Below are positions 1-41,621 of a stretch of DNA of 41,621 bases, in pieces. Origin of the DNA: Candidatus Eiseniibacteriota bacterium (GTDB lineage: Bacteria; Joyebacterota; Joyebacteria; Joyebacterales; Joyebacteraceae). The DNA is taken from contig JAUWBY010000001.1 of assembly GCA_030609605.1 (NCBI GenBank), forward strand, positions 1-41,621, written 5' to 3'. The notes below the pieces were generated by a model. That model had not been told where the DNA came from and ran no database searches. It saw nothing but the letters and a program-made list of their open reading frames with translations. How positions within the stretch are numbered: position 1 is the stretch's first letter; each line of letters opens with the position of its first letter. The position numbers were made by a program, and so were the translations under genes.

Positions 1-730
1 GTGGTCCTCCGCTGTTGCCGAAGTTGATCGAGGCGTCGGTCTGGATGAAGTCCTGGTAGATAGGCGCGCCTCCATGGATCTGAAGGTCGACTCTCCCCAC
101 GGCGCTCACGACTCCTACTGTGACGGTGCCCTCGAGATCAAGCGGATTCCCGATGGCAATCGCCCAGCTTCCGACCCTTATTCTGTCTGAGTCACCCAGT
201 CTGACGAACGGCAGATCGTCGCCCTCGATTCTGATGACCGCGATGTCTGTGCTCGGGTCCTCTCCCACGACCGCGGCGGAGAACTCCCGCCCATCGTGAA
301 GAGTCACCACGATCTCATCGGCTCCCTTCACAACGTGATTGTTCGTAAGAATGTAGCCGTCGCTATCGAATATGAACCCCGATGCCGATCCCGGGATCTC
401 GTATTCCTGGTACTCCGGCTCCGAACCTCTCCCTGGGGCTTCCCCAAAGAACCTTCGGAACATGTCGTTGAATGGGTCGATGCTCCGCCTGATGGTTCTC
501 TTGGTGTCGACACTGACGACGGCCGGCATCACCTCTTCGGCGACCGCCACGAACGGACTCTCACCGACTGCCGCGACAGCCAGTCCACGCACGTTGCCGT
601 CGCTCAACCCCGATTCCCGTGCATTGGATACCGGCGCCAGATTCGAACTCGTGGTGATGATAATTCCACCGAGCACGCCTACAAGAACAAGAAGAATGCT
701 GCCAATCATCCACCTATTGGAGTCTCTCAC
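1..730 (-). CDS. HtrA/DegP-family (S1C) serine protease, N-terminal part; the gene runs off the left edge of the window
   Basis: Not in the ORF track because it is edge-truncated. The reverse complement of nt 2-19 reads GNSGGP, the catalytic-Ser motif. The upstream translation reads ...AVVSVDTKRT...GSGFIFDSDGYILTNNHVV...STDIAVIRIE...WAIAIGNPL..., with a TM/signal anchor (IGSILLVLVGVLGG) at the N-terminus. A GTG at 730 has GAGGGTGG about 8 nt upstream; the alternative in-frame ATG at 709 has no usable spacing to an SD. Confidence 0.8.
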   Translation of the reverse strand, partial: MRDSNRWMIGSILLVLVGVLGGIIITTSSNLAPVSNARESGLSDGNVRGLAVAAVGESPFVAVAEEVMPAVVSVDTKRTIRRSIDPFNDMFRRFFGEAPGRGSEPEYQEYEIPGSASGFIFDSDGYILTNNHVVKGADEIVVTLHDGREFSAAVVGEDPSTDIAVIRIEGDDLPFVRLGDSDRIRVGSWAIAIGNPLDLEGTVTVGVVSAVGRVDLQIHGGAPIYQDFIQTDASINFGNSGGP

Positions 731-862
731 GCCCTACCACCCTCTTGTGTTACACACCCGATGCCGATTGCCCCACATGTTTCCCCATTGAACAACCATG
801 GACACCAGTCGTTGAAATCACTCGCCGATTCTGGCGAGACGCTACGCGATCTTTCGACGCTC

Positions 863-1270
863 CTAAGATCCCGCCTCGTCCGTCGACCCCTCGTCCGTCG
901 ACCCCGCGTCCGTCGATCCCGTGTCCGTCGATCCCGTGTCCGTCGATTCCGTGTCCGTCGACTCCGCCTCACGGGTCTCCCTGATCTCCGCGATCTCAGC
1001 TCTCAGGCGCTCGAGCTCCTTGCGCTCATCCTTTATCTGTTCGATGACACTCAGGATGCTCGCATCCTCGAGGATGTCGTTCGCCTTCCCGTCATCGTAG
1101 AGCTCGAACACCCTGCTACCGACCTCAGACATGGCATTGGCGATTCTCCGGTTCGTACTCAGGATATCCATTTTTGCACGACCTATCTGAGTCAGCTCCT
1201 CCGCCCTGTCCGCTGCGTAAACATAACCGTCAACGATCGCATTCTTGACATCATCCCAAAACTTCGACAT
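863..1270 (-). CDS. Hypothetical coiled-coil-like protein with a C-terminal (G/E)STD(T/A/E) pentapeptide repeat tail
   Basis: Internal ATG at 1270 (MSKFWDDVKN...) is preceded by GGAGG; the longer ORF back to 1390 has a non-protein-like N-terminus. Good GC3 bias. No family recognised. Confidence 0.55.
   Translation of the reverse strand: MSKFWDDVKNAIVDGYVYAADRAEELTQIGRAKMDILSTNRRIANAMSEVGSRVFELYDDGKANDILEDASILSVIEQIKDERKELERLRAEIAEIRETREAESTDTESTDTGSTDTGSTDAGSTDEGSTDEAGS
875..964. repeat. Six tandem 15-bp units (consensus CGTGTCCGTCGAYCC on the + strand) encoding the STDxG repeats
   Basis: Read directly: units at 875-889, 890-904, 905-919, 920-934, 935-949 and 950-964, with 1-3 substitutions each. 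Confidence 0.9.
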
Positions 1271-1524
1271 ATGTGCGTCCTCCAAACCCCTTGGTTCTTG
1301 CTTGCCGGTCTCACGCCGCCACGCTATGTTTGTGCTTGCAGGCTCTCGAACAGACGGGTTCCGCGTGCGTTTCGATGCGAGGACACCCAAGACGGCTGTT
1401 TGTCCCTGCAGAATCGGATGCGATTTTAGGTATTCGGCTGCCTCTGGTCAAGCGGTTTCGGAAGGTTGGAATCGCGCGAAAGGGCAGCATCACAGACACT
1501 AATGCAACATTTAGGTAAACTGTC

Positions 1525-2319
1525 ATGAGTAGAGCGAGCGCCATGCCACCTTCTCCCCCTCTGACGTCCACCGGGAGTGTCTTCTTCATCGCAGACGCTC
1601 ATCTTGGAGGCGAGGAGAAAATCGTTGATCAGGCCAAGGAAAAGGCCCTTTGCGATCTCTTCAACTACCTCCGTGGGCGGGCCTCCAAGCTCTACCTCAC
1701 CGGCGATCTGTTCGATTTCTGGTTCGAGTTCAGGACCGCAGCGACCCTCGAGCATCTTCCCACTCTGAATGCGCTCTCTGCACTGGCAGAATCCGGCACC
1801 TCCGTTACCTTCCTCGGAGGTAACCACGACTACTGGGCCGGAAGTGAATTCGAACGCCGCACGCACGCCGTCGTCTCGCGGGAGCCGATCATCGTGACGC
1901 ATTTTGGGAGACAGCTCTTCATCGCGCACGGCGATGGACTTCCCGGTGGGGACTGGGGCTACCGGATGCTCAAGACCGTTATCCGGAGCGGGTCCGCGAT
2001 CGCAGCGTTCCGCCTCCTCTCCCCTTCAATTGGCTCGGCGATAGCACGCTGGGCATCGGGCCTCTCGATCGTCGACGAGGCCCGGATAGAGCGCGCCATT
2101 CCGCCGATGAGGCGGTTTCTGTTCGACAAGCTTGATGAGGGATTCGACGCCGCCATAGTCGGGCACGTCCACGCACCGAGACTGTGGGAGCATAACGGTG
2201 GGATCGCCGTCATTATCGGCGACTGGATGATCAATCGTGCCGTTGTCGAACTCGACGCAGGCGGTTTCCACATGCTCCGCTGGGAAGGGGGCGGTCTTGT
2301 GCCGATCGCCTCGCCCTAG
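1525..2319 (+). CDS. lpxH: UDP-2,3-diacylglucosamine hydrolase (LpxH-type calcineurin-like metallophosphoesterase)
   Basis: Metallophosphoesterase motif series in LpxH order and spacing: FFIADAHLG, LTGDLFDFW, LGGNHDYW, IAHGDG, VGHVHAP. Length 264 aa. Confidence 0.7.
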   Translation: MSRASAMPPSPPLTSTGSVFFIADAHLGGEEKIVDQAKEKALCDLFNYLRGRASKLYLTGDLFDFWFEFRTAATLEHLPTLNALSALAESGTSVTFLGGNHDYWAGSEFERRTHAVVSREPIIVTHFGRQLFIAHGDGLPGGDWGYRMLKTVIRSGSAIAAFRLLSPSIGSAIARWASGLSIVDEARIERAIPPMRRFLFDKLDEGFDAAIVGHVHAPRLWEHNGGIAVIIGDWMINRAVVELDAGGFHMLRWEGGGLVPIASP

Positions 2320-3227
2320 AGCAAGAATCCGAGTGAGACACGGTGTGTGTCACCCAAGTCACTGTCGAACGGAACGTACGCATAGTCGACGCGGACACCA
2401 CGAACCTTGGCTCCGAAGCCAACCGAGATGCTCTGGTTGTCCCACCCCGTACGGTAGCCGGCCCTGAGCGCAAACATGCTCGCGTATTCGAACTCGATGC
2501 CGAGGTGGGCCTTCACATCCCCGTCATTCGGCACGACAGCATCACCGCTCACAAGTAGATCCCCATTCAACGCGGGCAGCGGTGCACTGTACGCCGCTCC
2601 CACGCGAAAGAGAACCGGCAGGTCGAACTTCTCCTCGATGAAGCTCATCTGGGGTCCGAGGTTCTGGACGCTCACGCCCGCGCTGAGACCCATCACCATC
2701 GGGAAACGGTAGATGGCCCCGAGATCAGCTGCCACACCACTGGCGACCTCGGTATCTATCTTCTGGTGCAGGTACTTGACTGATCCACCCACGTCAAACG
2801 ACTCGGTCAATCGCCTGGAGTAGTTGCCGGTGAACGCGAAGTCGAAGACGCCGAAATGCCCTATCGGCTCCGATGTGGGCCCTTCTCTTCGCTCGAGATC
2901 ATCCATGTAGAGCCCGACGACGCTCAGACCGAACCCCTGGGAACCATCCGACATCACTGCGCCCACGAACTCGTAGCGGATATCCTGGAACCACTCGGCG
3001 TGCATGACGCCAATGTCTACTCCATCAACCGACACGGTGCCTGCCGGGTTCCAGTAGATTGACGTTGCATCTCCTCCCACGGCTGTGTAGGCATCGCCCA
3101 TCGCGATGGCCCTCGCGCCGACACCCAACTTCAGAAAAGCCAGCCCAGCAGAACCATCCTCGGCAAACGACGATGTCGGCAGTACCAGGCAACTGACCGC
3201 GAACAGAACGACGAGGAAGCGGTTCAT
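2316..3227 (-). CDS. PorV/PorQ-like (UPF0164-type) outer-membrane beta-barrel protein
   Basis: ATG at 3227 (MNRFLVVLFAVSC..., signal peptide) with AGGAGG upstream. N-terminal signature FLKLGVGARAIAMGDAYTAVGGDATSIYWNPAG is typical of PorV-like proteins, followed by an alternating beta-strand pattern. Confidence 0.6.
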   Translation of the reverse strand: MNRFLVVLFAVSCLVLPTSSFAEDGSAGLAFLKLGVGARAIAMGDAYTAVGGDATSIYWNPAGTVSVDGVDIGVMHAEWFQDIRYEFVGAVMSDGSQGFGLSVVGLYMDDLERREGPTSEPIGHFGVFDFAFTGNYSRRLTESFDVGGSVKYLHQKIDTEVASGVAADLGAIYRFPMVMGLSAGVSVQNLGPQMSFIEEKFDLPVLFRVGAAYSAPLPALNGDLLVSGDAVVPNDGDVKAHLGIEFEYASMFALRAGYRTGWDNQSISVGFGAKVRGVRVDYAYVPFDSDLGDTHRVSLGFLL

Positions 3228-3719
3228 GAATTCCTCCTGGGCGCAAAGCCCCACGTGGATTGCTGAGAAAGCAGGCCCGTTCAAGCAAGTGCGCATAGCG
3301 GGCCGCAGCATCGTATGACGACGCTGTAGTCAGTTTACTCAACGCCTTCGCACGACGCAAGGCGCTTCTGTCTCCTGACATCGCCTTCCGCAGTCCTCGG
3401 AGCGATCGGACTTTCTTCCGTCATCCGCAGCCCTTCGGCAGGCGCTGGGACGGGGAAGCTCTGCCCCTATTCAGATCAACCCCGCCCAGCTCCTTGCCCT
3501 GTCTCGCACAAGACACAAGCGCTTGACGGGCTTATGTAACAAGGGACGTGCCAGCCGCAGCCGAAGCCGGAGACAATCGCCGAATCGCTGTCAACTCCCT
3601 GCCGGCAAGGCGATTGCACCCTGGTCCACTGAAGATGCCGGTCACACCGTACCGACCGCGGCGCGGGTGCGTCAACTTCGTGCACAGCTCAGGCCGGCCG
3701 GGTTACCGGCCCATGGAGT

Positions 3720-3748
3720 TTGACCATCCGCTCACCCCGTGCAATAAT
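3720..3748 (+). promoter_or_regulatory. Candidate sigma70-type promoter for the CPBP gene
   Basis: TTGACC (3720-3725), 17-nt spacer, AATAAT (3743-3748). Lies about 38 nt upstream of the ATG at 3786, which has a GGAGG SD. Confidence 0.35.
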
Positions 3749-3785
3749 GCGTAGATTCTCGCTCCCCCCCTTACGGAGGCAGGAC

Positions 3786-4781
3786 ATGACACAAGCGATA
3801 CGAACGGCAGGCGGCGTCTTGGACACCACACCCGGCGTAGCAGGTCAGGGAACCCCACCGGCGCCCCCTCCCCGATTCGGCCCAGTGACGAGTGTCATCC
3901 TCTATCTGGTGGGCTACCTCGTTGCGGGCATCGTGGTCACGGTGTTCATAACCATCCTGCTTGGGGTTCTCTTTGAGATGGGACTGGTCGAACCGCCCTC
4001 GATCGATCTTGCCGCCGCCGGCATGGATCCGGAGAAGATCCTGGAGCTTCTTGGTCCCCTCTTCTTCCCCCTGATAATCCTCGTCGGAGTCTACAGCGTC
4101 GCCTACACGTGGGCGTTCGTACGCCTCTTCGACAGGCGTCCGCTCTCGAGCCTCGGGATCGGAGTCGCTCCCGGTTGGCGTCTCGACTTCGGCAAAGGCA
4201 TCGGTCTGGCGGCGATCCTTCTGGGAGTCGTGTTCCTTATCTCACTCGCTTCAGGTGGTATCGCTGTCGTCGGATTCCAGCGGCCGGCGCCACCCGATCA
4301 GGCTCTGGTCCCTTACCTTCTGATAGCCATCGTCGCGCTCATCTCAGTGGGTGTGTACGAAGAACTGATGTTCCGCGGCTACATACTCCAGAGGCTGAAC
4401 GAGAAGACAGGGCCGCTCGTGGCCGTCATCATCTCATCGCTCATCTTCGCTCTCCTGCACGTAACGAACCCCGGGGCCAATTTTCTCGGTCTCGTCAACA
4501 CGTGGTTCATCGGCGCGCTTCTTTGCTCCCTCTATTTCAGAAGCCGTTCGCTCTGGCTCCCGATAGGATTCCATTTTGGATGGAACTTCCTTCTCGGGTT
4601 CGCCTACTCGCTTCCTGTGAGCGGCCTCCCCTTCCACGGAATCCTCGAGGTCGTCGAGCTGGAGCCGGAGTCACGTCTCGCCGGTGGGATCTACGGTCCC
4701 GAAGGTGGGTTCGCAACGCTCATCGCACTGGCCCTGCTTGGCGCGTGGCTCATCTGGAAACGGACGAAGCCCCGCCGGTAA
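3786..4781 (+). CDS. CPBP family intramembrane glutamic endopeptidase (CAAX protease/Abi-like)
   Basis: Multi-TM protein with the CPBP motifs EELMFRGY, FALLHVTN and HFGWN. Start chosen at ATG 3786 (GGAGG 6 nt upstream); the ORF is open from 3720. Confidence 0.8.
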   Translation: MTQAIRTAGGVLDTTPGVAGQGTPPAPPPRFGPVTSVILYLVGYLVAGIVVTVFITILLGVLFEMGLVEPPSIDLAAAGMDPEKILELLGPLFFPLIILVGVYSVAYTWAFVRLFDRRPLSSLGIGVAPGWRLDFGKGIGLAAILLGVVFLISLASGGIAVVGFQRPAPPDQALVPYLLIAIVALISVGVYEELMFRGYILQRLNEKTGPLVAVIISSLIFALLHVTNPGANFLGLVNTWFIGALLCSLYFRSRSLWLPIGFHFGWNFLLGFAYSLPVSGLPFHGILEVVELEPESRLAGGIYGPEGGFATLIALALLGAWLIWKRTKPRR

Positions 4782-4803
4782 CGGCGAGGCTCCTGATACT
4801 GAA

Positions 4804-4837
4804 ACGGGCAGCTCGGCTGAATCTCGTGGCTGCCCGT
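4804..4837. terminator. Hairpin between convergent genes (possible terminator, no clear U-tract)
   Basis: ACGGGCAGC (4804-4812) pairs with GCTGCCCGT (4829-4837), with a 16-nt loop. Confidence 0.25.
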
Positions 4838-4883
4838 CTCTGCTGCGATGCGATCACAGCACATCGTGTCGCGCGCCGGTCTC

Positions 4884-4914
4884 CTCAGCGGCTGTGCGCA
4901 GCACCACCGCTGAG
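4884..4914. terminator. Hairpin just downstream of the minus-strand gene ending at 4926
   Basis: CTCAGCGG (4884-4891) pairs with CCGCTGAG (4907-4914). Confidence 0.25.
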
Positions 4915-4925
4915 CCCCTCACGCG

Positions 4926-5537
4926 CTATTCAACTACACTGATTATCCCCTTGCAGTCGATGAGATTGGCGAGCTGGCGAATATAGTCGACGTCGTCTTC
5001 CTTGTCACCACTCACGGCGATCAGCGTCGCGCTGCCTGCGAGGATGTTCAGGTCGTAGGTCCCATCACCGAACTGCTCCATGGCATCATACCCGCATGCG
5101 CTGACCTTCTTCATTCCACTCTGTCCGGCCATCGCCGCCATCATCGGATTCGAGATGAACATGTGGTACGTCGCCAGAAGCGGCGAGTTCGCTGCGATCA
5201 TGACCTCGATGCTTGATCCGTTCGGAGGATAGTAGTCCCGGGAGACAACAAGGGTCGCGAAGAAGCCCGCTCCCATGGCCGATGCGTCCAGTCCTTCAGG
5301 ATCCTCGGCCCTCCATCCGGACGGCGCATCGGGAAGGTAGTCTACTATCATGTCGATGAGCTTCTGATTGACCCCGACGAGCGCCGTTTGAAGCTGTGTG
5401 CTTGCTTCCTTGTAGTCCCCACTGCCGTACGCGCTCTGGGCGCCGCCGATGGCGTCTGTGACTTCATCCGCCTGTGCCACCGTGGCCGCGAAGACCAGGA
5501 CCGTCAGTCCAATGATCGCTATCCGGACGAACTTCAT
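4926..5537 (-). CDS. Hypothetical secreted protein
   Basis: ATG at 5537 (MKFVRIAIIGLTVLVFAATVAQA, signal peptide) with AGGAGG upstream. Good GC3. No family recognised. Confidence 0.5.
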   Translation of the reverse strand: MKFVRIAIIGLTVLVFAATVAQADEVTDAIGGAQSAYGSGDYKEASTQLQTALVGVNQKLIDMIVDYLPDAPSGWRAEDPEGLDASAMGAGFFATLVVSRDYYPPNGSSIEVMIAANSPLLATYHMFISNPMMAAMAGQSGMKKVSACGYDAMEQFGDGTYDLNILAGSATLIAVSGDKEDDVDYIRQLANLIDCKGIISVVE

Positions 5538-5567
5538 TGCGGACCTCCTTGTTCTCGATTGTGGCAC

Positions 5568-5975
5568 TCAGCCCGAACTCGCCACGAACACTTGTCGTGT
5601 TCTCGGTCCATCGAACTCACAAAAGAATACACCCTGCCACGTACCCAGCACAAGCTTCCCGTCAACAACCAGTACGGTTTCTGAGCAGCCAAGAAGCGAC
5701 GACTTGATGTGAGCGTCGGAGTTCCCCTCGGCATGACGATAGTCGCCGGCGTGCGGAATCAACTTGCAGAGAGCGAGATCGATGTCTCGCACCACGTCGG
5801 GATCGGCGCTTTCATTGATAGTCACGGCAGCGGTAGTGTGCGGTGTGTACACAGTGACCGTGCCGTCGGTGACGCCGAGATCGCGAACGGCGTCGGCGAC
5901 ATCACCCGTGATGTTGATGAGGCATGTGCGCTTCGCTGTTCGCAGTGAGAAGCTTTCGATCACTGTGCTCTCCAT
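5568..5975 (-). CDS. YjbQ/UPF0047 family protein (secondary thiamine-phosphate synthase-like)
   Basis: Family-typical sequence: INITGDV...GTVTVYTPHTTAAVTINE.ADPDV..D......HAEGNSDAHIKSSLLG.S....V.DGKL.LGTWQG....EFDGPR.R. Confidence 0.8.
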   Translation of the reverse strand: MESTVIESFSLRTAKRTCLINITGDVADAVRDLGVTDGTVTVYTPHTTAAVTINESADPDVVRDIDLALCKLIPHAGDYRHAEGNSDAHIKSSLLGCSETVLVVDGKLVLGTWQGVFFCEFDGPRTRQVFVASSG

Positions 5976-6152
5976 TCGCAGCCGGCAGGCCGCCATCCAC
6001 GCATCGCGGCCTACCAAACGGCATCGTAAGAGATGGGCGACCAACTGTCAACGATGCAACCTCTCCGTAACCCCTTGACGCACAGGCATTCCAGCGGCTA
6101 TAAATGGCTCTACAGTTACACTTGGCAGCAGCAGTTCCGAAGGGAGAAACTC

Positions 6153-6695
6153 GTGATTATCATTCTTGTCCTGATCGTCATCATAACCGCCTGGGTCATC
6201 ATCACGTACAACTCGCTCATCCAGTTCCGGAATCGGATTGAGAACGCCTGGTCGCAGATCGACGTACAGCTCAAGCGGCGAGTGGATCTCATCCCGAATC
6301 TCGTGGAGACCGTCAAGGGCTACGCCGGCCACGAGAAAGAGGTCTTCCAGAAAGTGACCGAAGCCCGCTCGGCGCTCCAGAATGCGAAGACGGTCGGCGC
6401 CAACGCCGAGGCGAACAACATGCTGACCGGAGCTCTCAAGACGCTCTTCGCCGTCGCAGAGGCGTACCCGGAGCTCAAGGCCAACGAGAACTTCATGATG
6501 CTCCAGGAGGAGCTCTCCGGAGTCGAGAGCAAGATCGCGTACTCGAGGCAGTTCTACAATGATACGGTCCTGAAGTACGACAATAGGCGCGAGATGTTCC
6601 CCTCGAACGTCATCGCCGGCATGTTCAACTTCAAGGAGCGGGAGTACTTCGAGATCGAGGAAGCAGAGAAGGGACCGGTCGAGGTCAAGTTCTAG
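6153..6695 (+). CDS. lemA: LemA family protein
   Basis: N-terminal TM helix followed by [42 protein letters not shown] and QFYND.V..YN. Start set at GTG 6153 (GGGAGA upstream), giving a typical 180-aa LemA. Confidence 0.85.
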
Positions 6696-6729
6696 GTCGG
6701 GGACCCTTTTCAGTGATACGGAGGTCGGC

Positions 6730-6903
6730 ATGACGCTCTTCGCTGTTGTGAAGGTAGTTCTTGCGATCGTCTACCTCTTCGCCGGACTTGCGCTCTTCTG
6801 GGGAAGAAGGAGACTGGTCGAGGGCGGTAGCCAGCCCAATCTGGTTATCCCTGCGGTGCTTCTGATACTCGCGTGCATCACGACGCTCTTCCCCCTCTGG
6901 TAG
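6730..6903 (+). CDS. Small (57 aa) two-TM membrane protein, below the ORF-track size cutoff
   Basis: ATG at 6730 preceded by GGAGG. Translation MTLFAVVKVVLAIVYLFAGLALFWGRRRLVEGGSQPNLVIPAVLLILACITTLFPLW. High GC3. Sits exactly between lemA and htpX. Confidence 0.4.
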   Translation: MTLFAVVKVVLAIVYLFAGLALFWGRRRLVEGGSQPNLVIPAVLLILACITTLFPLW

Positions 6904-6909
6904 CGAGAG

Positions 6910-7800
6910 ATGTGGGAGCAGATAAGCAGCAATAAGGTGAAGTCAGGTTTCTTGGTCGGGTTCTTCGTCGTCTTCGTGGTGTTCCTCGGTTGGCTCTTCG
7001 GGAGGACAACCGTCTGGGGCCCTGCGGCGCCCATACTCGCGGCCGTCATCGCAGGCGGTGCGGCATGGGGCAGCTACTACAACAGCGACAGGATGGTTCT
7101 CGCCATCAGCCGGGCCAAGTCCGCTGAGAAGGAGGATCACCCTCATCTCTACCACTCGGTAGAGGGACTGGCCATCGCCGCCGGAATACCTACCCCGAAG
7201 CTCTACATCATAGACGACACGGCCCCCAATGCGTTCGCCACCGGGCGCAACCCCGAGCACGCCGCGATAGCCGTGACGACGGGGCTTCTGCAGAAGCTCA
7301 ACCGCGTCGAACTCGAGGGCGTTATCGGTCACGAGATGTCTCACATCGCGAACTACGATACGCTCCTCATGACACTCACTGTTGTCATGGTCGGCACCGT
7401 TGCACTCGTGAGTGATTGGATGCTGAGAAGCTTCTTGTGGGGTGGACGTAGGAAGAGAAGCTCGTCGGGAGGAGGTCAGATCGGAGTCATCCTTCTCGTT
7501 GTAGCGCTCGTGCTCGCGATTCTCTCACCACTCATCGCGCAGCTCATAAAGCTCGCCATATCGAGAAGACGCGAGTTCCTGGCCGACGCAAACGGCGCGC
7601 TACTGACGCGGTACCCGGAAGGACTGGCGAGCGCACTTGAGAAGATAGCGTCCGACCGGGAGCCATTGGAGGTCGCGAACAAGGCGACCGCCCACCTCTA
7701 CATCTCCAACCCTCTCAAGGGACAGAAGGGCGCCTTCAACAAGCTCTTCTCAACCCACCCTCCGATGGAACAGAGGGTCACGCTACTGAGAGAGATGTAG
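6910..7800 (+). CDS. htpX: M48 family zinc metalloprotease HtpX
   Basis: HEMSH zinc motif (GVIGHEMSHIANYD), TM segments on both sides, and REFLADANGA...THPPMEQR at the C-terminus. Confidence 0.85.
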   Translation: MWEQISSNKVKSGFLVGFFVVFVVFLGWLFGRTTVWGPAAPILAAVIAGGAAWGSYYNSDRMVLAISRAKSAEKEDHPHLYHSVEGLAIAAGIPTPKLYIIDDTAPNAFATGRNPEHAAIAVTTGLLQKLNRVELEGVIGHEMSHIANYDTLLMTLTVVMVGTVALVSDWMLRSFLWGGRRKRSSSGGGQIGVILLVVALVLAILSPLIAQLIKLAISRRREFLADANGALLTRYPEGLASALEKIASDREPLEVANKATAHLYISNPLKGQKGAFNKLFSTHPPMEQRVTLLREM

Positions 7801-7827
7801 CCGCACGCACTTCGGCACACGTCTACG

Positions 7828-8457
7828 CTACCTGTACAGCGATTTGATCAGACCCCAGTGATGCTCCTCGACCGGCGACCAACTGTTGCAGTCCGGAAGC
7901 GGCCCCTCATAATCGCATACGATGCAGTAGTCGCCTGCCTTGATGACGATCGCTCCGTAGTAGATCTGCCACTCCATGGGAGTACCGTACGAAGTGAACG
8001 AGAAAATGCCGGAGCCGTTCGTCATCGGAGTGCAGTCGATGGTCGAACCGGTGTTGTCCCAATACAGGTGCAGTACAGGCATCCAGCAATCCGGATCATC
8101 CATGGCAAGCCCCCCACCCCACACTATGTCGTCCACTGGATCTCCGGAGGTATTGTAGCACTCGCCGTCAGCCTGCGAGTAGCCGTCGTGAACGATGAGG
8201 TAGTTCTGCTGCACGGGATTCTCGGGATCGTAGAAGTCGCAGCCCATCAGGTGCTCGATGCTAAGGTCGATCCGGTCGGGCCTCGCCGCTTCGCCGAAAT
8301 CCCAGGTCAGCGTCATCGTATACGTGTAGGTTCCATCAGTCGTCTCATAGACATCACCGACGGCGCCACAGGCGACGACGGCAAGCGCCGGTACCGCTAG
8401 CCCCGCACCGAGCAAAAGCACGGTCCCTCCGATAATCAATCGCCGGAGCTTCTTCAT
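7828..8457 (-). CDS. Hypothetical secreted Cys-rich protein
   Basis: ATG at 8457 (MKKLRRLIIGGTVLLLGAGLAVPALA, signal peptide). Nine Cys residues. No family recognised. Confidence 0.5.
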   Translation of the reverse strand: MKKLRRLIIGGTVLLLGAGLAVPALAVVACGAVGDVYETTDGTYTYTMTLTWDFGEAARPDRIDLSIEHLMGCDFYDPENPVQQNYLIVHDGYSQADGECYNTSGDPVDDIVWGGGLAMDDPDCWMPVLHLYWDNTGSTIDCTPMTNGSGIFSFTSYGTPMEWQIYYGAIVIKAGDYCIVCDYEGPLPDCNSWSPVEEHHWGLIKSLYR

Positions 8458-8632
8458 GATACACCTCTGGGTTCGAGACAATTGCGTCTGGCCGCATCTC
8501 TCACTACATCAAGCATAGCACAAACACCACCATGTGTCAATATCCGTCACCATGCATTCCTCTTTAGGACAAGGAACACACACTGAGCGGGTCTTGACAC
8601 ACTCATCACCATATCACAATTGTATAGTCTGT

Positions 8633-8648
8633 TGCAAGAATCCTGCCT
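8633..8648 (-). promoter_or_regulatory. Sigma54-like -24/-12 element upstream of the Cys-rich secreted protein gene
   Basis: Minus strand reads AGGCAG-GATTC-TTGCA, with correct GG-N10-GC spacing and two mismatches to TGGCAC-N5-TTGCA. Lies about 175 nt upstream of the ATG at 8457 in a low-GC gap. Confidence 0.3.
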
Positions 8649-8704
8649 GGCAAGAACCCTCGCACGATCGTTGGCCGGTCAGCTACCCCGGCATCGTTCC
8701 CTCA

Positions 8705-10411
8705 TCAGGAAAGCGCCGACAGGAGGGCCTCAAGGGTAAGAGTGTTGAGAAGTGATTCAGGGCCGAGCCAGCCCCTTCGGGCGGTATGGACGCCTATGAC
8801 GATCGCCCACATCTGACTGACATCATGCGAATCCGTGCCGAGCGAAAGCTCCACTCCCATCTCGGCTGCTTGCCTGATGTGCACGTCATTCAGGTCGATG
8901 CGCTCATCGTGGCAGTTGATCTCGAGAGCGGTCCCGGTCTCCGCTGCGGCCTCCATCACGCGCTCCATGTCGACACGGTAGGCTTCCCGTCTGCCGATCA
9001 GCCGCCCGGTAGGATGTCCGATGATGTCGACGTGCGGATTCTCCATGGCGGAGATGATGCGACCGGTGATCCTGTCACTCGACTGCTGGAAGCCTGAGTG
9101 GATTGATGCGACAACAACGTCAAGTCGCTCGAGGACCTCGTCAGGATAGTCCACGGATCCATCCGAGAGGATGTCGGCTTCGGTTCCTTTGAGAACCACG
9201 ATGCCTTTGACCCGGCGGTTGACATCGTCGATCTCAAGAGCCTGCTGCTCCAGTCTCTCGATCGACAGACCGTTGGCTATTTTGAGAGACCTGGAGTGGT
9301 CGCTCACGATGATGTACTCGTAGCCTCGCGCTTCCGCCGCCCGGGCCACCTCTTCAATCGTTGAGCTCCCATCGCTCCATACGGAGTGCATGTGCAGGTC
9401 TCCTCGAATGTCCTCCATCTCGACGAGACGCGGCAGCCTTCCCTCGATCGCCGCCTCAACTTCTCCGCGGTCCTCCCTGAGTTCCGGCGGCACCCACGCC
9501 ATCCCGAGCTTGCGGTAGACGGCCCTCTCGGTGCGTGAGGACAGCTTCTCCTCGCCCTTGAAGAGGCCGTACTCGTTGAGCTTGAGACCCTGTTCCCTGG
9601 CAAGGGCACGCAACCGGACGTTGTGCTCCTTCGAGCCGGTGAAGTACATGAGGGCGGCCCCCCACTCGCTCTTTGACACAACGCGGAGATCAACCTGAAG
9701 CGTCTCCTCGATCCTGACGCTCGCCTTGGTCGATCCGGATGCAAGGATCTCTTCAACACCAGGCATTGAAGTGAAGGCCTCGATGGTGGCCTCAGGACTT
9801 CCCCCTGTGACGAGGAGATCGACATCCCCGATCGTCTCCTTCCAGCGTCGCATCGAGCCTGCTGCGCTGACCTCAGTCACACCGGGGACCTTCTGCAGCT
9901 CGGCTTTCACCATCTCAGCGAGCGAAAGAGCCGTACCGATAAGCATCCGACCCGCACCCGACTCGTACGCACGGATCCCCGCTTGAATCCTCTCTATCCT
10001 CTTCTCCCCCATGCCGGGGAGCGCCAGCAGCTTCTCGCTGTGGACTCTTCGCTTGAGTTCCCTAAGGGAGCGGATGTTCAGCTCGCGCCAGAAGAGACCG
10101 ACTGTCTTGGGACCGAGACCGGATATGGCGAGAAGTTCCAGAAGCCCTTTCGGGATCTCCGCCTTCGCCTGCTCGTAGCTCCCGATCGTCCCGGTCTCCA
10201 GGTACTCGGAGATTGCCGCCGCCGTGCCCTTGCCGATGCCGGGAATTCCCGTGATCTCGCCGGACTCGATGAGGCCGGCCACGTCGACCGTGAGTTCCTC
10301 AAGGGCACGGGCCACGCGACGGTACGCGTTCACGCGGAACCGATTCACATTCTGGATCTCCAGGATATTTGCGAGCGCTTCGAAGAGGTGCGCGATCTCG
10401 CGGTTTTTCAT
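8705..10411 (-). CDS. polX: Family X DNA polymerase with C-terminal PHP phosphoesterase domain (PolX)
   Basis: N-terminus [19 protein letters not shown]...[15 protein letters not shown], HhH motifs (GIGKGTA, GLGPKT) and palm GS.RR..ET.GDVDLLV. PHP domain has GDLHMHS, SDHS and GTDSH. Confidence 0.85.
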
Positions 10412-10417
10412 CGGAAC

Positions 10418-11905
10418 TCAGCCTTTGACAACGCCCAGTGGTTTCAGTCGGACGACTTTGCGCGCGATGCCGGTCCGATCCATGACATCGACGACATCGG
10501 AGACGTTCTTGTACGCCGACGGCATCTCCTCTGCAAGTGTTGCCTTGCCCTTGGCCGTCACGTAGACGCCCATCCGTCTCAGTTCATCGGCAAGATTCCT
10601 GCCGCGCGCTGCCTTCCTGGCCTTGGTCCTCGACATCACGCGGCCCGCTCCGTGACAGCAGCTTCCGAAGGTCTCATCCAGCGCGGTGTGGGTTCCCGCA
10701 GAGACGAACGAGTGTGTTCCCATGTCTCCCGGAATGAGCACCGGCTGTCCCGCCGACCGGTAGCAGTCCGGCACGTCATCGTGGTCACCGGGGAACGCTC
10801 TCGTCGCTCCCTTCCGGTGAATGCAGAGAAGCTTCTCTCTGTCTCCCACTCTGTGGCGTTCCATCTTGGCGATGTTGTGGCAGACATCATAGACAAGCCT
10901 CAGCCCCAACTCCTCCTCGGTCGCCTTCATCACTCCCGCGATCGATCGCTTCGCGAGGACCATCATCACTTGCCGATTCGCCCACGCGTAGTTGGCGGCG
11001 CAGGCCATGGCCGAGAGATAGCGTTTGCCCTCGGGAGATTCGATCGGAGCGCACGCGAGTTGACGATCGGGGAGATCGATCCCGTACTTCGGAACCGCAT
11101 TCTGCATTACGTCGAGGTAGTCGTCGCAGACCTGATACCCGAGTCCGCGTGATCCGGAGTGGATCATCAGTGTCACGTGGCCTCGCTCGAGCCCGAAGGC
11201 AGCCGCTCGCGCCTCATCGTAGACTTCGTCGACGAAACCAAGTTCCATGAAGTGATTGCCGGACCCAAGCGTCCCTACTTGCGACCTCCCACGCTCGATC
11301 GCACGCTTGCCGACCGTTGACGGATCGGCCGAAGAGAGACAACCGTCCTCCTCGGTGTGATCCAGATCTGTCTCTGTACCGTAACCCCGCATCACCGCCC
11401 ATCGCGCACCATCGGCCATCACGTCTCTGACGTCTCTTTGAGAAAGCCTTCCGATCGCCCCGCTGGAACCGAGACCGCACGGCACATCGCGGAAGAGCGC
11501 ATTGACGAGTTCGGGAATGCGGCCTTCGATATTCTCTCGTCGCATCGTGCTTGCCACAAGGCGGACCCCGCAGTTGATGTCATAGCCGACACCGCCCGGA
11601 GACACGACACCACCCTCGGATGGATCGGTGGCCGCGACACCGCCTATCGGGAAACCGTAGCCCCAGTGAATATCGGGCATCGCGAGGGAGTAACGCACCA
11701 CGCCGGGAAGATGTGCCACGTTGACAACCTGCTCGATGCCCTTGTCACTCAGGATCTGCGGCAGAAGCTTCTCGTCCGCGTAGACACGTCCCGGAACGCG
11801 CATCCCTCCCGATCGAGCAATCTCCCACACGCAGTCGGCGACCTCTGTCAGATCGCCGCGCGAGGTCGAACGGCTCTTACTTTCGCCCCTGCTGCCGGAA
11901 GGCAT
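10418..11905 (-). CDS. rtcB: RNA 3'-phosphate ligase RtcB
   Basis: RtcB motifs MPDIHWGYGFPIGGVAA, GVGYDINCGVR, GSGNHF, HSGSRGLG, VCHNIA, PGDMG and CHGAGR. Start set at ATG 11905, 11 nt after the archease stop; the ORF is open to 11947. Confidence 0.9.
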   Translation of the reverse strand: MPSGSRGESKSRSTSRGDLTEVADCVWEIARSGGMRVPGRVYADEKLLPQILSDKGIEQVVNVAHLPGVVRYSLAMPDIHWGYGFPIGGVAATDPSEGGVVSPGGVGYDINCGVRLVASTMRRENIEGRIPELVNALFRDVPCGLGSSGAIGRLSQRDVRDVMADGARWAVMRGYGTETDLDHTEEDGCLSSADPSTVGKRAIERGRSQVGTLGSGNHFMELGFVDEVYDEARAAAFGLERGHVTLMIHSGSRGLGYQVCDDYLDVMQNAVPKYGIDLPDRQLACAPIESPEGKRYLSAMACAANYAWANRQVMMVLAKRSIAGVMKATEEELGLRLVYDVCHNIAKMERHRVGDREKLLCIHRKGATRAFPGDHDDVPDCYRSAGQPVLIPGDMGTHSFVSAGTHTALDETFGSCCHGAGRVMSRTKARKAARGRNLADELRRMGVYVTAKGKATLAEEMPSAYKNVSDVVDVMDRTGIARKVVRLKPLGVVKG

Positions 11906-11916
11906 ATCTGCTCCGA

Positions 11917-12372
11917 TCACGTATCGAAGATGACACGAACCAGCCAACCCTCCGGCGTCTCCTCGACGCGGAGGGAATGATATGTGGGCGCCTTGATCTC
12001 GACACGGACCGCGTGGCGGCCCGCGTCGATTCTCTCCCCATGGACCAGTGCTACAATGTGAGACCCACCTCCCACTCCACGCCCCTCGACGTTGAGCTCC
12101 TCAATCTTGAATCGAGAGAGAAGAACCTCCTCGGAAGTGGACGTGTAGAGCAACTCGGAGAGCCATCTGATCATCAGGTGCTCGAGATCTCCGGGCCTTC
12201 CTTCCACCGTCAGCCGGCGCGACCACCCGGAGCCAACCCCGTCGAGAGGGCAGATGAGGTCGAACATGCACGCTGCAGTGCGCTCAAACGCCGACACAAG
12301 ATCGCGCGCCCGAAGCTCCACTCCCACATCGGCGGTGTGGTCGATCTCAGTGTAGTGAGGGCGCTCTGCCAC
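11917..12372 (-). CDS. Archease (RtcB activator)
   Basis: EIDHTADVGVEL N-terminal signature, VEIKAPTYH near the C-terminus, 151 aa, immediately upstream of rtcB. Confidence 0.85.
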   Translation of the reverse strand: MAERPHYTEIDHTADVGVELRARDLVSAFERTAACMFDLICPLDGVGSGWSRRLTVEGRPGDLEHLMIRWLSELLYTSTSEEVLLSRFKIEELNVEGRGVGGGSHIVALVHGERIDAGRHAVRVEIKAPTYHSLRVEETPEGWLVRVIFDT

Positions 12373-12396
12373 GGAGTGACCCCTCTGCTCGAGTTG

Positions 12397-14286
12397 CTAG
12401 CCGGCTCCCCCACCGCCACCACCACCGCCACCGCCACCGCCGCCGGTTCCACCGCCACCGGTTCCGCTCGCTGAGCTCATCGCGCTTCCTGCAACCGTGA
12501 CCATGCTCGAGAGCCCCTCAGCAAGGCCGGAGATCCCGCTCATGCTGTCCCCGAGGCTGCTCGTGGCAGCGCCGTAGTACCATCCGTGCGCGAAGCTCCG
12601 ACCAGCCGCCTGCTCCATGTTGGGAAGGAGCGGCTCAAGCTGCTTCAGAACCTCCTTGGCGACACCGAGAGTTGTTGCATAGATGAGGAAGTGCTCCCAG
12701 AGCACGAGCGATTGCGGAGGCGCCTCATCCAGTGTGGAGAAGTGAAGAAGGTACCGCTTGAGCGCTTGCCATTTCTTGAATTCCAGCCCTGCCTCGAGCG
12801 ACCTGCGTTTGACGAGCGTTGAGAGAAGTAGAATCGCCAATCCGGCAGCGGAAGCGATGAGCGCGTACGGGGTCTCTGCTGATCTTGCGATCGCGAAACC
12901 CAGCAGCATCGTGACGACACCGATCGCGGCACAGGCATAGCACATAACGGTGCTCTTCCGTTCGAGAAGCCCCTCTGCCTGTGACTTCTTGACGATGCGT
13001 TTCTTCCACTTCTTGAACCAGCTCTGGAATCTGGTCGAGTGCTTCTGCGCCTCTTTCTTGAAGGCGTTCAGTGACAGTTTGTCGCCGTCGACGCAAGCCG
13101 CGCTGAACAGAAAAAGCATCAGGTCCGACTCGTACGAATTCAGAGCCGAGAGATCCTTGTTCACCCACTCGAGGACGTAGTCCTTGCCACCACCCAGAAG
13201 ATTGAGGAGTCCGTGTTTCTCCTCGACCGTCTCAGTGATGGTGATGTATCCGCCCTTCGCCAGGTCGAGGATGGTCGCTACCATGTCGCTCGCGCCGACC
13301 TCACCGGAACGGTAGAGGTAACCGACCTCTGCCGGTGGACGGTCGGACGGAAGCTCCCGGAAGTAATCGCCGTCGAACCCCACCTTGTGTTCACGCCCGT
13401 GCTTCAGGAAAATGACGGTCCACGCACCTAGTGCCAGGACGGACACGATGATCGCCGCGATGAGCCCGGCTCGCGCCCGCGCAGCTCGACCGGCGACATA
13501 TCGCTGCGCCTCCACCCTTTTGCGATTAGCCTCCTCAACAAGAAGCTTCTCCTCACCAAAGGTCGTATCCCATATCGAACCCCGCTCACGCCTGGTAGCA
13601 TCCGGAACAAGCTCGGGTGGAAAGAGGATGCGCAGTTCAACAAACCTGCCCGGTCTCAAGTTGTTGACCCAGAAGCTGACGGTCCTCTCATCCTCGATCG
13701 TACACTCGCTCGTCAGGTTCGCATGGAGCCACACCCGCAGGCGGTCCTTGTCCCCACCGGGTGGAAAATGGATGCGCCCCGTAACACGATTCGTCCGGAT
13801 GTCCCAGTCCTCACCGATGAACTTCCAGTAGAGCACGGCGAAGTCGTCGTGAACGACGACCGCATCGTGAACCGTATATGAGATGTCGAAGGTGCGCTGT
13901 TCGTCGGCGGCGCGGTAGAACCACTTGGCGTAGGCGTAGCGGGATTTGTAGTCGTAGTGGACATAGCTTGTCCCTGGAGGCCGCTCATCATCAAGGGTCC
14001 TGGGATTGCCCGGAGTGTAGGCAACGCCGTTCTCCCCCACCACGACGTCAGTGATAGCAACGTTGTCCCCAGAGGATGACTTCTTCTCGACCTGGAAGAA
14101 GGCGTAGGTGAAATCACCGTCGAAACTGAATGTGCGCGCCTCGCGGAACTCGAAGCTTCCATCCGGCCTGACGGTGATATCTATGTCCACGTCGGAGATG
14201 TAGTAGCTCTTGGCCTCAGCCGGACCATGCGCAATGGTCGCCAGGAAAATGAGCGCCAGGAAGAAGATCACCACTGCTCGCCGCAT
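12397..14286 (-). CDS. DUF2207-type membrane protein with Gly-rich C-terminal tail
   Basis: ATG at 14286 (MRRAVVIFFLALIFLA..., AGGAGG upstream). N-terminal extracytoplasmic domain YYISDVDIDITVRPDGSFEFREARTFSFDG.F, central TM helices, and a poly-Gly tail. Confidence 0.75.
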   Translation of the reverse strand: MRRAVVIFFLALIFLATIAHGPAEAKSYYISDVDIDITVRPDGSFEFREARTFSFDGDFTYAFFQVEKKSSSGDNVAITDVVVGENGVAYTPGNPRTLDDERPPGTSYVHYDYKSRYAYAKWFYRAADEQRTFDISYTVHDAVVVHDDFAVLYWKFIGEDWDIRTNRVTGRIHFPPGGDKDRLRVWLHANLTSECTIEDERTVSFWVNNLRPGRFVELRILFPPELVPDATRRERGSIWDTTFGEEKLLVEEANRKRVEAQRYVAGRAARARAGLIAAIIVSVLALGAWTVIFLKHGREHKVGFDGDYFRELPSDRPPAEVGYLYRSGEVGASDMVATILDLAKGGYITITETVEEKHGLLNLLGGGKDYVLEWVNKDLSALNSYESDLMLFLFSAACVDGDKLSLNAFKKEAQKHSTRFQSWFKKWKKRIVKKSQAEGLLERKSTVMCYACAAIGVVTMLLGFAIARSAETPYALIASAAGLAILLLSTLVKRRSLEAGLEFKKWQALKRYLLHFSTLDEAPPQSLVLWEHFLIYATTLGVAKEVLKQLEPLLPNMEQAAGRSFAHGWYYGAATSSLGDSMSGISGLAEGLSSMVTVAGSAMSSASGTGGGGTGGGGGGGGGGGGGAG

Positions 14287-14299
14287 ACCTACCTCCTGT

Positions 14300-14370
14300 C
14301 TATGCGCCCACAGCCCAATCGGGCGCACCTATGCGCCCACAGCCCAATTGGGCGCACCTATACGCCCACC
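14300..14370. repeat. About 2.4 tandem copies of a 29-bp unit, each containing an internal palindrome, in the pmbA/DUF2207 intergenic gap
   Basis: CTATGCGCCCACAGCCCAATCGGGCGCAC (14300-14328) and CTATGCGCCCACAGCCCAATTGGGCGCAC (14329-14357), then a partial copy. Unit 2 contains the perfect 12-bp palindrome GCCCAATTGGGC. Confidence 0.9.
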
Positions 14371-15731
14371 TATGACTTGGTCGCGATCGTGACGTTTCTC
14401 AGAACCACGTACGGATACCAGTGAGTCCCGATGCCGCCGAGAAGCCCTGTGAGCTCGACGTCTTTGGACAGCGCGACCAGGTTCTTCCGGAAGAGCTTGT
14501 AGATGTTGCCGGAGATCATAGCGTCCTTCACGCGCCCGGTCGTCTTACCATCTTCGATCTTGAGTCCGTACGCAAGATTCCCGCCGAACTCGCCGGCGAT
14601 GAGATTGGACATCAGAAGACCCATGATGCTGTCGACAAGCACGCCGCTCCCGATCTCGGACAGGAGCTCCTCGTGCGACTTCTCGCCGCCCTCCATCACC
14701 CAGTTGGTTATCTCTGGCGCGGGAGCCTTGCCCAGCTCCTTTGCGCCGATGAGACGTTTCGCCTTAAGGCCGTTGCCTGTATCCGCGTGGTTCAACTTGC
14801 GCGCCGTTCTGAGGTCGGTCAGGTAGCTCCTGAGCACACCCGACTCCACCAGCGTCGTCGTCTGCATCGGAACGCCCTCATCGTCAAAGGGCGCCGACCT
14901 GTACCCACCGGACCTGAGGCCGTCGTCGCGTATCGTTATCCTCTCATCGAAGATACGCTCCCCCAGTTTCCCAACCAGAGGCGAGATACCCTGCTCGACA
15001 TAGGCTCCGCTGACACCGAAGTTCAGGGTGAGCATGATGTCAGCCACGGCTCTGGGCGTGAGGATGACGGTGGTCTTGCCGGTGGCCAGATCTACATTCG
15101 TCCGCGCCCTTTTGAACTCATCCACGGCATTCTTGTACAACCCGTCGAAATCGACGTCAAGCGCCGTACCACCGGAATAGGCGCCTGCGTCGAGCATGTT
15201 TGTGCCCTCGACAAGTCGTCCATGTACGTAGAACTGATACTGAGTCCGCTCGAACTCCGCATCGACGCCGTCCGAGTTGAGAACCTGGATGGTCTGCATG
15301 TTTCGGGAAGTGCCTGACTCAGCCTGGATGCTTTTCTCGTAATCGAGCAGACGCGCAATGCCTGCCTCCGAGTGCTTCATCATCTCGTCGACGGAGAGTT
15401 CCGCGATGGCCTTATCGAAGAATCGGGAGTCGGGCAGATCACCGGCAACGGCGAAATCGAATTCTATGTAGTCACCACACAATGCCGTGGCGAGCGCGTC
15501 GTCTACAAGCCGATCCAGGTCGGTGAGCTTGGTCGTCGTGGCGAAGCCCAGCTTCCCATCCTTGACCAGTCTCAGAGCGACACCTGTCTCCTCGGTATTG
15601 GCCAACTCCTTGAGTCGTCCGGCCTCGTAGCTCACCTCTGTCTGGAGCGAGTTCAGGTAGAAGACCTCGGCCCTGGCGGCCCCTCTCCTGAGAGCTCTTT
15701 CGATGATCTTCTTCACCCTACTCACCTCCAA
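14370..15731 (-). CDS. pmbA: PmbA/TldE family metalloprotease subunit
   Basis: TldD/PmbA-fold sequence without an HExxxH motif, with an N-terminus typical of PmbA (A..AEVF..........V....L...........GVALRLV.DGKLGFATT). Overlaps tldD by 14 nt. Confidence 0.8.
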   Translation of the reverse strand: MEVSRVKKIIERALRRGAARAEVFYLNSLQTEVSYEAGRLKELANTEETGVALRLVKDGKLGFATTTKLTDLDRLVDDALATALCGDYIEFDFAVAGDLPDSRFFDKAIAELSVDEMMKHSEAGIARLLDYEKSIQAESGTSRNMQTIQVLNSDGVDAEFERTQYQFYVHGRLVEGTNMLDAGAYSGGTALDVDFDGLYKNAVDEFKRARTNVDLATGKTTVILTPRAVADIMLTLNFGVSGAYVEQGISPLVGKLGERIFDERITIRDDGLRSGGYRSAPFDDEGVPMQTTTLVESGVLRSYLTDLRTARKLNHADTGNGLKAKRLIGAKELGKAPAPEITNWVMEGGEKSHEELLSEIGSGVLVDSIMGLLMSNLIAGEFGGNLAYGLKIEDGKTTGRVKDAMISGNIYKLFRKNLVALSKDVELTGLLGGIGTHWYPYVVLRNVTIATKS

Positions 15732-17088
15732 TCACGACGTTCCGAATCCTGACGTGTGGGGAACCGTGGGTGACGGGCAGTGGGAACTGCCCCGCCTTGC
15801 CGCATCCTCCGCCACCGTCGTGCGCCGCAAGGTCGTTCGCGATGAGATCGATATTCTCGAGAGTGGTAAAGACGTTTCCGGTGAGTGTGACGTCCCGCAC
15901 CTGCTCCGCCAGCTTCCCATCGCGGATCATGCGGGCGTTGGCAGCCGTGAACGTGAACATCTCGCCGTTCGTCTGCCCACCCGATGCCGAGATGCAGTAG
16001 ACGCCGTAGTCGATACCGGCAATCATCTCGTCGAACGTGGCCTCTCCTTGAGCGATGCACGTGTTCCGCATCCGCGGGATCGGCGGGAAACGGTAGTCGA
16101 GGCACCGTGCATTCCCCGTCGGCTTCTCCCCCATCTTGCCTGCGGTCTCGCGCGAGTGAAGCCTTCCAACCAGCTCCCCCTCTCGAATCAGGTAGGTCTT
16201 CTCGGTCGCCACACCCTCATCATCATAGACCAAGTGACCACGCAAGCCCCTGTCCAGCCCGGTATCGTAGACGTTGAGGAAGCTCCCGCCGAACCTCCGT
16301 CCAAGCTTCATGACCTTCTGGAGGTTCTCATCCTCGTACACGTTGTCGCCTTCGGACAGGTGTCCGAAGGCCTCATGGACAAAGACCCCGGCGAGTCGCG
16401 GATCGAGGATCACCGTGTATTCCCCGCCCTTGATCTTGGGGGCGTCCAGCTTACCCAACGCTACTGCACAGGCTTCATCAATCTCTGCTTCCAGTCCCTT
16501 GACGACGCCGAAGTCATCACTCCCACCGAAGCCGACATTGTAGCTCTGAGTGTCGCCGTCGCGTGCCGCCACGGGGCTCACCCGACCACCGATGTCGACG
16601 CGCTCCTGATAGACAAGGCTGCCTTCGCTGCTGCCAAACCAGAACTTGTGGAAGCGGTCAAAATACGTAACGACCGTGCTGGTGACGCCGTCACCGAAAC
16701 CCAGCGCGCGCTTGTTGTACGCCCGCAATATCTCGACTTTCTTCTCCAAGGACACATTCCGGGGATCGCTCCTGAGCTTGACGGGGACATCGGCCACGAC
16801 CGGCTCAGTCTCGGCAAGCCGGCTCACTTCCTTTCCGACGGTCCTGGCCTGATCGACCGCATACTGCGCGAACTCCTCGAGGCGATCTACGCTGTTGAAC
16901 GACGCAAATCCCCACCCTCCCCTGTGAAGAGCGCGCACGTTGCCACCGAAATCCACTCGGCGGCCCAGGTCCGACAGTCGCGGACCATTGAAACCGATGC
17001 AGGATTCCTCAGTCTCCTCGAAATGAACCTCAAGGTAGTCACACTTGTCGGCGAACTTCTTCATCACCTGCTCGATGCGAGATTTCAT
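15718..17088 (-). CDS. tldD: TldD family metalloprotease
   Basis: HEAFGHLSEGD (HExxxH) in a TldD/PmbA-fold protein of 456 aa, paired with pmbA. Confidence 0.85.
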   Translation of the reverse strand: MKSRIEQVMKKFADKCDYLEVHFEETEESCIGFNGPRLSDLGRRVDFGGNVRALHRGGWGFASFNSVDRLEEFAQYAVDQARTVGKEVSRLAETEPVVADVPVKLRSDPRNVSLEKKVEILRAYNKRALGFGDGVTSTVVTYFDRFHKFWFGSSEGSLVYQERVDIGGRVSPVAARDGDTQSYNVGFGGSDDFGVVKGLEAEIDEACAVALGKLDAPKIKGGEYTVILDPRLAGVFVHEAFGHLSEGDNVYEDENLQKVMKLGRRFGGSFLNVYDTGLDRGLRGHLVYDDEGVATEKTYLIREGELVGRLHSRETAGKMGEKPTGNARCLDYRFPPIPRMRNTCIAQGEATFDEMIAGIDYGVYCISASGGQTNGEMFTFTAANARMIRDGKLAEQVRDVTLTGNVFTTLENIDLIANDLAAHDGGGGCGKAGQFPLPVTHGSPHVRIRNVVIGGE

Positions 17089-17540
17089 GAGTCGCTCCTG
17101 GTCGCGTCTGTCGACCCAACCTGCTCTTCAACGAGCTTGATCGTATGGGTCATCTCCGTTCCATTGGCAAGCGTCTGCCCGACCGTGCAATACTTGTCCT
17201 CGGAGAGCTTGACGGCCCTCTCGACCTTGTCCATCGAGAGCCCTTTCCCAAGTACAATGTACTGTACCTCGATCCGCGCGTAGCGCGCGGGATACCCATC
17301 GCTTGGTGTCGCCACCACTCGCACCTCGAGCCCCTCGACAGGCTGGCGCATCTTCTGGAGGATCTCCAGGGTATCGATCCCGGTACAGCCAGCCAATCCC
17401 AGAAGCGGCAGCTCGGACGGGCGGTAGCCATCGCCCTCTCCACCAGCTCCCACACTGGCATCCATCTTCAGCTCACGGCCGGTTCCGTCAACACCAAAGA
17501 ACTTGAAGCCGTCCTTCCAGATTGCCTTCACCTCGTACAT
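17085..17540 (-). CDS. OsmC/Ohr family peroxiredoxin-like protein
   Basis: Two conserved Cys contexts (LLGLAGCTGID and SEDKYCTVGQTL), 151 aa, 4-nt ATGA overlap with tldD. Confidence 0.8.
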   Translation of the reverse strand: MYEVKAIWKDGFKFFGVDGTGRELKMDASVGAGGEGDGYRPSELPLLGLAGCTGIDTLEILQKMRQPVEGLEVRVVATPSDGYPARYARIEVQYIVLGKGLSMDKVERAVKLSEDKYCTVGQTLANGTEMTHTIKLVEEQVGSTDATRSDS

Positions 17541-17582
17541 CCGCCACCTCCACCGTAGAGAACTCGTCTCGTGCGGACATCC

Positions 17583-18257
17583 CTACCAGACCGGCGCCCT
17601 GTACCCAATACCGATGGAGGCAGAGAGCATGCATCCGTCGAGCGATTCCCACTCATCCGCCTCACTTGTCCCCAATATCGCATACGAGTAGTCGACAAAC
17701 GCGTATTCGACACGAAGCGTGATGAAAAACCTGTCACTTCGATAGTAGTCCATCCCGACCGATGCGAGGATGCCGTGGCCGGTCAGTCGGACGTACTCGT
17801 TGTGATGCGCGTAGGACGCGTCGGTCTCCAGATTCTGACGGACGTAGCCGGCACTCAGAAACGGCTGAAAGGGACTGTCCCGGATCATGCAGAACTTGAA
17901 ACCGGCGTACGCCAGATCGAGGTCCCAATCGGCATCTCCGACGGTGTGGTTAGTCTGAAGGGCGCGCCCTTCAAGACAGAGCCTGTCGGCGAAACCGAAG
18001 GACACGCCTAGCCCAAAACCCCAGCCGTTCGTGATCGCATAGTCTCCCACATAGCCATCGCCGAACGGCTCAGCGAATCTGGGGAATTCGACCCAAACCT
18101 CTGCTGTACCCCTCCGAGATGAAGGCACGAAACCTCTGAGACGAGCGTGGGATGCTCCGGGCATGATGGTGAGAAAAAAAAGCGCGAGCACCAGGACTAC
18201 GGCTCGTGTCGGCCGACCGACCGCACGCTTCGCGTCTGTGACAGCTTTGGTCCGCAT
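17583..18257 (-). CDS. Outer-membrane beta-barrel protein (small porin-like family)
   Basis: ATG at 18257 (MRTKAV...VVLVLALFFLTIMPGASHA, signal peptide). Alternating-hydrophobic beta strands and a C-terminal aromatic residue (…GYRAPVW). Confidence 0.55.
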   Translation of the reverse strand: MRTKAVTDAKRAVGRPTRAVVLVLALFFLTIMPGASHARLRGFVPSSRRGTAEVWVEFPRFAEPFGDGYVGDYAITNGWGFGLGVSFGFADRLCLEGRALQTNHTVGDADWDLDLAYAGFKFCMIRDSPFQPFLSAGYVRQNLETDASYAHHNEYVRLTGHGILASVGMDYYRSDRFFITLRVEYAFVDYSYAILGTSEADEWESLDGCMLSASIGIGYRAPVW

Positions 18258-18365
18258 AAGATCTGACTCCAGGAGATCGAAAGGAAGGAGGGCACCACTT
18301 CCAGAAGCACTAGAAAGAGGGTGGACGCTGAGGCCCACCCTCTGCTTGATAGACAAAAGTCGCCT

Positions 18366-19691
18366 CTAGATAAAGATATAGCGCAGGACGAAGAGAGCAG
18401 CAAGGAGATAAACCAGCCAGTGGACGTCTCTTGCCTTTCCCGACAGCGCCTTGATCAGCGGGTAGCTGATGAAACCAATGGCCAGGCCGTGCGCGATGCT
18501 CGAGGTCAGTGGCATGATAATCATCGTGAGAAACGCAGGAATGGCGTCTGAGTACTCGTCCCAGTCTATCCCCGCCACGCTCTTCATCATGAGACAGCCG
18601 ACTATGACGAGCGCCGGTGCCGTAACAGGATACAGGAACGCACCGGCAGCGGTCTCGTATCCGCCTCCGAACATCTGCGCGAGCGGGGCGAAGAAGAGAG
18701 CCGTGAGGAAGAGGCCCGCGGTGAAGATGTTCGCAAGACCGGTACGCGCTCCTGCGCTCACACCGGCCGCGCTTTCCACGAAGCTTGTCGTAGTTGATGT
18801 CCCCAGCGTCGCACCGATCATCGTGCCAACCGAATCCGACAACAGCGCCTGTGAGGCGCGCGGCAGCTTGCCATCCTTCATGAACCCGGCCCGCGTTCCC
18901 ACACCCACCAGTGTGCCGACCGTATCGAACATGTCGAAGAAGAGGAGAACGAAGATCGGGGTGAGGTACTCAATCCGGAGTGCGGCCAGCGGCTTCATTT
19001 TCATGAATGTCGGCGAGATGTCAGGCATGGCGAAAACGCCGGAGAACCGGATCAGCCCCGTCACGATCCCGGCCACGCCGGTGGTGAGAATCCCCCAGAA
19101 GATAGCACCCTTGACCTTGGCCGCCATCAATCCCGACGTCACCGCGAGCCCGAAGAGGGCGAGAAGCGTCGGCGGGCTGTGGAGGTCTCCGAGCGTCATG
19201 AGCGAGGCAGGATCAGACTGGATGATGCCGGCGTCCTTAAGACCGAGGAAAGCGATGAAGAGGCCGATGCCGGCGGCCGCGCCAAGCTTGAGCGCGTCCG
19301 GTATCGCATTCATGATCATCTCCCTGACTCTAACCAGAGTCAGCACCGTGAAGACGACCCCGGAGATGAACACGATGCCCAGGGCAACCTCCCAGGGCAC
19401 ACCCATCTTCCCACAGATGAGAAAACTGAAGTAGGCGTTGAGCCCCATGCCGGGGGCGAGTGCAATCGGGTAGTTGGCCAGGAAGGCCATCAGCAGCGAG
19501 GCCAGGGCCGCACTCACGCACGTCGCCGCCATGACAGCGCGAAAGTCCATCCCCGCTCCCCCGGCCGAGGAGAGTATCGCTGGGTTGACGAAGATGATGT
19601 ACGCCATGGCCATGAACGTCGTCGCACCACCGATGAATTCAGCCCTGACGGTGGTGCCGTTCTCACCAAGCCTGAAGACGCGATCGAGCAT
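18366..19691 (-). CDS. NCS2 (AzgA-type) adenine/guanine/hypoxanthine permease
   Basis: MLDRVFRL.ENGTTVRAE..GG.TTF..MAYI.FVNP.IL is the canonical AzgA N-terminus, followed by more than 12 TM segments. The 93 codons upstream (to 19970) are non-protein-like, so the start is set at ATG 19691. Confidence 0.85.
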   Translation of the reverse strand: MLDRVFRLGENGTTVRAEFIGGATTFMAMAYIIFVNPAILSSAGGAGMDFRAVMAATCVSAALASLLMAFLANYPIALAPGMGLNAYFSFLICGKMGVPWEVALGIVFISGVVFTVLTLVRVREMIMNAIPDALKLGAAAGIGLFIAFLGLKDAGIIQSDPASLMTLGDLHSPPTLLALFGLAVTSGLMAAKVKGAIFWGILTTGVAGIVTGLIRFSGVFAMPDISPTFMKMKPLAALRIEYLTPIFVLLFFDMFDTVGTLVGVGTRAGFMKDGKLPRASQALLSDSVGTMIGATLGTSTTTSFVESAAGVSAGARTGLANIFTAGLFLTALFFAPLAQMFGGGYETAAGAFLYPVTAPALVIVGCLMMKSVAGIDWDEYSDAIPAFLTMIIMPLTSSIAHGLAIGFISYPLIKALSGKARDVHWLVYLLAALFVLRYIFI

Positions 19692-19912
19692 CTGGTGCCT
19701 CCCGGGTTCGACTGTCCCCGAATCCTGCGCGGACGCGGTTCGCCCGGCAGTATAGGCAACTGGGCAAGAGGCACACAAGAGGAAAGCGGGTGGCCTCTCC
19801 CATGGAGACCACCCGCCGTTGGGGGGGAGCGAGCCGCCCTTGCCGCCGTTTACATACGGCAACCCTTGCGGTGCGACTCGCGCCGGTTCACTCGCTCGAA
19901 ACGAGTGACTTC

Positions 19913-20482
19913 CTAGATTCCCATTCCGCTGGGAACGGGCCGTGGAGGAACCGTGCCGCCGGGCATACACATCATGCGCCCACGGCCACCCATTGCGCCA
20001 CCCGGGCCGCGGTTCATGCCACCGCGACCGCCCATACCGCCATGACCCATCTGCATCCCGAAGCCCTTATCAAACAGCAACTTCTGGTCATCCGTCAGGA
20101 TCTTTCGGACCGCAACGTGCTGACGGATCCTTAGCTTCATCATCTCGGCGCGCTCTTTGGAGATGTCATCAATCATGCGCTCGAGCTTCCCGAAGTCGGG
20201 TTCGTCGCCCGTTATCAATTCGCGCATCTCAAGATGCATGACCTTGATCCGGTTGGAAAGCTCAACACGTTGTTCGTCGAAGCCGCTCCGGATCTCCTGC
20301 ATCTTCTCCTGCTGCGCCTCTGTGAACGCCGGCATCGCGCCCGGCCCCATCGCCGGACCGCCGCGCATGCCGCCGCCCATGGCTCCGCTCTGGAAACCTC
20401 TACCCGCGGTCGCCGGCACGGCTGCCATTGCTGCCATCGCCAGAGCGAGCATTACTACTATGAGGCCTTTCTTCCTGCTCAT
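19913..20482 (-). CDS. Spy/CpxP/ZraP-family periplasmic protein (LTXXQ motif, periplasmic heavy-metal-sensor type) with Gly/Met/His-rich ends
   Basis: Signal peptide (MSRKKGLIVVMLALAMAAMAAVPATA). Two LTXXQ-type motifs (FTEAQQEKM, LTDDQKLLF) flank a helical core. The tails are rich in G, M and H. Confidence 0.7.
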   Translation of the reverse strand: MSRKKGLIVVMLALAMAAMAAVPATAGRGFQSGAMGGGMRGGPAMGPGAMPAFTEAQQEKMQEIRSGFDEQRVELSNRIKVMHLEMRELITGDEPDFGKLERMIDDISKERAEMMKLRIRQHVAVRKILTDDQKLLFDKGFGMQMGHGGMGGRGGMNRGPGGAMGGRGRMMCMPGGTVPPRPVPSGMGI

Positions 20483-20616
20483 CGTCTTCTCCCTTCGGAA
20501 GTGGGAGGTCTCGCCTCCCGGATTCTTCTACTGTTTGGCTGTCCTTCCGGCCGGCATCGTCAGCCGCATGATATCTCGGAATGCCGGCCGGAGGAACTCT
20601 CTCACACCCCTTCTAC

Positions 20617-20632
20617 AGCAACCGAGGTGCCA
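20617..20632 (-). promoter_or_regulatory. Sigma54 (-24/-12) promoter for the Spy/ZraP-like gene
   Basis: Minus strand reads TGGCAC-CTCGG-TTGCT, a perfect match to TGGCAC-N5-TTGCW. Located in the 329-bp gap after the sigma54-dependent response regulator gene and about 135 nt upstream of the ATG at 20482. Confidence 0.65.
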
Positions 20633-20811
20633 ATCGTGTCGGAACGATGTAGAGCTCTCGTCTGTGCGACATAACATCTGATGGAACAGAACGTTACGCG
20701 ACTAGCTTTTTCGGATGAGACGTGCCCTGAAGACCAGGGAAGGACCTTGGCGTGAAGGAATTACCCACTTCGGGAGGTAGAGCGGCTTGGAGGTGCGCAG
20801 AATCTGCGCGG

Positions 20812-22152
20812 TCAGGATTCTATCTCGTACTCTCTGATCTTGTTCTGGAGAGTTCTGCGCGAAATGGCCAGGATCTTCGCCGCGTGAGTTCTGTTGCCCT
20901 CAGTCTGCGCGAGGGTCTTGATGATGATGTCACGCTCCATTTCGCGGATCGTCATACCCGTCTTTTCTCCGTCCACCTCGGAGTCTGGAATCGCCTGAAG
21001 CTTCGCTGGAAGTTGCTCGGGGAATACTGTCTCGCCACGAGATAGAACCACGGCACGGTGTATGGCGTTCTCGAGCTCCCGGACGTTCCCGGGCCAGTCG
21101 TAGTTCATCATGATTCGCATCGTCTTGGGTGACATCCTCTTCGGCTTCGTGCCTTTCTCGGCGTGCTTCTTGAGAAAGTGCTCCACGAGGAGCGGTATGT
21201 CCTCCTTGCGGTCCCGGAGCGGCGGTATGACAATGGTCACGACATTGAGTCGGAAATAGAGGTCTTCACGGAAGCTGCCGTCGACGACGGCAGCATCGAG
21301 ATCCCGATTGGTCGCGGCCACTATGCGGACGTCGACAGTGATATCGACCGATCCGCCCACGCGTTGAAGGGTGTGATCCTGCAGAAAACGGAGCAATTTG
21401 GCCTGTAGCTCGGACGACATGTCGCCGATCTCGTCCAGGAAGATGGTCCCGCCCACCGCCAGCTCGAACCGCCCCCGCTTCTGCCGACCAGCGCCGGTAA
21501 AAGCGCCCTTCTCGTGGCCGAACAACTCGCTCTCGAGAAGACCTCCTGGAATGGCCGAACAGTTCACGGCCACAAACGGCTTGTGTTCGCGTGGGCTCGC
21601 CCGGTGTACCTCGTGCGCTATGAGCTCCTTGCCTGTCCCGCTCTCGCCGAGGATGAGAACCGCGGCATCGCTCGTGGCGACGCGGCGAGTCAGCTCCAAC
21701 ACCTCCCGCATTGCGACGCTCGTCCCGATGATCTCACTCGAGGGCTTGATCTCGGGCGGCTTCTCCTCAGTCACCCCGGACGACTCATCGGTGAATCTCG
21801 ACACAACCGAACGGACCTCGTCGATATCTATCGGCTTCGTGATGTAGTCAAATGCCCCGAGCTTCATGGCCTCGACCGCGGTCTCAACCGACGCATAGGC
21901 CGTCATCATGATGATGCCGCAGTCCGGACTCGCCTTCTTCATCCGTCCCAGAGCCTCAATGCCATTGATACCCGGCATCCGGATGTCCATTATGACCAGG
22001 TCGTGAAACCCGCCCGCCAACTTCTCGACGCCGCTCTCCCCGTCGGGAGCGACCTCTACCTCATGACCATCGCTCTCGAGCACGGCCTTGAGAAGCTCAC
22101 GCACACTCGACTGGTCATCAACCACAAGAATTCTGAGGCGATTCTCCACCAT
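20812..22152 (-). CDS. Sigma54-dependent response regulator (NtrC/ZraR/AtoC-type: REC + AAA+ + Fis HTH)
   Basis: REC domain (ILVVDDQ...[11 protein letters not shown]), Walker A GESGTGKE, the GAFTGA sigma54-contact motif, Walker [19 protein letters not shown] and a C-terminal HTH ([17 protein letters not shown]). Start set at ATG 22152 (AGGGGAG SD); the ORF is open to GTG 22197. Confidence 0.9.
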
Positions 22153-22223
22153 CCGGACATGCTCCCCTATGCGATCCGATGCCGGCTGCTCCGGCACTCC
22201 ACGCTGCCCTGACAGGGCAGCCG

Positions 22224-24071
22224 CTAGCGCGAACCTGTACCCGGTTCCCCGCGCGAAGCTCTGAACACCATAGAGAACGTAGTCCCCTTCCCCTTTTCGC
22301 TCACGACATGGATGTGCCCGGCGTTCTGCTCGACGAGTCGCGAGACTATCGTCAATCCAAGACCGGTCCCGGTCGGCTTCGTCGTGTAGAACGGTTCGAA
22401 CAGCTTCGTGAGGTCCTCCTCGCTCATTCCCTCGCCTGTATCTGCGATATCGATGGCGACCTGCTCCGGCTGTTCGCCTGCGGTCGCGGCGGTCGCGCTA
22501 TCCTCGGGAACAACGATTCTCGTCTTCACCGTAAGCGTCCCGCCGTCCCTCATCGCTTCCATGCCGTTCAGAAGCACGTTGAGGAGCGCCTGGCGCACCT
22601 GCCTCGAATCCACGAGGATGCGCGGTAGCCCGTCAGGCAGGTCGGTGACGATTCTGACGTTCTTGAAATCCGCGTCCTCCGACACGAGCGAGAGCGCGTC
22701 CTCGACGATCGCGTTCGTATCGCCCGGACGGATCTCGGCAACGACGGGCTTCGCGAAATCAAGCAGCTCCTGCACAACTCGATCGAGTCGCTCAACCTCC
22801 TCGATCATGATATCGGAGTATCGCTCTTCCTCGGAGCCCGGGCTGAACTTGCCGCGAAGGAACTGCGCGAATCCCTTGATCGAGCTGAGGGGATTCCGCA
22901 CTTCGTGGGCCACGCCGGCCGCCAGCCTGCCAAGGGAGGCCAGGTGACGCCCTCGCTCCAGCTCGGCCTTGAGCGCCTCGATCTCGCGCAGGTCCTGGTA
23001 GAGCAGAACCGTTCCCGCTCGCTCACCGTCCTCGTCACGGAGTAGCGATGCGCTGACCGAGACGGGGATCTTCTCCCCCGCTACCACGGCTGTCGCCTCC
23101 ACTTCAGCTATGTCCTTCTCACCCCGAAGCACCAGATCCACTCCCGCCCGCTCGGGACCCGGCTCGAGACCGGCCACGCCATCAAGGCCTCGGCCGGCGA
23201 CCTTCGCGTTGCCCAGTCCGAACAGGGCACGTGCCCGGGAGTTGATGGTCACAACACGACCGTCGGCGTCGACGGATACCAGCCCGTTCGCCATGCTCTC
23301 TATGACGTTGTCCGTATATGTGCGCATATTCGCAAGCGCCGTCTGCGTCGAGCGGTATGCGGACACCACGAAGAGGAAGTAGATGGCCGCTCCGCCAACG
23401 ATGGTCAGGATAATGCCGAGCAGGACAGTGCGATTGCGAGAGAGAAGGAACGTCTTCTCTATCTCCGTGGGGTCGAGCGCCACGACGCCGTAGAGACGTG
23501 TTGGATGCAACAGGTCGATCGGCCTCCCCAGAAGCTCGGACAGGCGTCTGGCGACAGCCTCTATGTTACAGGGCGGCCTCATCCTGTGGCCGAACCTCGG
23601 TGGCGGCCTCTCACAGAGCATCGCGGGATGTATGTCGAAGGCCGTCACGTACTGTTGAAGAGTATGCCCGCCAATAGTGACGCGCTTCCTGCGGATGGGT
23701 GACGCATCAGGCCCATCTTGCCCCGGCAACCACCCGATGTGAGGCGCTCCGACCATTGCAGTATCGCTGTGTGCGACGACGGTTCCGTCGAAATCGAGAA
23801 GGGCCAGGTACTCAGCCTGGCCGCGGTTGGCAGCCTCGGAGAGAAAGAACTCAAGACGTGACAGCTGCCATCGTGGCGAGACGAGTTCGGTTCTGAGATC
23901 GGTACTCAGGAACATGAGCATGGCCCCGGCCTTGCGCTCCAGTCCGTCCGCCACGTGCTGCCGCCCCCTATCGATGTCGCGCATCGAAGTGAACACGACC
24001 ACGGCCGCGACGACGAAAACCCCGATGATGATCGACGTGATGGGAATGTAAGTGTTTCGGAACGTTCTCAA
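22224..24071 (-). CDS. Sensor histidine kinase (two TM segments with periplasmic loop, PAS, HisKA, HATPase_c)
   Basis: H-box HEVRNPLSSIKGFAQFL, N-box LLNVLLNGMEAM, G-boxes DTGEGM and GTGLGL, and two TM helices flanking a region of about 190 aa. The annotated start is a TTG at 24071, so the start is uncertain. Confidence 0.85.
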   Translation of the reverse strand: MRTFRNTYIPITSIIIGVFVVAAVVVFTSMRDIDRGRQHVADGLERKAGAMLMFLSTDLRTELVSPRWQLSRLEFFLSEAANRGQAEYLALLDFDGTVVAHSDTAMVGAPHIGWLPGQDGPDASPIRRKRVTIGGHTLQQYVTAFDIHPAMLCERPPPRFGHRMRPPCNIEAVARRLSELLGRPIDLLHPTRLYGVVALDPTEIEKTFLLSRNRTVLLGIILTIVGGAAIYFLFVVSAYRSTQTALANMRTYTDNVIESMANGLVSVDADGRVVTINSRARALFGLGNAKVAGRGLDGVAGLEPGPERAGVDLVLRGEKDIAEVEATAVVAGEKIPVSVSASLLRDEDGERAGTVLLYQDLREIEALKAELERGRHLASLGRLAAGVAHEVRNPLSSIKGFAQFLRGKFSPGSEEERYSDIMIEEVERLDRVVQELLDFAKPVVAEIRPGDTNAIVEDALSLVSEDADFKNVRIVTDLPDGLPRILVDSRQVRQALLNVLLNGMEAMRDGGTLTVKTRIVVPEDSATAATAGEQPEQVAIDIADTGEGMSEEDLTKLFEPFYTTKPTGTGLGLTIVSRLVEQNAGHIHVVSEKGKGTTFSMVFRASRGEPGTGSR

Positions 24072-24251
24072 GAAGGACTCCGGGTCGACGGTCTTTCGGT
24101 CCCTTCATACATTGCCCGCGACGGCCAACAGGCCGCCGCAGAGCGTGGCAAAGCAGTGTTTTATTAGACACCACGAAAGCTGCGAAGAGCAAGAACAATC
24201 GCGGCAAGCGCGAGGCGCGGACAGCAGGTTCAGTTCAGAAGATGTGGTGTA

Positions 24252-25064
24252 TCAGTACTCACGGAGCGTCCCGGTGACCCTGGCGTGATCGCAACCGCGC
24301 CTGAGGACCACGAGACCCACCACCACCGAGACGGCAGCCGAAATGAGGAGAAAAACGAGATGCGTGGCGGTGCCGGCGTCGTGAACCGGCCCGCGAAACC
24401 CAGCGCGGGCCACCGGAAGAACGTGCGACGTCGGAAGCATCCACGCCACTCTCCGCAACCAGACCGGGAGAAGAGATACGGGGAAGTAGACACCGCCCAA
24501 CAGCCCCGAGAGCGCTCCAAACGCCCACGACACAGGTTCTCCCTCTTTGAAGACCGTCGTGAGTCCGGCCGAGATGAATCCGATCCCACACATCGTCAGA
24601 GAATAGAGGACCACTGCCGTCAGCGCCGGGAGTGTGACCGGAATCGTCACACCCAGAAGACCTGAGACAATCACAGCCAGTCCGAGCGCCACCCCCTGAG
24701 CGATCATGATCTCCGACAGCCCCGCAAGGAGCACGAGCAAGGCAACGGGCCTGCCGCTCGATACGAGTTGCTCGAACGTGCCCTGTAGTTGTTCCCGCCT
24801 GACCGTCTTACGGAAGGCATGCAGCCCGGAAGCAGAAACACCGTGCACGACTACGCCGATGAGTGCGAAGGCCGTGTAGGTCATTCCCACTTCGTCCTCG
24901 AAACCGGACCCCGCCAGCTCTACGACCCTTCCCACAAACAGGAAGGTGATGGCAGACAGGAGAAGTGATGCAAATCCCAGAAACAGTTTTGACCGGTAGC
25001 TTGCATAGGTCGCGACGCTCCTGACGACAAACGCCCAGCCGAGATTGATGACATCCCGCGACAT
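24252..25064 (-). CDS. ABC-2 type transporter permease
   Basis: ATG at 25064 overlaps the ATPase stop by 1 nt (TGATG). About six TM helices in 270 aa, which is ABC-2-like topology. The longer ORF to 25259 is Arg-rich and non-protein-like. Confidence 0.65.
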   Translation of the reverse strand: MSRDVINLGWAFVVRSVATYASYRSKLFLGFASLLLSAITFLFVGRVVELAGSGFEDEVGMTYTAFALIGVVVHGVSASGLHAFRKTVRREQLQGTFEQLVSSGRPVALLVLLAGLSEIMIAQGVALGLAVIVSGLLGVTIPVTLPALTAVVLYSLTMCGIGFISAGLTTVFKEGEPVSWAFGALSGLLGGVYFPVSLLPVWLRRVAWMLPTSHVLPVARAGFRGPVHDAGTATHLVFLLISAAVSVVVGLVVLRRGCDHARVTGTLREY

Positions 25065-25780
25065 CACGAGTGCTCCACAGACGGCTGAGCGGCCACCGGC
25101 TGCTGCAACAGCTCGGGCGACGAGATGGAATCGGATCCGGGTGATGGCAACTCGACGACCTGGTCGCAGAAGCGCGATCCCTCCATTCTGTGAGTCGCCA
25201 TCACTAGAGCGCACCCGTCGCGCAGTCTTCGCTCGATCGCGGAACACACGAGAGCGCACCCGGTGACGTCCAGAGAGGCGAACGGTTCGTCAAGAAGAAG
25301 GAGCGATGGAGTGCCGAGGAAAGCTCTCGCCACGGCCAGCCGCGCGCCCGTTCCCCTGGACAGTCGCCCGGCGCGCATATTCAGCCATGGTTCCAGATCC
25401 AGTTCGTCCACAACGCAGTCCATGGCAGAGGACAGCTCTCTGCCCCAAAGCCCGGCCAGACGCCCGAAGAACGTGAGATTCATCCTTGCGGTCAGCCTTA
25501 CGTAGAACGAGCGTTCGGCGCCCAGAGAGACTCCGACACGGCGTCGAACATGCGTCGATGCGTGCCTCACGTCGAAGCCGCAGACGATGGCCGACCCGCA
25601 CGATGGCATCAGGAGACCGGCCGCGATACGGAGCGCCGTGCTCTTCCCGGCTCCGTTCGGACCGACGAGAGCGATCGCCTCCCCCGCTGCTACCGTGAAG
25701 CTGAGATCTCTCAGTGCGTCCAGCCGTTGCCCGCGACGCCGGAACTGCTTCCCGACATCGGAGAACTCCACGATCCTCAT
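25064..25780 (-). CDS. ABC transporter ATP-binding protein
   Basis: Walker A GPNGAGKST, signature-like LSRGTGARL, Walker B LLLLDEPF, H-loop ATHR. ATG at 25780 has a GGAGAGG SD. Confidence 0.85.
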   Translation of the reverse strand: MRIVEFSDVGKQFRRRGQRLDALRDLSFTVAAGEAIALVGPNGAGKSTALRIAAGLLMPSCGSAIVCGFDVRHASTHVRRRVGVSLGAERSFYVRLTARMNLTFFGRLAGLWGRELSSAMDCVVDELDLEPWLNMRAGRLSRGTGARLAVARAFLGTPSLLLLDEPFASLDVTGCALVCSAIERRLRDGCALVMATHRMEGSRFCDQVVELPSPGSDSISSPELLQQPVAAQPSVEHS

Positions 25781-25817
25781 CGGTTCCTCTCCGTCGATCC
25801 GATGGATCTTCCCCCCC

Positions 25818-27206
25818 TCATCGCTCCTCCTCATCCACCACCGTGCGGAACTCCCACGCCCCGACACTCCGTGTGCTCGCGCTCACGATGATGAGATCAT
25901 CTTGGCCGTCGCCGTTCACGTCGCATACGAGCACATCGGATGCCCCCACGCCATCGGGAAGAGCGACGATCGCTTCGCCTGTCCCACGCGCCAGCACTCC
26001 GACGCGTCGCTCGTGCCAAGCCACGATACACGGCACGACGCCTCCGTCCAATCCGGCGGCCGCCAGTTCGACGAGCACCGGCGCATCGTAGACATCACCC
26101 CCGATATCGAGTTCCCAGACACGCTTCTTCCACTTGGGCGTCGCCGCATACAACAGGCCGTCACTGCAGCCAAAGATGAGTTCACTGCCGGTTGAACCGT
26201 CCACGTCGACAGACAGCATCTCGCCTATCGGTTCCCCGGTCCTTGCGATCGCGTTTCTGATGAAGCGCGGCAGCCGTCTCTTTGCGAGCACTTCCTTGTG
26301 AGACTCGTTCCCGAACCGCATGCGAACCAGTTCATCACCCGTCTCCCCATCTAGGACAACAAGTGCGCCGGCGAAGCAACCGACGGCGACTTCGTTGTAT
26401 CCGTCACCCGTCAGATCCGCAACAACGGGCAGATTGCTGGCGACACCTTCAGGGTACATGCGACCCTTCTCTCCCAGCTTCGAGTCCCAGAGATCCTCGC
26501 CGGCCGATGAGACACAGGTGAGGACGTTTGCGTTCTCCACAACCAGGATCTCTGACGTTCCGTCCCCGTCGATGTCGGCGCAAATGAGTTTCGACAATCC
26601 ATCCCCAAACACGCTGCCGTCGTGCGGAGTCGTTCTTCTCCAACGCTCGACCAATCCGGGAAGTCCTATGGCCACAAGATCGTCGCCCTCATCGCCGCGG
26701 ACGGTCAGAACGATGACCTGCTCTCCGTATGTCGTTCGCACAATACCAACGTCACGAACCTTCCCCGATAGCTCACACCCAGCGAGAGCCTCGCCCGTCG
26801 CACCGCTCTGAACCAGGACCCTGTGCCCAGAACACCTCACGACCTCCTCCCCCGGGGACGCGAGGAGATCGGCCGTGAGCGTGCCGGCCGGATCCGTGTA
26901 TGCGACACGCCAGATCTCAGCTCCGGATTCAAGCTCGAGGGCGACCACTGTGGAGGATTCCCTCCCCTTTCCCATTGTCACGAGAACCTCGCGAATCCCG
27001 TCCCCGTCGAGATCCACAAGAAGCGCGTCGGCGATGTTTGCCCCTGAAATATCGAGGCTCGTCGCCCACAGCTCGCCTAGAGTCACTGCGCCGGCATCAA
27101 CCTGCGCCGCGGTGAGTGCCCCGGCGCACAGGATTGCCGCGATGGTGACAACACATGTCGATCGCCTCGCTACGCCCTCCGCAGAACACCCACCCACGGC
27201 TCTCAT
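25818..27206 (-). CDS. Secreted FG-GAP/VCBS-repeat beta-propeller protein
   Basis: Signal peptide, then five DxDxDG-type repeats: VDLDGDGIRE, ADIDGDGTSE, ADLTGDGYNE, VDVDGSTGSE, CDVNGDGQDD. The AGGAGGA SD overlaps the stop of the preceding peptide gene. Confidence 0.7.
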   Translation of the reverse strand: MRAVGGCSAEGVARRSTCVVTIAAILCAGALTAAQVDAGAVTLGELWATSLDISGANIADALLVDLDGDGIREVLVTMGKGRESSTVVALELESGAEIWRVAYTDPAGTLTADLLASPGEEVVRCSGHRVLVQSGATGEALAGCELSGKVRDVGIVRTTYGEQVIVLTVRGDEGDDLVAIGLPGLVERWRRTTPHDGSVFGDGLSKLICADIDGDGTSEILVVENANVLTCVSSAGEDLWDSKLGEKGRMYPEGVASNLPVVADLTGDGYNEVAVGCFAGALVVLDGETGDELVRMRFGNESHKEVLAKRRLPRFIRNAIARTGEPIGEMLSVDVDGSTGSELIFGCSDGLLYAATPKWKKRVWELDIGGDVYDAPVLVELAAAGLDGGVVPCIVAWHERRVGVLARGTGEAIVALPDGVGASDVLVCDVNGDGQDDLIIVSASTRSVGAWEFRTVVDEEER

Positions 27207-27215
27207 CTCTTCCTC

Positions 27216-27383
27216 CTAGTAGTCGACGAGACAGACGTCTCTGTTGCCGCAGCTGCCGAAATCGAACCCGCACTGATCGACAGAACCGCAGTCTCCCCAG
27301 TCAATGAAGATGTAGCACAGGAGCGAATCCGGTGCTGCACCCGACGAATCTGAACCGCTGTTCGCCAGCCTGAGATGATTCAT
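27216..27383 (-). CDS. Putative RiPP precursor peptide B (55 aa)
   Basis: ATG at 27383 with GGAAGGAG upstream. Translation MNHLRLANSGSDSSGAAPDSLL-CYIFIDWGDCGSVDQCGFDFGSCGNRDVCLVDY. Paralogous to peptide A, with five Cys each followed by Asp 3-5 residues later. Confidence 0.55.
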   Translation of the reverse strand: MNHLRLANSGSDSSGAAPDSLLCYIFIDWGDCGSVDQCGFDFGSCGNRDVCLVDY

Positions 27384-27420
27384 CCCTTGATCTCCTTCCC
27401 GCACGCGGCTGTCCATACAC

Positions 27421-27591
27421 CTACCCCGTGTCAATGAAGCAGTTATCATGCTGCTCACATCCGCACCCTGCATCCAGGATCCAGCAGAGATCCGACGAAG
27501 GACACTGCGAGTAATCGACGAAACATATCTCGCTCACGTCCGACTTCGCCGCGACTTCAGCCGCCCCTCTGATGCCGTTCGCCAGCTTCAT
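27421..27591 (-). CDS. Putative RiPP precursor peptide A (56 aa)
   Basis: ATG at 27591, 11 nt after the radical SAM gene stop, with GGTGAGG upstream. Translation MKLANGIRGAAEVAAKSDVSEI-CFVDYSQCPSSDLCWILDAGCGCEQHDNCFIDTG. Six Cys residues. Confidence 0.55.
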   Translation of the reverse strand: MKLANGIRGAAEVAAKSDVSEICFVDYSQCPSSDLCWILDAGCGCEQHDNCFIDTG

Positions 27592-27602
27592 GTGCTTCAA
27601 CC

Positions 27603-30116
27603 TCACCACCCCCTCTCCCGCACATTCCCTTTGCCACCTGCTTCTTCCCGCGGGCGATCCCGCACATTTGCCCCGCCACCTGCTTCCTCCCGCGGGCGAT
27701 CTCCCACACTTGCCGCGCCGCCTGCCTCGCTTCGCCCTCGTCCACGCAAGCGTCTCCTCTGCTCCTCAGGCAACCCCGCGTATAGCCACATTGAAAGCTC
27801 AATGATCCTCCTCCTGACGGAGCACCGCACCGCATCGTGCCCCGACGCTTCTCCCGGCATCGTATCAAGATCGTGATGGCAGGGTCCTCCGCACAGGTCG
27901 TGCGCCCAGCAGTCCAGACAAGCGGACGATGCCGCTCGCAGCTTCTTGAGCAACGACGTGATCGCCCGGCGGTCGATGCCGCTTGCCACGTGCCCGACGG
28001 CGAAGCGATCGTCACCTGCGAATCTGTGGCAGAGATAGAGCGTCCCGTCCGTCGCAACAGAGAGATAGCGCGCCCCGGCGCCACACGGAGAATCGCGGCG
28101 AGACCCGCGCGCCAGGAGCGCCATCGGCTCGGTGAAACTGCTCACCGATGGGCGCGAGCCGCTCAACAGTACATCACGTTCCGCTTGGGCAAGCGCTTCG
28201 AACTCAGAGCAGAGCCGCTCCGCGAACCCCCTGCTCATGCTCGATCCGCTCACAGGAGCCAGATGCACGGTGGAAAACCCGAGCCCCGCAAGATGCGCCA
28301 CAAGCTCGGTCAGAGGTTCTGACGACTCCGTCACCGTCGCCCTAACCCCCACGCTGAAACCGGGAGGCAGCTCCGTCAGGTTGCGGACGATACTCGCGTA
28401 GGACCCCTTGCCGTTGCGAAAGCGTCGGTTCGCATCGTGGTCCTCTTCGCAGCCGTCCATGCTGATCAGACAATCGATCCCGAGCTCGGCGAGAAGCCTG
28501 GCGGTGCCGGGAGTGAGCAGTGTTCCATTCGTTGTCATATGGAAACGGATATTCCGCCCCACCTCCGTGGCACGCTCTCGCGCGTAGCGAACGACTGGAC
28601 GAAGCATGTCCGTCGCGAGGAGCGGCTCTCCTCCAAAGAAGATTATCGATATCTCCGGCTCTCCGAACGACTCGCGTATCAGGAGGTCAATAGCCCTGAA
28701 AGCCACGTCCTCCGCCATGGTCTCACCAGCCGCGTTCTCTCTACGACGTCCGGCGCCCGTCTGTGAAGCTGCCAATGTTCCGAGGTAGCAGTAGGTACAC
28801 GAGAGATTGCAGGCGTTGCTCACGTTAAGCGCCAGCGATTTGATGGAGATCTCGATCTCTGAGGCCCGTCTCCCGCTCCGACGGGGCTTCCCCCCCGGCG
28901 CCAATCCCCCGACTTCGGAGATGGCGGTTTGGACGGAGGCAGCGCCGTGGTTGAGTTCGAGGACCGCTCGCTCGGTCACGGGCGCTCTTTTCGCGAGCCA
29001 CCTGATGGTATCTGCCGCGACGGCATCTGCTTCAAAAAGGAAGCCGGACGCGGGATCGAACGCGAATTCCTTTCCGTCCACGCTGAATGTGTGGAGCTCG
29101 CGCCCTGCGAGGATCGCGTGCGCGAGTGAGTCGTCCGGTTCTCGGCCGTTCGGGTTTTCTCCGCGCCCTGGACTGCTCGCGGCGGCCAGCGCCTCGAGTG
29201 AGAGGCGACGGGTCATTCTGGCGTTGCCCGAGGTGGCATCGTGAAGCACAGAGCTCAGGAACTCAGCAAGCTGCGGACAAGGCAGACTCTCAGCTGTACT
29301 GAGAGCCTGCGCATAACACGATTCCATTGTCCCGGTGACTCTCTCAAGAGCACCTGACTCGGCCGCCATCCTGAGAAGACCTCTCGCAGAGAGCTTCTCC
29401 GGAAGCTCCTTGCACCCACTCCACGTGAGGAGCATCCACACGGTCGCCGACGGGCGGCCAGCCGCCAGATCCTCACCAAGATCGACCAGATCATCAGCCA
29501 ACTGGTAACCGGCGTGGTACTCCTCGATGAGTCGCTCCATAGCAGGAAGAAGATCCGGGCGCCCGCCAAGAGTGGCTACCGCGGCGGCGGTAACCTTCAG
29601 CGGTGACATCTTCCTTCCCAGAAGGAGAAGCGTACTGTCGAGTTCATCGTCCCCAACGGCTCTGACGCCTCCCTCCTTGTGATGAACCGACTGTTCCCAC
29701 TCGAGGCTCAAGAAGTACTCGTCCATGAACCGGTCGTAGTGCTGCCAGAATTCGCTCTCCCCCGGGAAGAGCTCAGCGTACAGGCGGACGAACTCGCACA
29801 GACACCTGTCGCAAAAGTCGAGCGCTCTCGGGTCGACGCCCCTTGTGCCGTCCAAGAGCTCGTCCTGCGAGAGGAAATGCGCCGTGGCGAATGCGTTCCC
29901 CAGAGACATGACTCTCGCCGCATCGCCGTCGCCTTCAAAACGGATGCCTTCTACCAGAAGGAATGGGAGAGTAACGGCGATGTTCGTCGATCTGATGCCC
30001 CTGTCCGACATCGCGCTCTCCAATCGAAAGCGACTGACGGACGACTCAAAGCCGGTCGCGACGCGGCGCAATTCCTCTCGCATGTCGAATCGGCTTTGCG
30101 TGCTGGATGACGACAC
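27603..30116 (-). CDS. Fusion protein: N-terminal polyprenyl-synthase-like (class I isoprenoid fold) domain + RRE-like segment + radical SAM + SPASM domain + repeat tail
   Basis: - aa 78-89: AHFLSQDELLD, FARM-like.
- aa 203-217: GYQLADDLVDLGEDL, SARM-like DDxxD, about 123 aa after the first motif.
- aa 341-375: HTFSVDGKEFAFDPASGFLFEADAVAADTIRWL, a PqqD/RRE-like N-extension common in peptide-modifying rSAM enzymes.
- aa 435-442: CNLSCTYC (CX3CX2C, nt ~28791-28814).
- GGEPLL follows.
- SPASM: CGAG...LYLCH plus CLDCWAHDLCGGPC (CX2CX5CX3C).
- Start uncertain: GTG 30116, ATG 30083 or ATG 30011. Confidence 0.85.
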   Translation of the reverse strand: MSSSSTQSRFDMREELRRVATGFESSVSRFRLESAMSDRGIRSTNIAVTLPFLLVEGIRFEGDGDAARVMSLGNAFATAHFLSQDELLDGTRGVDPRALDFCDRCLCEFVRLYAELFPGESEFWQHYDRFMDEYFLSLEWEQSVHHKEGGVRAVGDDELDSTLLLLGRKMSPLKVTAAAVATLGGRPDLLPAMERLIEEYHAGYQLADDLVDLGEDLAAGRPSATVWMLLTWSGCKELPEKLSARGLLRMAAESGALERVTGTMESCYAQALSTAESLPCPQLAEFLSSVLHDATSGNARMTRRLSLEALAAASSPGRGENPNGREPDDSLAHAILAGRELHTFSVDGKEFAFDPASGFLFEADAVAADTIRWLAKRAPVTERAVLELNHGAASVQTAISEVGGLAPGGKPRRSGRRASEIEISIKSLALNVSNACNLSCTYCYLGTLAASQTGAGRRRENAAGETMAEDVAFRAIDLLIRESFGEPEISIIFFGGEPLLATDMLRPVVRYARERATEVGRNIRFHMTTNGTLLTPGTARLLAELGIDCLISMDGCEEDHDANRRFRNGKGSYASIVRNLTELPPGFSVGVRATVTESSEPLTELVAHLAGLGFSTVHLAPVSGSSMSRGFAERLCSEFEALAQAERDVLLSGSRPSVSSFTEPMALLARGSRRDSPCGAGARYLSVATDGTLYLCHRFAGDDRFAVGHVASGIDRRAITSLLKKLRAASSACLDCWAHDLCGGPCHHDLDTMPGEASGHDAVRCSVRRRIIELSMWLYAGLPEEQRRRLRGRGRSEAGGAASVGDRPREEAGGGANVRDRPREEAGGKGNVRERGW
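27613..27740. repeat. About three tandem 42-bp units at the 3' end of the radical SAM fusion gene (14-aa GANVRDRPREEAGG repeats)
   Basis: Read directly: ...GCCACCTGCTTCTTCCCGCGGGCGATCCCGCACATTTGCCCC / GCCACCTGCTTCCTCCCGCGGGCGATCTCCCACACTTGCCGC..., with a more degenerate third copy. Confidence 0.8.
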
Positions 30117-30243
30117 GGTTGGAATGACCCATTGGGGAAGATCTGATGATCAGGAGCTGAGTACACGGGGTTGGAATCCGCGACCGGGAGCGGGCGTCAC
30201 CGCTGACCACAGGTCGGCAGCACTTCCTGGAGAGCCTGCTGGA

Positions 30244-30259
30244 AGCAAGTTGCTGACCA
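30244..30259 (-). promoter_or_regulatory. Weak sigma54-like -24/-12 element proximal to the radical SAM gene
   Basis: Minus strand reads TGGTCA-GCAAC-TTGCT. GG-N10-GC spacing is correct and the -12 TTGCT is perfect, but the -24 hexamer has three mismatches. About 130 nt upstream of GTG 30116. Confidence 0.3.
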
Positions 30260-30312
30260 GTTCGTGTGGAGCTCACACAAACTCCATCGCAGGCAGCACG
30301 TCCGGGCACAAT

Positions 30313-30451
30313 ACAGAGTGCGGCGTGGCCTCATGACCACGCCGCGCTCTGTCACAACTGTCTACTTGGATTACACACTGCACTGCTCTATGGCTCCCGA
30401 GCATAGAGCAGCCGGCAGGCGGACTGTGGAAGAGCGTTCGCGCCTGCCGGC
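30313..30451 (-). other. Three consecutive strong hairpins/inverted repeats in the non-coding leader region
   Basis: - 30313-30352: 16-bp stem with one mismatch (ACAGAGTGCGGCGTGG / CCACGCCGCGCTCTGT).
- 30383-30411: perfect 10-bp arms CTGCTCTATG / CATAGAGCAG.
- 30411-30451: perfect 10-bp GC-rich arms GCCGGCAGGC / GCCTGCCGGC with a 21-nt loop. Confidence 0.6.
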
Positions 30452-30873
30452 CTCGTGGGCTGGATCCCATCCTTGGGAGGAGAGTGCTTCTGACCAAGGT
30501 CGCCGTTCGGATGGAATCCGGGTGGAGAGCAGTTGGTGTTGCCGCGTCGGTGTCACTCCTTGCTGTTGCCGGTTCTTCTTCTCTATTCCCTACAGCTACC
30601 GCCAGGTGCCAGGAGATTCGGTAGCTGTCTAGATTCAGCCGAGGAACGGCGAGGCTATTCCGATGAGCAGGATTACTATTATCACTTTGACTCTCGCCGC
30701 GCTCGGCATGGCTACTCTCTCTGTTCTATGTCATCTCCCCGATGAATCCGGAGAGCCTGTGGTTCCTGGAAGGGAGGAGGGCCATAGAGCGACCGGACTC
30801 GCCCCCCTGATAATTTCACTCACGGCCACACCCCCTTCCAAGTCCTGTTGTCAAAGTTCTAACCCCTCTAAGG

Positions 30874-30888
30874 GCAGGGATCGTGCCA
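30874..30888 (-). promoter_or_regulatory. Sigma54-type -24/-12 promoter motif, distal, facing the RiPP-like operon
   Basis: Minus strand reads TGGCAC-GATCC-CTGC. The -24 TGGCAC is perfect, GG-N10-GC spacing is correct, and the -12 is CTGC versus TTGC. Confidence 0.45.
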
Positions 30889-31200
30889 GTTCGTGCTGAT
30901 TGACTCCCCATTCGTGCACCTGTGCAGTACCGCTAACCCGCTTACTGGCCGTAAGTTACGCTGCTGACGATTTAGGCGGCCAACACTCAGCAAAAGGAAC
31001 GGTGGCAGGTTCTTGACACCGCACGACCGATGCAGATGGGATTCCTGGTAACTTCTCCCTACAGCAGTGGTTACGCGACCGTCACGTTTGTGACGCTCTG
31101 TCGAAGATCTGACGGTCTCGGAAGCCTTCCGGTGACGCGCGGATGCCTGTCGAAGACCTGTCGGTGCTGATGCGGCCGGCCGGACAGCTCGGAGCGACAA

Positions 31201-31227
31201 CGAAAACCGGGCCGCTTCCGGCCCGGT
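31201..31227 (-). terminator. Rho-independent terminator of the TPR/sigma54-activator gene
   Basis: Minus strand reads ACCGGGCCG-GAAG-CGGCCCGGT followed by TTTTCG. Lies about 70 nt downstream of the stop at 31298. Confidence 0.6.
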
Positions 31228-31297
31228 CTGGGAACATCGTTTCGACGCTGCTGCCGCATCGACGAGAGGCTCGCACCGCCCCGCTGAGACACCACGC

Positions 31298-34200
31298 CTA
31301 TCCGATTCCGTGCTTCTTCATCTTCGCGTGCAGGCCTGTGCGCGACATCCCCAGGATCTGAGCTGCCTGCTGCTTGTTCCACCCCGTGCGATCCAGCGCT
31401 TCGAGAATCCGGCTTCGTTCCAACGTAACGACCTCATCCTTGAGCGACCGGGGGCGACTCTCATCGAGTTCGCTACCGGCTCCACCTTCAGCGCGAACCT
31501 TCAGTTCGGGGCTCATCTTGTCGATGCCGATGGTCTCGCCGCTCTTGGTGAGCGCGACACCGCGACGGACCTCATTCTCCAACTCCCGCACGTTGTTCCC
31601 CCGCCATCCATACCTGAGGAAGAGCTCCTTCACTTCCCGGCTGAACCCCACGATCGCTTTTCCCTCACGCTTCGCGTAGTACTCAAGGAAGTGATCCATC
31701 AGAGCCGGGATATCTTCAGGGCGGTCCCTCAGTGGTGGAAGCTCAACTGTAATAGTGCAGAGTCTGTAGAAGAGGTCTCGCCTGAATCCGCCGTTCTCCA
31801 CCTCCTGCCGAAGGTCCTTGTTCGTGGCGGAGATGACACGGGCGTTGCTCGTCCTCGTAACGCTTTCTCCTACCCTCCGGAACTCGCCATTCTGGAGGAA
31901 TCTCAGAAGCTTCACTTGAAGCTCGGGACTCATCTCCCCAATCTCATCGAGGAAGAGCGTTCCATCCGCCGCAGCCTCGACAAGGCCCTGGCGATCCCGG
32001 TCGGCATCCGTGAAAGCGCCGCGGACGTGGCCGAAGAGCTCGCTCTCCTGGAGATTCGGAGCGATGGCCCCGGAGTTCAGAGCCACGAACCTCCCGGTCG
32101 CCGTCCTGCTGCCGGAGTGAATGGCCTTCGCGATCAGTTCCTTGCCCACACCTGATTCGCCACGTATTAGAACCGGCACGTGGCTGTCCTTCAGCTGCTC
32201 GACGGTCGCGAGTATCTGGATCATCTCGGGACTTCGGGTGATAAGCCCGACGGTCTCCGCTGAGTCAAGGAGTCTGTCGGCCTCCTCCCCTGTCGACCGC
32301 GCGACGATTGACCCACCGACTCGAGAATGCATGAGGCCGAGCATCCGACCGACAGCGCCGACGAACTCCACGTCGCTCTGTGTGAAAGCAACTGATCTGT
32401 CGGTCCGGGAGCGGTCTACGTACACAAGGTAGACTGGTTTGCTGTCGAGGCCGACTTCCGCCGGTATCAGCGCAAGCGCGCCGACTTCGGATGGAGTGAA
32501 AGCGCCGTCTGAGTGTCCATTGCTGACGACTAGAGGACGCGAGTGGCCCCGTTTCGAAACGGTCGTGCGCACAAAGCGGCATGCGTCCGAGACTCCTCGT
32601 CCCGTTCTGTCGACAGACGTCACCACCGACGGCGTCCCTCCGTCCACAACCTGAAGGAGGACCAGCCGGTCGACGGACAGCGCACCTGCCAACTCCCCGG
32701 CGAAGCTATGCAGATCGTCGGGGCTCGGTTCGGCCGTCTCGAGAAATCTATAGCCCTCTGCAATCAGTGCGTACCGACCCCGGCGCGCGATTCCTGCGTC
32801 AGCCAGAGCCACATCCAGTTCCATGAGTGCGGCATCGATCTCGGCGAGACCGTGGCAGTCGTGCGCCACCTCAAACCTGAGTCTTGCACTCTCCAACCAC
32901 CTGCGCGCGCGATCCGGCAATCCGCTCGCCTTGAGCGCCTTGCCGCGTTCGAACTCACATCGCGCCACCCAGTTCGGGAGGCCGATGCGCGCAAAGGCTG
33001 CGGCCGCGGACGAAAGCCGGGCCTCTATGAGATCGATCGGCGGTTCGTCACCAGTCGACGATTCCCTGAGACCAATGCCTTCCGCGAGCGCTGCCCTTGC
33101 CAGCTCGAACGATTCCCCAATGCGACGCAGTATCTCCTCGGCCCTATGGATGAGAACCTCGGCAGTCGTCCGTTCACCCTTGGCGTAGCAGACGCTGGCC
33201 AGCACGCGGAGTGTTGCACCCTCTTCGAGGCTGTCGTTGATCTCGCGCGTGAGCTTGATGCCGTCCGAGCAGTCACGCTCGGCCTCGTCGAACCGACCGA
33301 GTTCCATGTAGACCTCGGCGCGCCGTCTCAGAACCTCACCGACGACATCGCTGTTCGACGAAAGCCTGTACGCGCACCCGAGAGCTCGATTGAGGCTCCT
33401 CAGCGCCTGCTCGTGCTCGCCGCGGTCCATCTCCAAATGGCCGATGAACTCCAAAGCCAGAGCTTCAGCCCTCAGGTACCCCTTCTCCTGGCTTGCAGAA
33501 AGGGCGTTCTGGAAAAGTCTCTGTGCCTCGCCCCACTCACGCCGTATACGGAGGATGTTACCCAGTGCGGACTCCGCTGCCACGAGGCCACGAGTCGCAC
33601 CGATCCGCCCGTAGAGGCTGCGCGCTTCGTTCAGCTTCTCCTCCGCTTCGCTCCAGCGGGAGAGCTTGTAGAGGATGATACCGAGGTTGGTAAGACGGTC
33701 GGCGATCGCCATCGTGTGACCGAGCTTCCGGTCGATGGTGAGAGCGTTCTCGATGTACTCAAGCGCTCCGTGGAAGTCGCCCGACCGCTTGGCCAACACA
33801 CCGAGGTTGTTGTAGGCGGAGGCGAGTCCGGCTTCATCGCCAAGACGCTTCTGTGTTACCAGGTAGTCAGTGAAATAGTCGCGCGCCGCCTTGATGTTGC
33901 CCAGCTCAGCGTTTGCGATGCCGAGTACCTTGCCTGCCTCCGCCAGAAGCGGACTCTCGGCCCTCGTTTTCAGAATCTCGTAGGCCTTCTGGGCCGCCCG
34001 CAGCGCCTCATCGTAACGACCGCTCTCGATCTCGACGCGGGCGAGCACGACGTTCGCTTCAGCCCACGCTGATCCATCATCCTCGCTGAGATCGAGATCG
34101 TCCAGCTTCGCGCAGTAGCGCCTGGCGTCATCGTAGCCGCCGAGCCCCAGGTAGCACTTCGCGATGTTGACCAGGAGACCCGCAGACTCAGGGTCGGTGA

Positions 34201-34396
34201 GCTTCTCACGAAGCTCACCGGCCTCGGTCCGTTCGAAATAGCTCAGCGCGTCAGTGTAGCTGTCGGATTCGAGATAGACATCGCCCAGGCGCATGGCCGC
34301 GACTGCGGCGTCTCTGCCGCTCCGCGATTCGAGCGCTTTCTCGAACGCTTTCAACATCTCGCGTTCCGGCGCACTGTCATTTCTCTTGTTGCTCAT
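31298..34396 (-). CDS. Sigma54-dependent transcriptional activator with a large N-terminal TPR array and central sensory region (TPR + GAF-like + AAA+ + Fis HTH), 1032 aa
   Basis: The N-terminal ~480 aa carry repeated TPR-like A..Y......G....A...... helix pairs. AAA+ domain: Walker A GESGVGKE, GAFTDA (a GAFTGA variant), Walker B LFLDEIGEM, RVISATNKDL, LPPLRDRPEDI. C-terminal HTH: WNKQQAAQILGMSRTGL. Confidence 0.9.
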   Translation of the reverse strand: MSNKRNDSAPEREMLKAFEKALESRSGRDAAVAAMRLGDVYLESDSYTDALSYFERTEAGELREKLTDPESAGLLVNIAKCYLGLGGYDDARRYCAKLDDLDLSEDDGSAWAEANVVLARVEIESGRYDEALRAAQKAYEILKTRAESPLLAEAGKVLGIANAELGNIKAARDYFTDYLVTQKRLGDEAGLASAYNNLGVLAKRSGDFHGALEYIENALTIDRKLGHTMAIADRLTNLGIILYKLSRWSEAEEKLNEARSLYGRIGATRGLVAAESALGNILRIRREWGEAQRLFQNALSASQEKGYLRAEALALEFIGHLEMDRGEHEQALRSLNRALGCAYRLSSNSDVVGEVLRRRAEVYMELGRFDEAERDCSDGIKLTREINDSLEEGATLRVLASVCYAKGERTTAEVLIHRAEEILRRIGESFELARAALAEGIGLRESSTGDEPPIDLIEARLSSAAAAFARIGLPNWVARCEFERGKALKASGLPDRARRWLESARLRFEVAHDCHGLAEIDAALMELDVALADAGIARRGRYALIAEGYRFLETAEPSPDDLHSFAGELAGALSVDRLVLLQVVDGGTPSVVTSVDRTGRGVSDACRFVRTTVSKRGHSRPLVVSNGHSDGAFTPSEVGALALIPAEVGLDSKPVYLVYVDRSRTDRSVAFTQSDVEFVGAVGRMLGLMHSRVGGSIVARSTGEEADRLLDSAETVGLITRSPEMIQILATVEQLKDSHVPVLIRGESGVGKELIAKAIHSGSRTATGRFVALNSGAIAPNLQESELFGHVRGAFTDADRDRQGLVEAAADGTLFLDEIGEMSPELQVKLLRFLQNGEFRRVGESVTRTSNARVISATNKDLRQEVENGGFRRDLFYRLCTITVELPPLRDRPEDIPALMDHFLEYYAKREGKAIVGFSREVKELFLRYGWRGNNVRELENEVRRGVALTKSGETIGIDKMSPELKVRAEGGAGSELDESRPRSLKDEVVTLERSRILEALDRTGWNKQQAAQILGMSRTGLHAKMKKHGIG

Positions 34397-34446
34397 GGCC
34401 CTGTCCCCGCGCTGAGGTCAGGAGATTCGGATGAACATTAGAACAC

Positions 34447-34797
34447 TCAGAGAATCCTGAACATCCAGTTCAGAATCATCCGCATCCGCATGCTCCACAG
34501 TTCGTTCTGAGCAACGAACTGCTTTTCAGTCTGTCCGTCAGCATCGTCTCCCGCGTCGCCCGACTCACCCGGAATCTCCGGATCCGGAGTTTCCTCTGGT
34601 TCGGCTGGCGTCGTGTTGCCCCAACGATCATCGTCACCACCTAGTTCCCCATCATCATCCCTGTACGTGATCGAAGAGAGCACCTGAGAGCTGCCGGACG
34701 GACCTCCCGTCCGAATAGCTGAGTTCGCGGCTCCAGCAACGAGTAGCGAACCCAGCGCGAGGACCACAAGCAGGATAAGTACCCACTTAATGCGCAT
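34447..34797 (-). CDS. Small secreted acidic protein (116 aa), hypothetical
   Basis: ATG at 34797 with GGGAGG upstream. Signal peptide MRIKWVLILLVVLALGSLLVAGAA, a D/E/G/P-rich middle, and a hydrophobic/basic C-terminus (ELWSMRMRMILNWMFRIL). Confidence 0.55.
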   Translation of the reverse strand: MRIKWVLILLVVLALGSLLVAGAANSAIRTGGPSGSSQVLSSITYRDDDGELGGDDDRWGNTTPAEPEETPDPEIPGESGDAGDDADGQTEKQFVAQNELWSMRMRMILNWMFRIL

Positions 34798-34942
34798 AGG
34801 TTACCTCCCTGTGGTTTCTGAGGAGTAGCTTTATGCTGCTACAGCATTTTCCGTCGCCGTAGGGTGTGCGTCGGCATGCCCCGCCGGCGGCGGGTTGACG
34901 CTACATGGGGGGGTCCAGTACATATTTCACGAGTCCAACTAA

Positions 34943-34972
34943 ATTTTAGCGCTTGCGCGGCTCTGATGTCAA
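34943..34972 (-). promoter_or_regulatory. Candidate sigma70-type promoter for the 34797 gene and the activator transcription unit
   Basis: Minus strand reads TTGACA (34972-34967), 18-nt spacer, TAAAAT (34948-34943), in an AT-rich patch about 145 nt upstream of ATG 34797. Confidence 0.35.
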
Positions 34973-35037
34973 CTAGAATCCTGTGTTTGGCCAAACCAAT
35001 TCAGGACTGTAGCCTTGTAGAGGCCTTGCCGCGTTGT

Positions 35038-35448
35038 TCAGAGCAGGAAATCCTCCAGCTCGTCCTGTTCCGTTCCCGAAGGAGGCTCGGTGGAGGGACG
35101 CGAAGCCTCCTCAGGATGCCCGCGTGTTGTAGCAGGATGTCCGGGTGCGACGACGGGTTCCTCCTCGTGCGCCTCCCCCGACCACCTCGCCAGGAGATCC
35201 AGCAGCTCCCGCACACACGCATCCGGTGTGGCCCAGTCCGCCTGGTACCAGATCCAGCGCCCCTCCCTCTCCTCGACAGCGAGCCCAGCATCCTTCAGCT
35301 TCCGGAGGTGATAGGAGACCTGCGGCTGCGTGAGTGCCAGCTCGACGACGATCTGCGAGACGTTCTTCCGCGCCCCGATGATTGCGAAGAGGACGCGTGA
35401 CCTCGTCGCGTCTCCCAGCTCACATATGATGTCGGCAAGTCGTGTCAT
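35038..35448 (-). CDS. ArsR/SmtB-family HTH transcriptional regulator with an acidic/Pro-rich C-terminal extension
   Basis: Winged-helix core: LGDATRSRVLFAI.......VSQIVVELALTQPQVSYHLRKLKDAGL. Start set at ATG 35448; the ORF is open to 35496. Confidence 0.75.
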   Translation of the reverse strand: MTRLADIICELGDATRSRVLFAIIGARKNVSQIVVELALTQPQVSYHLRKLKDAGLAVEEREGRWIWYQADWATPDACVRELLDLLARWSGEAHEEEPVVAPGHPATTRGHPEEASRPSTEPPSGTEQDELEDFLL

Positions 35449-35710
35449 GCGGTCCCTCGCGCAGATAGGCGCCCTTTTCTCATACCGCCGCGACAAGAGC
35501 TAACATCAGAGTGCACCGGCAGTCAAGCCCCACGGCTGCTTCCGGCGTCATACAGGAACGCCTTTCGCGCGAGAACGTACCCCCGGCCTGGCGCGGCTTT
35601 CAGAAACACGCATCGGGGTGTATGATAGAGGTGAGTCCGAAGACCAGTGCTGGACGACTTGGGCAATACGCGTCCACTGCGCAGTGAGACACACCCACAA
35701 GGATCTGGTA

Positions 35711-36754
35711 GTGAAGGACCATATTCCCGACCTCAAGGGCATGCTCCTGTCGGAACTCGAAGAGCTGATAGCCGAACTGGGGCAGCCGCGCTATCGCGCC
35801 GATCAGATGGCCGGGTGGCTCTTCTCCAAGGGCGTCCAGGACGTCTCCGAGATGAAAAACCTCCCGAATGAGTTGAAGGCCGCCCTCGATTCCAAGGCGA
35901 CCACGGCTCGGTCCAAGGTCGTCCGTGCGGAGCGGTCGGCCATCGACGACACCGAGAAGCTTCTGCTCGAGTACCCGGATGGTGCACGGATCGAGGCGGT
36001 CATTCTGACCGATGACGAACGGCACACCGGCTGCATCTCGACCCAGGTCGGTTGTCGTTTCGGGTGCCGCTTCTGCGCAACGGGCGCGATGGGGTTCAAG
36101 CGCAACCTCACTCCCGGCGAGATAGTCGAGCAGATCCTCCAGCTGCAGCGGCGCCTGTCGCCTGTCAGACTCAACAATCTGGTCTTCATGGGAATGGGCG
36201 AGCCACTCGACAATTACATTGCTCTCATGAGGGCGATTCGGATCGCCAACGCACCGTGGGGACTCGCGATCGGAGCACGCCGGATGACGGTCTCGACGGT
36301 CGGGATCGTCCCTGGCATCAGACAGCTCGCCGGTGAGGGTCTCCAGATCAATCTGGCGATCTCACTCAATGCTCCTACTCAGAAGCTCCGTGCGCATCTC
36401 ATGCCGATTGCCAAGCGGTATCCCCTTGGCGAGCTGCTGGACGCCCTCAAGTACTTCACGAAGACAGTCGGGAGGCTGATAACGATCGAGTACGTCCTGT
36501 TGAAGGGCGTCAACGATTCATTGGAAATGGCCACCATGCTAGGCAGGATCGCGGAAGACCTGCTGGCCAAAGTCAACCTCATCGGCTACAATGAAGTTGA
36601 GGGCGTGGCGTACGCGCCCCCCGATGATGAGTCATTCGCCCGCTTCGCCGCGCGCCTCAAGCAGCAGTGCCCCACGGTTGTCCAGAGAGTGAGCCGTGGG
36701 GGCGACATTGCTGCGGGCTGCGGGCAATTGTGTGTGCTTCCGGACGTCAAATGA
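35711..36754 (+). CDS. rlmN: 23S rRNA/tRNA (adenine-C2)-methyltransferase RlmN (radical SAM)
   Basis: YRADQ...WLF N-terminus, CRFGCRFCATG (CX3CX2C), NLVFMGMGEPLDN, MTVSTVG, LAISLNA, IEYVLLKGVNDS, NLIGYN, and conserved Cys in GGDIAAGCGQL. Start set at GTG 35711 (AAGGA 7 nt upstream); ATG 35741 is an alternative. Confidence 0.85.
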   Translation: MKDHIPDLKGMLLSELEELIAELGQPRYRADQMAGWLFSKGVQDVSEMKNLPNELKAALDSKATTARSKVVRAERSAIDDTEKLLLEYPDGARIEAVILTDDERHTGCISTQVGCRFGCRFCATGAMGFKRNLTPGEIVEQILQLQRRLSPVRLNNLVFMGMGEPLDNYIALMRAIRIANAPWGLAIGARRMTVSTVGIVPGIRQLAGEGLQINLAISLNAPTQKLRAHLMPIAKRYPLGELLDALKYFTKTVGRLITIEYVLLKGVNDSLEMATMLGRIAEDLLAKVNLIGYNEVEGVAYAPPDDESFARFAARLKQQCPTVVQRVSRGGDIAAGCGQLCVLPDVK

Positions 36755-37524
36755 GAAGACTCGAAGTGATCATACTGGCGACTGTTCTGCTCGCTGCAAC
36801 CGCAGCGGGAGCGACTGCGCCTGTGACAACGGGGCTCCAGAGTCTCATTGCCCAAGTCGAAGAAGTGATCCCTGCGACGTGGCGTGTGGTCGAAGTCGAC
36901 ACGGCCAGGGTTCCGATCGGCTGGTCCGGGCAGGGTAACGGCCTCTATGTCATGGTTGAGGACACATCAACGCGCTTCTATCACCCTGACGGATTCCACT
37001 ACTACTCCTTCTACCGGATCTGGCTGATGCCTCCCGACTGGGAGGGAGAGATGAGGCTTACTCCATACATCTCTGACAGTCTCCCAGCCTATCTGCTGGG
37101 AATGAACGATGACTGCGCGGCCTTCTATCACACAGCCGGAGGGAATATGTGGGAGCGGGGACCGCGCGCGCTCTGCGACGCGCTTGACCTCAACAGGATC
37201 TGTCTCACTGGTCTCTCCCGTCGAGTCGTCGATCTTGAGTTCGATCAGCAACTGCGGACGCGCCTTAAGATCTTCGAGGAGGAAACAGGTTCGAGTCCCG
37301 CCCTGAGCCCTCAGCGCATCATAGGCCTCGCAGGTGACGGACCGAATCTCTACATGGAGTACCTTTTCGCGGAAGAGGTGGACATGGAGGAAGAGAGTGG
37401 TCTGGCATCGCTGACTCAGCGTCTCGCCGGCGATATCTTCCTCACGTTCCCGGAGATCGAGTCCCTTTACGTTCGTCGTTGCAGCAACGACGCCTTCACT
37501 GATACTATTGTGATTCGTAATTAG
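36751..37524 (+). CDS. Hypothetical secreted protein
   Basis: ATG at 36751 overlaps the rlmN stop (ATGA). Signal peptide MRRLEVIILATVLLAATAAGATA. No family recognised. Confidence 0.5.
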   Translation: MRRLEVIILATVLLAATAAGATAPVTTGLQSLIAQVEEVIPATWRVVEVDTARVPIGWSGQGNGLYVMVEDTSTRFYHPDGFHYYSFYRIWLMPPDWEGEMRLTPYISDSLPAYLLGMNDDCAAFYHTAGGNMWERGPRALCDALDLNRICLTGLSRRVVDLEFDQQLRTRLKIFEEETGSSPALSPQRIIGLAGDGPNLYMEYLFAEEVDMEEESGLASLTQRLAGDIFLTFPEIESLYVRRCSNDAFTDTIVIRN

Positions 37525-37642
37525 TGAAACCGCCTCCATGCGAATGCTGTCCTATTGGCAGGATGCATCATCCGCTCATCGATGATGCGCTCTCCAGGTT
37601 TCTGAGTCGGCTGTCCACGAGTGTGCCCCCACAGGATGTACC

Positions 37643-38848
37643 ATGCTGCGTTTCACAGTGATTCCATTGATAGTATGCCTGCTTGCTCTCACCGCACCTC
37701 AGCCCACTGCGGGAGCGGAATCCGACAGTGACGACGCCTTCATATCAGCGACCGCGGCGGAGTTTCTTGGATGGAACGATGGTGAGGGATTCCGCCCGAG
37801 AGTCGATATCTACTACAACAGGGTGGACGGCCTGCTCTTCTATATGGGAATGGAGTACAAACGCTATGCGAGCATGCACCCGCGGCTGGTAGCGCGTGTA
37901 GGCTGGCCATCGGCCACAGCGGGCAGCTACTACTCCATTCTGGTCGAGCAGCCCCTCTTCTCTCCCGATTCGTTCTCACTAGGTGTGTCATTCTACGATC
38001 GGACAGCTTGGAGCCGCGAGGATGCGGAGATGATTACCGATGTTGAGAACAACCTCTTGGCCCTCCTTTCCCGCCAGGAGTTCCGCAACTACTTCCAGCG
38101 TGAGGGCTTCACGATCTTCGCCGAGCACGAGTTCGCTCCCAGGAAATCGATCCGCATAGAGTACGCAAACGATGAGCTGTCCTCGCTCACAACCAGTCAG
38201 CACATCTGGAGCGCCTTCCGCACAAAGGCCGACTGGGCGGAGAACCCACCTCTCGAACGCGGCATTCTGGATGGCGCGGAGGAGTATGAAGGCGTACTCA
38301 AGAGCGTCACGGGCACGATCGTGTACGATGACCACGATCCGGTCGAGAGCACCGGCTGGGAAATCGTGATTCTTGCCGAATACGCCGGCGCCGTGACCGG
38401 CGGGGACTACGACTACCGCAAGACGTTCCTTGAAACTCGGCGCTACTTCCGGCTCTCTCCCACCCAGACTCTGAAACTGAGAGCATCCTGGGGAATCGCA
38501 AACGGAACCGACTTCCCGTCGCACAAGCGCTTTCACCTTGGCGGCATAGGCAATCTGAGAGGTTACGATTACAACGAGTTCGTGGGAAAGCGCATGTTCT
38601 TCGCATCCCTGGACTACGGCGTTCACGTGACTGATGATCTTGAGATCATCTACTTCGCCGATGCCGGCCGTGCCTGGTTCGGCACGGCGCCTGTCGATTA
38701 CGATTCCGACGAGATGAACTACGACATCGGTATCGGTGTCAGGCTGGATGCGACCGGCGCCGGCAACATAAGAATAGATGTGGCAAGACCGGCCACCACT
38801 GAGGATGCCGACATCAAGGTCATCCTCCGTCTGGACACGGTCTTCTAG
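37643..38848 (+). CDS. Omp85/BamA-TamA-like outer-membrane barrel (bacterial surface antigen domain) without obvious POTRA repeats
   Basis: Signal peptide, FHLGGIGNLRGYDYNEF (surface-antigen motif) and a terminal ...LRLDTVF beta-signal ending in Phe. Confidence 0.65.
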   Translation: MLRFTVIPLIVCLLALTAPQPTAGAESDSDDAFISATAAEFLGWNDGEGFRPRVDIYYNRVDGLLFYMGMEYKRYASMHPRLVARVGWPSATAGSYYSILVEQPLFSPDSFSLGVSFYDRTAWSREDAEMITDVENNLLALLSRQEFRNYFQREGFTIFAEHEFAPRKSIRIEYANDELSSLTTSQHIWSAFRTKADWAENPPLERGILDGAEEYEGVLKSVTGTIVYDDHDPVESTGWEIVILAEYAGAVTGGDYDYRKTFLETRRYFRLSPTQTLKLRASWGIANGTDFPSHKRFHLGGIGNLRGYDYNEFVGKRMFFASLDYGVHVTDDLEIIYFADAGRAWFGTAPVDYDSDEMNYDIGIGVRLDATGAGNIRIDVARPATTEDADIKVILRLDTVF

Positions 38849-38943
38849 CGCGGAAGCGCGTGCGGCTGGGGGGAAGATACATCGCACGCGGCAACCCGCA
38901 TTCAACTCAAGGCCATGCGCGGCGACGATTCATGGAGGCAGCG

Positions 38944-41427
38944 ATGCGTTCTCTGCTGGTCGTACTGCTTGTTGTTCTGTTCTCTGTCACGGCATCGGCG
39001 ACACTACTGTCGGACAGCTGGTTGAGGGGCGCGAGTTCGGTCGCCCTGAACGATGATGCCACTGCCATCTTCGTGAACCCGGCAGGTCTCGGGATGTATG
39101 ACGAGTCAGGGTACTACTCGTCGTGCACAATGGTCGGCGAGGAGTTCTCTGACTACAGACTCGCCCTGAAGGGGCCGGGCATTGGCTTCGGATACTCGCG
39201 AAGCCAGATGTGGGAGCCGACCGCAGATGGAGACGGCTCGGCCTTGCTTCCGGGCGACAATACCTTCGATACATTCGTCGTAGGGATGGCGCTCGGAGGC
39301 TTCCGCAAGTTCGCGATCGGATTCGACTACCGCTGGTTCCGTCCCGACTTCGGCGACGCGCTCAAGACGGGTACCTGGGATGTCGGCATCATGTATCGTC
39401 CCGTCGATTTCCTCTCCCTGGGCGGCACGGTCACCAACCTCTCCGAGCCTGAGATCTTCGGCGAGGTCGCGGCTCCCATCACATACACCGCAGGGCTGGC
39501 CGTCCGACCGATAGGCAACCGCCTGACTCTCATGGCCGACGCAAGTGTCGCTGACGGGCAGGATATCGAGGATGCCCTCTACACAGCGGGACTCGAGGCC
39601 GAGTTCATTGATGGTGTCGTGCTCAGGGGTTCTGTTCAGTCGTTCTCAGACGGTGACAGCCGTGAGCAGGAGACCAGCTTCGGTCTCTGGTTCAATACGA
39701 CTCACTTCGGCGGCGGCGCCTCAACGAGAAGCCAGAAGGAGGCGTCCGAGACCATCTACACGGTCGAGATAGGAAACTCCTACCAACGGCTTCGCACGAT
39801 CCTGAAGCCGGGAGAACAGGTGGCCGAGATCGAGATCTCCGGGGCGCTCAACGACTACGGGTCGCGCTGGAGCTTTTTCGGCAAGCCGCGCGGAGGGGTC
39901 CAGCAGCTGATACGCGACATACGGAGAGCTGCGGAGGACTCATCAGTCGAGTGCGTTCTTCTCAATATCAAACCGCTCAGCTCGGGGTTCATGGGCGGAC
40001 CGAGCGCGCTCGTCCAGGAGCTCCGGGACGCAATCGTTTCGGCCGGCGAGAAGCACGGTACACGCTTCGTGGCGTTCCTCGAGCACGGCGCCGGCACGCC
40101 GGAGTACTACCTGGCCTCGGCGGCCGACGTGATAGTCATGCCAAGAGTCGCGGGTATCGACGGGCTGGGGCAGTACGTCAACATCATGCGCTACACGGGA
40201 ACCACAGAGAAGCTCGGCATTGAATGGGACTACATCTCGGCCGGGAAGTACAAGAGCACCTTCCACTCTATAGGTGCGGGTCCTCTGACCGATGTGCAGC
40301 GCGAGGAAGTCCAGTCGATGATCGACGACAACTTCCGGGAGACGGTGACCGCGATGGCCGACGGGCGCGGCATGACCTACGATGAGATGGAGGCGCTCGC
40401 CGACGGGCGCCCCTACACCCCGCCGGACGCCCTGACTGCGGGCCTCATCGATGTCCTCGGCTTCTACGCCGATGCGAAGGCGGCCGCGCTCGAACTCGCC
40501 GGTGGCGACGTGCCGGATGAGCCGGAGGGGATATCGACCGTAGACGTCTCGGGCTGGACGAAGAAGGCCTACGACTGGAACTACGGGCCGAAGGTCGCGA
40601 TCATAGGAGCGTACGGCGGAATCGGTGTCGGTGAGAGTGGTAATGATCCGATCTGGGGCGGCGAGTCGATAGGCTCGGAGACGCTGGTGAAGCAGCTCCG
40701 CCGGGCGCGCAAGGACGATTCGATCGAAGCGGTCGTGCTCCGCGTCGACAGCGGTGGCGGAAGCGCGCTCGCATCAGACATCATCTGGGCCGAGACAAAG
40801 AAGCTAGCGGAGAAGAAACCATTCATCGTCTCGATGGGCGATATCGCGGGCTCCGGCGGCTACTACATCGCCTGTGCGGCAGAGAGGATCTTCGCCGATC
40901 CCCTCACGATCACGGGCAGCATAGGTGTCATGATGATGAAACCGTCATTCGCCGGACTCTACGGCAAGATCGACGCGACACACGAGACTTTCAAGAGCAG
41001 CGAGTTCGCCGACGTCCTGTCTACGACGCGCACGTTCACAGATGAGGAGAGCGAGGTCGCCAACGAGTACATCCAGTGGATGTACGAGGAGTTCCTGGAC
41101 AGGATCGTCGAGGGACGCGAGATGGACAAGGAGGAGCTCCGCGAGATCGCCGAGGGACGCGTCTACACCGGCAACCAGGCGCTCGAGCTCAAGCTCATCG
41201 ACGAACTTGGCGGGCTGACCGATGCTATCGCCTACGCATGTGAGTCGGTCGGCACTACCACGGAGGATGCGACCCTGGTTCTCTACCGGACCCCAAAGGA
41301 CTTCATGGACCTCATCATGGAAGGTGTCTCAGTCAAGCTCGGACTCTGGCGGCTGCTTGACATAGGCGGAGGCGGCTTGACTGACATGGTGCAGTTCAGG
41401 ATGGCTACCGGGGAGTTCGTGGAATAG
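38944..41427 (+). CDS. sppA: Signal peptide peptidase SppA (tandem S49 domains, 67K type) fused to a ~300-aa N-terminal beta-barrel-like domain
   Basis: ATG at 38944 (GGAGG 5 nt upstream) followed by a signal peptide. The first ~300 aa are beta-strand-rich and include AIFVNPAGLG. Two S49 domains follow; the second has VLRVDSGGGSALAS and GDIAGSGGYYIA (catalytic Ser context), and the first has SAGKYKS (Lys context). Confidence 0.8.
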   Translation: MRSLLVVLLVVLFSVTASATLLSDSWLRGASSVALNDDATAIFVNPAGLGMYDESGYYSSCTMVGEEFSDYRLALKGPGIGFGYSRSQMWEPTADGDGSALLPGDNTFDTFVVGMALGGFRKFAIGFDYRWFRPDFGDALKTGTWDVGIMYRPVDFLSLGGTVTNLSEPEIFGEVAAPITYTAGLAVRPIGNRLTLMADASVADGQDIEDALYTAGLEAEFIDGVVLRGSVQSFSDGDSREQETSFGLWFNTTHFGGGASTRSQKEASETIYTVEIGNSYQRLRTILKPGEQVAEIEISGALNDYGSRWSFFGKPRGGVQQLIRDIRRAAEDSSVECVLLNIKPLSSGFMGGPSALVQELRDAIVSAGEKHGTRFVAFLEHGAGTPEYYLASAADVIVMPRVAGIDGLGQYVNIMRYTGTTEKLGIEWDYISAGKYKSTFHSIGAGPLTDVQREEVQSMIDDNFRETVTAMADGRGMTYDEMEALADGRPYTPPDALTAGLIDVLGFYADAKAAALELAGGDVPDEPEGISTVDVSGWTKKAYDWNYGPKVAIIGAYGGIGVGESGNDPIWGGESIGSETLVKQLRRARKDDSIEAVVLRVDSGGGSALASDIIWAETKKLAEKKPFIVSMGDIAGSGGYYIACAAERIFADPLTITGSIGVMMMKPSFAGLYGKIDATHETFKSSEFADVLSTTRTFTDEESEVANEYIQWMYEEFLDRIVEGREMDKEELREIAEGRVYTGNQALELKLIDELGGLTDAIAYACESVGTTTEDATLVLYRTPKDFMDLIMEGVSVKLGLWRLLDIGGGGLTDMVQFRMATGEFVE

Positions 41428-41448
41428 CTGCGGGGATCGACTCCCGAT

Positions 41449-41543
41449 CGTCGGCGGGTGCCGACCTCGTCGGTGGGTGCCGACCCCGTCGGCGGGTGCC
41501 GACCCCGTCGGCGGGTGCCGACCTCGTCGGTGGGTGCCGACCC
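41449..41543. repeat. Five tandem 19-bp units, each an internal palindrome, followed by a degenerate G/C-rich continuation
   Basis: CGTCGG(C/T)GGGTGCCGACC(T/C) at 41449-41467, 41468-41486, 41487-41505, 41506-41524 and 41525-41543. Each unit contains GTCGGC/T-GGGT-GCCGAC (6-bp stem, 4-nt loop). The array starts 22 nt after the sppA stop. Confidence 0.9.
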
Positions 41544-41621
41544 CGGCGGCGGGTGGCGCCCGCGGCGGCGGGGGGCGGCCCCGGCGGCCCCCCAGCCAAG
41601 AAAAGGAAAAACTCCACCCCC

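Follow-up and report, generated by a model that had tools for sequence, protein, structure and literature searches.

A candidate RiPP pathway of Candidatus Eisenbacteria around a radical SAM/SPASM enzyme fused to a PalQ-like prenyltransferase domain

Closest described systems

The qhp operon carries an ABC exporter (QhpF), and the tryptophan prenyltransferases ComQ and ChrPC act on an internal Trp. QhpC contains three Cys-Asp/Glu thioethers together with a Cys-Trp-derived quinone, and its partner is a beta-propeller subunit (PMC8172795). PapB cross-links Cys-Xn-Asp (n = 0-6) and depends on a conserved leader Asn (PMC9413430). The catalytic landmarks of the RiPP tryptophan prenyltransferase PalQ are FARM D89/D93, Q197, and SARM D200/D204 (PMC10853753). 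PalQ requires a terminal Trp (PMC10853753; PMC13290415), and the Gln preceding the SARM is described as the determinant of Trp recognition in this prenyltransferase class (PMC13290415). Since a D200A/D204A mutant of PalQ stayed active (PMC10853753), motif conservation is an imperfect guide.

We analyzed a stretch of 41,621 nucleotides (the window) in which six genes may encode a Candidatus Eisenbacteria RiPP pathway built around one bifunctional maturase, which would combine Cys-Asp thioether bridging with Trp prenylation (probability about 0.6). This reading is based on gene content, homology, folds, conservation, synteny, and purifying selection. The most likely product would be a Trp-prenylated, multiply Cys-Asp thioether-bridged peptide.

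Operon organization and recurrence

The six genes are tightly packed on the minus strand at 24252-30116 (Table 1), and the ORF coordinates confirm the compact operon described earlier from the letters alone (the sequence-only reading). The gaps given there (11, 37, 9, and 37 nt, followed by a 1-nt stop/start overlap) agree with ours, of which the first three were taken from the sequence and the last two from ORF coordinates. The Shine-Dalgarno site of the propeller gene (TAGGAGGAAG) indeed overlaps the pepB stop, and the assignment of the last two genes to an exporter is borne out by their Pfam matches. No leader peptidase is encoded among the genes of the operon; the TldD/PmbA pair, whose link to the operon the same reading marked as pure speculation, is present at 14370-17088.

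The arrangement was found again in loci from genomes (14) and metagenomes (15), a recurrence that exceeds chance, and synteny extends over the complete locus in 29 Eisenbacteria-type loci. L020 and L022 are two distant clusters whose fusion enzymes are only 24% identical in the prenyltransferase domain; both keep the fusion together with short Cys/Asp peptides containing one Trp, and L022 additionally retains the propeller and the ABC pair. A subtilisin-family gene adjoins the L022 cluster.

Table 1. Features of the locus, by position in the window
Feature	Position	Strand	Basis
Terminator-like hairpin 3' of the permease stop, probable operon end	24199..24213	-	
ABC-2 type permease; start overlaps ATPase stop by 1 nt	24252..25064	-	PF01061, PF12698
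ABC transporter ATPase, DrrA/NodI-like	25064..25780	-	PF00005 6.5e-24; TIGR01188 9e-40
Exported 8-bladed FG-GAP/PQQ-like beta-propeller, 462 aa	25818..27206	-	Pfam FG-GAP, PQQ_2
Precursor B (pepB), 55 aa, paralogue of A	27216..27383	-	dN/dS, in-register alignment with A
Precursor A (pepA), 61 aa from GTG 27606 or 56 aa from ATG 27591	27421..27606	-	Orthologues, dN/dS
Fusion enzyme: C-terminal low-complexity tail, 14-aa repeats (42-bp tandem repeat, 2.2 copies)	27603..27746	-	
Fusion enzyme: radical SAM core and SPASM domain, aa 426-790	27747..28841	-	PF04055, NCBIfam models, CteB
Fusion enzyme: RRE (leader-peptide recognition) domain, aa ~340-425	28842..29099	-	Aligns to CteB N-terminal region and QhpD, nif11-maturase, ScfB profiles
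Fusion enzyme: trans-IDS-like (PalQ/ComQ-type) prenyltransferase domain, aa 1-~320	29157..30116	-	Fold, profile, signature residues
Terminator-like GC hairpin at the leader's end	30320..30345	-	Also in L004-L007
Conserved leader RNA, about 470 nt	30400..30873	-	Conservation profile
24-aa hydrophobic small ORF MPSAARVKVIIVILLIGIASPFLG within the leader	30635..30709	-	Open in 14 genome loci
Sigma-54 type -24/-12 promoter TGGCACGATCCCTGC	30874..30888	-	Exact TGGCAC-N5-YTGC match
TPR + sigma-54 AAA+ activator + HTH_8, 1032 aa, without receiver domain	31298..34396	-	NCBIfam, aa 712-1031

Fusion enzyme

The fusion enzyme (837 aa, 27603-30116, minus strand) consists of an N-terminal prenyltransferase-like domain, an RRE, a radical SAM/SPASM part, and a low-complexity tail whose length differs between orthologues. 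Its identification as a radical SAM/SPASM fusion is upheld by PF04055 and by the PapB, QhpD, and SCIFF maturase models. The top NCBIfam matches of the radical SAM part are PapB (256 bits, 5e-76; curated cut-off 340), QhpD (255 bits, 9e-76; curated cut-off 453), nif11 maturase, and SCIFF maturase (8e-58, under the curated cut-off); none reaches its curated family cut-off, and therefore the acceptor residue and regiochemistry could differ. Alignment with the solved SCIFF maturase CteB (1.7e-46) spans the RRE and radical SAM part from one end to the other. The RRE region aligns to CteB from residue 7 of 5wgg onward, and enters the QhpD, nif11-maturase, and ScfB profiles at profile position 1-5. 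The ten cluster cysteines, three in the motif C436-X3-C440-X2-C443 and seven in the SPASM domain (C678, C696, C733, C736, C742, C746, and C765), do not vary among 13 fusions. In many related fusions the CX3CX2C motif has been lost, so these domain combinations are not always fully catalytic in the family. Judged by its closest relatives, the radical SAM part is probably a PapB/QhpD/CteB-like thioether maturase.

The N-terminus had been called prenyl-synthase-like, which stands as remote homology and fold, whereas the proposed PF00348 check gave no match, nor did any other Pfam family. In a profile search against PDB, trans-prenyl diphosphate synthases match at the FARM and SARM, weakly (E 2e-4 to 1e-2). 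The AF2 model (pLDDT 87, pTM 0.87) predicts an all-helical, trans-isoprenyl-diphosphate-synthase fold, with octaprenyl, hexaprenyl, and GGPP synthases and Ord1 as the best Foldseek matches (probability 1.0, TM 0.55-0.66). The landmarks are the FARM Q84-D85...D89, K169/K174, Q205, the SARM D208-D209...D212, and D216; PalQ D89/D93, Q197, and D200/D204 map with equal spacing to D85/D89, Q205, and D208/D212. All of R68, Q84, D85, D89, K169, K174, Q205, D208, D209, D212, and D216 show no variation among 13 fusions whose identity falls as low as 24%, and the signature residues are nearly invariant in 43 family members. The domain has 663 relatives among 1.84 billion representatives, and a Paenibacillus gene from a PalQ/PalX/PalP-type cluster is homologous to it; that cluster also contains an NHLP precursor ending in ...PMWE and a histidine kinase. 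The domain is a member of the PalQ family and has the FARM/Gln-SARM signature seen in tryptophan prenyltransferases of the PalQ/ComQ/ChrPC-P type. Together with one invariant Trp per precursor, this membership strengthens the earlier idea that the peptides may carry prenyl adducts.

Precursor peptides

As had been proposed, both small ORFs encode genuine precursors that are paralogues of each other: their five Cys and five Asp all align in register. The 56-aa ORF first assigned to pepA (27421-27591) is a genuine gene, but its start is most likely the GTG at 27606, five codons upstream, giving a protein that begins M-R-L-K-H-M-K-L-A-N-G; orthologues have ATG at this position, and the GTG makes a GTGA overlap with the fusion-gene stop. 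The pepA leader includes K-H-M-K-L-A-N-G, and that of pepB is M-N-H-L-R-L-A-N. Both cores are arranged as C-X2-4-D units (pepA, C-x2-D, C-P-x2-D, C-W-x2-D, C-x3-D, C-x2-D; pepB, C-x4-D-W-G, C-x3-D, C-x2-D, C-x3-D, C-L-V-D-Y), while the internal Trp is placed differently (C-W in pepA vs. D-W-G in pepB).

Precursor searches matched 135 database clusters, and pattern analysis covered the 120 cluster representatives listed among them. These are 36 A-type and 84 B-type sequences with none of another type; each of the five Cys, five Asp, and one Trp is at least 98% conserved, and the Trp is kept in 120/120. Purifying selection, whose absence the sequence-only reading had named as a possible refutation, is evident (dN/dS 0.11-0.26 for pepA and 0.05-0.22 for pepB, with dS up to about 1.9). 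The two ORFs are also conserved beside every fusion-enzyme homologue whose contig extends far enough, which answers the second refutation proposed there, that such neighbors are never present. Neither Pfam nor NCBIfam has a model that covers the peptides. The conserved precursors, with PapB and QhpD as the closest enzymes, support the view of a radical SAM, ranthipeptide-like RiPP system.

Secreted propeller

The identification of a secreted FG-GAP propeller is supported by FG-GAP and PQQ_2 matches and by a hydrophobic, signal-like N-terminus also seen in orthologues. The family is well separated (54 matches at <=1.7e-53, the next at 5e-9) and has a conserved helical insert at aa ~300-321, with H303 and E325 invariant. 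Foldseek matches of the AF2 model (pLDDT 88.5) include BamB, PL11 lyases, and PQQ dehydrogenases. The QHNDH beta subunit is not among the best 50 structural matches, nor among sequence matches to solved structures with E up to 10.

Regulation and leader RNA

Wherever the contig reaches, the activator gene lies directly upstream of the fusion gene (63-96% identity), and it is probably a dedicated regulator of the operon. Exact TGGCAC-N5-YTGC sites occur twice in the window vs. 0.26 expected, and TGGCAC and TGC of the promoter are invariant in 14/14 aligned loci. Between loci, the leader RNA is 70-93% identical in nucleotides, as against 45-67% identity for the flanking proteins, and its conservation is independent of reading frame. 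It has a long hairpin (about 30764-30840) in which pairs have changed at both partners, and no Rfam family matches it. The small ORF within it is exactly 75 nt and open in 14/14 genome loci, the only consistently open ORF when both strands are compared; its C-terminal half is invariant, with changes there restricted to synonymous third positions. Its DNA block adjoins the activator and/or fusion gene, by contig extent, in 15/15 metagenome loci. The terminator-like hairpin between leader and fusion gene is replaced in L013 by a different hairpin at the same place, and possibly acts as an attenuator or ends a separate small transcript; read-through by the sigma-54 transcript may therefore not be constitutive. 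The sequence-only reading had overlooked why the Trp matters, along with the activator, the sigma-54 promoter, and the leader RNA with its small ORF.

Proposed pathway and alternatives

We propose that transcription starts at the sigma-54 promoter, which the neighboring TPR-containing activator probably drives, and runs through the conserved leader encoding a 24-aa membrane-type mini-protein. One or two precursors of ~55-61 aa would be synthesized, and their short leader (K/N-H-[LMI]-[KR]-x-[AL]-N) would be bound by the RRE, as homology with CteB, PapB, and QhpD suggests. The radical SAM/SPASM part would take hydrogen from Asp C-beta and link this carbon to a Cys sulfur, so that each peptide could carry as many as five Cys-Asp thioether ("ranthionine") rings, most of them in C-X2-4-D units; the closest characterized relatives and the invariant Cys/Asp pattern point to this step. 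With an isoprenyl diphosphate and Mg2+, the trans-IDS-like domain would prenylate the single invariant Trp, similarly to ComQ, PalQ, and ChrPC, a step suggested by the fold, by conservation of the FARM/Gln-SARM residues, and by the invariance of that Trp. The ABC-2 pump would export the lipidated, stapled peptide, which may then, outside the cytoplasm, meet the co-conserved secreted propeller as a binding partner, or for processing or protection. Several points speak against this pathway: the family cut-offs missed by the radical SAM part, the loss of CX3CX2C in many related fusions, the lack of a leader peptidase gene in the operon, the hairpin between leader and fusion gene, and the Trp, which differs in position between the paralogues and is internal in both, whereas PalQ needs a terminal one, although ComQ and ChrPC modify an internal Trp.

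The main alternative, which we consider unlikely, is a plain ranthipeptide system, where the radical SAM part makes Cys-Asp thioethers while the N-terminal domain transfers no prenyl group and serves in substrate docking, as a dimerization scaffold, or in another peptide reaction. Pfam makes no polyprenyl-synthase call on this domain, solved prenyl synthases match it weakly, and relatives are found joined to radical SAM parts that lost the cluster motif, so that degenerate, non-catalytic modules exist in the family; the active PalQ D200A/D204A mutant (PMC10853753) also fits. However, the residues that should bind diphosphate/Mg2+ and recognize indole are all invariant down to 24% identity and nearly so across the 43 family members, and Trp is present in every precursor representative analyzed.

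A QHNDH-like maturation, with the cross-linked, exported peptide (its Trp possibly modified) bound tightly to the propeller as its small subunit or cofactor carrier, seems improbable. It would be consistent with a QhpD score as good as that of PapB, an ABC exporter in both operons, and a propeller that forms its own orthologous family tied to the locus and is retained in L022 with the adjoining subtilisin-family gene. Yet the operon has no equivalent of the heme subunit (QhpA) or flavoprotein (QhpG), the precursors are far shorter than QhpC, the QhpD equivalog cut-off is missed widely (255 vs. 453), and QHNDH biogenesis has no counterpart of the prenyltransferase-type domain; the propeller is 8-bladed and BamB/PQQ-dehydrogenase-like, and the searches above returned no QHNDH beta subunit. 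That the small ORFs are non-genic, beside a radical SAM enzyme and an unrelated transporter, is hardly credible: they are short and match no curated peptide family, but this idea is refuted by their dN/dS and invariant Cys/Asp/Trp pattern, and the Shine-Dalgarno sites, tight coupling to neighbor genes, and in-register paralogy also argue against it.

Comparison with known systems

No description of the fusion enzyme was found in the literature searched, and the peptides and the N-terminal domain lie outside all Pfam and NCBIfam models; the earlier label "undescribed" therefore holds as far as testable, within these sources. In QHNDH, QhpC matured by QhpD joins the QhpB propeller, and here the gene immediately after the precursors encodes an exported propeller. 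PapB uses a conserved leader Asn, and the Asn of the precursor leaders is likewise invariant. The component enzymes are of known kinds, and what would be new is a single fusion that combines sulfur stapling and prenylation of Cys/Asp-rich peptides.

Gene Organization of the Operon

The six tightly packed minus-strand genes at 24252-30116 described in the sequence-only reading, and the spacing given for them there, were confirmed by ORF listing and by the sequence. Successive genes are separated by 11, 37, 9, and 37 nt, and the last two share 1 nt between stop and start; of these five values, three (the first ones) were read from the sequence and the final two taken from ORF coordinates. Pfam and NCBIfam name four of the six genes, encoding a radical SAM protein of 837 aa (referred to as the fusion), an FG-GAP/PQQ-like propeller protein, an ABC ATPase, and an ABC-2 permease, the last two being ordinary DrrA/ABC-2 exporter components. 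Neither of the two small ORFs (pepA and pepB, coding for the putative precursor peptides A and B) matched a Pfam or NCBIfam model, and public annotation of the fusion reads merely “radical SAM protein” or “SPASM domain-containing protein.” Judging from a comparison of orthologues, the start of peptide A is most likely GTG 27606, which gives a peptide of 61 aa and a GTGA overlap with the enzyme stop; at this position the orthologues have ATG and read M-G-[LM]-K-H-[LM]-K-x-A-N-G.

Features of the window discussed in this section, with the Cys-Asp units of the two precursor peptides
Feature	Coordinates	Strand	Remarks
Rce1-like CPBP protein (“CAAX prenyl protease” family)	3720-4781	plus	
M48 peptidase (Ste24/HtpX family)	6910-7800	plus	
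TldD/PmbA pair	14370-17088	minus	three PmbA_TldD domains in both proteins
ZraP/Spy-like Metal_resist/LTXXQ gene	19913-20482	minus	
Second exact sigma-54 promoter	20618-20632	minus	
ZraR/AtoC-like sigma-54 response regulator	20812-22197	minus	
ZraS/AtoS-like kinase	22224-24071	minus	
42-bp tandem repeat, 2.2 copies	27616-27725		14-aa repeats of the C-terminal tail of the fusion
Terminator-like GC hairpin with T-rich tail	30320-30345	minus	between leader and fusion gene; partly conserved
Leader, about 470 nt	30400-30888 region, with promoter	minus	70-93% nucleotide identity, vs. 45-67% for the locus proteins
Small ORF MPSAARVKVIIVILLIGIASPFLG, 24 aa	30635-30709	minus	hydrophobic
Sigma-54 promoter TGGCACGATCCCTGC	30874-30888	minus	invariant
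Peptide A, units in order			C-x2-D, C-P-x2-D, C-W-x2-D, C-x3-D, C-x2-D
Peptide B, units in order			C-x4-D, C-x3-D, C-x2-D, C-x3-D, C-x2-D

Precursor Peptides

Peptides A and B are paralogous, with their five Cys and five Asp aligning in register. Two observations had been named as counting against a peptide-maturase operon, namely fusion homologues without adjacent peptides and small ORFs free of purifying selection. Neither is the case: tblastn and ORF extraction placed both peptides downstream of the fusion in each related locus with sufficient contig, and pairwise dN/dS (0.05-0.26 overall) ranges from 0.11 to 0.26 in A and from 0.05 to 0.22 in B, dS reaching about 1.9. The precursor profile search retrieved 135 peptide clusters, and the 120 of them that were listed and analyzed are ~55-60 aa long, unnamed or “hypothetical,” with several from Eisenbacteria bins. 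These 120 divide into 36 A-type (CWxxD) and 84 B-type (DWGxC) clusters; all have at least one Trp (exactly one in 115), and conservation at the Cys, Asp, and Trp positions is 98% or higher. In the precursor leader, a His and an Asn are invariant. For PapB, the maturase of freyrasin, a conserved leader Asn is reported to be important for RRE binding, and the enzyme joins Cys to the C-beta of Asp in Cys-Xn-Asp with n = 0-6 (PMC9413430). Neither the two precursors nor the distant precursors or the 24-aa upstream ORF matched any NCBIfam model at E up to 10, the SCIFF precursor model TIGR03973 included.

Three metagenome loci (L027, L033, and L039) apparently have a single A-type precursor between the fusion and propeller genes, and because of these the two-precursor layout is common but not universal.

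Radical SAM, SPASM, and RRE Regions of the Fusion

Residues 340-790 of the fusion match the NCBIfam models of PapB (5e-76), QhpD (9e-76), the nif11-peptide maturase, and the SCIFF maturase, all under their curated cut-offs: 256 bits vs. 340 for the PapB equivalog NF047865, 255 vs. 453 for the QhpD equivalog TIGR03906, and 196 vs. 425 for the SCIFF maturase TIGR03974. The PapB profile is covered at positions 2-325 of 330, and by these profile scores the fusion is a relative of the PapB family and not a member of it. Its radical SAM part aligns over the whole length of the solved CteB structure, including the N-terminal peptide-recognition domain of CteB. An RRE precedes the radical SAM core, as residues 341-425 align with that CteB domain and from the first profile positions of QhpD, ScfB, and the nif11-maturase. 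Both the SAM-cluster motif CX3CX2C (C436-N-L-S-C440-T-Y-C443, with a PF04055 match) and the SPASM cysteines (C678, C696, C733-X2-C736-X5-C742-X3-C746, and C765) are invariant in 13 fusions. At the sequence level, the genes have the components expected for a ranthipeptide-type system: a CX3CX2C radical SAM domain, SPASM, RRE, and adjoining Cys/Asp precursors. The thioether of ranthipeptides joins Cys S to a beta or gamma carbon and not to the alpha carbon. The length of the repeat-containing tail of the fusion varies between orthologues.

N-Terminal Prenyltransferase-Type Domain

Pfam gave zero matches to the N-terminal 342 aa of the fusion at E up to 10, polyprenyl_synt included, and in a word-indexed search of 5.8 billion proteins the only matches to this domain were two partial proteins from Eisenbacteria. 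The full HMMER profile search, run on 1.84 billion representatives, brought up 663 relatives, the majority of which are free-standing proteins of about 320 aa, while others are fused to PapB/QhpD-like radical SAM domains, squalene-hopene-cyclase-like domains, or a methyltransferase. A 43-member profile matches solved trans-prenyl diphosphate synthases at both Asp-rich motifs (E 2e-4 to 1e-2), and the AlphaFold2 model (pLDDT 87, pTM 0.87) is matched by Foldseek to octaprenyl, hexaprenyl, and GGPP synthases and to the tryptophan prenyltransferase Ord1 (probability 1.0, TM 0.55-0.66). The predicted structure has the all-alpha isoprenoid-synthase (trans-IDS) fold, and the earlier description of this N-terminus as prenyl-synthase-like holds at the level of fold.

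One distant relative, in Paenibacillus chungangensis (26% identity, E 3e-12 to the window's N-terminal domain), has as gene neighbors a histidine kinase and a precursor that carries an NHLP leader and ends in ...PMWE, and by gene content this locus has the PalQ/PalX/PalP architecture of Paenibacillus alvei. PalQ has been shown experimentally to prenylate the Trp of its RiPP substrate at indole C3, and its landmarks are D89/D93 in the first Asp-rich motif (FARM), Q197, and D200/D204 in the second (SARM) (PMC10853753). The P. chungangensis protein has D89/D93 in numbering identical to that of PalQ, and the window enzyme has D85/D89, Q205, and D208/D212 (plus D209), the spacing of which equals that of the published PalQ residues in a comparison made through residue numbers. 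ComQ, PalQ, and the P domain of ChrPC have been classed in a 2026 review as “trans-IDS-like” peptide prenyltransferases, every characterized one of which acts on tryptophan, with the Gln directly before the SARM as indole-recognition determinant (PMC13290415). R68, Q84, D85, D89, K169, K174, Q205, D208, D209, D212, and D216 are invariant in the 13 fusions, which include two at only 24% identity to the window in this domain.

The domain is also found on radical SAM/SPASM scaffolds without CX3CX2C, in ~1080-aa fusions of a cyclase-like domain, the prenyltransferase-type domain, and SPASM, and in methyltransferase fusions; in Streptomyces, its gene is flanked by one for an ApyD-like B12 radical SAM protein and one of the squalene-hopene-cyclase-like kind (proteins P0020-P0028, P0044, P0057, P0135, and P0151; locus L017, 7519-13287). 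These architectures are putative RiPP tailoring systems that are largely unexplored.

Occurrence in Related Genomes and Distant Clusters

A genome scan found 13 Eisenbacteria/Effluviviaceae loci, and look-ups of peptide matches added further loci with the same arrangement. Where the contig suffices, the locus reads sigma-54 activator, fusion, pepA, pepB, propeller, ABC, ABC-2, kinase, and regulator. Two distant fusions (in loci L020 and L022) share 24% identity with the window in the prenyltransferase part and 30-33% in the radical SAM part. L022 encodes the fusion with two paralogous precursors (MKKHIRLINE...CDCEESDKCWLDF...CTVDYT), and also an ABC pair, a propeller of the FG-GAP/PQQ type, and a CPBP protease resembling Rce1. 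In L020, the fusion is accompanied by a single precursor (...ACDCDSHHTCDSDWCLYG), a second radical SAM/SPASM enzyme, an Rce1-like protease, and a TPR protein; the precursors of both loci each keep one Trp. Because L020 and L022 also pair the fusion with short Cys/Asp/Trp peptides, this association, as read from their gene content, predates the Eisenbacteria clade.

The second radical SAM/SPASM gene of L020 (cluster at 10261-18280) has an RRE, is unfused, and overlaps the end of the fusion gene, and a large polyketide synthase gene immediately follows the Rce1-like gene.

Propeller and Candidate Proteases

The N-terminus of the propeller protein is hydrophobic and signal-like, both in the window and among the orthologues. 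The protein constitutes an orthologous family of its own, with 54 matches at or below 1.7e-53 before the next falls to 5e-9. Its structure, predicted with an alignment of database homologues (pLDDT 88.5), resembles the 8-bladed BamB, PL11 lyases, and PQQ dehydrogenases in Foldseek. A helical insert is conserved, and His303 is invariant.

The TldD/PmbA pair, mentioned in the sequence-only reading as lying in the vicinity of the operon, is present; a part for it as leader protease would be speculative. The window also has the Rce1-like and M48 genes, about 17-20 kb from the operon, and Rce1-like genes are located inside the distant clusters (L020, 13283-13942; L022, 11757-12383), the similarity between the window's Rce1-like protein and that of L022 being at family level only. 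The Rce1-like and M48 proteins may be candidates for a leader or prenyl-peptide protease.

Leader Region and Neighboring Module

The spacer between the activator and fusion genes is 1.0-1.3 kb long. The leader has a long hairpin in which several pairs have changed on both sides (i.e., covary), and contains invariant blocks, e.g., GGGGGGCGAGTCCGGTCGCTCT. Rfam searches, with the whole window at the gathering threshold and the leader at E up to 10, returned only noise such as mir-485, and the leader may be a new structured RNA element. The 24-aa ORF is exactly 75 nt long and open in 14 of 14 genome loci; its variable sites are synonymous third positions, and the C-terminal half shows no changes other than synonymous ones. 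A DNA-pattern scan found its DNA block in 15 metagenome loci, beside the activator and/or the fusion gene depending on the reach of the contig; neither distant fusion (L020 or L022) has the ORF upstream. The strong terminator-like hairpin is kept in close relatives, and one related locus (L013) has a different hairpin at the equivalent place. The hairpin of the window may act as an attenuator or mark where a separate small transcript driven by sigma-54 ends. Plus-strand ORFs in the leader (30533-30745 and 30663-30899) were rejected as coding, as the conservation is independent of frame and no antisense ORF is consistently open.

The module of kinase, regulator, and ZraP-like gene (19913-24071) stays beside the RiPP operon in related genomes. 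A role of the kinase and regulator as a ComP/ComA-like pheromone sensor was considered and set aside: since they are similar to ZraS/ZraR, and are followed by the ZraP-like gene with its own sigma-54 promoter, the three genes probably constitute a separate envelope-stress module.

Proposed Function and Alternatives

We favor, with a probability of roughly 0.6, a reading in which the fusion is a bifunctional maturase. The precursor leader would be held on its RRE, the radical SAM part would form up to five Cys-Asp thioethers, the trans-IDS-like domain would prenylate the single Trp by Mg2+-dependent transfer to its indole, and the ABC-2 pump would send the product out to the propeller.

The simplest departure from the bifunctional maturase is a non-catalytic N-terminal domain, leaving a plain ranthipeptide as product. 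We consider this unlikely; because 11 residues remain invariant down to 24% identity, the sequence data argue for a domain under catalytic constraint rather than a relic. Less probable still is a system akin to quinohemoprotein amine dehydrogenase (QHNDH), with the cross-linked peptide ending up bound to the propeller as its partner: the similarity to QhpD points in this direction, as does the precedent of QhpC, which combines thioethers, a modified Trp, and a propeller partner, but the partner genes are missing, the operon having no haem or flavoprotein genes of the qhpA/B/C/E/F/G set, and the propeller is of a different type. That the small ORFs are spurious is refuted by their conservation and can hardly be entertained.

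Building on the bifunctional maturase, we propose, tentatively and at somewhat less than even odds, a new hybrid RiPP class: a five-fold Cys-Asp-stapled, Trp-prenylated peptide made by one polypeptide and exported to a dedicated periplasmic 8-bladed propeller. Its production would be controlled at the sigma-54 promoter, by the structured leader RNA, and by the 24-aa membrane mini-protein encoded on the same transcript. In this uncultured phylum, the peptide could act on the envelope as a signal or an antibiotic. Both catalytic modules are known kinds of enzyme; the novelty lies in joining them, in the precursor family and the propeller partner, and in the control by leader and small ORF. No curated model in Pfam or NCBIfam covers the peptides or the N-terminal domain. 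A full-text literature search found no description of such a system, and the 2026 review on prenylation is silent on radical SAM (PMC13290415); since the literature coverage was incomplete, “undescribed” is a limited negative.

If the proposed chemistry is true, this would be the first natural pairing of ranthionine cross-linking with ComX/PalQ-type Trp prenylation, in one enzyme. It would also provide a compact route, genetically encoded, to peptides that are both lipidated and multiply stapled, a purpose which the two parent enzyme classes already serve in peptide engineering. The operon gives a first concrete natural-product lead for Candidatus Eisenbacteria, to our knowledge a phylum known only from metagenomes.

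Comparison With Known Systems

The closest counterpart in NCBIfam is PapB/PapA (freyrasin, Paenibacillus polymyxa), PapB being the best match. Both systems have a maturase with RRE, radical SAM, and SPASM, a repeated Cys-Xn-Asp core, and a conserved Asn in a short leader. Instead of the six CX3D units of PapA, however, the peptides described here have five units of mixed X2/X3/X4 spacing and an invariant Trp each; the enzyme has an extra prenyltransferase-type domain of 320 aa, and the locus also has an ABC-2 pump, a propeller, and control by sigma-54. QhpD, which scores equal to PapB against the fusion, belongs with QhpC to the quinohemoprotein amine dehydrogenase system, in which the substrate has Cys-Asp/Glu thioethers and a Trp modified for function, and to which export and a beta-propeller partner belong. 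The operon differs in the lack of haem or flavoprotein partners, in its much shorter peptides and 8-bladed propeller, and in having a prenyltransferase-type domain in place of quinone-forming enzymes. CteB/SCIFF (thermocellin) aligns over its full length, including the RRE, but the score falls below the ScfB cut-off, the SCIFF precursor model has no match, and the acceptor pattern here is Asp-rich, unlike the C-terminal Cys cluster of SCIFF. The K-H-[ILM]-[KR]-x-[AL]-N leader motif resembles the SCIFF leader.

On the prenyltransferase side, PalQ/PalX (P. alvei) and ComQ/ComX (Bacillus) share the trans-IDS fold, the FARM/SARM Asp and Gln residues, and a RiPP precursor with a conserved Trp. PalQ and ComQ are free-standing enzymes of about 300 aa, whereas the domain here forms part of a fusion with a radical SAM maturase. 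In PalX, the leader is of the NHLP type and the Trp is C-terminal, whereas the Trp here is internal; ComX and PalX lack thioether bridges. ChrPC, as described in the 2026 review, is a fusion of a trans-IDS-like P domain with a terpene cyclase and acts on an internal Trp (Hubrich et al. 2024, cited in PMC13290415). Relatives of the window domain that are fused to, or located beside, squalene-hopene-cyclase-like domains can be likened to it. ChrPC and the fusion have in common a trans-IDS-like domain joined to a second RiPP-tailoring domain, which is a cyclase in ChrPC and a predicted thioether-forming radical SAM/SPASM domain here.

Follow-up and report, generated by a model that had tools for sequence, protein, structure and literature searches.

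The window, that is, the whole stretch of 41,621 nt analysed here (contig JAUWBY010000001.1 of assembly GCA_030609605.1, Candidatus Eiseniibacteriota), carries on its minus strand an operon in which the gene for an 837-aa radical SAM enzyme is followed by two genes for short, paralogous Cys/Asp-rich peptides and by the genes for a secreted propeller and an ABC-2 type exporter. In the order in which they are read, the features are as follows.

31298-34396, minus strand: TPR and sigma-54 enhancer-binding protein (AAA+, HTH_8; Pfam), syntenic in loci L001, L002, L004 and L007
30873-30888, minus strand: sigma-54 promoter TGGCACGATCCCTGCC (GG-N10-GC), GG and GC invariant in all aligned loci
30710-30865, minus strand: conserved leader RNA, about 155 nt long, with a long covarying stem and then a second covarying hairpin
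30635-30709, minus strand: conserved micro-ORF encoding 24 aa, MPSAARVKVIIVILLIGIASPFLG, which form one hydrophobic helix
27603-30116, minus strand: putative fusion maturase of 837 aa, with a trans-prenyltransferase-fold domain, RRE-like region, radical SAM core, SPASM domain and C-terminal tail with repeats
29172-30116, minus strand: IPPS-like domain (trans-isoprenyl diphosphate synthase fold) of the maturase, aa 1-315, from AF2, Foldseek and profile comparison
29850-29864, minus strand: FARM-like motif D85-E-L-L-D89 of the IPPS-like domain
29481-29495, minus strand: SARM motif D208-D-L-V-D212 (YQLADDLVD) of the IPPS-like domain
27747-29096, minus strand: RRE-like, radical SAM and SPASM part of the maturase, aa 341-790, from the CteB alignment and NCBIfam scores
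27421-27606, minus strand: candidate precursor peptide A, 61 aa with the GTG start at 27606 (alternatives ATG 27591 and GTG 27609)
about 27526-27606, minus strand: leader of peptide A, with the motif KHMKLANG
27424-27525, minus strand: core of peptide A, five C-X2-3-D units and one non-conserved Cys
27216-27383, minus strand: candidate precursor peptide B, 55 aa
27318-27383, minus strand: leader of peptide B, beginning MNHLRLANS
27219-27317, minus strand: core of peptide B, CYIFIDWGDCGSVDQCGFDFGSCGNRDVCLVDY, five C-X2-4-D units
25818-27206, minus strand: secreted 8-bladed beta-propeller with FG-GAP/PQQ-like repeats (Pfam) and an N-terminal signal-like helix
25064-25780, minus strand: ABC transporter ATPase (DrrA-like), start by synteny; the ORF extends to 25867
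24252-25064, minus strand: ABC-2 type permease, start by synteny; the ORF extends to 25259

A ZraSR/ZraP-like metal and envelope-stress module adjoins the operon, a ZraP/Spy-like module being syntenic. An anti-phage defence system was also considered for the locus and discarded, PADLOC having returned generic domain matches only.

The first-pass annotation, made from the letters of the DNA, had pointed to two ORFs with five Cys-X2-4-Asp units each; both lie on the minus strand, and their translated cores are exactly those first given (CFVD-YSQ-CPSSD-L-CWILD-AGCG-CEQHD-N-CFID-TG for A; CYIFID-WGD-CGSVD-Q-CGFD-FGS-CGNRD-V-CLVD-Y for B). An AGGAG-type ribosome-binding site can be read ahead of both ORFs, in the case of peptide B 8 nt 5' of the ATG. 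The end of peptide A, originally placed at 27591, needs to be moved: GTG 27606, rather than ATG 27591, is most likely the start, as it overlaps the upstream stop codon (GTGA) and, in the alignment, falls on the homologues' ATG (MGLKHMKLANG), so that the feature would reach 15 nt past the end first assigned to it. The proposal that the two peptides share a leader element holds as well, although the element is longer than the (K/R)LAN(G/S) described initially and reads (K/R)H(L/M)(R/K)LAN(G/S). Throughout the main set, a 34-sequence alignment of peptide types A, B and C, this Asn does not vary, but it is replaced in a sub-clade whose loci have just one A-like peptide and hence cannot be regarded as universal. 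The same sub-clade, found by a scan with the maturase domain, shows that A and B are not an obligatory pair; two or three paralogous precursors per locus are usual, and in each complete related locus a type A gene comes immediately after that of the maturase.

A word-indexed search recovered 37 homologues of the peptides, and some 25 short members were found among 1.84 billion cluster representatives, the long matches of the latter search being discarded as eukaryotic CCCH repeats without the Asp pattern. Of the roughly 109 distinct homologous cores gathered, all (109/109) keep at least five Cys-X2-4-Asp units: 83 contain five Cys, each with its own Asp, four contain six Cys, all paired with Asp (6/6), and the other 22 carry a single further Cys that has no Asp of its own. 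The latter comprise 17 cores with the non-conserved Cys of peptide A, which the first-pass annotation had put in brackets, two with another non-conserved Cys, and three from a distant clade with six units, where Asn replaces Asp in the first or second unit. Apart from Asn in these three cores, no Glu or other residue ever takes the place of Asp in the five core units. The expectation that Cys and Asp positions would covary among homologues was thus borne out: the invariant columns of the 34-sequence alignment are one leader Asn, five Cys and five Asp, and the unit number is five in Eisenbacteria and six in the distant clade, Cys and Asp counts shifting together, with the added Cys bringing its own Asp (Asn in the three cores). 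The five-unit pattern arose by chance in 9 and 14 of 200,000 composition-preserving shuffles of the peptide's own core for A and B, respectively (<1e-4). Spacings of X2, X3 and X4 are combined in a fixed way, bulky hydrophobic or aromatic residues flank the units, and a Trp is invariant in A and B cores alike.

Across 24 GTDB species, the core of peptide B is 53-96% identical, and codons at the invariant Cys and Asp positions alternate between TGT and TGC and between GAT and GAC from locus to locus, a synonymous turnover indicating that both ORFs are selected as protein. Far from being missing in syntenic loci, as the first-pass annotation had allowed for, the peptide ORFs are found in synteny at every related locus. 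Collectively, the comparative data establish A and B as conserved and translated.

The statement that the peptides differ from every named precursor family also withstood the searches of curated collections. When A, B and ten relatives were scanned against Pfam and NCBIfam, no model reached its threshold; neither A nor B matched the freyrasin-like model NF037957 (cut-off 30 bits) at E<=1, the best score among relatives being 12 bits (E 0.15); and no match was found to the SCIFF precursor model TIGR03973 (A, B and relatives) or, for A and B, to CefA and other curated precursor families. Likeness to QhpC or any solved chain was rejected, given that the family profile retrieved from the PDB sequences only CCCH zinc-finger noise (E about 0.7). 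In the ranthipeptide freyrasin (PapA), six beta-thioethers join Cys to Asp in CX3D motifs, SCIFF cores contain six Cys without a paired Asp, and the link in thermocellin joins Cys to the C-gamma of Thr; the SCIFF leader also begins MKHIK..LN. With freyrasin, A and B share the repeated Cys-Xn-Asp units, the short core and a Cys-free leader with Asn, but they differ in having five (or six) units of mixed X2/X3/X4 spacing and, usually, two or three paralogous precursors per locus. This variable spacing is no obstacle to similar processing, because PapB accepts CX0-6D in vitro (PMC9413430).

The enzyme next to the peptides bears the hallmarks of the SPASM class, including the CX3CX2C motif CNLSCTYC (read from the translation, at about 28788-28811) and the seven-Cys motif (CX9-15GX4C, CX2CX5CX3C, C), here in the form CX12GX4C ... 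CX2CX5CX3C ... C, which includes CLDCWAHDLCGGPC and a later Cys. Its residues 341-780 make up a complete RRE/radical SAM/SPASM maturase, which aligns along the whole of CteB (5WGG, residues 7-450; E 1.7e-46), and the NCBIfam scores are 256 bits for PapB, 255 for QhpD, 220 for nif11 and 196 for SCIFF, all under cut-off. PapB is the first and QhpD the second match in three orthologues, which reach 256, 245 and 255 bits against the PapB model NF047865 (equivalog cut-off 340, not reached), whereas the QhpD model TIGR03906 is matched at 255 bits versus a cut-off of 453, likewise not reached. In the six-unit clade, a stand-alone maturase, 32% identical, is encoded beside the peptides, its highest score being that for the SCIFF-maturase model (318 bits). 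Starting from the peptides, the search led to the maturase in 24 GTDB species as well as in several metagenomes; conversely, a search led by the maturase N-domain found the peptides in every complete locus. These comparisons place the maturase, as judged by homology, within the PapB/QhpD/CteB clade, and the A/B locus has the gene arrangement of ranthipeptides, a leader and Cys core adjoining an RRE/radical SAM/SPASM maturase. The original suggestion of a ranthipeptide-type product has therefore gained support from a full-length, syntenic SPASM maturase that matches PapB and QhpD best among curated families.

We consider it likely that A and B are precursors of a previously undescribed family of ranthipeptide-type RiPPs, with rings introduced by the adjoining SPASM enzyme. 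Each precursor would probably be stapled by this radical SAM enzyme into five small sulfur-to-aspartate rings. The leader motif (K/R)HLRLAN(G) would dock on the RRE-like region, and the SPASM enzyme would take a hydrogen from each Asp beta-carbon and join the carbon to the sulfur of the Cys that precedes this Asp by 3-5 residues, yielding five small in-line thioether rings per peptide. In PapB, the leader Asn has been proposed as a contact of the RRE, and both PapB and QhpD make Cys-to-Asp/Glu thioethers (PMC9413430; PMC7876137). What kind of crosslink is made, on which acceptor atom and in what topology (in-line or nested, or with Asp(i) joined to Cys(i+1)), we infer from the sequences. Against this reading, the operon has no gene for a leader protease.

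The operon partners invite comparison with quinohemoprotein amine dehydrogenase (QHNDH), whose gamma-subunit is QhpC and in which a leader, radical SAM thioethers, ABC export to the periplasm and assembly with a propeller subunit are combined (PMC7876137). The propeller (AF2 pLDDT 86.6; best Foldseek matches, BamB and PQQ-dehydrogenase propellers) is present in loci L001, L002, L004, L007 and L061 and represents a dedicated orthologous family seen only with this system (54 orthologues at E<=1e-53, the next matches following only at E about 1e-9). In Eisenbacteria, it constantly accompanies the system, as does the ABC-2 exporter. It is conceivable, albeit unlikely, that the crosslinked peptides become, after export, tightly bound small subunits of a periplasmic propeller complex, possibly with a Trp-derived cofactor, as the QHNDH gamma-subunit does on QhpB. 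The parallel gene set, the dedicated propeller family, the invariant Trp of both cores and the rank of QhpD as second-best curated match all speak for such a scaffold. QhpC, too, is a leader-bearing peptide with SPASM-made Cys-to-Asp/Glu thioethers. However, the operon does not show the qhpABCEFG context and has no homologues of QhpA, QhpE or QhpG and, accordingly, no dihaem subunit, subtilisin-type protease or flavin monooxygenase. Moreover, the propeller is 8-bladed and BamB/PQQ-like, and its identification as a QhpB homologue was rejected, QhpB being absent from its sequence matches and from its top 50 structural matches, and the loci of the six-unit clade have no propeller whatsoever. Finally, A and B are shorter than QhpC and lack sequence similarity to solved chains, and their five rings would be small, as in freyrasin, in contrast to the three larger rings of QhpC, one of which is a Cys41-Asp49 link (CX7D; PMC7876137). 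For stapled precursors of a separate family, as favoured here, the ABC-2 pump would carry the products to the envelope, where the secreted propeller would bind or handle them.

Somewhat less probable still is that the maturase acts on the same peptides with other chemistry, forming sactionine bonds from Cys sulfur to C-alpha, links to residues other than Asp, or C-C or C-O bonds, with the Asp retained, for instance, for Ca2+/Zn2+ binding or recognition. Since its scores fall under the cut-off of every curated equivalog family, the chemistry of the maturase could indeed differ; reviews describe C-alpha, C-beta and C-gamma thioethers as products of SPASM enzymes from this clade, and the metal and envelope-stress module next to the operon would fit metal binding. 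By contrast, the strict stoichiometry of one Asp per Cys with fixed short N-to-C spacing in 109 cores, the arrival of the extra Cys in the six-unit clade together with an Asp (Asn in three cores) and the absence of Glu or other residues beyond those Asn from the Asp positions of the five core units favour Cys-to-Asp bonds, as does the fact that the two top matches are the two Cys-Asp-forming enzymes. That the peptides are no radical SAM substrates at all, but unmodified metal-binding or disulfide peptides in a shared operon, is very improbable: metal chelation is within the reach of short Cys/Asp-rich peptides, and the locus has a syntenic ZraP/Spy-like module, but the N-terminus, hydrophilic and with a conserved leader motif, is no Sec signal, the peptides invariably adjoin an RRE-containing maturase in two gene architectures, and profile matches outside the family are confined to eukaryotic CCCH zinc-finger repeats without the Asp pattern.

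The maturase of the proposed ranthipeptide-type family further differs from PapB by an additional N-terminal domain of 315 aa. Its AF2 model, of moderate confidence (pLDDT 70.7, pTM 0.73; 3-sequence alignment), has the all-alpha IPPS fold, and the top 50 Foldseek matches in the PDB are all trans-prenyltransferases (TM 0.42-0.72, best 0.64-0.72; E down to 8e-5). An N-domain profile matched GGPPS among PDB sequences at the Asp-rich motifs (E about 1e-3), the Pfam family polyprenyl_synt was reached only below threshold, by 9 of 21 members, and single N-domains gave no significant Pfam match; the matches listed for a single-sequence search included two Eisenbacteria fragments. Both Asp-rich motifs are kept in 27/27 loci, the SARM as YQLxDDxxD and the FARM as D-(D/E/R/G/H)-x-x-D with invariant first and last Asp, and D85/D89, K174, Q205 and DDxxD are invariant in the domain. 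As in ComQ and StheQ, a trans-IPPS fold is combined with a FARM of the form D-E-x-x-D, a Lys that is conserved (here K174), a Gln placed one turn of helix ahead of the second motif and an invariant Trp in the substrate peptides; StheQ, a peptide Trp-prenyltransferase, holds the FPP analogue FSPP with residues of the same kinds (bioRxiv 10.64898/2026.08.29.745113). The domain described here differs from both in its true DDxxD SARM, as opposed to their NDxxx pseudo-SARM, and in its fusion to a radical SAM enzyme, and the similarity is at the level of fold and motifs, with 12-16% identity to IPPS structures. The Trp was rejected as a marker of prenylation, because it is also conserved in the clade without the IPPS domain.

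Because both Asp-rich diphosphate/Mg-binding motifs are kept, the fused domain probably adds or uses a prenyl diphosphate in a second tailoring step. More specifically, although this is doubtful, the 837-aa protein might be a bifunctional maturase, the SPASM half making five Cys-Asp rings and the IPPS half prenylating the same peptide, for example, at the invariant Trp as ComQ does; the lipidated, stapled pair would then be exported to work with the periplasmic propeller, under control of the sigma-54 promoter, leader RNA and micro-ORF. The literature searched yielded nothing relevant on a fusion of radical SAM and polyprenyl synthase, and a ranthipeptide maturase joined to a predicted prenyltransferase-fold domain with intact diphosphate-binding motifs appears, within that literature, to be new. 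If the domain is active, a single protein would both staple and lipidate peptides, a point of importance to peptide engineering, where PapB already serves as a macrocyclisation tool.

Three features of the system are new, namely, precursors without a curated match, a maturase with an N-terminal trans-prenyltransferase fold, and a propeller and ABC-2 exporter as constant partners, the latter also setting the locus, in an Eisenbacteria MAG, apart from that of freyrasin; literature searches with the core motifs and with Eisenbacteria plus radical SAM returned nothing relevant. The candidate RiPP family is concrete and testable, comes from a phylum without cultured members, and its 109 natural core variants show which residues matter. 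If the proposed rings are confirmed, Cys-to-Asp thioether chemistry extends past freyrasin and QhpC to five rings of mixed size.

Upstream of the maturase gene, the TPR-AAA+ protein encoded next to the sigma-54 promoter (30873-30888) probably activates it and would thereby drive expression of the operon. In the leader RNA, 9 of 20 predicted pairs show compensatory changes, and the long stem encloses an invariant block of 25 nt; an Rfam search with this RNA gave no family and a single chance match to a miRNA hairpin. Together with the invariant propeller, the sigma-54 leader RNA and the micro-ORF are further conserved parts of the system that need explanation, the micro-ORF being preceded by a GAGG site and present in 29/29 loci checked; its length there is 24-26 aa, and all its indels are multiples of three.

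Peptides A and B belong to a minus-strand gene array, ordered in the window as follows.

31298-34396, minus strand: TPR/sigma-54 activator, first in order
Between the activator and the enzyme gene, minus strand: 1.2-kb 'gap', second in order
27603-30116, minus strand: 837-aa enzyme (maturase), third in order
29172-30116, minus strand: trans-prenyltransferase-fold domain (maturase residues 1-315) in which FARM-like and SARM motifs are conserved
Ending at 27421, minus strand: peptide A, sequence ...KHMKLANGIRGAAEVAAKSDVSEI-CFVDYSQCPSSDLCWILDAGCGCEQHDNCFIDTG
27216-27383, minus strand: peptide B, sequence MNHLRLANSGSDSSGAAPDSLL-CYIFIDWGDCGSVDQCGFDFGSCGNRDVCLVDY
25818-27206, minus strand: secreted beta-propeller

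The propeller gene is followed, in minus-strand order, by genes for an ABC ATPase, an ABC-2 permease, a histidine kinase, a sigma-54 response regulator and a ZraP/Spy-like protein. The peptide cores transcribed in the first-pass annotation match both ORFs exactly, and five Cys-X2-4-Asp units were reached by 9 of 200,000 composition-preserving shuffles of peptide A and 14 of 200,000 of peptide B. The ORF of peptide B carries AGGAG 8 nt 5' of its ATG. Peptide A probably comprises 61 aa starting at GTG 27606, because this codon shares bases with the preceding gene's stop codon (GTGA) and aligns with the ATG of homologues starting MGLKHMKLANG; the feature, initially ended at 27591, would thus run 15 nt further.

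A profile of both peptides recovered 37 small homologous proteins from 5.8 billion clusters, and 1.84 billion representatives, searched exhaustively by HMM, gave 43 matches, ~25 of them short family members; the remainder, eukaryotic CCCH zinc-finger repeats, were discarded. A pattern scan of one genome each for 185,579 species placed the B type in 24 of them; all 24 are MAGs and, where named, Candidatus Eisenbacteria. The Cys-Xn-Asp periodicity noted at the outset is kept in homologues: in an alignment of 34 peptides covering three paralogue types (A, B and, in some loci, C), the invariant columns are exactly five Cys and five Asp, plus one leader Asn. Codons of the invariant Cys and Asp alternate between TGT/TGC and GAT/GAC across loci and, therefore, conservation acts at the protein level. 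As judged from these comparisons, peptides A and B are translated and conserved, with five invariant Cys-Asp units. No curated precursor family (Pfam and NCBIfam models) matches them, which bears out the first-pass impression that they resemble no nameable one. Among 109 distinct cores pooled from all loci and search matches, 83 have an Asp after each of their five Cys, one apiece, 4 show six of six, and in the remaining 22 one surplus Cys lacks an Asp partner. In 17 of these 22, this is the Cys bracketed in the original transcription of peptide A, a position occupied elsewhere by Ser, Asn or Asp; two carry other, non-conserved extra Cys, and three are cores of a distant six-unit clade, with Asn replacing Asp in the first or second unit.

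Residues 341-780 of the enzyme align with the full-length ranthipeptide maturase CteB (5WGG; E 1.7e-46), including the N-terminal region of CteB, which is its RRE. The CX3CX2C motif and the seven-Cys SPASM pattern can be read from the translation. Of the 18,950 NCBIfam models, PapB (256 bits against a cut-off of 340) and QhpD (255 bits against 453) scored highest, with nif11 and SCIFF maturase models ranking next, and two further orthologues again gave PapB, then QhpD, as the top two. Since PapB and QhpD rank first yet stay below their cut-offs, and CteB aligns over its full length, the enzyme is, by homology, a member of the PapB/QhpD/CteB clade but lies outside all curated families. In CX3D motifs, PapB links Cys sulfur to Asp C-beta; it also takes Glu, CX0-6D spacings are tolerated, and its RRE is proposed to contact an Asn of the leader (PMC9413430). 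QhpC receives three Cys-to-Asp/Glu links from QhpD (PMC7876137). Towards its 3' end (27616-27725), the maturase gene contains 2.2 copies of a 42-bp tandem repeat, which specify a repeated GDRPREEAGG-x-NVR tail just ahead of the peptide A start; the length of this tail varies among orthologues.

The gene order of the window is repeated in every long related contig, and the peptide ORFs are present at syntenic loci. All loci found via the B type also have the A type directly 3' of the enzyme gene, and a third peptide paralogue occurs in six distinct loci. Metagenomes were also scanned with the N-terminal domain of the enzyme, which removes the bias of a peptide-based search; in the resulting 22 loci, all complete ORFs encode the same fusion enzyme, followed by family peptides. 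Two divergent groups extend the comparison.

L036 (related locus), 7771-8177 and 8320-9738; also L034, L035 and L039: six-unit clade
L057 ~5960-6140, L061 ~6340-6520 and L045 ~7230-7420 (related loci): single-peptide sub-clade

Six-unit peptides have a leader H(I/V)(K/R/E)(L/I)LN (HIKLLN or similar) and a first or second C-Xn-D unit that sometimes ends in Asn; Cys and acceptor counts thus shift in step. They are encoded in pairs adjoining a stand-alone SCIFF-like maturase, 32% identical to the C-terminal part of the window enzyme. Their locus also encodes two ABC/ABC-2 transporters and a CPBP (Rce1-like) protease, and neither the propeller nor the IPPS-like N-terminal domain is found in this gene neighbourhood, so that the peptide-maturase pair emerges as the constant core. 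The single-peptide sub-clade has one A-like precursor, whose leader carries another residue in place of Asn (HLTLxSG) and whose Trp has moved (..DWCLVDKD); it keeps the fusion maturase and, in L061, the one member inspected downstream, the propeller and ABC genes. Across these genomic contexts, the peptides are obligatorily linked to a maturase of the PapB/QhpD/CteB clade.

Enzyme residues 1-315 have no match in Pfam. An AF2 model of this domain (pLDDT 70.7, pTM 0.73) has exclusively trans-prenyl diphosphate synthases among its best 50 PDB neighbours (TM 0.42-0.72; best 0.64-0.72). A 21-sequence profile independently picks up GGPPS and polyprenyl synthases through their Asp-rich motifs (E ~1e-3), and 9 of the 21 members give sub-threshold matches to Pfam polyprenyl_synt. 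HFLxQ-D-x-x-x-D and YQLxDDxxD are kept in 27 of 27 distinct enzymes; D85, D89, K174, Q205, D208, D209 and D212 are invariant. The domain was found solely in fusion with the radical SAM/SPASM enzyme, at 22 loci from metagenomes and 27 from genomes. StheQ, a ComQ-type peptide Trp-prenyltransferase with a D85-E86-D89 FARM, shares the fold, and the invariant residues belong to the classes that in StheQ bind FSPP (an FPP analogue) and Mg2+ (bioRxiv 10.64898/2026.08.29.745113); this analogy points to a working diphosphate site. The domain may serve in peptide prenylation, polyprenyl diphosphate synthesis or docking alone. A conserved Trp in the cores (CW in A, DW in B) is suggestive of prenylation, not diagnostic, because Trp is also found in the clade devoid of the IPPS-like domain.

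We propose that the leader would bind the RRE-like region and the radical SAM domain would staple each peptide with five in-line S-C-beta(Asp) thioethers, with the IPPS-like domain possibly providing a second tailoring step; products would leave through the ABC-2 pump and engage the propeller in the envelope. Sigma-54 would drive transcription, with the TPR-AAA+ protein as activator. The propeller, as judged from its homologues, is a dedicated orthologous family (54 members at E<=1e-53, the next match only at E ~1e-9). It has a signal-like N-terminal helix, and its confident model (pLDDT 86.6) is 8-bladed and most like BamB and PQQ-dehydrogenase propellers; it may be a receptor, chaperone, immunity protein or complex partner. 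That the peptides, like QhpC, play a structural or cofactor role on the propeller is unlikely, though the best placed of the alternatives; QhpB is absent from the propeller's matches. Slightly less probable is another crosslink chemistry, with Asp kept for metal binding. In-line thioether pairing employs all invariant residues, from the first core Cys through the last Asp near the C-terminus, and its N-to-C direction agrees with PapA and QhpC; other ring topologies, nested or Asp(i)-Cys(i+1), may occur. That the peptides stay unmodified, acting through metal binding or disulfides, is very improbable. The expected chemistry, that of a ranthipeptide with Cys-Asp links, is already known; the precursor architecture, paired paralogues, fused IPPS-fold domain and propeller partner set the system apart from a routine member. 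Literature searches returned nothing on the motifs, Eisenbacteria with radical SAM or a radical SAM/polyprenyl synthase fusion, which, with subscription papers mostly uncovered, is weak evidence of absence.

Alignments show that the 1.2-kb spacer 5' of the enzyme gene, empty at first sight, holds several conserved elements.

30873-30888, minus strand: invariant sigma-54 promoter
30710-30865, minus strand: leader RNA of ~155 nt, a covarying long stem around the invariant 25-nt block CAGGGGGGCGAGTCCGGTCGCTCTTTGG
30635-30709, minus strand: hydrophobic 24-aa micro-ORF, MPSAARVKVIIVILLIGIASPFLG, in 29 of 29 loci checked, with in-frame indels only
~30588-30630, minus strand: covarying hairpin after the micro-ORF stop codon

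The block at ~30623-30889 (minus strand), kept in all related loci, retains 70-77% DNA identity even where proteins are merely 35-45% identical. Compensatory base changes affect 9 of 20 predicted pairs of the leader RNA, and the 3' half of the micro-ORF is nearly invariant down to nucleotides. No Rfam or NCBIfam family matches these elements. At 30320-30345 (minus strand), ~200 nt 5' of the maturase start codon, 11 pairs make up a strong, GC-rich hairpin whose T-rich tail is weak; lying between the micro-ORF unit and the operon, it may act as an attenuator or terminator.

The PAS histidine kinase, sigma-54 response regulator and ZraP/Spy/CpxP-like periplasmic protein (19913-24071, minus strand), preceded by a perfect sigma-54 promoter, TGGCACCTCGGTTGCT (20617-20632), constitute, by gene content, a ZraSR/ZraP-like module for envelope or metal stress. 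Synteny between this module and the peptide operon holds in the related loci L001, L002 and L004, and a functional tie to the Cys/Asp-rich peptides, for instance in metal handling, is conceivable. Tandem repeats elsewhere in the window comprise a 15-bp unit (six copies) within an ORF at 877-967, a 29-bp unit (2.4 copies) at 14300-14369 and, at the window's end, a partly palindromic 19-bp unit, CGTCGGCGGGTGCCGACCC (7.4 copies), at 41449-41588.

Follow-up and report, generated by a model that had tools for sequence, protein, structure and literature searches.

The window analysed here, a stretch of 41,621 nucleotides taken as a whole, raises the question of what is done to two small Cys/Asp-rich peptides by the product of the gene next to them, in which a domain resembling polyprenyl synthases is joined to a radical-SAM/SPASM maturase. 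No fusion of this type is reported in the literature searched, and one close relative is annotated by NCBI merely as 'radical SAM protein'. An initial annotation had called the fusion and suggested that its product might yield a peptide both cross-linked and prenylated; as a whole, this interpretation is supported by the present analysis. The frame itself was confirmed as an 837-aa ORF on the minus strand, and AHFLSQDELLD, GYQLADDLVDLGEDL, HTFSVDGKEFAFDPASGFLFEAD, CNLSCTYC and CLDCWAHDLCGGPC all lie where they had been placed (Table 1).

Table 1. Features of the fusion gene and its surroundings (window coordinates)
Feature	Coordinates	Strand	Details	Basis
Fusion gene	27603..30116	-	837 aa; prenyltransferase-like domain, linker, RRE, radical-SAM, SPASM, repeat tail, in this order	ORF list
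N-terminal all-alpha domain	29172..30116	-	Residues 1-315; trans-IDS fold, PalQ-like prenyltransferase domain	Model and homology
First Asp-rich motif	29850..29867	-	Q84-D85-E-L-L-D89; FARM equivalent, predicted Mg2+/diphosphate site	
Lys motif	29595..29618	-	G167-R-K169-M-S-P-L-K174; equivalent of the trans-IDS 'KT' diphosphate-binding lysine region	
Second Asp-rich motif	29466..29507	-	GYQLADDLVDLGEDL, residues 204-217 (Q205, D208, D209, D212, D216); SARM equivalent, Gln one turn upstream	
RRE	28842..29099	-	Residues about 340-425; PqqD-like leader recognition	CteB and NCBIfam alignments
Radical-SAM core	28092..28841	-	Residues 426-675; CX3CX2C 28788-28811, FFGGEP 28623-28640	
SPASM domain	27816..28091	-	Seven auxiliary-cluster cysteines: C678, C696, C733, C736, C742, C746, C765	
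Charged C-terminal tail	27603..27743	-	Residues 792-837; 42-nt tandem repeat, 2.2 copies	TRF
Precursor peptide A	27421..27600	-	MKHMKLANG...SEICFVDYSQCPSSDLCWILDAGCGCEQHDNCFIDTG; TTG start at 27600 (alternatives GTG 27609, ATG 27591)	Start inferred from orthologues
Precursor peptide B	27216..27383	-	MNHLRLANSG...LLCYIFIDWGDCGSVDQCGFDFGSCGNRDVCLVDY	
FG-GAP/PQQ-like beta-propeller protein	25818..27206	-	Syntenic in 19 loci; role unassigned	Pfam
ABC transporter	24252..25867	-	ATPase 25064-25867, ABC-2 permease 24252-25259	Pfam, synteny
PAS histidine kinase	22224-24071	-		Pfam
Sigma54-dependent response regulator	20812-22197	-		Pfam
TPR, sigma54-interaction (AAA+) and Fis-HTH activator	31298..34396	-	Upstream of operon	Pfam
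Operon leader	30593..30889	-	Sigma54-type -24/-12 element 30873-30889; structured RNA about 30710-30860	
Operon leader sORF	30635-30709	-	MPSAARVKVIIVILLIGIASPFLG; conserved, hydrophobic, 24 aa	
Operon leader stem-loop	30593-30627	-		

The fusion ORF family comprises 21 loci, all from Candidatus Eisenbacteria or uncultured MAGs. Since 19 of them hold the parts in identical order within a single ORF of 800-970 aa, the remaining two ending at contig edges, an assembly artefact can be rejected. The repeat tail pointed out in the initial annotation is present as a tandem DNA repeat but is not a conserved protein feature: its copy number differs among orthologues, in the L002 locus it is translated in a different frame and joined to the precursor ORF, and as protein it probably has no function.

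The N-terminal domain has no match in Pfam, even at E values up to 10 and with polyprenyl_synt (PF00348) included. Its AF2 model (pLDDT 89, pTM 0.88) retrieved with Foldseek a top 50 consisting entirely of trans-IDS and the indole prenyltransferase Ord1 (TM 0.55-0.73), the outcome with an earlier, shallow model being in agreement. A profile of the domain aligned in the PDB with trans-IDS chains only, at E values down to 2.7e-6, the alignment covering the FARM, the KT-lysine, QxxDDxxD and the D..G..T region of trans-IDS. Residues 1-330 had been suspected to be polyprenyl-synthase-like; both kinds of search place residues 1-315 among trans-IDS and Ord1 alone, and from the model a trans-isoprenyl-diphosphate-synthase fold can be assigned confidently. 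The domain is not a canonical trans-isoprenyl diphosphate synthase (PF00348), as there is no gathering-score match and LPFWL takes the place of the chain-elongating, IPP-binding GGKRxR motif, the latter at alignment level only and in the single profile alignment examined. Relatives score 17-24 bits against Pfam polyprenyl_synt, below the cut-off of 27, and likewise match Terpene_syn_C_2 below threshold.

A closer affiliation emerged from Paenibacillus. BLASTP aligned the domain with the PalQ-type protein P0194 at 34% identity over 184 aa (E 2e-25), and hhalign aligned the two families with 99.8% probability over 231 columns (E 6.4e-29), so that sequence comparison establishes homology between the domain and the PalQ-type Trp prenyltransferase family. 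P0194 has as neighbours an NHLP precursor ending in GSW and two histidine kinases, which is the layout of the pal cluster (PMC10853753). The Gln of Q..DD..D falls at residue 197 in 95 of the about 118 Paenibacillus family members, matching Q197 of PalQ; the family is called PalQ-type from synteny, genus and this register, rather than from the sequence of PalQ (K4ZRG6) itself.

Conservation was counted in an alignment of 143 representatives of the N-terminal domain family. In the first motif, which the PDB profile alignment pairs with the DDxxD of trans-IDS, D85 is kept in 140 and D89 in all 143. The lysine motif, aligned with RKTA of the heptaprenyl synthase 9kp1_B, has K or R at position 169 in 135 and K174 in 130; in the second motif the counts are 117 for Q205, 138 for D208, 126 for D209, 139 for D212 and 142 for D216. 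No other positions of the family are as well conserved, and D85, D89, D208, D212 and D216 are each at least 96% conserved. A lone DxxxD string is expected by chance, and the domain contains others, DRFMD, which the window protein shares with the close orthologue P0003, and, in P0003, DDELD, whose Asp positions are all less than 60% conserved; judged by this alignment, the D85-D89 and D208-D216 motifs, unlike these, exceed chance. The spacing of 123 residues reported between the two motifs is that from D85 to D208, and the check proposed earlier, conservation of the Asp residues, showed them kept both in orthologues and in distant relatives. The first motif had been considered degenerate; it is indeed DExxD, but this is no weakness, since precisely this FARM occurs in StheQ, a characterised ComQ homologue in which D85 and D89 bind Mg2+-diphosphate and in which binding of FSPP-Mg uses DExxD, Lys174 and a Gln one turn ahead of the second motif (bioRxiv 10.64898/2026.08.29.745113). 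The Gln of Q205-x-x-D208 is comparable to Q197 of PalQ, Q216/D219 of Ord1 and Q212 of StheQ.

Residues 340-790, read from their sequence, are an RRE-radical-SAM-SPASM maturase with intact motifs and two predicted auxiliary clusters. In phmmer the fusion protein matches CteB (5wgg) over residues 341-780 (E 6.7e-47), the alignment beginning at CteB residue 7, which we take to lie within the N-terminal RRE of the 5wgg structure, and the QhpD and SCIFF-maturase models of NCBIfam align from model position 1-2; the PqqD/RRE-like stretch recognised earlier, to which HTFSVDGKEFAFDPASGFLFEAD (residues 342-364) belongs, is thereby borne out. Pfam Radical_SAM matches at 3e-16, with CNLSCTYC at residues 436-443 supplying the CX3CX2C cysteines C436, C440 and C443, and the full SPASM CX2CX5CX3C motif that had been noted was found as CLDCWAHDLCGGPC at residues 733-746, C678, C696 and C765 bringing the cysteines to seven. 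The top NCBIfam model is PapB (NF047865; E 5e-76), and since its 256 bits fall short of the equivalog cut-off of 340, the protein is not placed in the PapB family proper and the exact cross-link chemistry is not assured. With PapB (freyrasin) and CteB (SCIFF) the fusion shares the RRE, CX3CX2C and the seven-Cys SPASM domain as well as substrates with repeated Cys-Xn-Asp; PapB cross-links CX3D motifs, as in PapA, whereas here an extra 330-aa N-terminal enzyme domain is present and the Cys-Asp spacing is a mixture of X2, X3 and X4.

The two peptides, encoded downstream of the fusion, fit a thioether-forming enzyme. Peptide A has in its 19 orthologues the invariant core C..DY..C...D.CW..D....C...D.C..D, and peptide B, in a set of 21 orthologues and paralogues, C....DWG.C...D.C..D...C...D.C..DY; each core contains five invariant Cys-X2-4-Asp pairs, which together with the best matches to CteB and PapB agrees with the earlier designation of the enzyme as thioether-type. 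Besides Cys and Asp, the only invariant residues are Tyr in both types, Gly in type B and the Trp, present in 19 of 19 type A and 21 of 21 type B cores and located internally, within a predicted thioether ring or next to one. It had been cautioned that the peptides have one Trp each and that the two do not align; this is correct, but little of the objection remains, since among peptides of one type the Trp never varies. Both peptides share the leader motif HL[RK]xAN.

On balance, we favour the view that the fusion is a bifunctional RiPP maturase producing a Trp-prenylated, Cys-Asp thioether-bridged peptide. The central RRE would bind the shared leader motif, and the PapB/CteB-like radical-SAM/SPASM domain would form thioether bridges from the five Cys-X2-4-Asp pairs present in each core, so that a product of ranthipeptide type results. 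The N-terminal domain would bind a prenyl diphosphate via Mg2+ on D85/D89, with the help of K169/K174, and pass the prenyl moiety on to the peptide, the most probable acceptor being the one invariant Trp in each core; the product would leave via the adjacent ABC transporter. Prenyl transfer, acceptor residue, donor chain length, reaction order and thioether chemistry are all predicted in this scheme. As the fusion adjoins two Cys/Asp-rich peptides that each have an invariant Trp, the product is probably a lipidated, multiply cross-linked peptide of an undescribed kind. The conserved Trp could alternatively have a structural role or be a target of the radical-SAM domain, and its different positions in peptides A and B count against Trp prenylation.

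ComQ had been thought to be the only peptide-modifying member of the trans-IDS fold, which does not hold: PalQ (2023), the P domain of ChrPC (2024) and StheQ (2026) are also known, and are nearer relatives of the fusion than ComQ is, in the case of ChrPC and StheQ by description. PalQ, the C-terminal Trp prenyltransferase of Paenibacillus alvei (Miyata et al. 2023, PMC10853753), resembles the N-terminal domain in its all-alpha trans-IDS-like fold, in the sequence homology of its Paenibacillus family, in the motifs (LPFWL-type, QDxxxD, K..P.K and Q..DD..D...D), and in having an adjoining ribosomal precursor with a conserved Trp and a histidine kinase in the cluster. PalQ, however, stands alone (about 310 aa) and itself binds an NHLP leader, whereas the domain described here is joined to RRE, radical-SAM and SPASM and is paired with precursors of short leader and a Cys/Asp-rich core; W59 and W204 of the PalQ-type family (P0194 numbering) are Leu in the fusion protein. 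PalQ requires a terminal Trp, and the internal Trp of peptides A and B is an observation that weighs against the reading that we favour. ComQ/ComX of Bacillus and StheQ/StheX of Sphaerobacter, compared with the domain by description, share with it the fold, and in their case peptide Trp prenylation, as well as association with a two-component sensor, and StheQ has the identical first motif (D85-E86-x-x-D89), K174 and the Gln one turn before the second motif; neither has a fusion partner. Membership of the ComQ family (IPR033965) is rejected, for in that family the place of the second DDxxD is taken by a pseudo-SARM (NDxxx), which does not bind metal, while the domain retains the full DDxxD, D208-D209-L-V-D212. 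A second motif of the kind found in elongating synthases, unlike that of ComQ, also counts against Trp prenylation. The bifunctional maturases ChrPC and NctPC (Hubrich et al. 2024, Chem), prenyltransferase and terpene cyclase in one, likewise combine, as far as they are described in the review PMC13290415, a trans-IDS-like prenyltransferase domain covalently with another RiPP-tailoring domain, the acceptor being an internal Trp; compared by that description only, they differ in having a terpene cyclase as partner instead of radical-SAM/SPASM and RRE. By Pfam and NCBIfam no class II terpene cyclase domain is present in the 837-aa protein, which is thus not a ChrPC-type fusion.

Evidence from fold, motifs and context would be the same if the N-terminal domain were an active transferase of prenyl or other diphosphate-ester groups that modified the peptide at a residue other than Trp, namely a Cys thiol, the invariant Tyr, an Asp carboxylate or a terminus, and we regard this as rather unlikely. 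The Tyr is invariant in both cores (DY) just as the Trp is, but the characterised trans-IDS-like peptide prenyltransferases are all Trp-specific, and the Gln implicated in indole recognition (Q197 of PalQ recognises the indole NH) is conserved. Close orthologues of the peptides have a sixth Cys, which is not invariant, whereas the five invariant Cys are all paired with Asp, as thioether formation predicts. Related clusters carry Rce1-like CPBP proteases and some related precursors have the CaaX-like ends CASW and CLYG; yet Trp is common to all seven additional precursors, encoded at six other loci beside relatives of the N-terminal domain, where it lies at or near the C-terminus (CASW, ICEW, LGSW, CGVWG in two copies, DWCLYG, and KCWIDF followed by further residues).

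It is improbable that the N-terminal domain has no catalytic role and is a helical scaffold that binds substrate or leader, mediates dimerisation or associates with the membrane, with thioether cross-links as the only modification, and repurposing of the fold for leader binding in particular is unlikely. Non-catalytic recognition domains are frequent in RiPP enzymes, and the RRE of the fusion protein makes clear that they are in use here; the failure of Pfam to match the domain and the variable second position of the first motif (E, R, G or D among relatives) also agree with a scaffold. That the metal- and diphosphate-binding Asp and Lys are the best conserved residues of the family is, however, unexpected for one, and homologues exist as stand-alone PalQ-type proteins. 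The family amounts to 658 clusters at 50% identity, and in about 15 relatives the fusion partner of the domain is a SPASM scaffold without CX3CX2C. Because both Asp motifs persist in the five of these that were examined (P0020, P0021, P0022, P0028 and P0030), the prenyltransferase-like domain appears to be the working part in such relatives. P0021, P0028 and P0044 have in addition a squalene-hopene-cyclase-like domain.

An isoprenyl diphosphate or terpene synthase making a small-molecule isoprenoid, for example as donor for another enzyme, and leaving the peptide untouched is very improbable, since the nearest solved structures being chain-elongating synthases, the complete DDxxD and the relatives' sub-threshold Pfam matches are offset by the replaced GGKRxR, by the lack of a conserved RRG following D89 on reading the sequence, by the conserved covalent fusion to an RRE-containing peptide maturase, by precursor peptides adjoining independent lineages of the domain and by a cluster in which Pfam finds no second prenyltransferase.

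The genes around the fusion are each matched in 17 to 21 of the 21 loci. The beta-propeller gene occurs also in the independent lineage L033, the ABC transporter beside the precursors is a probable exporter, and no leader peptidase was found in the cluster. The PAS kinase is matched in 17 loci and has a high-identity copy of the regulator behind it in about 15; the TPR/AAA+/Fis-HTH activator is matched in 20 of 21, at 62-96% identity. Tentatively, we would extend the reading of Trp prenylation by the fusion in two directions, to peptide-pheromone signalling of the ComQXPA kind throughout the phylum of the uncultivated Eisenbacteria and to a wider family of lipidating maturases. If the former holds, the product of a sigma54-driven operon would be a peptide with a prenylated Trp and five thioether bridges, representing a hybrid RiPP class that would be new and might be called 'prenylated ranthipeptide'; the ABC transporter would export this peptide, and the syntenic PAS kinase and sigma54 response regulator would sense it. 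If the latter holds, the PalQ-like domain would be the hallmark of a large and so far unexplored group of RiPP maturases that attach lipids and take up radical-SAM/SPASM modules, whether still active or reduced to pure peptide-binding scaffolds, and in some members class II cyclase-like domains as well. The operon leader matches no Rfam family; its -24/-12 element is found by regex in 19 of 22 sequences and by alignment in all of them, the sORF is present in 22 of 22, and the consensus structure of the leader RNA includes six compensatory pairs.

The initial annotation had read the gene at 27603-30116 on the minus strand as a radical SAM (rSAM)/SPASM maturase preceded by a polyprenyl-synthase-like domain. 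The ORF list confirmed an ORF of 837 codons there, every motif named was found in its place, and D85 and D208 of the two Asp-rich motifs are indeed 123 residues apart. A scan of species-representative genomes gave 21 related loci, all from Candidatus Eisenbacteria or unclassified MAGs; in 19 of them the fusion is likewise a single ORF, of 800 to 970 aa and with the CX3CX2C motif, and in the remaining two it is cut by contig ends. Identity of the fusion protein across loci ranges from 40 to 86%. Two short Cys/Asp-rich ORFs, the precursor peptides A and B, lie immediately 3′ of the gene, each with a good ribosome-binding site.

Positions of the features discussed, in nucleotides of the window or residues of the fusion protein
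Feature	Position	Strand or molecule	Remark
First Asp-rich motif, QDELLD	residues 84-89	fusion protein	
Second Asp-rich motif, YQLADDLVDLGEDL	residues 204-217	fusion protein	
PqqD/RRE-like stretch, HTFSVDGKEFAFDPASGFLFEAD	residues 342-364	fusion protein	
Radical-SAM CX3CX2C, CNLSCTYC	residues 436-443	fusion protein	
SPASM Cys motif, CLDCWAHDLCGGPC	residues 733-746	fusion protein	
Tail repeat	27616-27725		42-nt tandem unit, 2.2 copies
Peptide A	27421-27600	-	
Peptide B	27216-27383	-	
FG-GAP/PQQ-like beta-propeller	25818-27206	-	
Conserved operon leader	30593-30889	-	
Sigma54-type -24/-12 element, CTGGCACGATCCCTGCC	30873-30889	-	operon leader
Invariant hairpin, GGGGGGCGAGTCCGGTCGCTCTATGG	30782-30807	-	structured RNA, inside covarying outer stem
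Second hairpin	30733-30757	-	operon leader
Hydrophobic sORF, MPSAARVKVIIVILLIGIASPFLG	30635-30709	-	24 aa, present in 22/22
Covarying stem-loop	30593-30627	-	operon leader

The N-terminal domain (residues 1-315) had no Pfam match at E up to 10, and a single-sequence phmmer search against PDB gave one weak match, to a farnesyl diphosphate synthase (E 0.008). A word-indexed homologue search proved too narrow, returning only two partial Eisenbacteria proteins. The family became visible through an exhaustive search of 1.84 billion representatives, in which a profile of three sequences (the window domain and the two partial homologues) detected 658 proteins at E up to 1e-3. Among the best 150 of these 658, 112 are stand-alone proteins of ~310-330 aa, and such members have sub-threshold Pfam matches to polyprenyl_synt or terpene-synthase; 17 are fused to an active rSAM/SPASM and about 15 to a SPASM-bearing scaffold without CX3CX2C, five of the latter carrying an extra N-terminal squalene-hopene-cyclase-like domain. 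When 143 domain copies were aligned, the most conserved positions were D85 (140/143), D89 (143/143), D208 (138), D209 (126), D212 (139) and D216 (142), so that a loss of the Asp-rich motifs among homologues, named beforehand as grounds for giving up the assignment, did not occur. K169, K174, Q205, W124 and P51 are likewise conserved.

[quoted passage not shown] Trans-IDS chains were also the sole matches of the sequence profile among PDB sequences. The profile alignment places QD85xxxD89 on the first Asp-rich motif of trans-IDS, K169 on the 'KT' lysine, QxxDDxxD on the second Asp-rich motif and D216..G..T on the next conserved segment, with an LPFWL segment of the family in place of the IPP-binding GGKRxR. 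Both searches thus bear out the polyprenyl-synthase-like assignment. Squalene/phytoene-synthase kinship, prompted by a QL..D.GED..GR string, was rejected since they returned trans-IDS only.

ComQ had been taken for the sole known peptide-modifying member of this fold, but trans-IDS-like peptide prenyltransferases also include PalQ and the P domain of ChrPC, all three Trp-specific and sharing a Gln upstream of the second motif, according to a 2026 review (PMC13290415). The DExxD form of the first motif, regarded in the initial annotation as degenerate, is no weak point either: it recurs as D85-E86-x-x-D89 in StheQ, a ComQ homologue, in which the Mg2+-diphosphate is held by D85 and D89 and contacted by K174 and Q212 (bioRxiv 10.64898/2026.08.29.745113). 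A stand-alone relative from a Paenibacillus genome (P0053/P0194) adjoins an NHLP-type precursor ending ...RTLGSW and two histidine kinases, a neighbourhood matching the published layout of the palQ-palX-palP cluster (PMC10853753). Its family, common in Paenibacillus and annotated there as 'terpene synthase' or 'class 1 isoprenoid biosynthesis enzyme', has the Gln of Q..DD..D at residue 197 in 95 of ~118 members, in the same register as Q197 of PalQ, and is called PalQ-type here by this register and the layout. Since the window domain matches P0194 in BLASTP (34% identity across 184 residues, E 2e-25) and the Eisenbacteria domains match the Paenibacillus family in profile-profile comparison (probability 99.8%, E 6.4e-29, 231 columns), we regard it, on these alignments, as a homologue of PalQ-type prenyltransferases. 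The domain does not belong to the ComQ family, as its second motif remains DDxxD and that of ComQ is NDxxx, and we do not regard it as a canonical synthase either. Unlike ComQ, PalQ, ChrPC-P and StheQ, which are stand-alone or cyclase-fused, the window enzyme is fused to an RRE-rSAM-SPASM maturase. The lanthipeptide prenyltransferase MppC was dropped from the comparison, being ABBA-type.

In the C-terminal two thirds of the protein, Pfam detected Radical_SAM (3e-16) and, weakly, SPASM. The best NCBIfam models were PapB (5e-76), QhpD, nif11-peptide maturase and SCIFF maturase, all four scoring under their equivalog cut-offs; the full-length ones among them align from residue ~340 on. By phmmer against PDB, residues 341-780 align to residues 7-450 of CteB (5wgg; E 6.7e-47), a range whose N-terminal portion is known as the RRE of that structure. 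Given these matches and the presence of all seven SPASM cysteines, the predicted assignment is an RRE, rSAM and SPASM maturase of the thioether (ranthipeptide/SCIFF) group, in agreement with the thioether-type reading proposed initially. PapB is known to cross-link CX3D motifs.

Peptide types A and B are both encoded in nearly all complete loci, and some loci have a third type. Aligned peptides (19 of type A, 21 of type B) share the leader motif HL[RK]xAN, followed by the invariant cores C..DY..C...D.CW..D....C...D.C..D in type A and C....DWG.C...D.C..D...C...D.C..DY in type B. Both types therefore carry five Cys-X2-4-Asp pairs and a single invariant Trp. The third type (L006 9677-9853, L010 8334-8504 and L016 10963-11133; for example ...EICRIFIDWGGCSAVDYCGSDVAGCAAADFCHLDY) has in L006 a Phe in place of the canonical Trp (FIDFGG) and a later Trp in DWC.

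The mechanism that we infer, including the prenyl transfer itself, its acceptor, the length of its donor, the order of the reactions and the type of bond, would have the RRE bind the precursor leader, the rSAM/SPASM domain make five Cys-Asp thioethers, and the N-terminal domain ionise a prenyl diphosphate, with Mg2+ at D85/D89 and with K169/K174, and alkylate the invariant Trp, oriented by Q205/D208. Fold, homology, residue conservation and substrate patterns are direct results of the analyses above. We lean, by a little, towards such a bifunctional maturase, Trp-prenylating and thioether-forming at once. The initial annotation had cautioned that the Trp residues of the two peptides do not align; this holds between types, but within each type conservation of the Trp equals that of the cross-linking residues, and a Trp at or near the C-terminus is common to all seven additional precursors from six loci with relatives of the domain. 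Prenylation of a peptide residue other than Trp is accordingly kept as an unlikely variant. Even less probable is a domain serving as a silent scaffold: in the decayed-rSAM fusions examined both Asp motifs persist, which argues that there the helical domain would be the catalytic part. That the domain is instead an enzyme making a small-molecule isoprenoid we consider very improbable.

Among the relatives, one stand-alone gene has as neighbours LanM genes and a Nif11-like precursor with the ending ...SCDCASW, and another an rSAM gene and an NHLP precursor ending ...EAICEW. Some fused relatives have a second rSAM/SPASM, TPR and Rce1-like proteins and a PKS nearby, with precursors ending ...CDSDWCLYG or ...NCGVWG. 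In L033, an independent PT-rSAM lineage, the arrangement of FG-GAP propeller and ABC genes recurs, and the precursor contains ...DKCWIDFASGC...; the propeller there (8068-9396) stands alongside an Rce1-like protease and an S8 peptidase. On a contig of a spore-forming Firmicute (L030 4584-7988), a stand-alone PalQ-like gene is flanked by genes for an rSAM and a geranylgeranyl-reductase-like flavoprotein, after which comes an NHLP-type precursor cut by the contig end. This arrangement suggests that a peptide is prenylated and its prenyl chain subsequently reduced. P0028 (L025 173-3526) and P0021 (L026 6713-9958), of ~1100 aa each, consist, in this order, of squalene-hopene-cyclase-like and PalQ-like domains, an RRE and an rSAM-like scaffold without CX3CX2C but with SPASM. 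Both adjoin an Rce1-like protease; a separate active rSAM/SPASM, a TPR protein and a large PKS occur nearby in one or both loci, and the L026 precursors end ...NCGVWG. Such loci may specify RiPPs with a cyclised prenyl group, the scaffold serving as a 'pseudo-rSAM' module that binds the peptide.

Few trans-IDS-like enzymes are known to prenylate peptides, and thioether formation in ranthipeptides is known separately. Neither an rSAM-prenyltransferase fusion nor a prenylated ranthipeptide is reported in the full-text literature searched; the principal ChrPC paper, outside that scope, may mention such architectures. The prenyltransferase-rSAM fusion is a new combination rather than a new category, since ChrPC already joins a trans-IDS-like prenyltransferase to a tailoring domain, a terpene cyclase (PMC13290415). 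If the proposed bifunctionality is real, it would provide a hybrid RiPP scaffold of a new kind, at once lipidated and polycyclic, a compact dual-function tool for engineering peptides, and a natural test of a leader-recognition domain serving unrelated catalytic domains, as the RRE could serve both active sites. Genome-mining pipelines miss the predicted lipidation step, since no Pfam or NCBIfam model covers the family and close relatives bear no other name than 'radical SAM protein'.

The locus comprises, in this order, a TPR-sigma54 activator, the leader region, the fusion gene, peptides A and B, an FG-GAP propeller, an ABC ATPase, an ABC-2 permease, a PAS histidine kinase and a sigma54 response regulator, each gene being matched in 17 to 21 of the 21 loci. 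This conservation of the entire locus, two-component system and sigma54 activator included, across uncultivated Eisenbacteria and unclassified MAGs is suggestive of a core function in signalling or in the envelope and not of a sporadic antibiotic cluster. The window's cluster has no leader peptidase. The secreted-looking FG-GAP/PQQ-like propeller always follows the precursors; processing, binding and immunity are possible roles.

The charged repeat tail of the fusion protein is present as annotated. As a functional protein motif it was rejected: close orthologues differ in its copy number, the L002 copy is read in another frame, continuous with the precursor-A ORF, and distant orthologues have unrelated tails. 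With a palindrome (CCCGCGGG) in each unit, it looks more like a variable minisatellite just 5′ of the precursor ribosome-binding site.

The operon leader, ~770 nt upstream of the fusion gene, is present in 22 of 22 sequences (the window and the 21 loci). Its outer stem shows compensatory changes among loci, and the C-terminal segment of the sORF, VILLIGI[AV]SP[FV]LG, is near-invariant. Rfam gave only spurious sub-threshold matches in window 27000-31400, leaving the leader without a family; candidate functions are those of a small membrane peptide, of an attenuator and of a riboregulator. A 78-aa plus-strand ORF at 30663-30899 overlaps the conserved minus-strand sORF and leader RNA, the conservation of which accounts for its tblastn matches, and is probably not a gene. 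Sigma54 motifs across the window did not exceed chance, and the site 5′ of the operon owes its weight solely to its conservation in orthologues. A perfect sigma54 consensus (TGGCACCTCGGTTGCT, 20617-20632, minus strand) lies upstream of a small ORF (19913-20482, minus strand), directly downstream of the sigma54 response-regulator gene.

Follow-up and report, generated by a model that had tools for sequence, protein, structure and literature searches.

The window, a stretch of 41,621 nucleotides from a Candidatus Eiseniibacteriota genome, contains one gap between genes that stands out for its length. When gap lengths are compared across the window, positions 30117-31297 (1181 nt) form the longest; the next longest measure 820, 408 and 329 nt, against a median of 24 nt. 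The gap is bounded by two minus-strand genes, and all the parts that we mapped within it also lie on the minus strand. A first-pass annotation, made from the sequence letters, had described an unusually long non-coding region in which GC content drops centrally and no open reading frame (ORF) has protein-like composition or the third-position GC bias of the neighbouring genes. Both compositional observations were borne out: GC content is 0.55-0.575 at 30500-31100 and 0.59-0.67 in the flanks of the gap, and in-gap ORFs of at least 60 aa have a GC3 of 0.52-0.63 and no gene-like codon-position pattern, compared with a GC3 of 0.69-0.76 in neighbouring genes. Rfam returned no match at gathering score over the window and only chance-level matches at a permissive setting (E up to 10), and a tRNA/tmRNA search found none.

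Read along the minus strand, the gap appears to run from the activator gene's terminator through enhancer-like repeats, a first sigma-54 promoter, a structured RNA containing a small ORF and a terminator-like hairpin to a second sigma-54 motif. Sequence comparison supports this layout well, both in its parts and in their order. The flanking genes and the predicted transcriptional elements are as follows.

31298-34396, minus strand: TPR + sigma-54 activator gene, upstream of the gap
31197-31228, minus strand: predicted intrinsic terminator of the activator gene; 11-bp GC stem, GAAG loop, UUUUCGUU tail, -25 kcal/mol, z = -3.87
31147-31164, minus strand: fourth dyad-like copy, the distal direct-repeat member; genus-specific, 89% identical to 31098-31116
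31099-31114, minus strand: putative enhancer dyad A, CGTC-N8-GACA; exact pattern match, CGTC and GAC columns conserved in homologues
31080-31095, minus strand: putative enhancer dyad B, perfect palindrome CGTCAC-AAAC-GTGACG; both strands match, conserved in homologues
31048-31074, minus strand: GTAAC-N17-GTTAC element 1; TAAC and GTTA columns conserved
31002-31019, minus strand: degenerate third dyad (GTC-N8-TGCC); columns partly conserved, CGTC...TG(C/T)C
30933-30959, minus strand: GTAAC-N17-GTTAG element 2; pattern and conserved columns
30874-30888, minus strand: predicted sigma-54 promoter 1, TGGCAC-GATCC-CTGC; predicted start near 30862
30244-30259, minus strand: sigma-54 motif 2, TGGTCAGCAACTTGCT; predicted start near 30233, motif 128 nt before the radical-SAM gene
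30117-30243, minus strand: presumed 5' untranslated region of the radical-SAM operon; conserved within the genus only
27603-30116, minus strand: polyprenyl-synthase-like/radical-SAM-SPASM fusion gene, 837 aa, downstream of the gap

Conservation of the unit and its predicted sigma-54 promoters

The unit is syntenic and single-copy in 30 of the 31 genomes of a phylum sample (Eisenbacteria). All 11 relatives first compared have the activator gene, a gap of 0.9-1.24 kb and the radical-SAM gene in this order. An exact 20-mer from the invariant RNA element described below located 25 further metagenome loci with the same architecture; two more of the 27 metagenome matches (L114 and L130) were chance matches inside coding sequence and were set aside. 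The metagenome contigs keep the whole cluster through the kinase and the regulator. Nucleotide conservation in the core of the gap exceeds that of the flanking radical-SAM gene, whose product is about 46% identical between genera at the protein level.

Promoter 1 (TGGCACGATCCCTGC) fits the GG/GC 10-nt spacing in a TGGCAC-N5-TTGC-like context, and its TGGCA-N6-TGC pattern is identically placed in 26 of 26 loci from genomes and in the majority of those from metagenomes. The genome encodes rpoN (Sigma54_DBD match of 192.7 bits, contig C119), and two AAA+ activators are encoded within the window. CGTC-N8-GAC dyads, which are predicted sites, lie about 115-225 bp before promoter 1, within the range of roughly 80-250 bp for upstream activator sites. 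The GTAAC-N17-GTTA pattern is confined to the gap, with two sites where 0.03 are expected and none of 100 shuffles reproducing this; element 1 may be a second-factor or bending site. The dyads and these elements probably make up an enhancer, bound by one or both of two proteins: the adjacent TPR-type activator and the NtrC-type response regulator whose gene closes the operon. The first-pass annotation had anticipated much of this: the upstream gene's terminator (31228-31197), a direct-repeat pair (31098-31116 and 31147-31165, 89% identity) and sigma-54-type motifs (30888-30874 and 30259-30244) were all located, and its suggestion of a complex enhancer gains from the conserved dyads and the two GTAAC-N17-GTTA elements upstream of a conserved -24/-12 promoter. 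The fourth dyad-like copy sits in a part without conservation beyond the genus.

A sigma-54 motif also follows the ORF in 26 of 26 loci, mostly singly and in a few as two, with a placement that varies by genus. This second motif has TGGTC where TGGCA is usual, and its predicted start lies 117 nt before the GTG at 30116. In six other genera the motif falls inside the loop of RNA helix H4, where the motif here is degenerate with UUGGUCAG kept; promoter 2 of genera g1 and g5 comes after helices H5/H6. Since a conserved RNA loop overlaps the second motif, the motif could be conserved at the RNA level. A promoter motif within the loop of a conserved RNA helix, relocated in two genera, is an unusual arrangement in itself.

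RNA pairing and coding selection

Between the two sigma-54 motifs lie the following predicted RNA and coding features.

30765-30842, minus strand: helix H1 with apical stem-loop H1b; -40.9 kcal/mol, z = -3.0, folds in 9 of 9 representatives
30786-30807, minus strand: invariant 22-nt element GGGGGGCGAGUCCGGUCGCUCU (H1b); identical in 24 of 25 aligned sequences
30735-30755, minus strand: helix H2, directly before the ribosome-binding site; 6-10 bp hairpin of widely differing stem sequence in about 40 of 44 sequences
30715-30722, minus strand: conserved Shine-Dalgarno-like box AGAGAGAG, 5-9 nt ahead of the start codon; reads AUAGAGG in most genera
30635-30709, minus strand: 24-codon ORF, MPSAARVKVIIVILLIGIASPFLG; start and stop positions kept in 40 of 44 homologues
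30638-30707, minus strand: helix Hs, the ORF start region pairing with the stop region; GCCGAG..CGGCGAG with CUCGCCG..CUCGGC, -32.9 kcal/mol, z = -3.2
30592-30628, minus strand: helix H3, 5-7 nt past the stop codon; ACAGCU...AGCUGU stem, co-changing inner pairs across genera
30520-30591, minus strand: variable-sequence linker, A-rich and U-poor; mean A 30%, C 29%, G 29%, U 11%
30462-30519, minus strand: helix H4; 10-12 bp in 37 of 37 sequences, compensating and G-U changes
30411-30452, minus strand: helix H5, GGCCGGCAGG/CCUGCCGGCC, CU-rich loop; 99.6% paired, 2 pairs change on both sides
30383-30411, minus strand: helix H6; H5 and H6 together -39.5 kcal/mol, z = -3.0
30307-30352, minus strand: terminator-like hairpin from a terminator scan, probably the RNA end in the genus; -34.3 kcal/mol, z = -4.5

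Independent folds of representatives from eight genera reach the same helices. In one alignment (A2), 97.4% of cells pair, compared with at most 55% when partners are slid, and nine pairs change on both sides, compared with 3.7 in shuffles, none of 500 of which reaches nine. Helix Hs is 98-100% paired with compensating changes, and 5 of the 11 pairs of H1 change on both sides, many of its pairs being G-U. Helices H2, H3 and H4, assessed from single-sequence folds, form in nearly all of 37-44 sequences although their stem sequences differ. The RNA as a whole has a z of -2.67, and none of 100 shuffles folds as well. Together, the comparisons support a folded RNA of about 0.5 kb with eight conserved helices. 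The frequent G-U pairs led us to assign the structure to the minus strand; folding energy, a weak strand test, finds the sense strand more stable in 33 of 41 sequences (mean -7.3 kcal/mol), the present genus not among them. An earlier suggestion of a structured RNA is thus reinforced by the recurrence of these hairpins in 37-44 homologues from at least eight genera with differing stems, and the three strong hairpins noticed at the time fall at 30313-30352, 30383-30411 and 30411-30452 (z -3.0 to -4.5).

The terminator-like hairpin has a weak U-tail here, and the single match of the terminator scan is close to the 0.9 expected from shuffles; a congener (L004) has a U-richer tail, UUCUUUCUAUUUGUG. 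In genus g8 a U-tract follows H5. That the start of an ORF pairs with its own stop, as in Hs, is unusual.

Relative to the ORF, the 22-nt element falls in three different frames and so is not coding. A longer ORF spanning it was rejected on the same grounds, as it would occupy three frames in different genomes, genus g2 excepted. Within the genome we found no second copy or complement of the element, only control-level matches.

The 24-codon ORF behaves differently. Its additional alleles number 6, 5 and 29 at codon positions 1, 2 and 3, and its indels, of 6 and 12 nt, are in-frame, a substitution pattern that marks it as under coding selection. It is probably translated. The peptide has 24 residues, a basic N-terminus, a single hydrophobic helix and no Cys, and matches nothing in Pfam or NCBIfam. 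Its N-terminus is variable, and its last 13 residues, VILLIGIASP(F/V)LG, are nearly invariant across eight genera. In genus g2 the ATG and the ribosome-binding site of the ORF are absent, and a longer frame of 56-58 codons is apparently read instead. The hydrophobic ORF that the first-pass annotation had entertained (30709-30635) is therefore genuinely coding and conserved, which corrects the description of the stretch as non-coding throughout. The coding selection, the look of a transcription unit of its own, the phylum-wide conservation and the appearance of something more than an operon leader had been missed.

Two other coding interpretations were rejected. A plus-strand ORF of 78 aa (30663-30899) owed its seeming conservation to wobble positions in common with the small ORF; its homologues range from 20 to 110 aa, and the frame drifts after about 20 residues. 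A scan for open-frame consistency told nothing, given the conservation of the nucleotide sequence itself. The 24-aa peptide as precursor of the adjacent radical-SAM (ranthipeptide-like) maturase was also discarded, such an enzyme needing a Cys-containing core and acidic partners and the peptide having no Cys. Two conserved Cys/Asp-rich peptides of 55-56 aa are encoded after the radical-SAM enzyme gene.

Interpretations of the predicted transcript

Conservation, synteny, RNA pairing, coding selection on the ORF and the presence of the promoter motifs were observed directly. Transcription, transcript ends, the enhancer-binding proteins and the roles of RNA and peptide we infer from sequence. The reading we favour, at a probability of roughly 0.6, is a sigma-54-controlled RNA gene beside the gene of its activator, the RNA being both a structured RNA and an mRNA, with the operon promoter following it. 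The enhancer would drive the -24/-12 promoter at 30888-30874. With a start near 30862 and, in this genus, an end hairpin near 30307, the transcript would be about 0.55 kb. It would fold so that one helix displays the invariant 22-nt stem-loop at its tip and another joins the first and last codons of the ORF, from which the peptide with its basic N-terminus and hydrophobic helix would be translated. A second sigma-54-type promoter (30259-30244) would serve the radical-SAM peptide operon. The RNA would then be dual-function, a small-peptide mRNA with regulatory non-coding domains, switched on together with the peptide operon. A coding-selected small ORF within covarying helices is what is found in dual-function RNAs of the RNAIII, SgrS and Pel type.

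In six of the eight genera, no terminator-like feature lies between the ORF and the radical-SAM gene and the second promoter is within helix H4, so the RNA there may simply be a long operon leader. Promoter 1 would then be the main promoter, giving a 5' leader of 750 nt whose first cistron, clearly coding, encodes a small membrane protein that helps the exporter or the sensor kinase; the helices would serve only stability or translation control. The ABC-2 exporter and two-pass sensor kinase of the operon could partner such a peptide. However, the second sigma-54 motif is retained in every locus, including those in which its position has shifted, the 22-nt element and the H4-H6 domain are conserved beyond the needs of an ordinary leader, and g1 and g5 have a hairpin with a U-rich tail ahead of promoter 2. 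We regard the leader as possible, though improbable.

The RNA gene that we favour could be carried further, and here we are decidedly tentative. In a peptide-signalling circuit wired through sigma-54, the RNA might be the effector arm, a counterpart of RNAIII in agr within a Gram-negative candidate phylum; it would act in trans through its invariant tip and CU-rich loops and would also deliver a membrane peptide. The modified Cys/Asp peptides would be exported and sensed by the periplasmic kinase, and the NtrC-type regulator and the TPR activator would fire both promoters. In a variant, the invariant peptide would be the ligand of the TPR activator or a ribosome-arrest sensor. Searches for a target, a partner protein or a repeated binding motif of the RNA found none.

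The peptide's variable N-terminus and near-invariant last 13 residues resemble an arrest peptide, and a 24-codon peptide at termination is still within the ribosome exit tunnel. A ribosome pausing at SP(F/V)LG-UGA could melt Hs and H3 and so decide passage through H5/H6 into the operon, H3 beginning 5-7 nt past the stop codon in most genera and a U-tract following H5 in g8. The ORF would then be a cis-acting sensor, on the lines of TnaC or of drug-sensing leader peptides. Such a leader-peptide attenuator, in keeping with the attenuator that the first-pass annotation had offered as its third reading, is possible but unlikely. H5 lies about 190 nt past the ORF stop, and we found no anti-terminator pairing as an alternative; the linker, with as much G as C (29% each), lacks the C-rich, G-poor composition of a Rho entry site. 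The operon would bypass both H5 and H6 in g1 and g5, where promoter 2 is downstream of them, and g2 seemingly reads its frame of 56-58 codons.

The adjacency of the peptide gene to a TPR-rich regulator, by which it is presumably controlled, and the ABC-2 exporter in the operon recall short hydrophobic pheromones, and the 24-aa peptide resembles SHP peptides in size and composition. A secreted peptide, processed to its conserved C-terminal part and sensed by the activator's TPR domain, would close an autoinduction loop of the kind formed by SHP/Rgg or PapR/PlcR in Firmicutes. We think this very unlikely: the peptide is near-invariant across eight genera while pheromones usually diversify, the receptor would be a TPR + AAA+ sigma-54 activator and not an HTH-TPR protein, genes for processing or import were not identified, and the conserved RNA domains would be left unexplained. 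Scarcely credible is a type I toxin-like membrane peptide silenced by mRNA structure, which its 24 aa, basic N-terminus, hydrophobic helix and start codon at the foot of a -33 kcal/mol hairpin might suggest, but which sits poorly with a single copy, strict phylum-wide synteny and an activator-dependent promoter, the more so as we saw no sign of an antisense or overlapping RNA gene and neither antisense frame nor antisense promoter is conserved. A protein sponge of the CrcZ type was rejected: among 16 genomes of the family none has Hfq and one has CsrA, that one with 7% contamination, and repeated Hfq or CsrA motifs were not found.

Under the favoured reading, the region holds a candidate RNA family and a micro-protein, both missed by automatic annotation and both conserved across a whole uncultured phylum, at what would be the point from which an undescribed modified-peptide system is controlled. 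Its layout could be rebuilt in a laboratory host: besides the RNA and the peptide, it has a pair of activators, upstream sites of two kinds and two sigma-54 promoters.

Comparison with known systems

Regulatory RNAs driven by sigma-54 and an NtrC-type activator include Qrr with LuxO (Vibrio) and GlmY with GlrR, at least one copy of which adjoins the activator gene. Those RNAs are about 100-200 nt, non-coding and, for Qrr, Hfq-dependent, and no Rfam match to them occurs here. The 24-codon leader ORF of TnaC, with a conserved proline-containing C-terminal part, a UGA stop and a long spacer before the tna operon, is similar in outline to the ORF described here; in contrast to TnaC, there is no Rho entry signature and the operon has a separate promoter downstream. 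We know of no sensing residue pattern for the 24-aa peptide.

The dual-function transcript Pel/sagA of Streptococcus pyogenes, about 470 nt, heads a modified ribosomal-peptide operon (PMC12612679). Pel encodes the operon's own precursor, whereas here the Cys/Asp-rich precursors follow the radical-SAM gene and the 24-aa peptide lacks Cys. In staphylococci, RNAIII/hld of the agr system has 514 nt and 14 stem-loops and encodes a 26-aa peptide whose translation is restrained by intramolecular structure; a peptide-signalling locus supplies the response regulator that induces it, and it is Hfq-independent (PMC12612679). The likeness is in an RNA of about 0.5 kb with many hairpins and a small peptide ORF, for which a regulatory role is presumed here. 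Unlike RNAIII, the present RNA would have a sigma-54 promoter with an enhancer, is arranged in tandem and not divergently, and belongs to another phylum with another sequence; its peptide is a plain hydrophobic helix, whereas that of hld is an amphipathic cytolysin.

In position, the closest parallel is CrcZ/CrcY with CbrB in Pseudomonas, described in PMC5113210 as a regulatory RNA gene of several hundred nucleotides directly downstream of its own sigma-54 activator gene, with an RpoN- and activator-dependent promoter. The RNA described here likewise adjoins a sigma-54 activator gene. CrcZ is non-coding and sequesters Hfq/Crc through repeated A-rich motifs, whereas this RNA carries an ORF, occurs in a family in which Hfq was found in none of 16 genomes, and has no sequence or Rfam similarity to CrcZ. 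The locus would thus be one more case in which a sigma-54 activator gene is followed by a small RNA/peptide unit that is probably under the activator's control.

The gap and its neighbourhood

The gap at 30117-31297, which the first-pass annotation had singled out as unusually long, measures 1181 nt; no other gap in the window is as long, and the median is 24 nt. Its GC content does drop in the centre (0.55-0.575), and its ORFs of at least 60 aa lack the GC3 bias of the neighbouring genes (0.52-0.63 vs 0.69-0.76). The terminator of the upstream gene, a direct repeat, two sigma-54 motifs and three hairpins were all found at or near the places first assigned to them, and the possible 24-codon ORF is present.

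Features of the gap and its flanking genes
31298-34396, minus strand: 1032-aa activator with TPR repeats, a sigma-54 interaction AAA+ domain and a Fis-type HTH, upstream of the gap
31099-31114 and 31080-31095: CGTC-N8-GAC dyads, the second a perfect palindrome
30888-30874, minus strand: promoter 1, a sigma-54 motif (TGGCAC-N5-CTGC) with exact GG-N10-GC spacing
30709-30635, minus strand: 24-codon ORF, MPSAARVKVIIVILLIGIASPFLG
30352-30313, minus strand: 16-bp hairpin with a U-containing tail, ahead of promoter 2 in the window's genus
27603-30116, minus strand: 837-aa fusion of a polyprenyl-synthase-like domain and a radical-SAM/SPASM peptide maturase, downstream of the gap

Past the radical-SAM gene lie two Cys/Asp-rich peptides of 55-56 aa, a secreted FG-GAP propeller and an ABC-2 exporter, and further on in the same cluster a two-pass sensor kinase and an NtrC-type sigma-54 response regulator. 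The C-terminus of the fusion (27603-27720, minus strand) carries a tandem repeat in its tail, ...GGAASVGDRPREEAGGGANVRDRPREEAGGKGNVRERGW. Upstream of the activator gene, a 116-aa protein (34447-34797, minus strand) combines a hydrophobic N-terminal segment with a middle rich in Asp, Glu and Gly; two or more metagenome loci (L111, L128) encode a counterpart in the same position at 33-35% identity. The window's second longest gap (820 nt, 34798-35617) separates this signal-peptide/acidic protein gene from a divergent RlmN-like radical-SAM gene.

The source genome is a metagenome assembly of 2.49 Mb, 79% complete. Eleven relatives from several genera share the order of activator, long gap (0.9-1.24 kb) and radical-SAM gene. 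The gap core (about 31125-30340) is conserved at the nucleotide level at least as well as the flanking coding sequence, and the radical-SAM protein retains only about 46% identity between genera. By BLAST (query 30395-30870), the core is single-copy in 30 of 31 genomes sampled from the phylum, covering 8 genera; the one genome without a match is 65% complete. An exact 20-mer of the most conserved element retrieved 27 metagenome contigs, 25 with the same architecture; the other two were discarded as chance matches inside a coding sequence. Removal of duplicates left 44 distinct sequences, and since these are mutually related and come from a single phylum-level lineage, counts among them overstate independence. 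Across these loci the predicted RNA unit is strictly linked to the activator gene and the peptide operon.

A micro-ORF within a predicted folded RNA

The start and stop of the 24-codon ORF hold their positions in 40 of the 44 sequences (37 ATG, 3 GTG), indels are exclusively in-frame (6 and 12 nt), and an AUAGAGG-like box precedes the ORF. Over its last 17 codons (28 distinct alleles), extra alleles at codon positions 1/2/3 number 6/5/29, and three or four synonymous codons occur for each of Ile, Ala, Ser, Pro, Leu and Gly. The N-terminal half of the peptide varies conservatively (K/R; V/I/M/A), and the segment VILLIGIASP(F/V)LG is near-invariant. Judged from this substitution pattern, the ORF is translated. 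A plus-strand ORF of 78 aa (30663-30899) was rejected: it is conserved only at first sight, since it runs antisense to the small ORF and shares its wobble positions; across homologues it ranges from 20 to 110 aa and shifts frame after about 20 residues. As the last 17 codons lie outside it, the codon-position signal can be assigned to the minus-strand frame.

In genus g2 (L098, L105, L110, L129) the small ORF no longer has its ATG or ribosome-binding site. A frame of 56-58 codons, its indels again in-frame, appears to take its place; its start, ATGGATGCC, falls within helix H1, some 25 nt before an invariant 22-nt element (30786-30807), and its end is ...VVLLIGIASPFLG, as in the small ORF. That invariant element stands in three different reading frames relative to the small ORF, and the 3' part of the region carries indels of 1, 2 and 5 nt between genera; apart from the small ORF, the region is by these signs non-coding.

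Representatives of 8 genera, folded as single sequences, form the same helices in the same order: H1 with apical H1b, H2 immediately 5' of the ribosome-binding site, Hs, in which the first codons of the ORF pair with its last, H3 beginning 5-7 nt past the stop codon, an A-rich, U-poor linker, then H4, H5 and H6. Column counts in the homologue alignment (A2) were limited to H1, H1b, Hs and H5, for which the MAFFT alignment was good; there 97.4% of cells pair, vs 36-55% with partners slid, and nine pairs change on both sides, vs 3.7 in shuffles, none of 500 reaching nine. Compensating changes link the arms of Hs; where arm substitutions abolish the ATG in genus g2, the last codons carry matching synonymous substitutions. 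H2, H3 and H4, judged from folds because they align too poorly for column counts, recur at one position in nearly all of 37-44 sequences, their stems formed by many different sequences (for H4, GGAUUCCAUCC/GGAUGGGAUCC, GCUCCGUCCC/GGGACGGAGC, GCCCGAUCCC/GGGAUCGGGU and GCUUCAUCCC/GGGAUGAAGC). The window's RNA folds better than 100 of 100 shuffles (z = -2.67), with individual helices at z between -3 and -4.5, and frequent G-U pairs place the structure on the minus-strand transcript. At one g5 locus (L101, A2 columns ~338-406), GCA/GCAGCAACG-type repeats totalling about 45 nt lengthen the H3-H4 linker.

Predicted sigma-54 promoters and RNA 3' end

Promoter 1 recurs as TGGCA-N6-TGC at a constant distance from the RNA in 26 of 26 genome loci and most metagenome loci, and rpoN was found in the genome. 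Upstream of it, all genera keep the two adjacent CGTC-N8-GAC dyads, a degenerate third dyad and two GTAAC-N17-GTTA elements; in the window the latter pattern occurs only inside the gap (0.03 expected by chance). The direct repeat noted at first pass corresponds to the dyad at 31099-31114 and a genus-specific extra copy.

A TGG-N8-TTGC(T/A) motif lies 3' of the ORF in every locus, usually once and in a few twice (about 0.1 expected by chance per sequence, estimated from base composition). Six genera carry it within the H4 loop, 140-151 nt past the stop codon; in the window's genus and in g5 that copy is degenerate and a replacement lies beyond H6, at 371-380 nt (here 30259-30244) and 437-495 nt, respectively. 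That the motif is retained even where it has moved argues for a second sigma-54 promoter, one that serves the operon. We consider this somewhat better than an even bet, as TGGTC is an atypical -24 half and is kept in the H4 loop even without a -12 half. On the minus strand, both motifs are preceded by one and the same 10-nt stretch, CACGAACTGG (30257-30271, 30886-30900), so the relocated promoter may derive from a copied -24 flank of promoter 1. Elsewhere in the cluster, a perfect sigma-54 consensus, TGGCACCTCGGTTGCT (20617-20632, minus strand), lies in a 329-nt gap (20483-20811) just past the response-regulator gene and before the minus-strand gene 19913-20482, a candidate third promoter.

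The tail of the 30352-30313 hairpin reads UAUUGUG here and UUCUUUCUAUUUGUG in a congener; a terminator scan detects the hairpin, one match also being the shuffle expectation. In genus g8 a U-tract directly follows H5. No clear terminator for the RNA was seen in loci of the other genera, so it may be a discrete species of about 0.5 kb in every genus or partly a leader.

Proposed mechanism and known systems

Comparative analysis reveals a conserved enhancer and promoter, a conserved RNA fold on the minus strand, a translated micro-ORF within it and a second promoter motif. One or both activators would occupy the dyads and activate promoter 1 (and promoter 2), producing the RNA together with the operon. 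Hs, with the start codon at its base, would limit translation of the ORF, and the non-coding domains, namely the invariant tip formed by H1b and the CU-rich H4 and H5 loops, would have a function of their own. Such a dual-purpose RNA competes with four other readings: an ordinary leader encoding a small membrane protein, an attenuator governed by a TnaC-like leader peptide, an SHP-like pheromone sensed by the TPR activator, or a type I toxin. A CrcZ- or RsmZ-like sponge is unlikely: among 16 genomes of the family none yielded Hfq and a single one, itself with 7% contamination, yielded CsrA; RNA regulation in the phylum presumably does without these chaperones. The 24-aa peptide contains no Cys and so is not a substrate of the ranthipeptide-like maturase; a radical-SAM precursor is the one rival reading that the sequence alone excludes.

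Searching the literature for Eisenbacteria together with radical SAM turned up nothing. The region, suggested at first pass to encode a structured RNA, matched no Rfam family, and the peptide matched no Pfam or NCBIfam model; the unit is a new family with unusual details. Its general type has precedents, namely a sigma-54 activator gene with an RNA or small-peptide unit behind it that the activator controls. In position it resembles Pseudomonas CrcZ behind cbrB (PMC5113210), and in content RNAIII with hld and Pel with sagA (PMC12612679).
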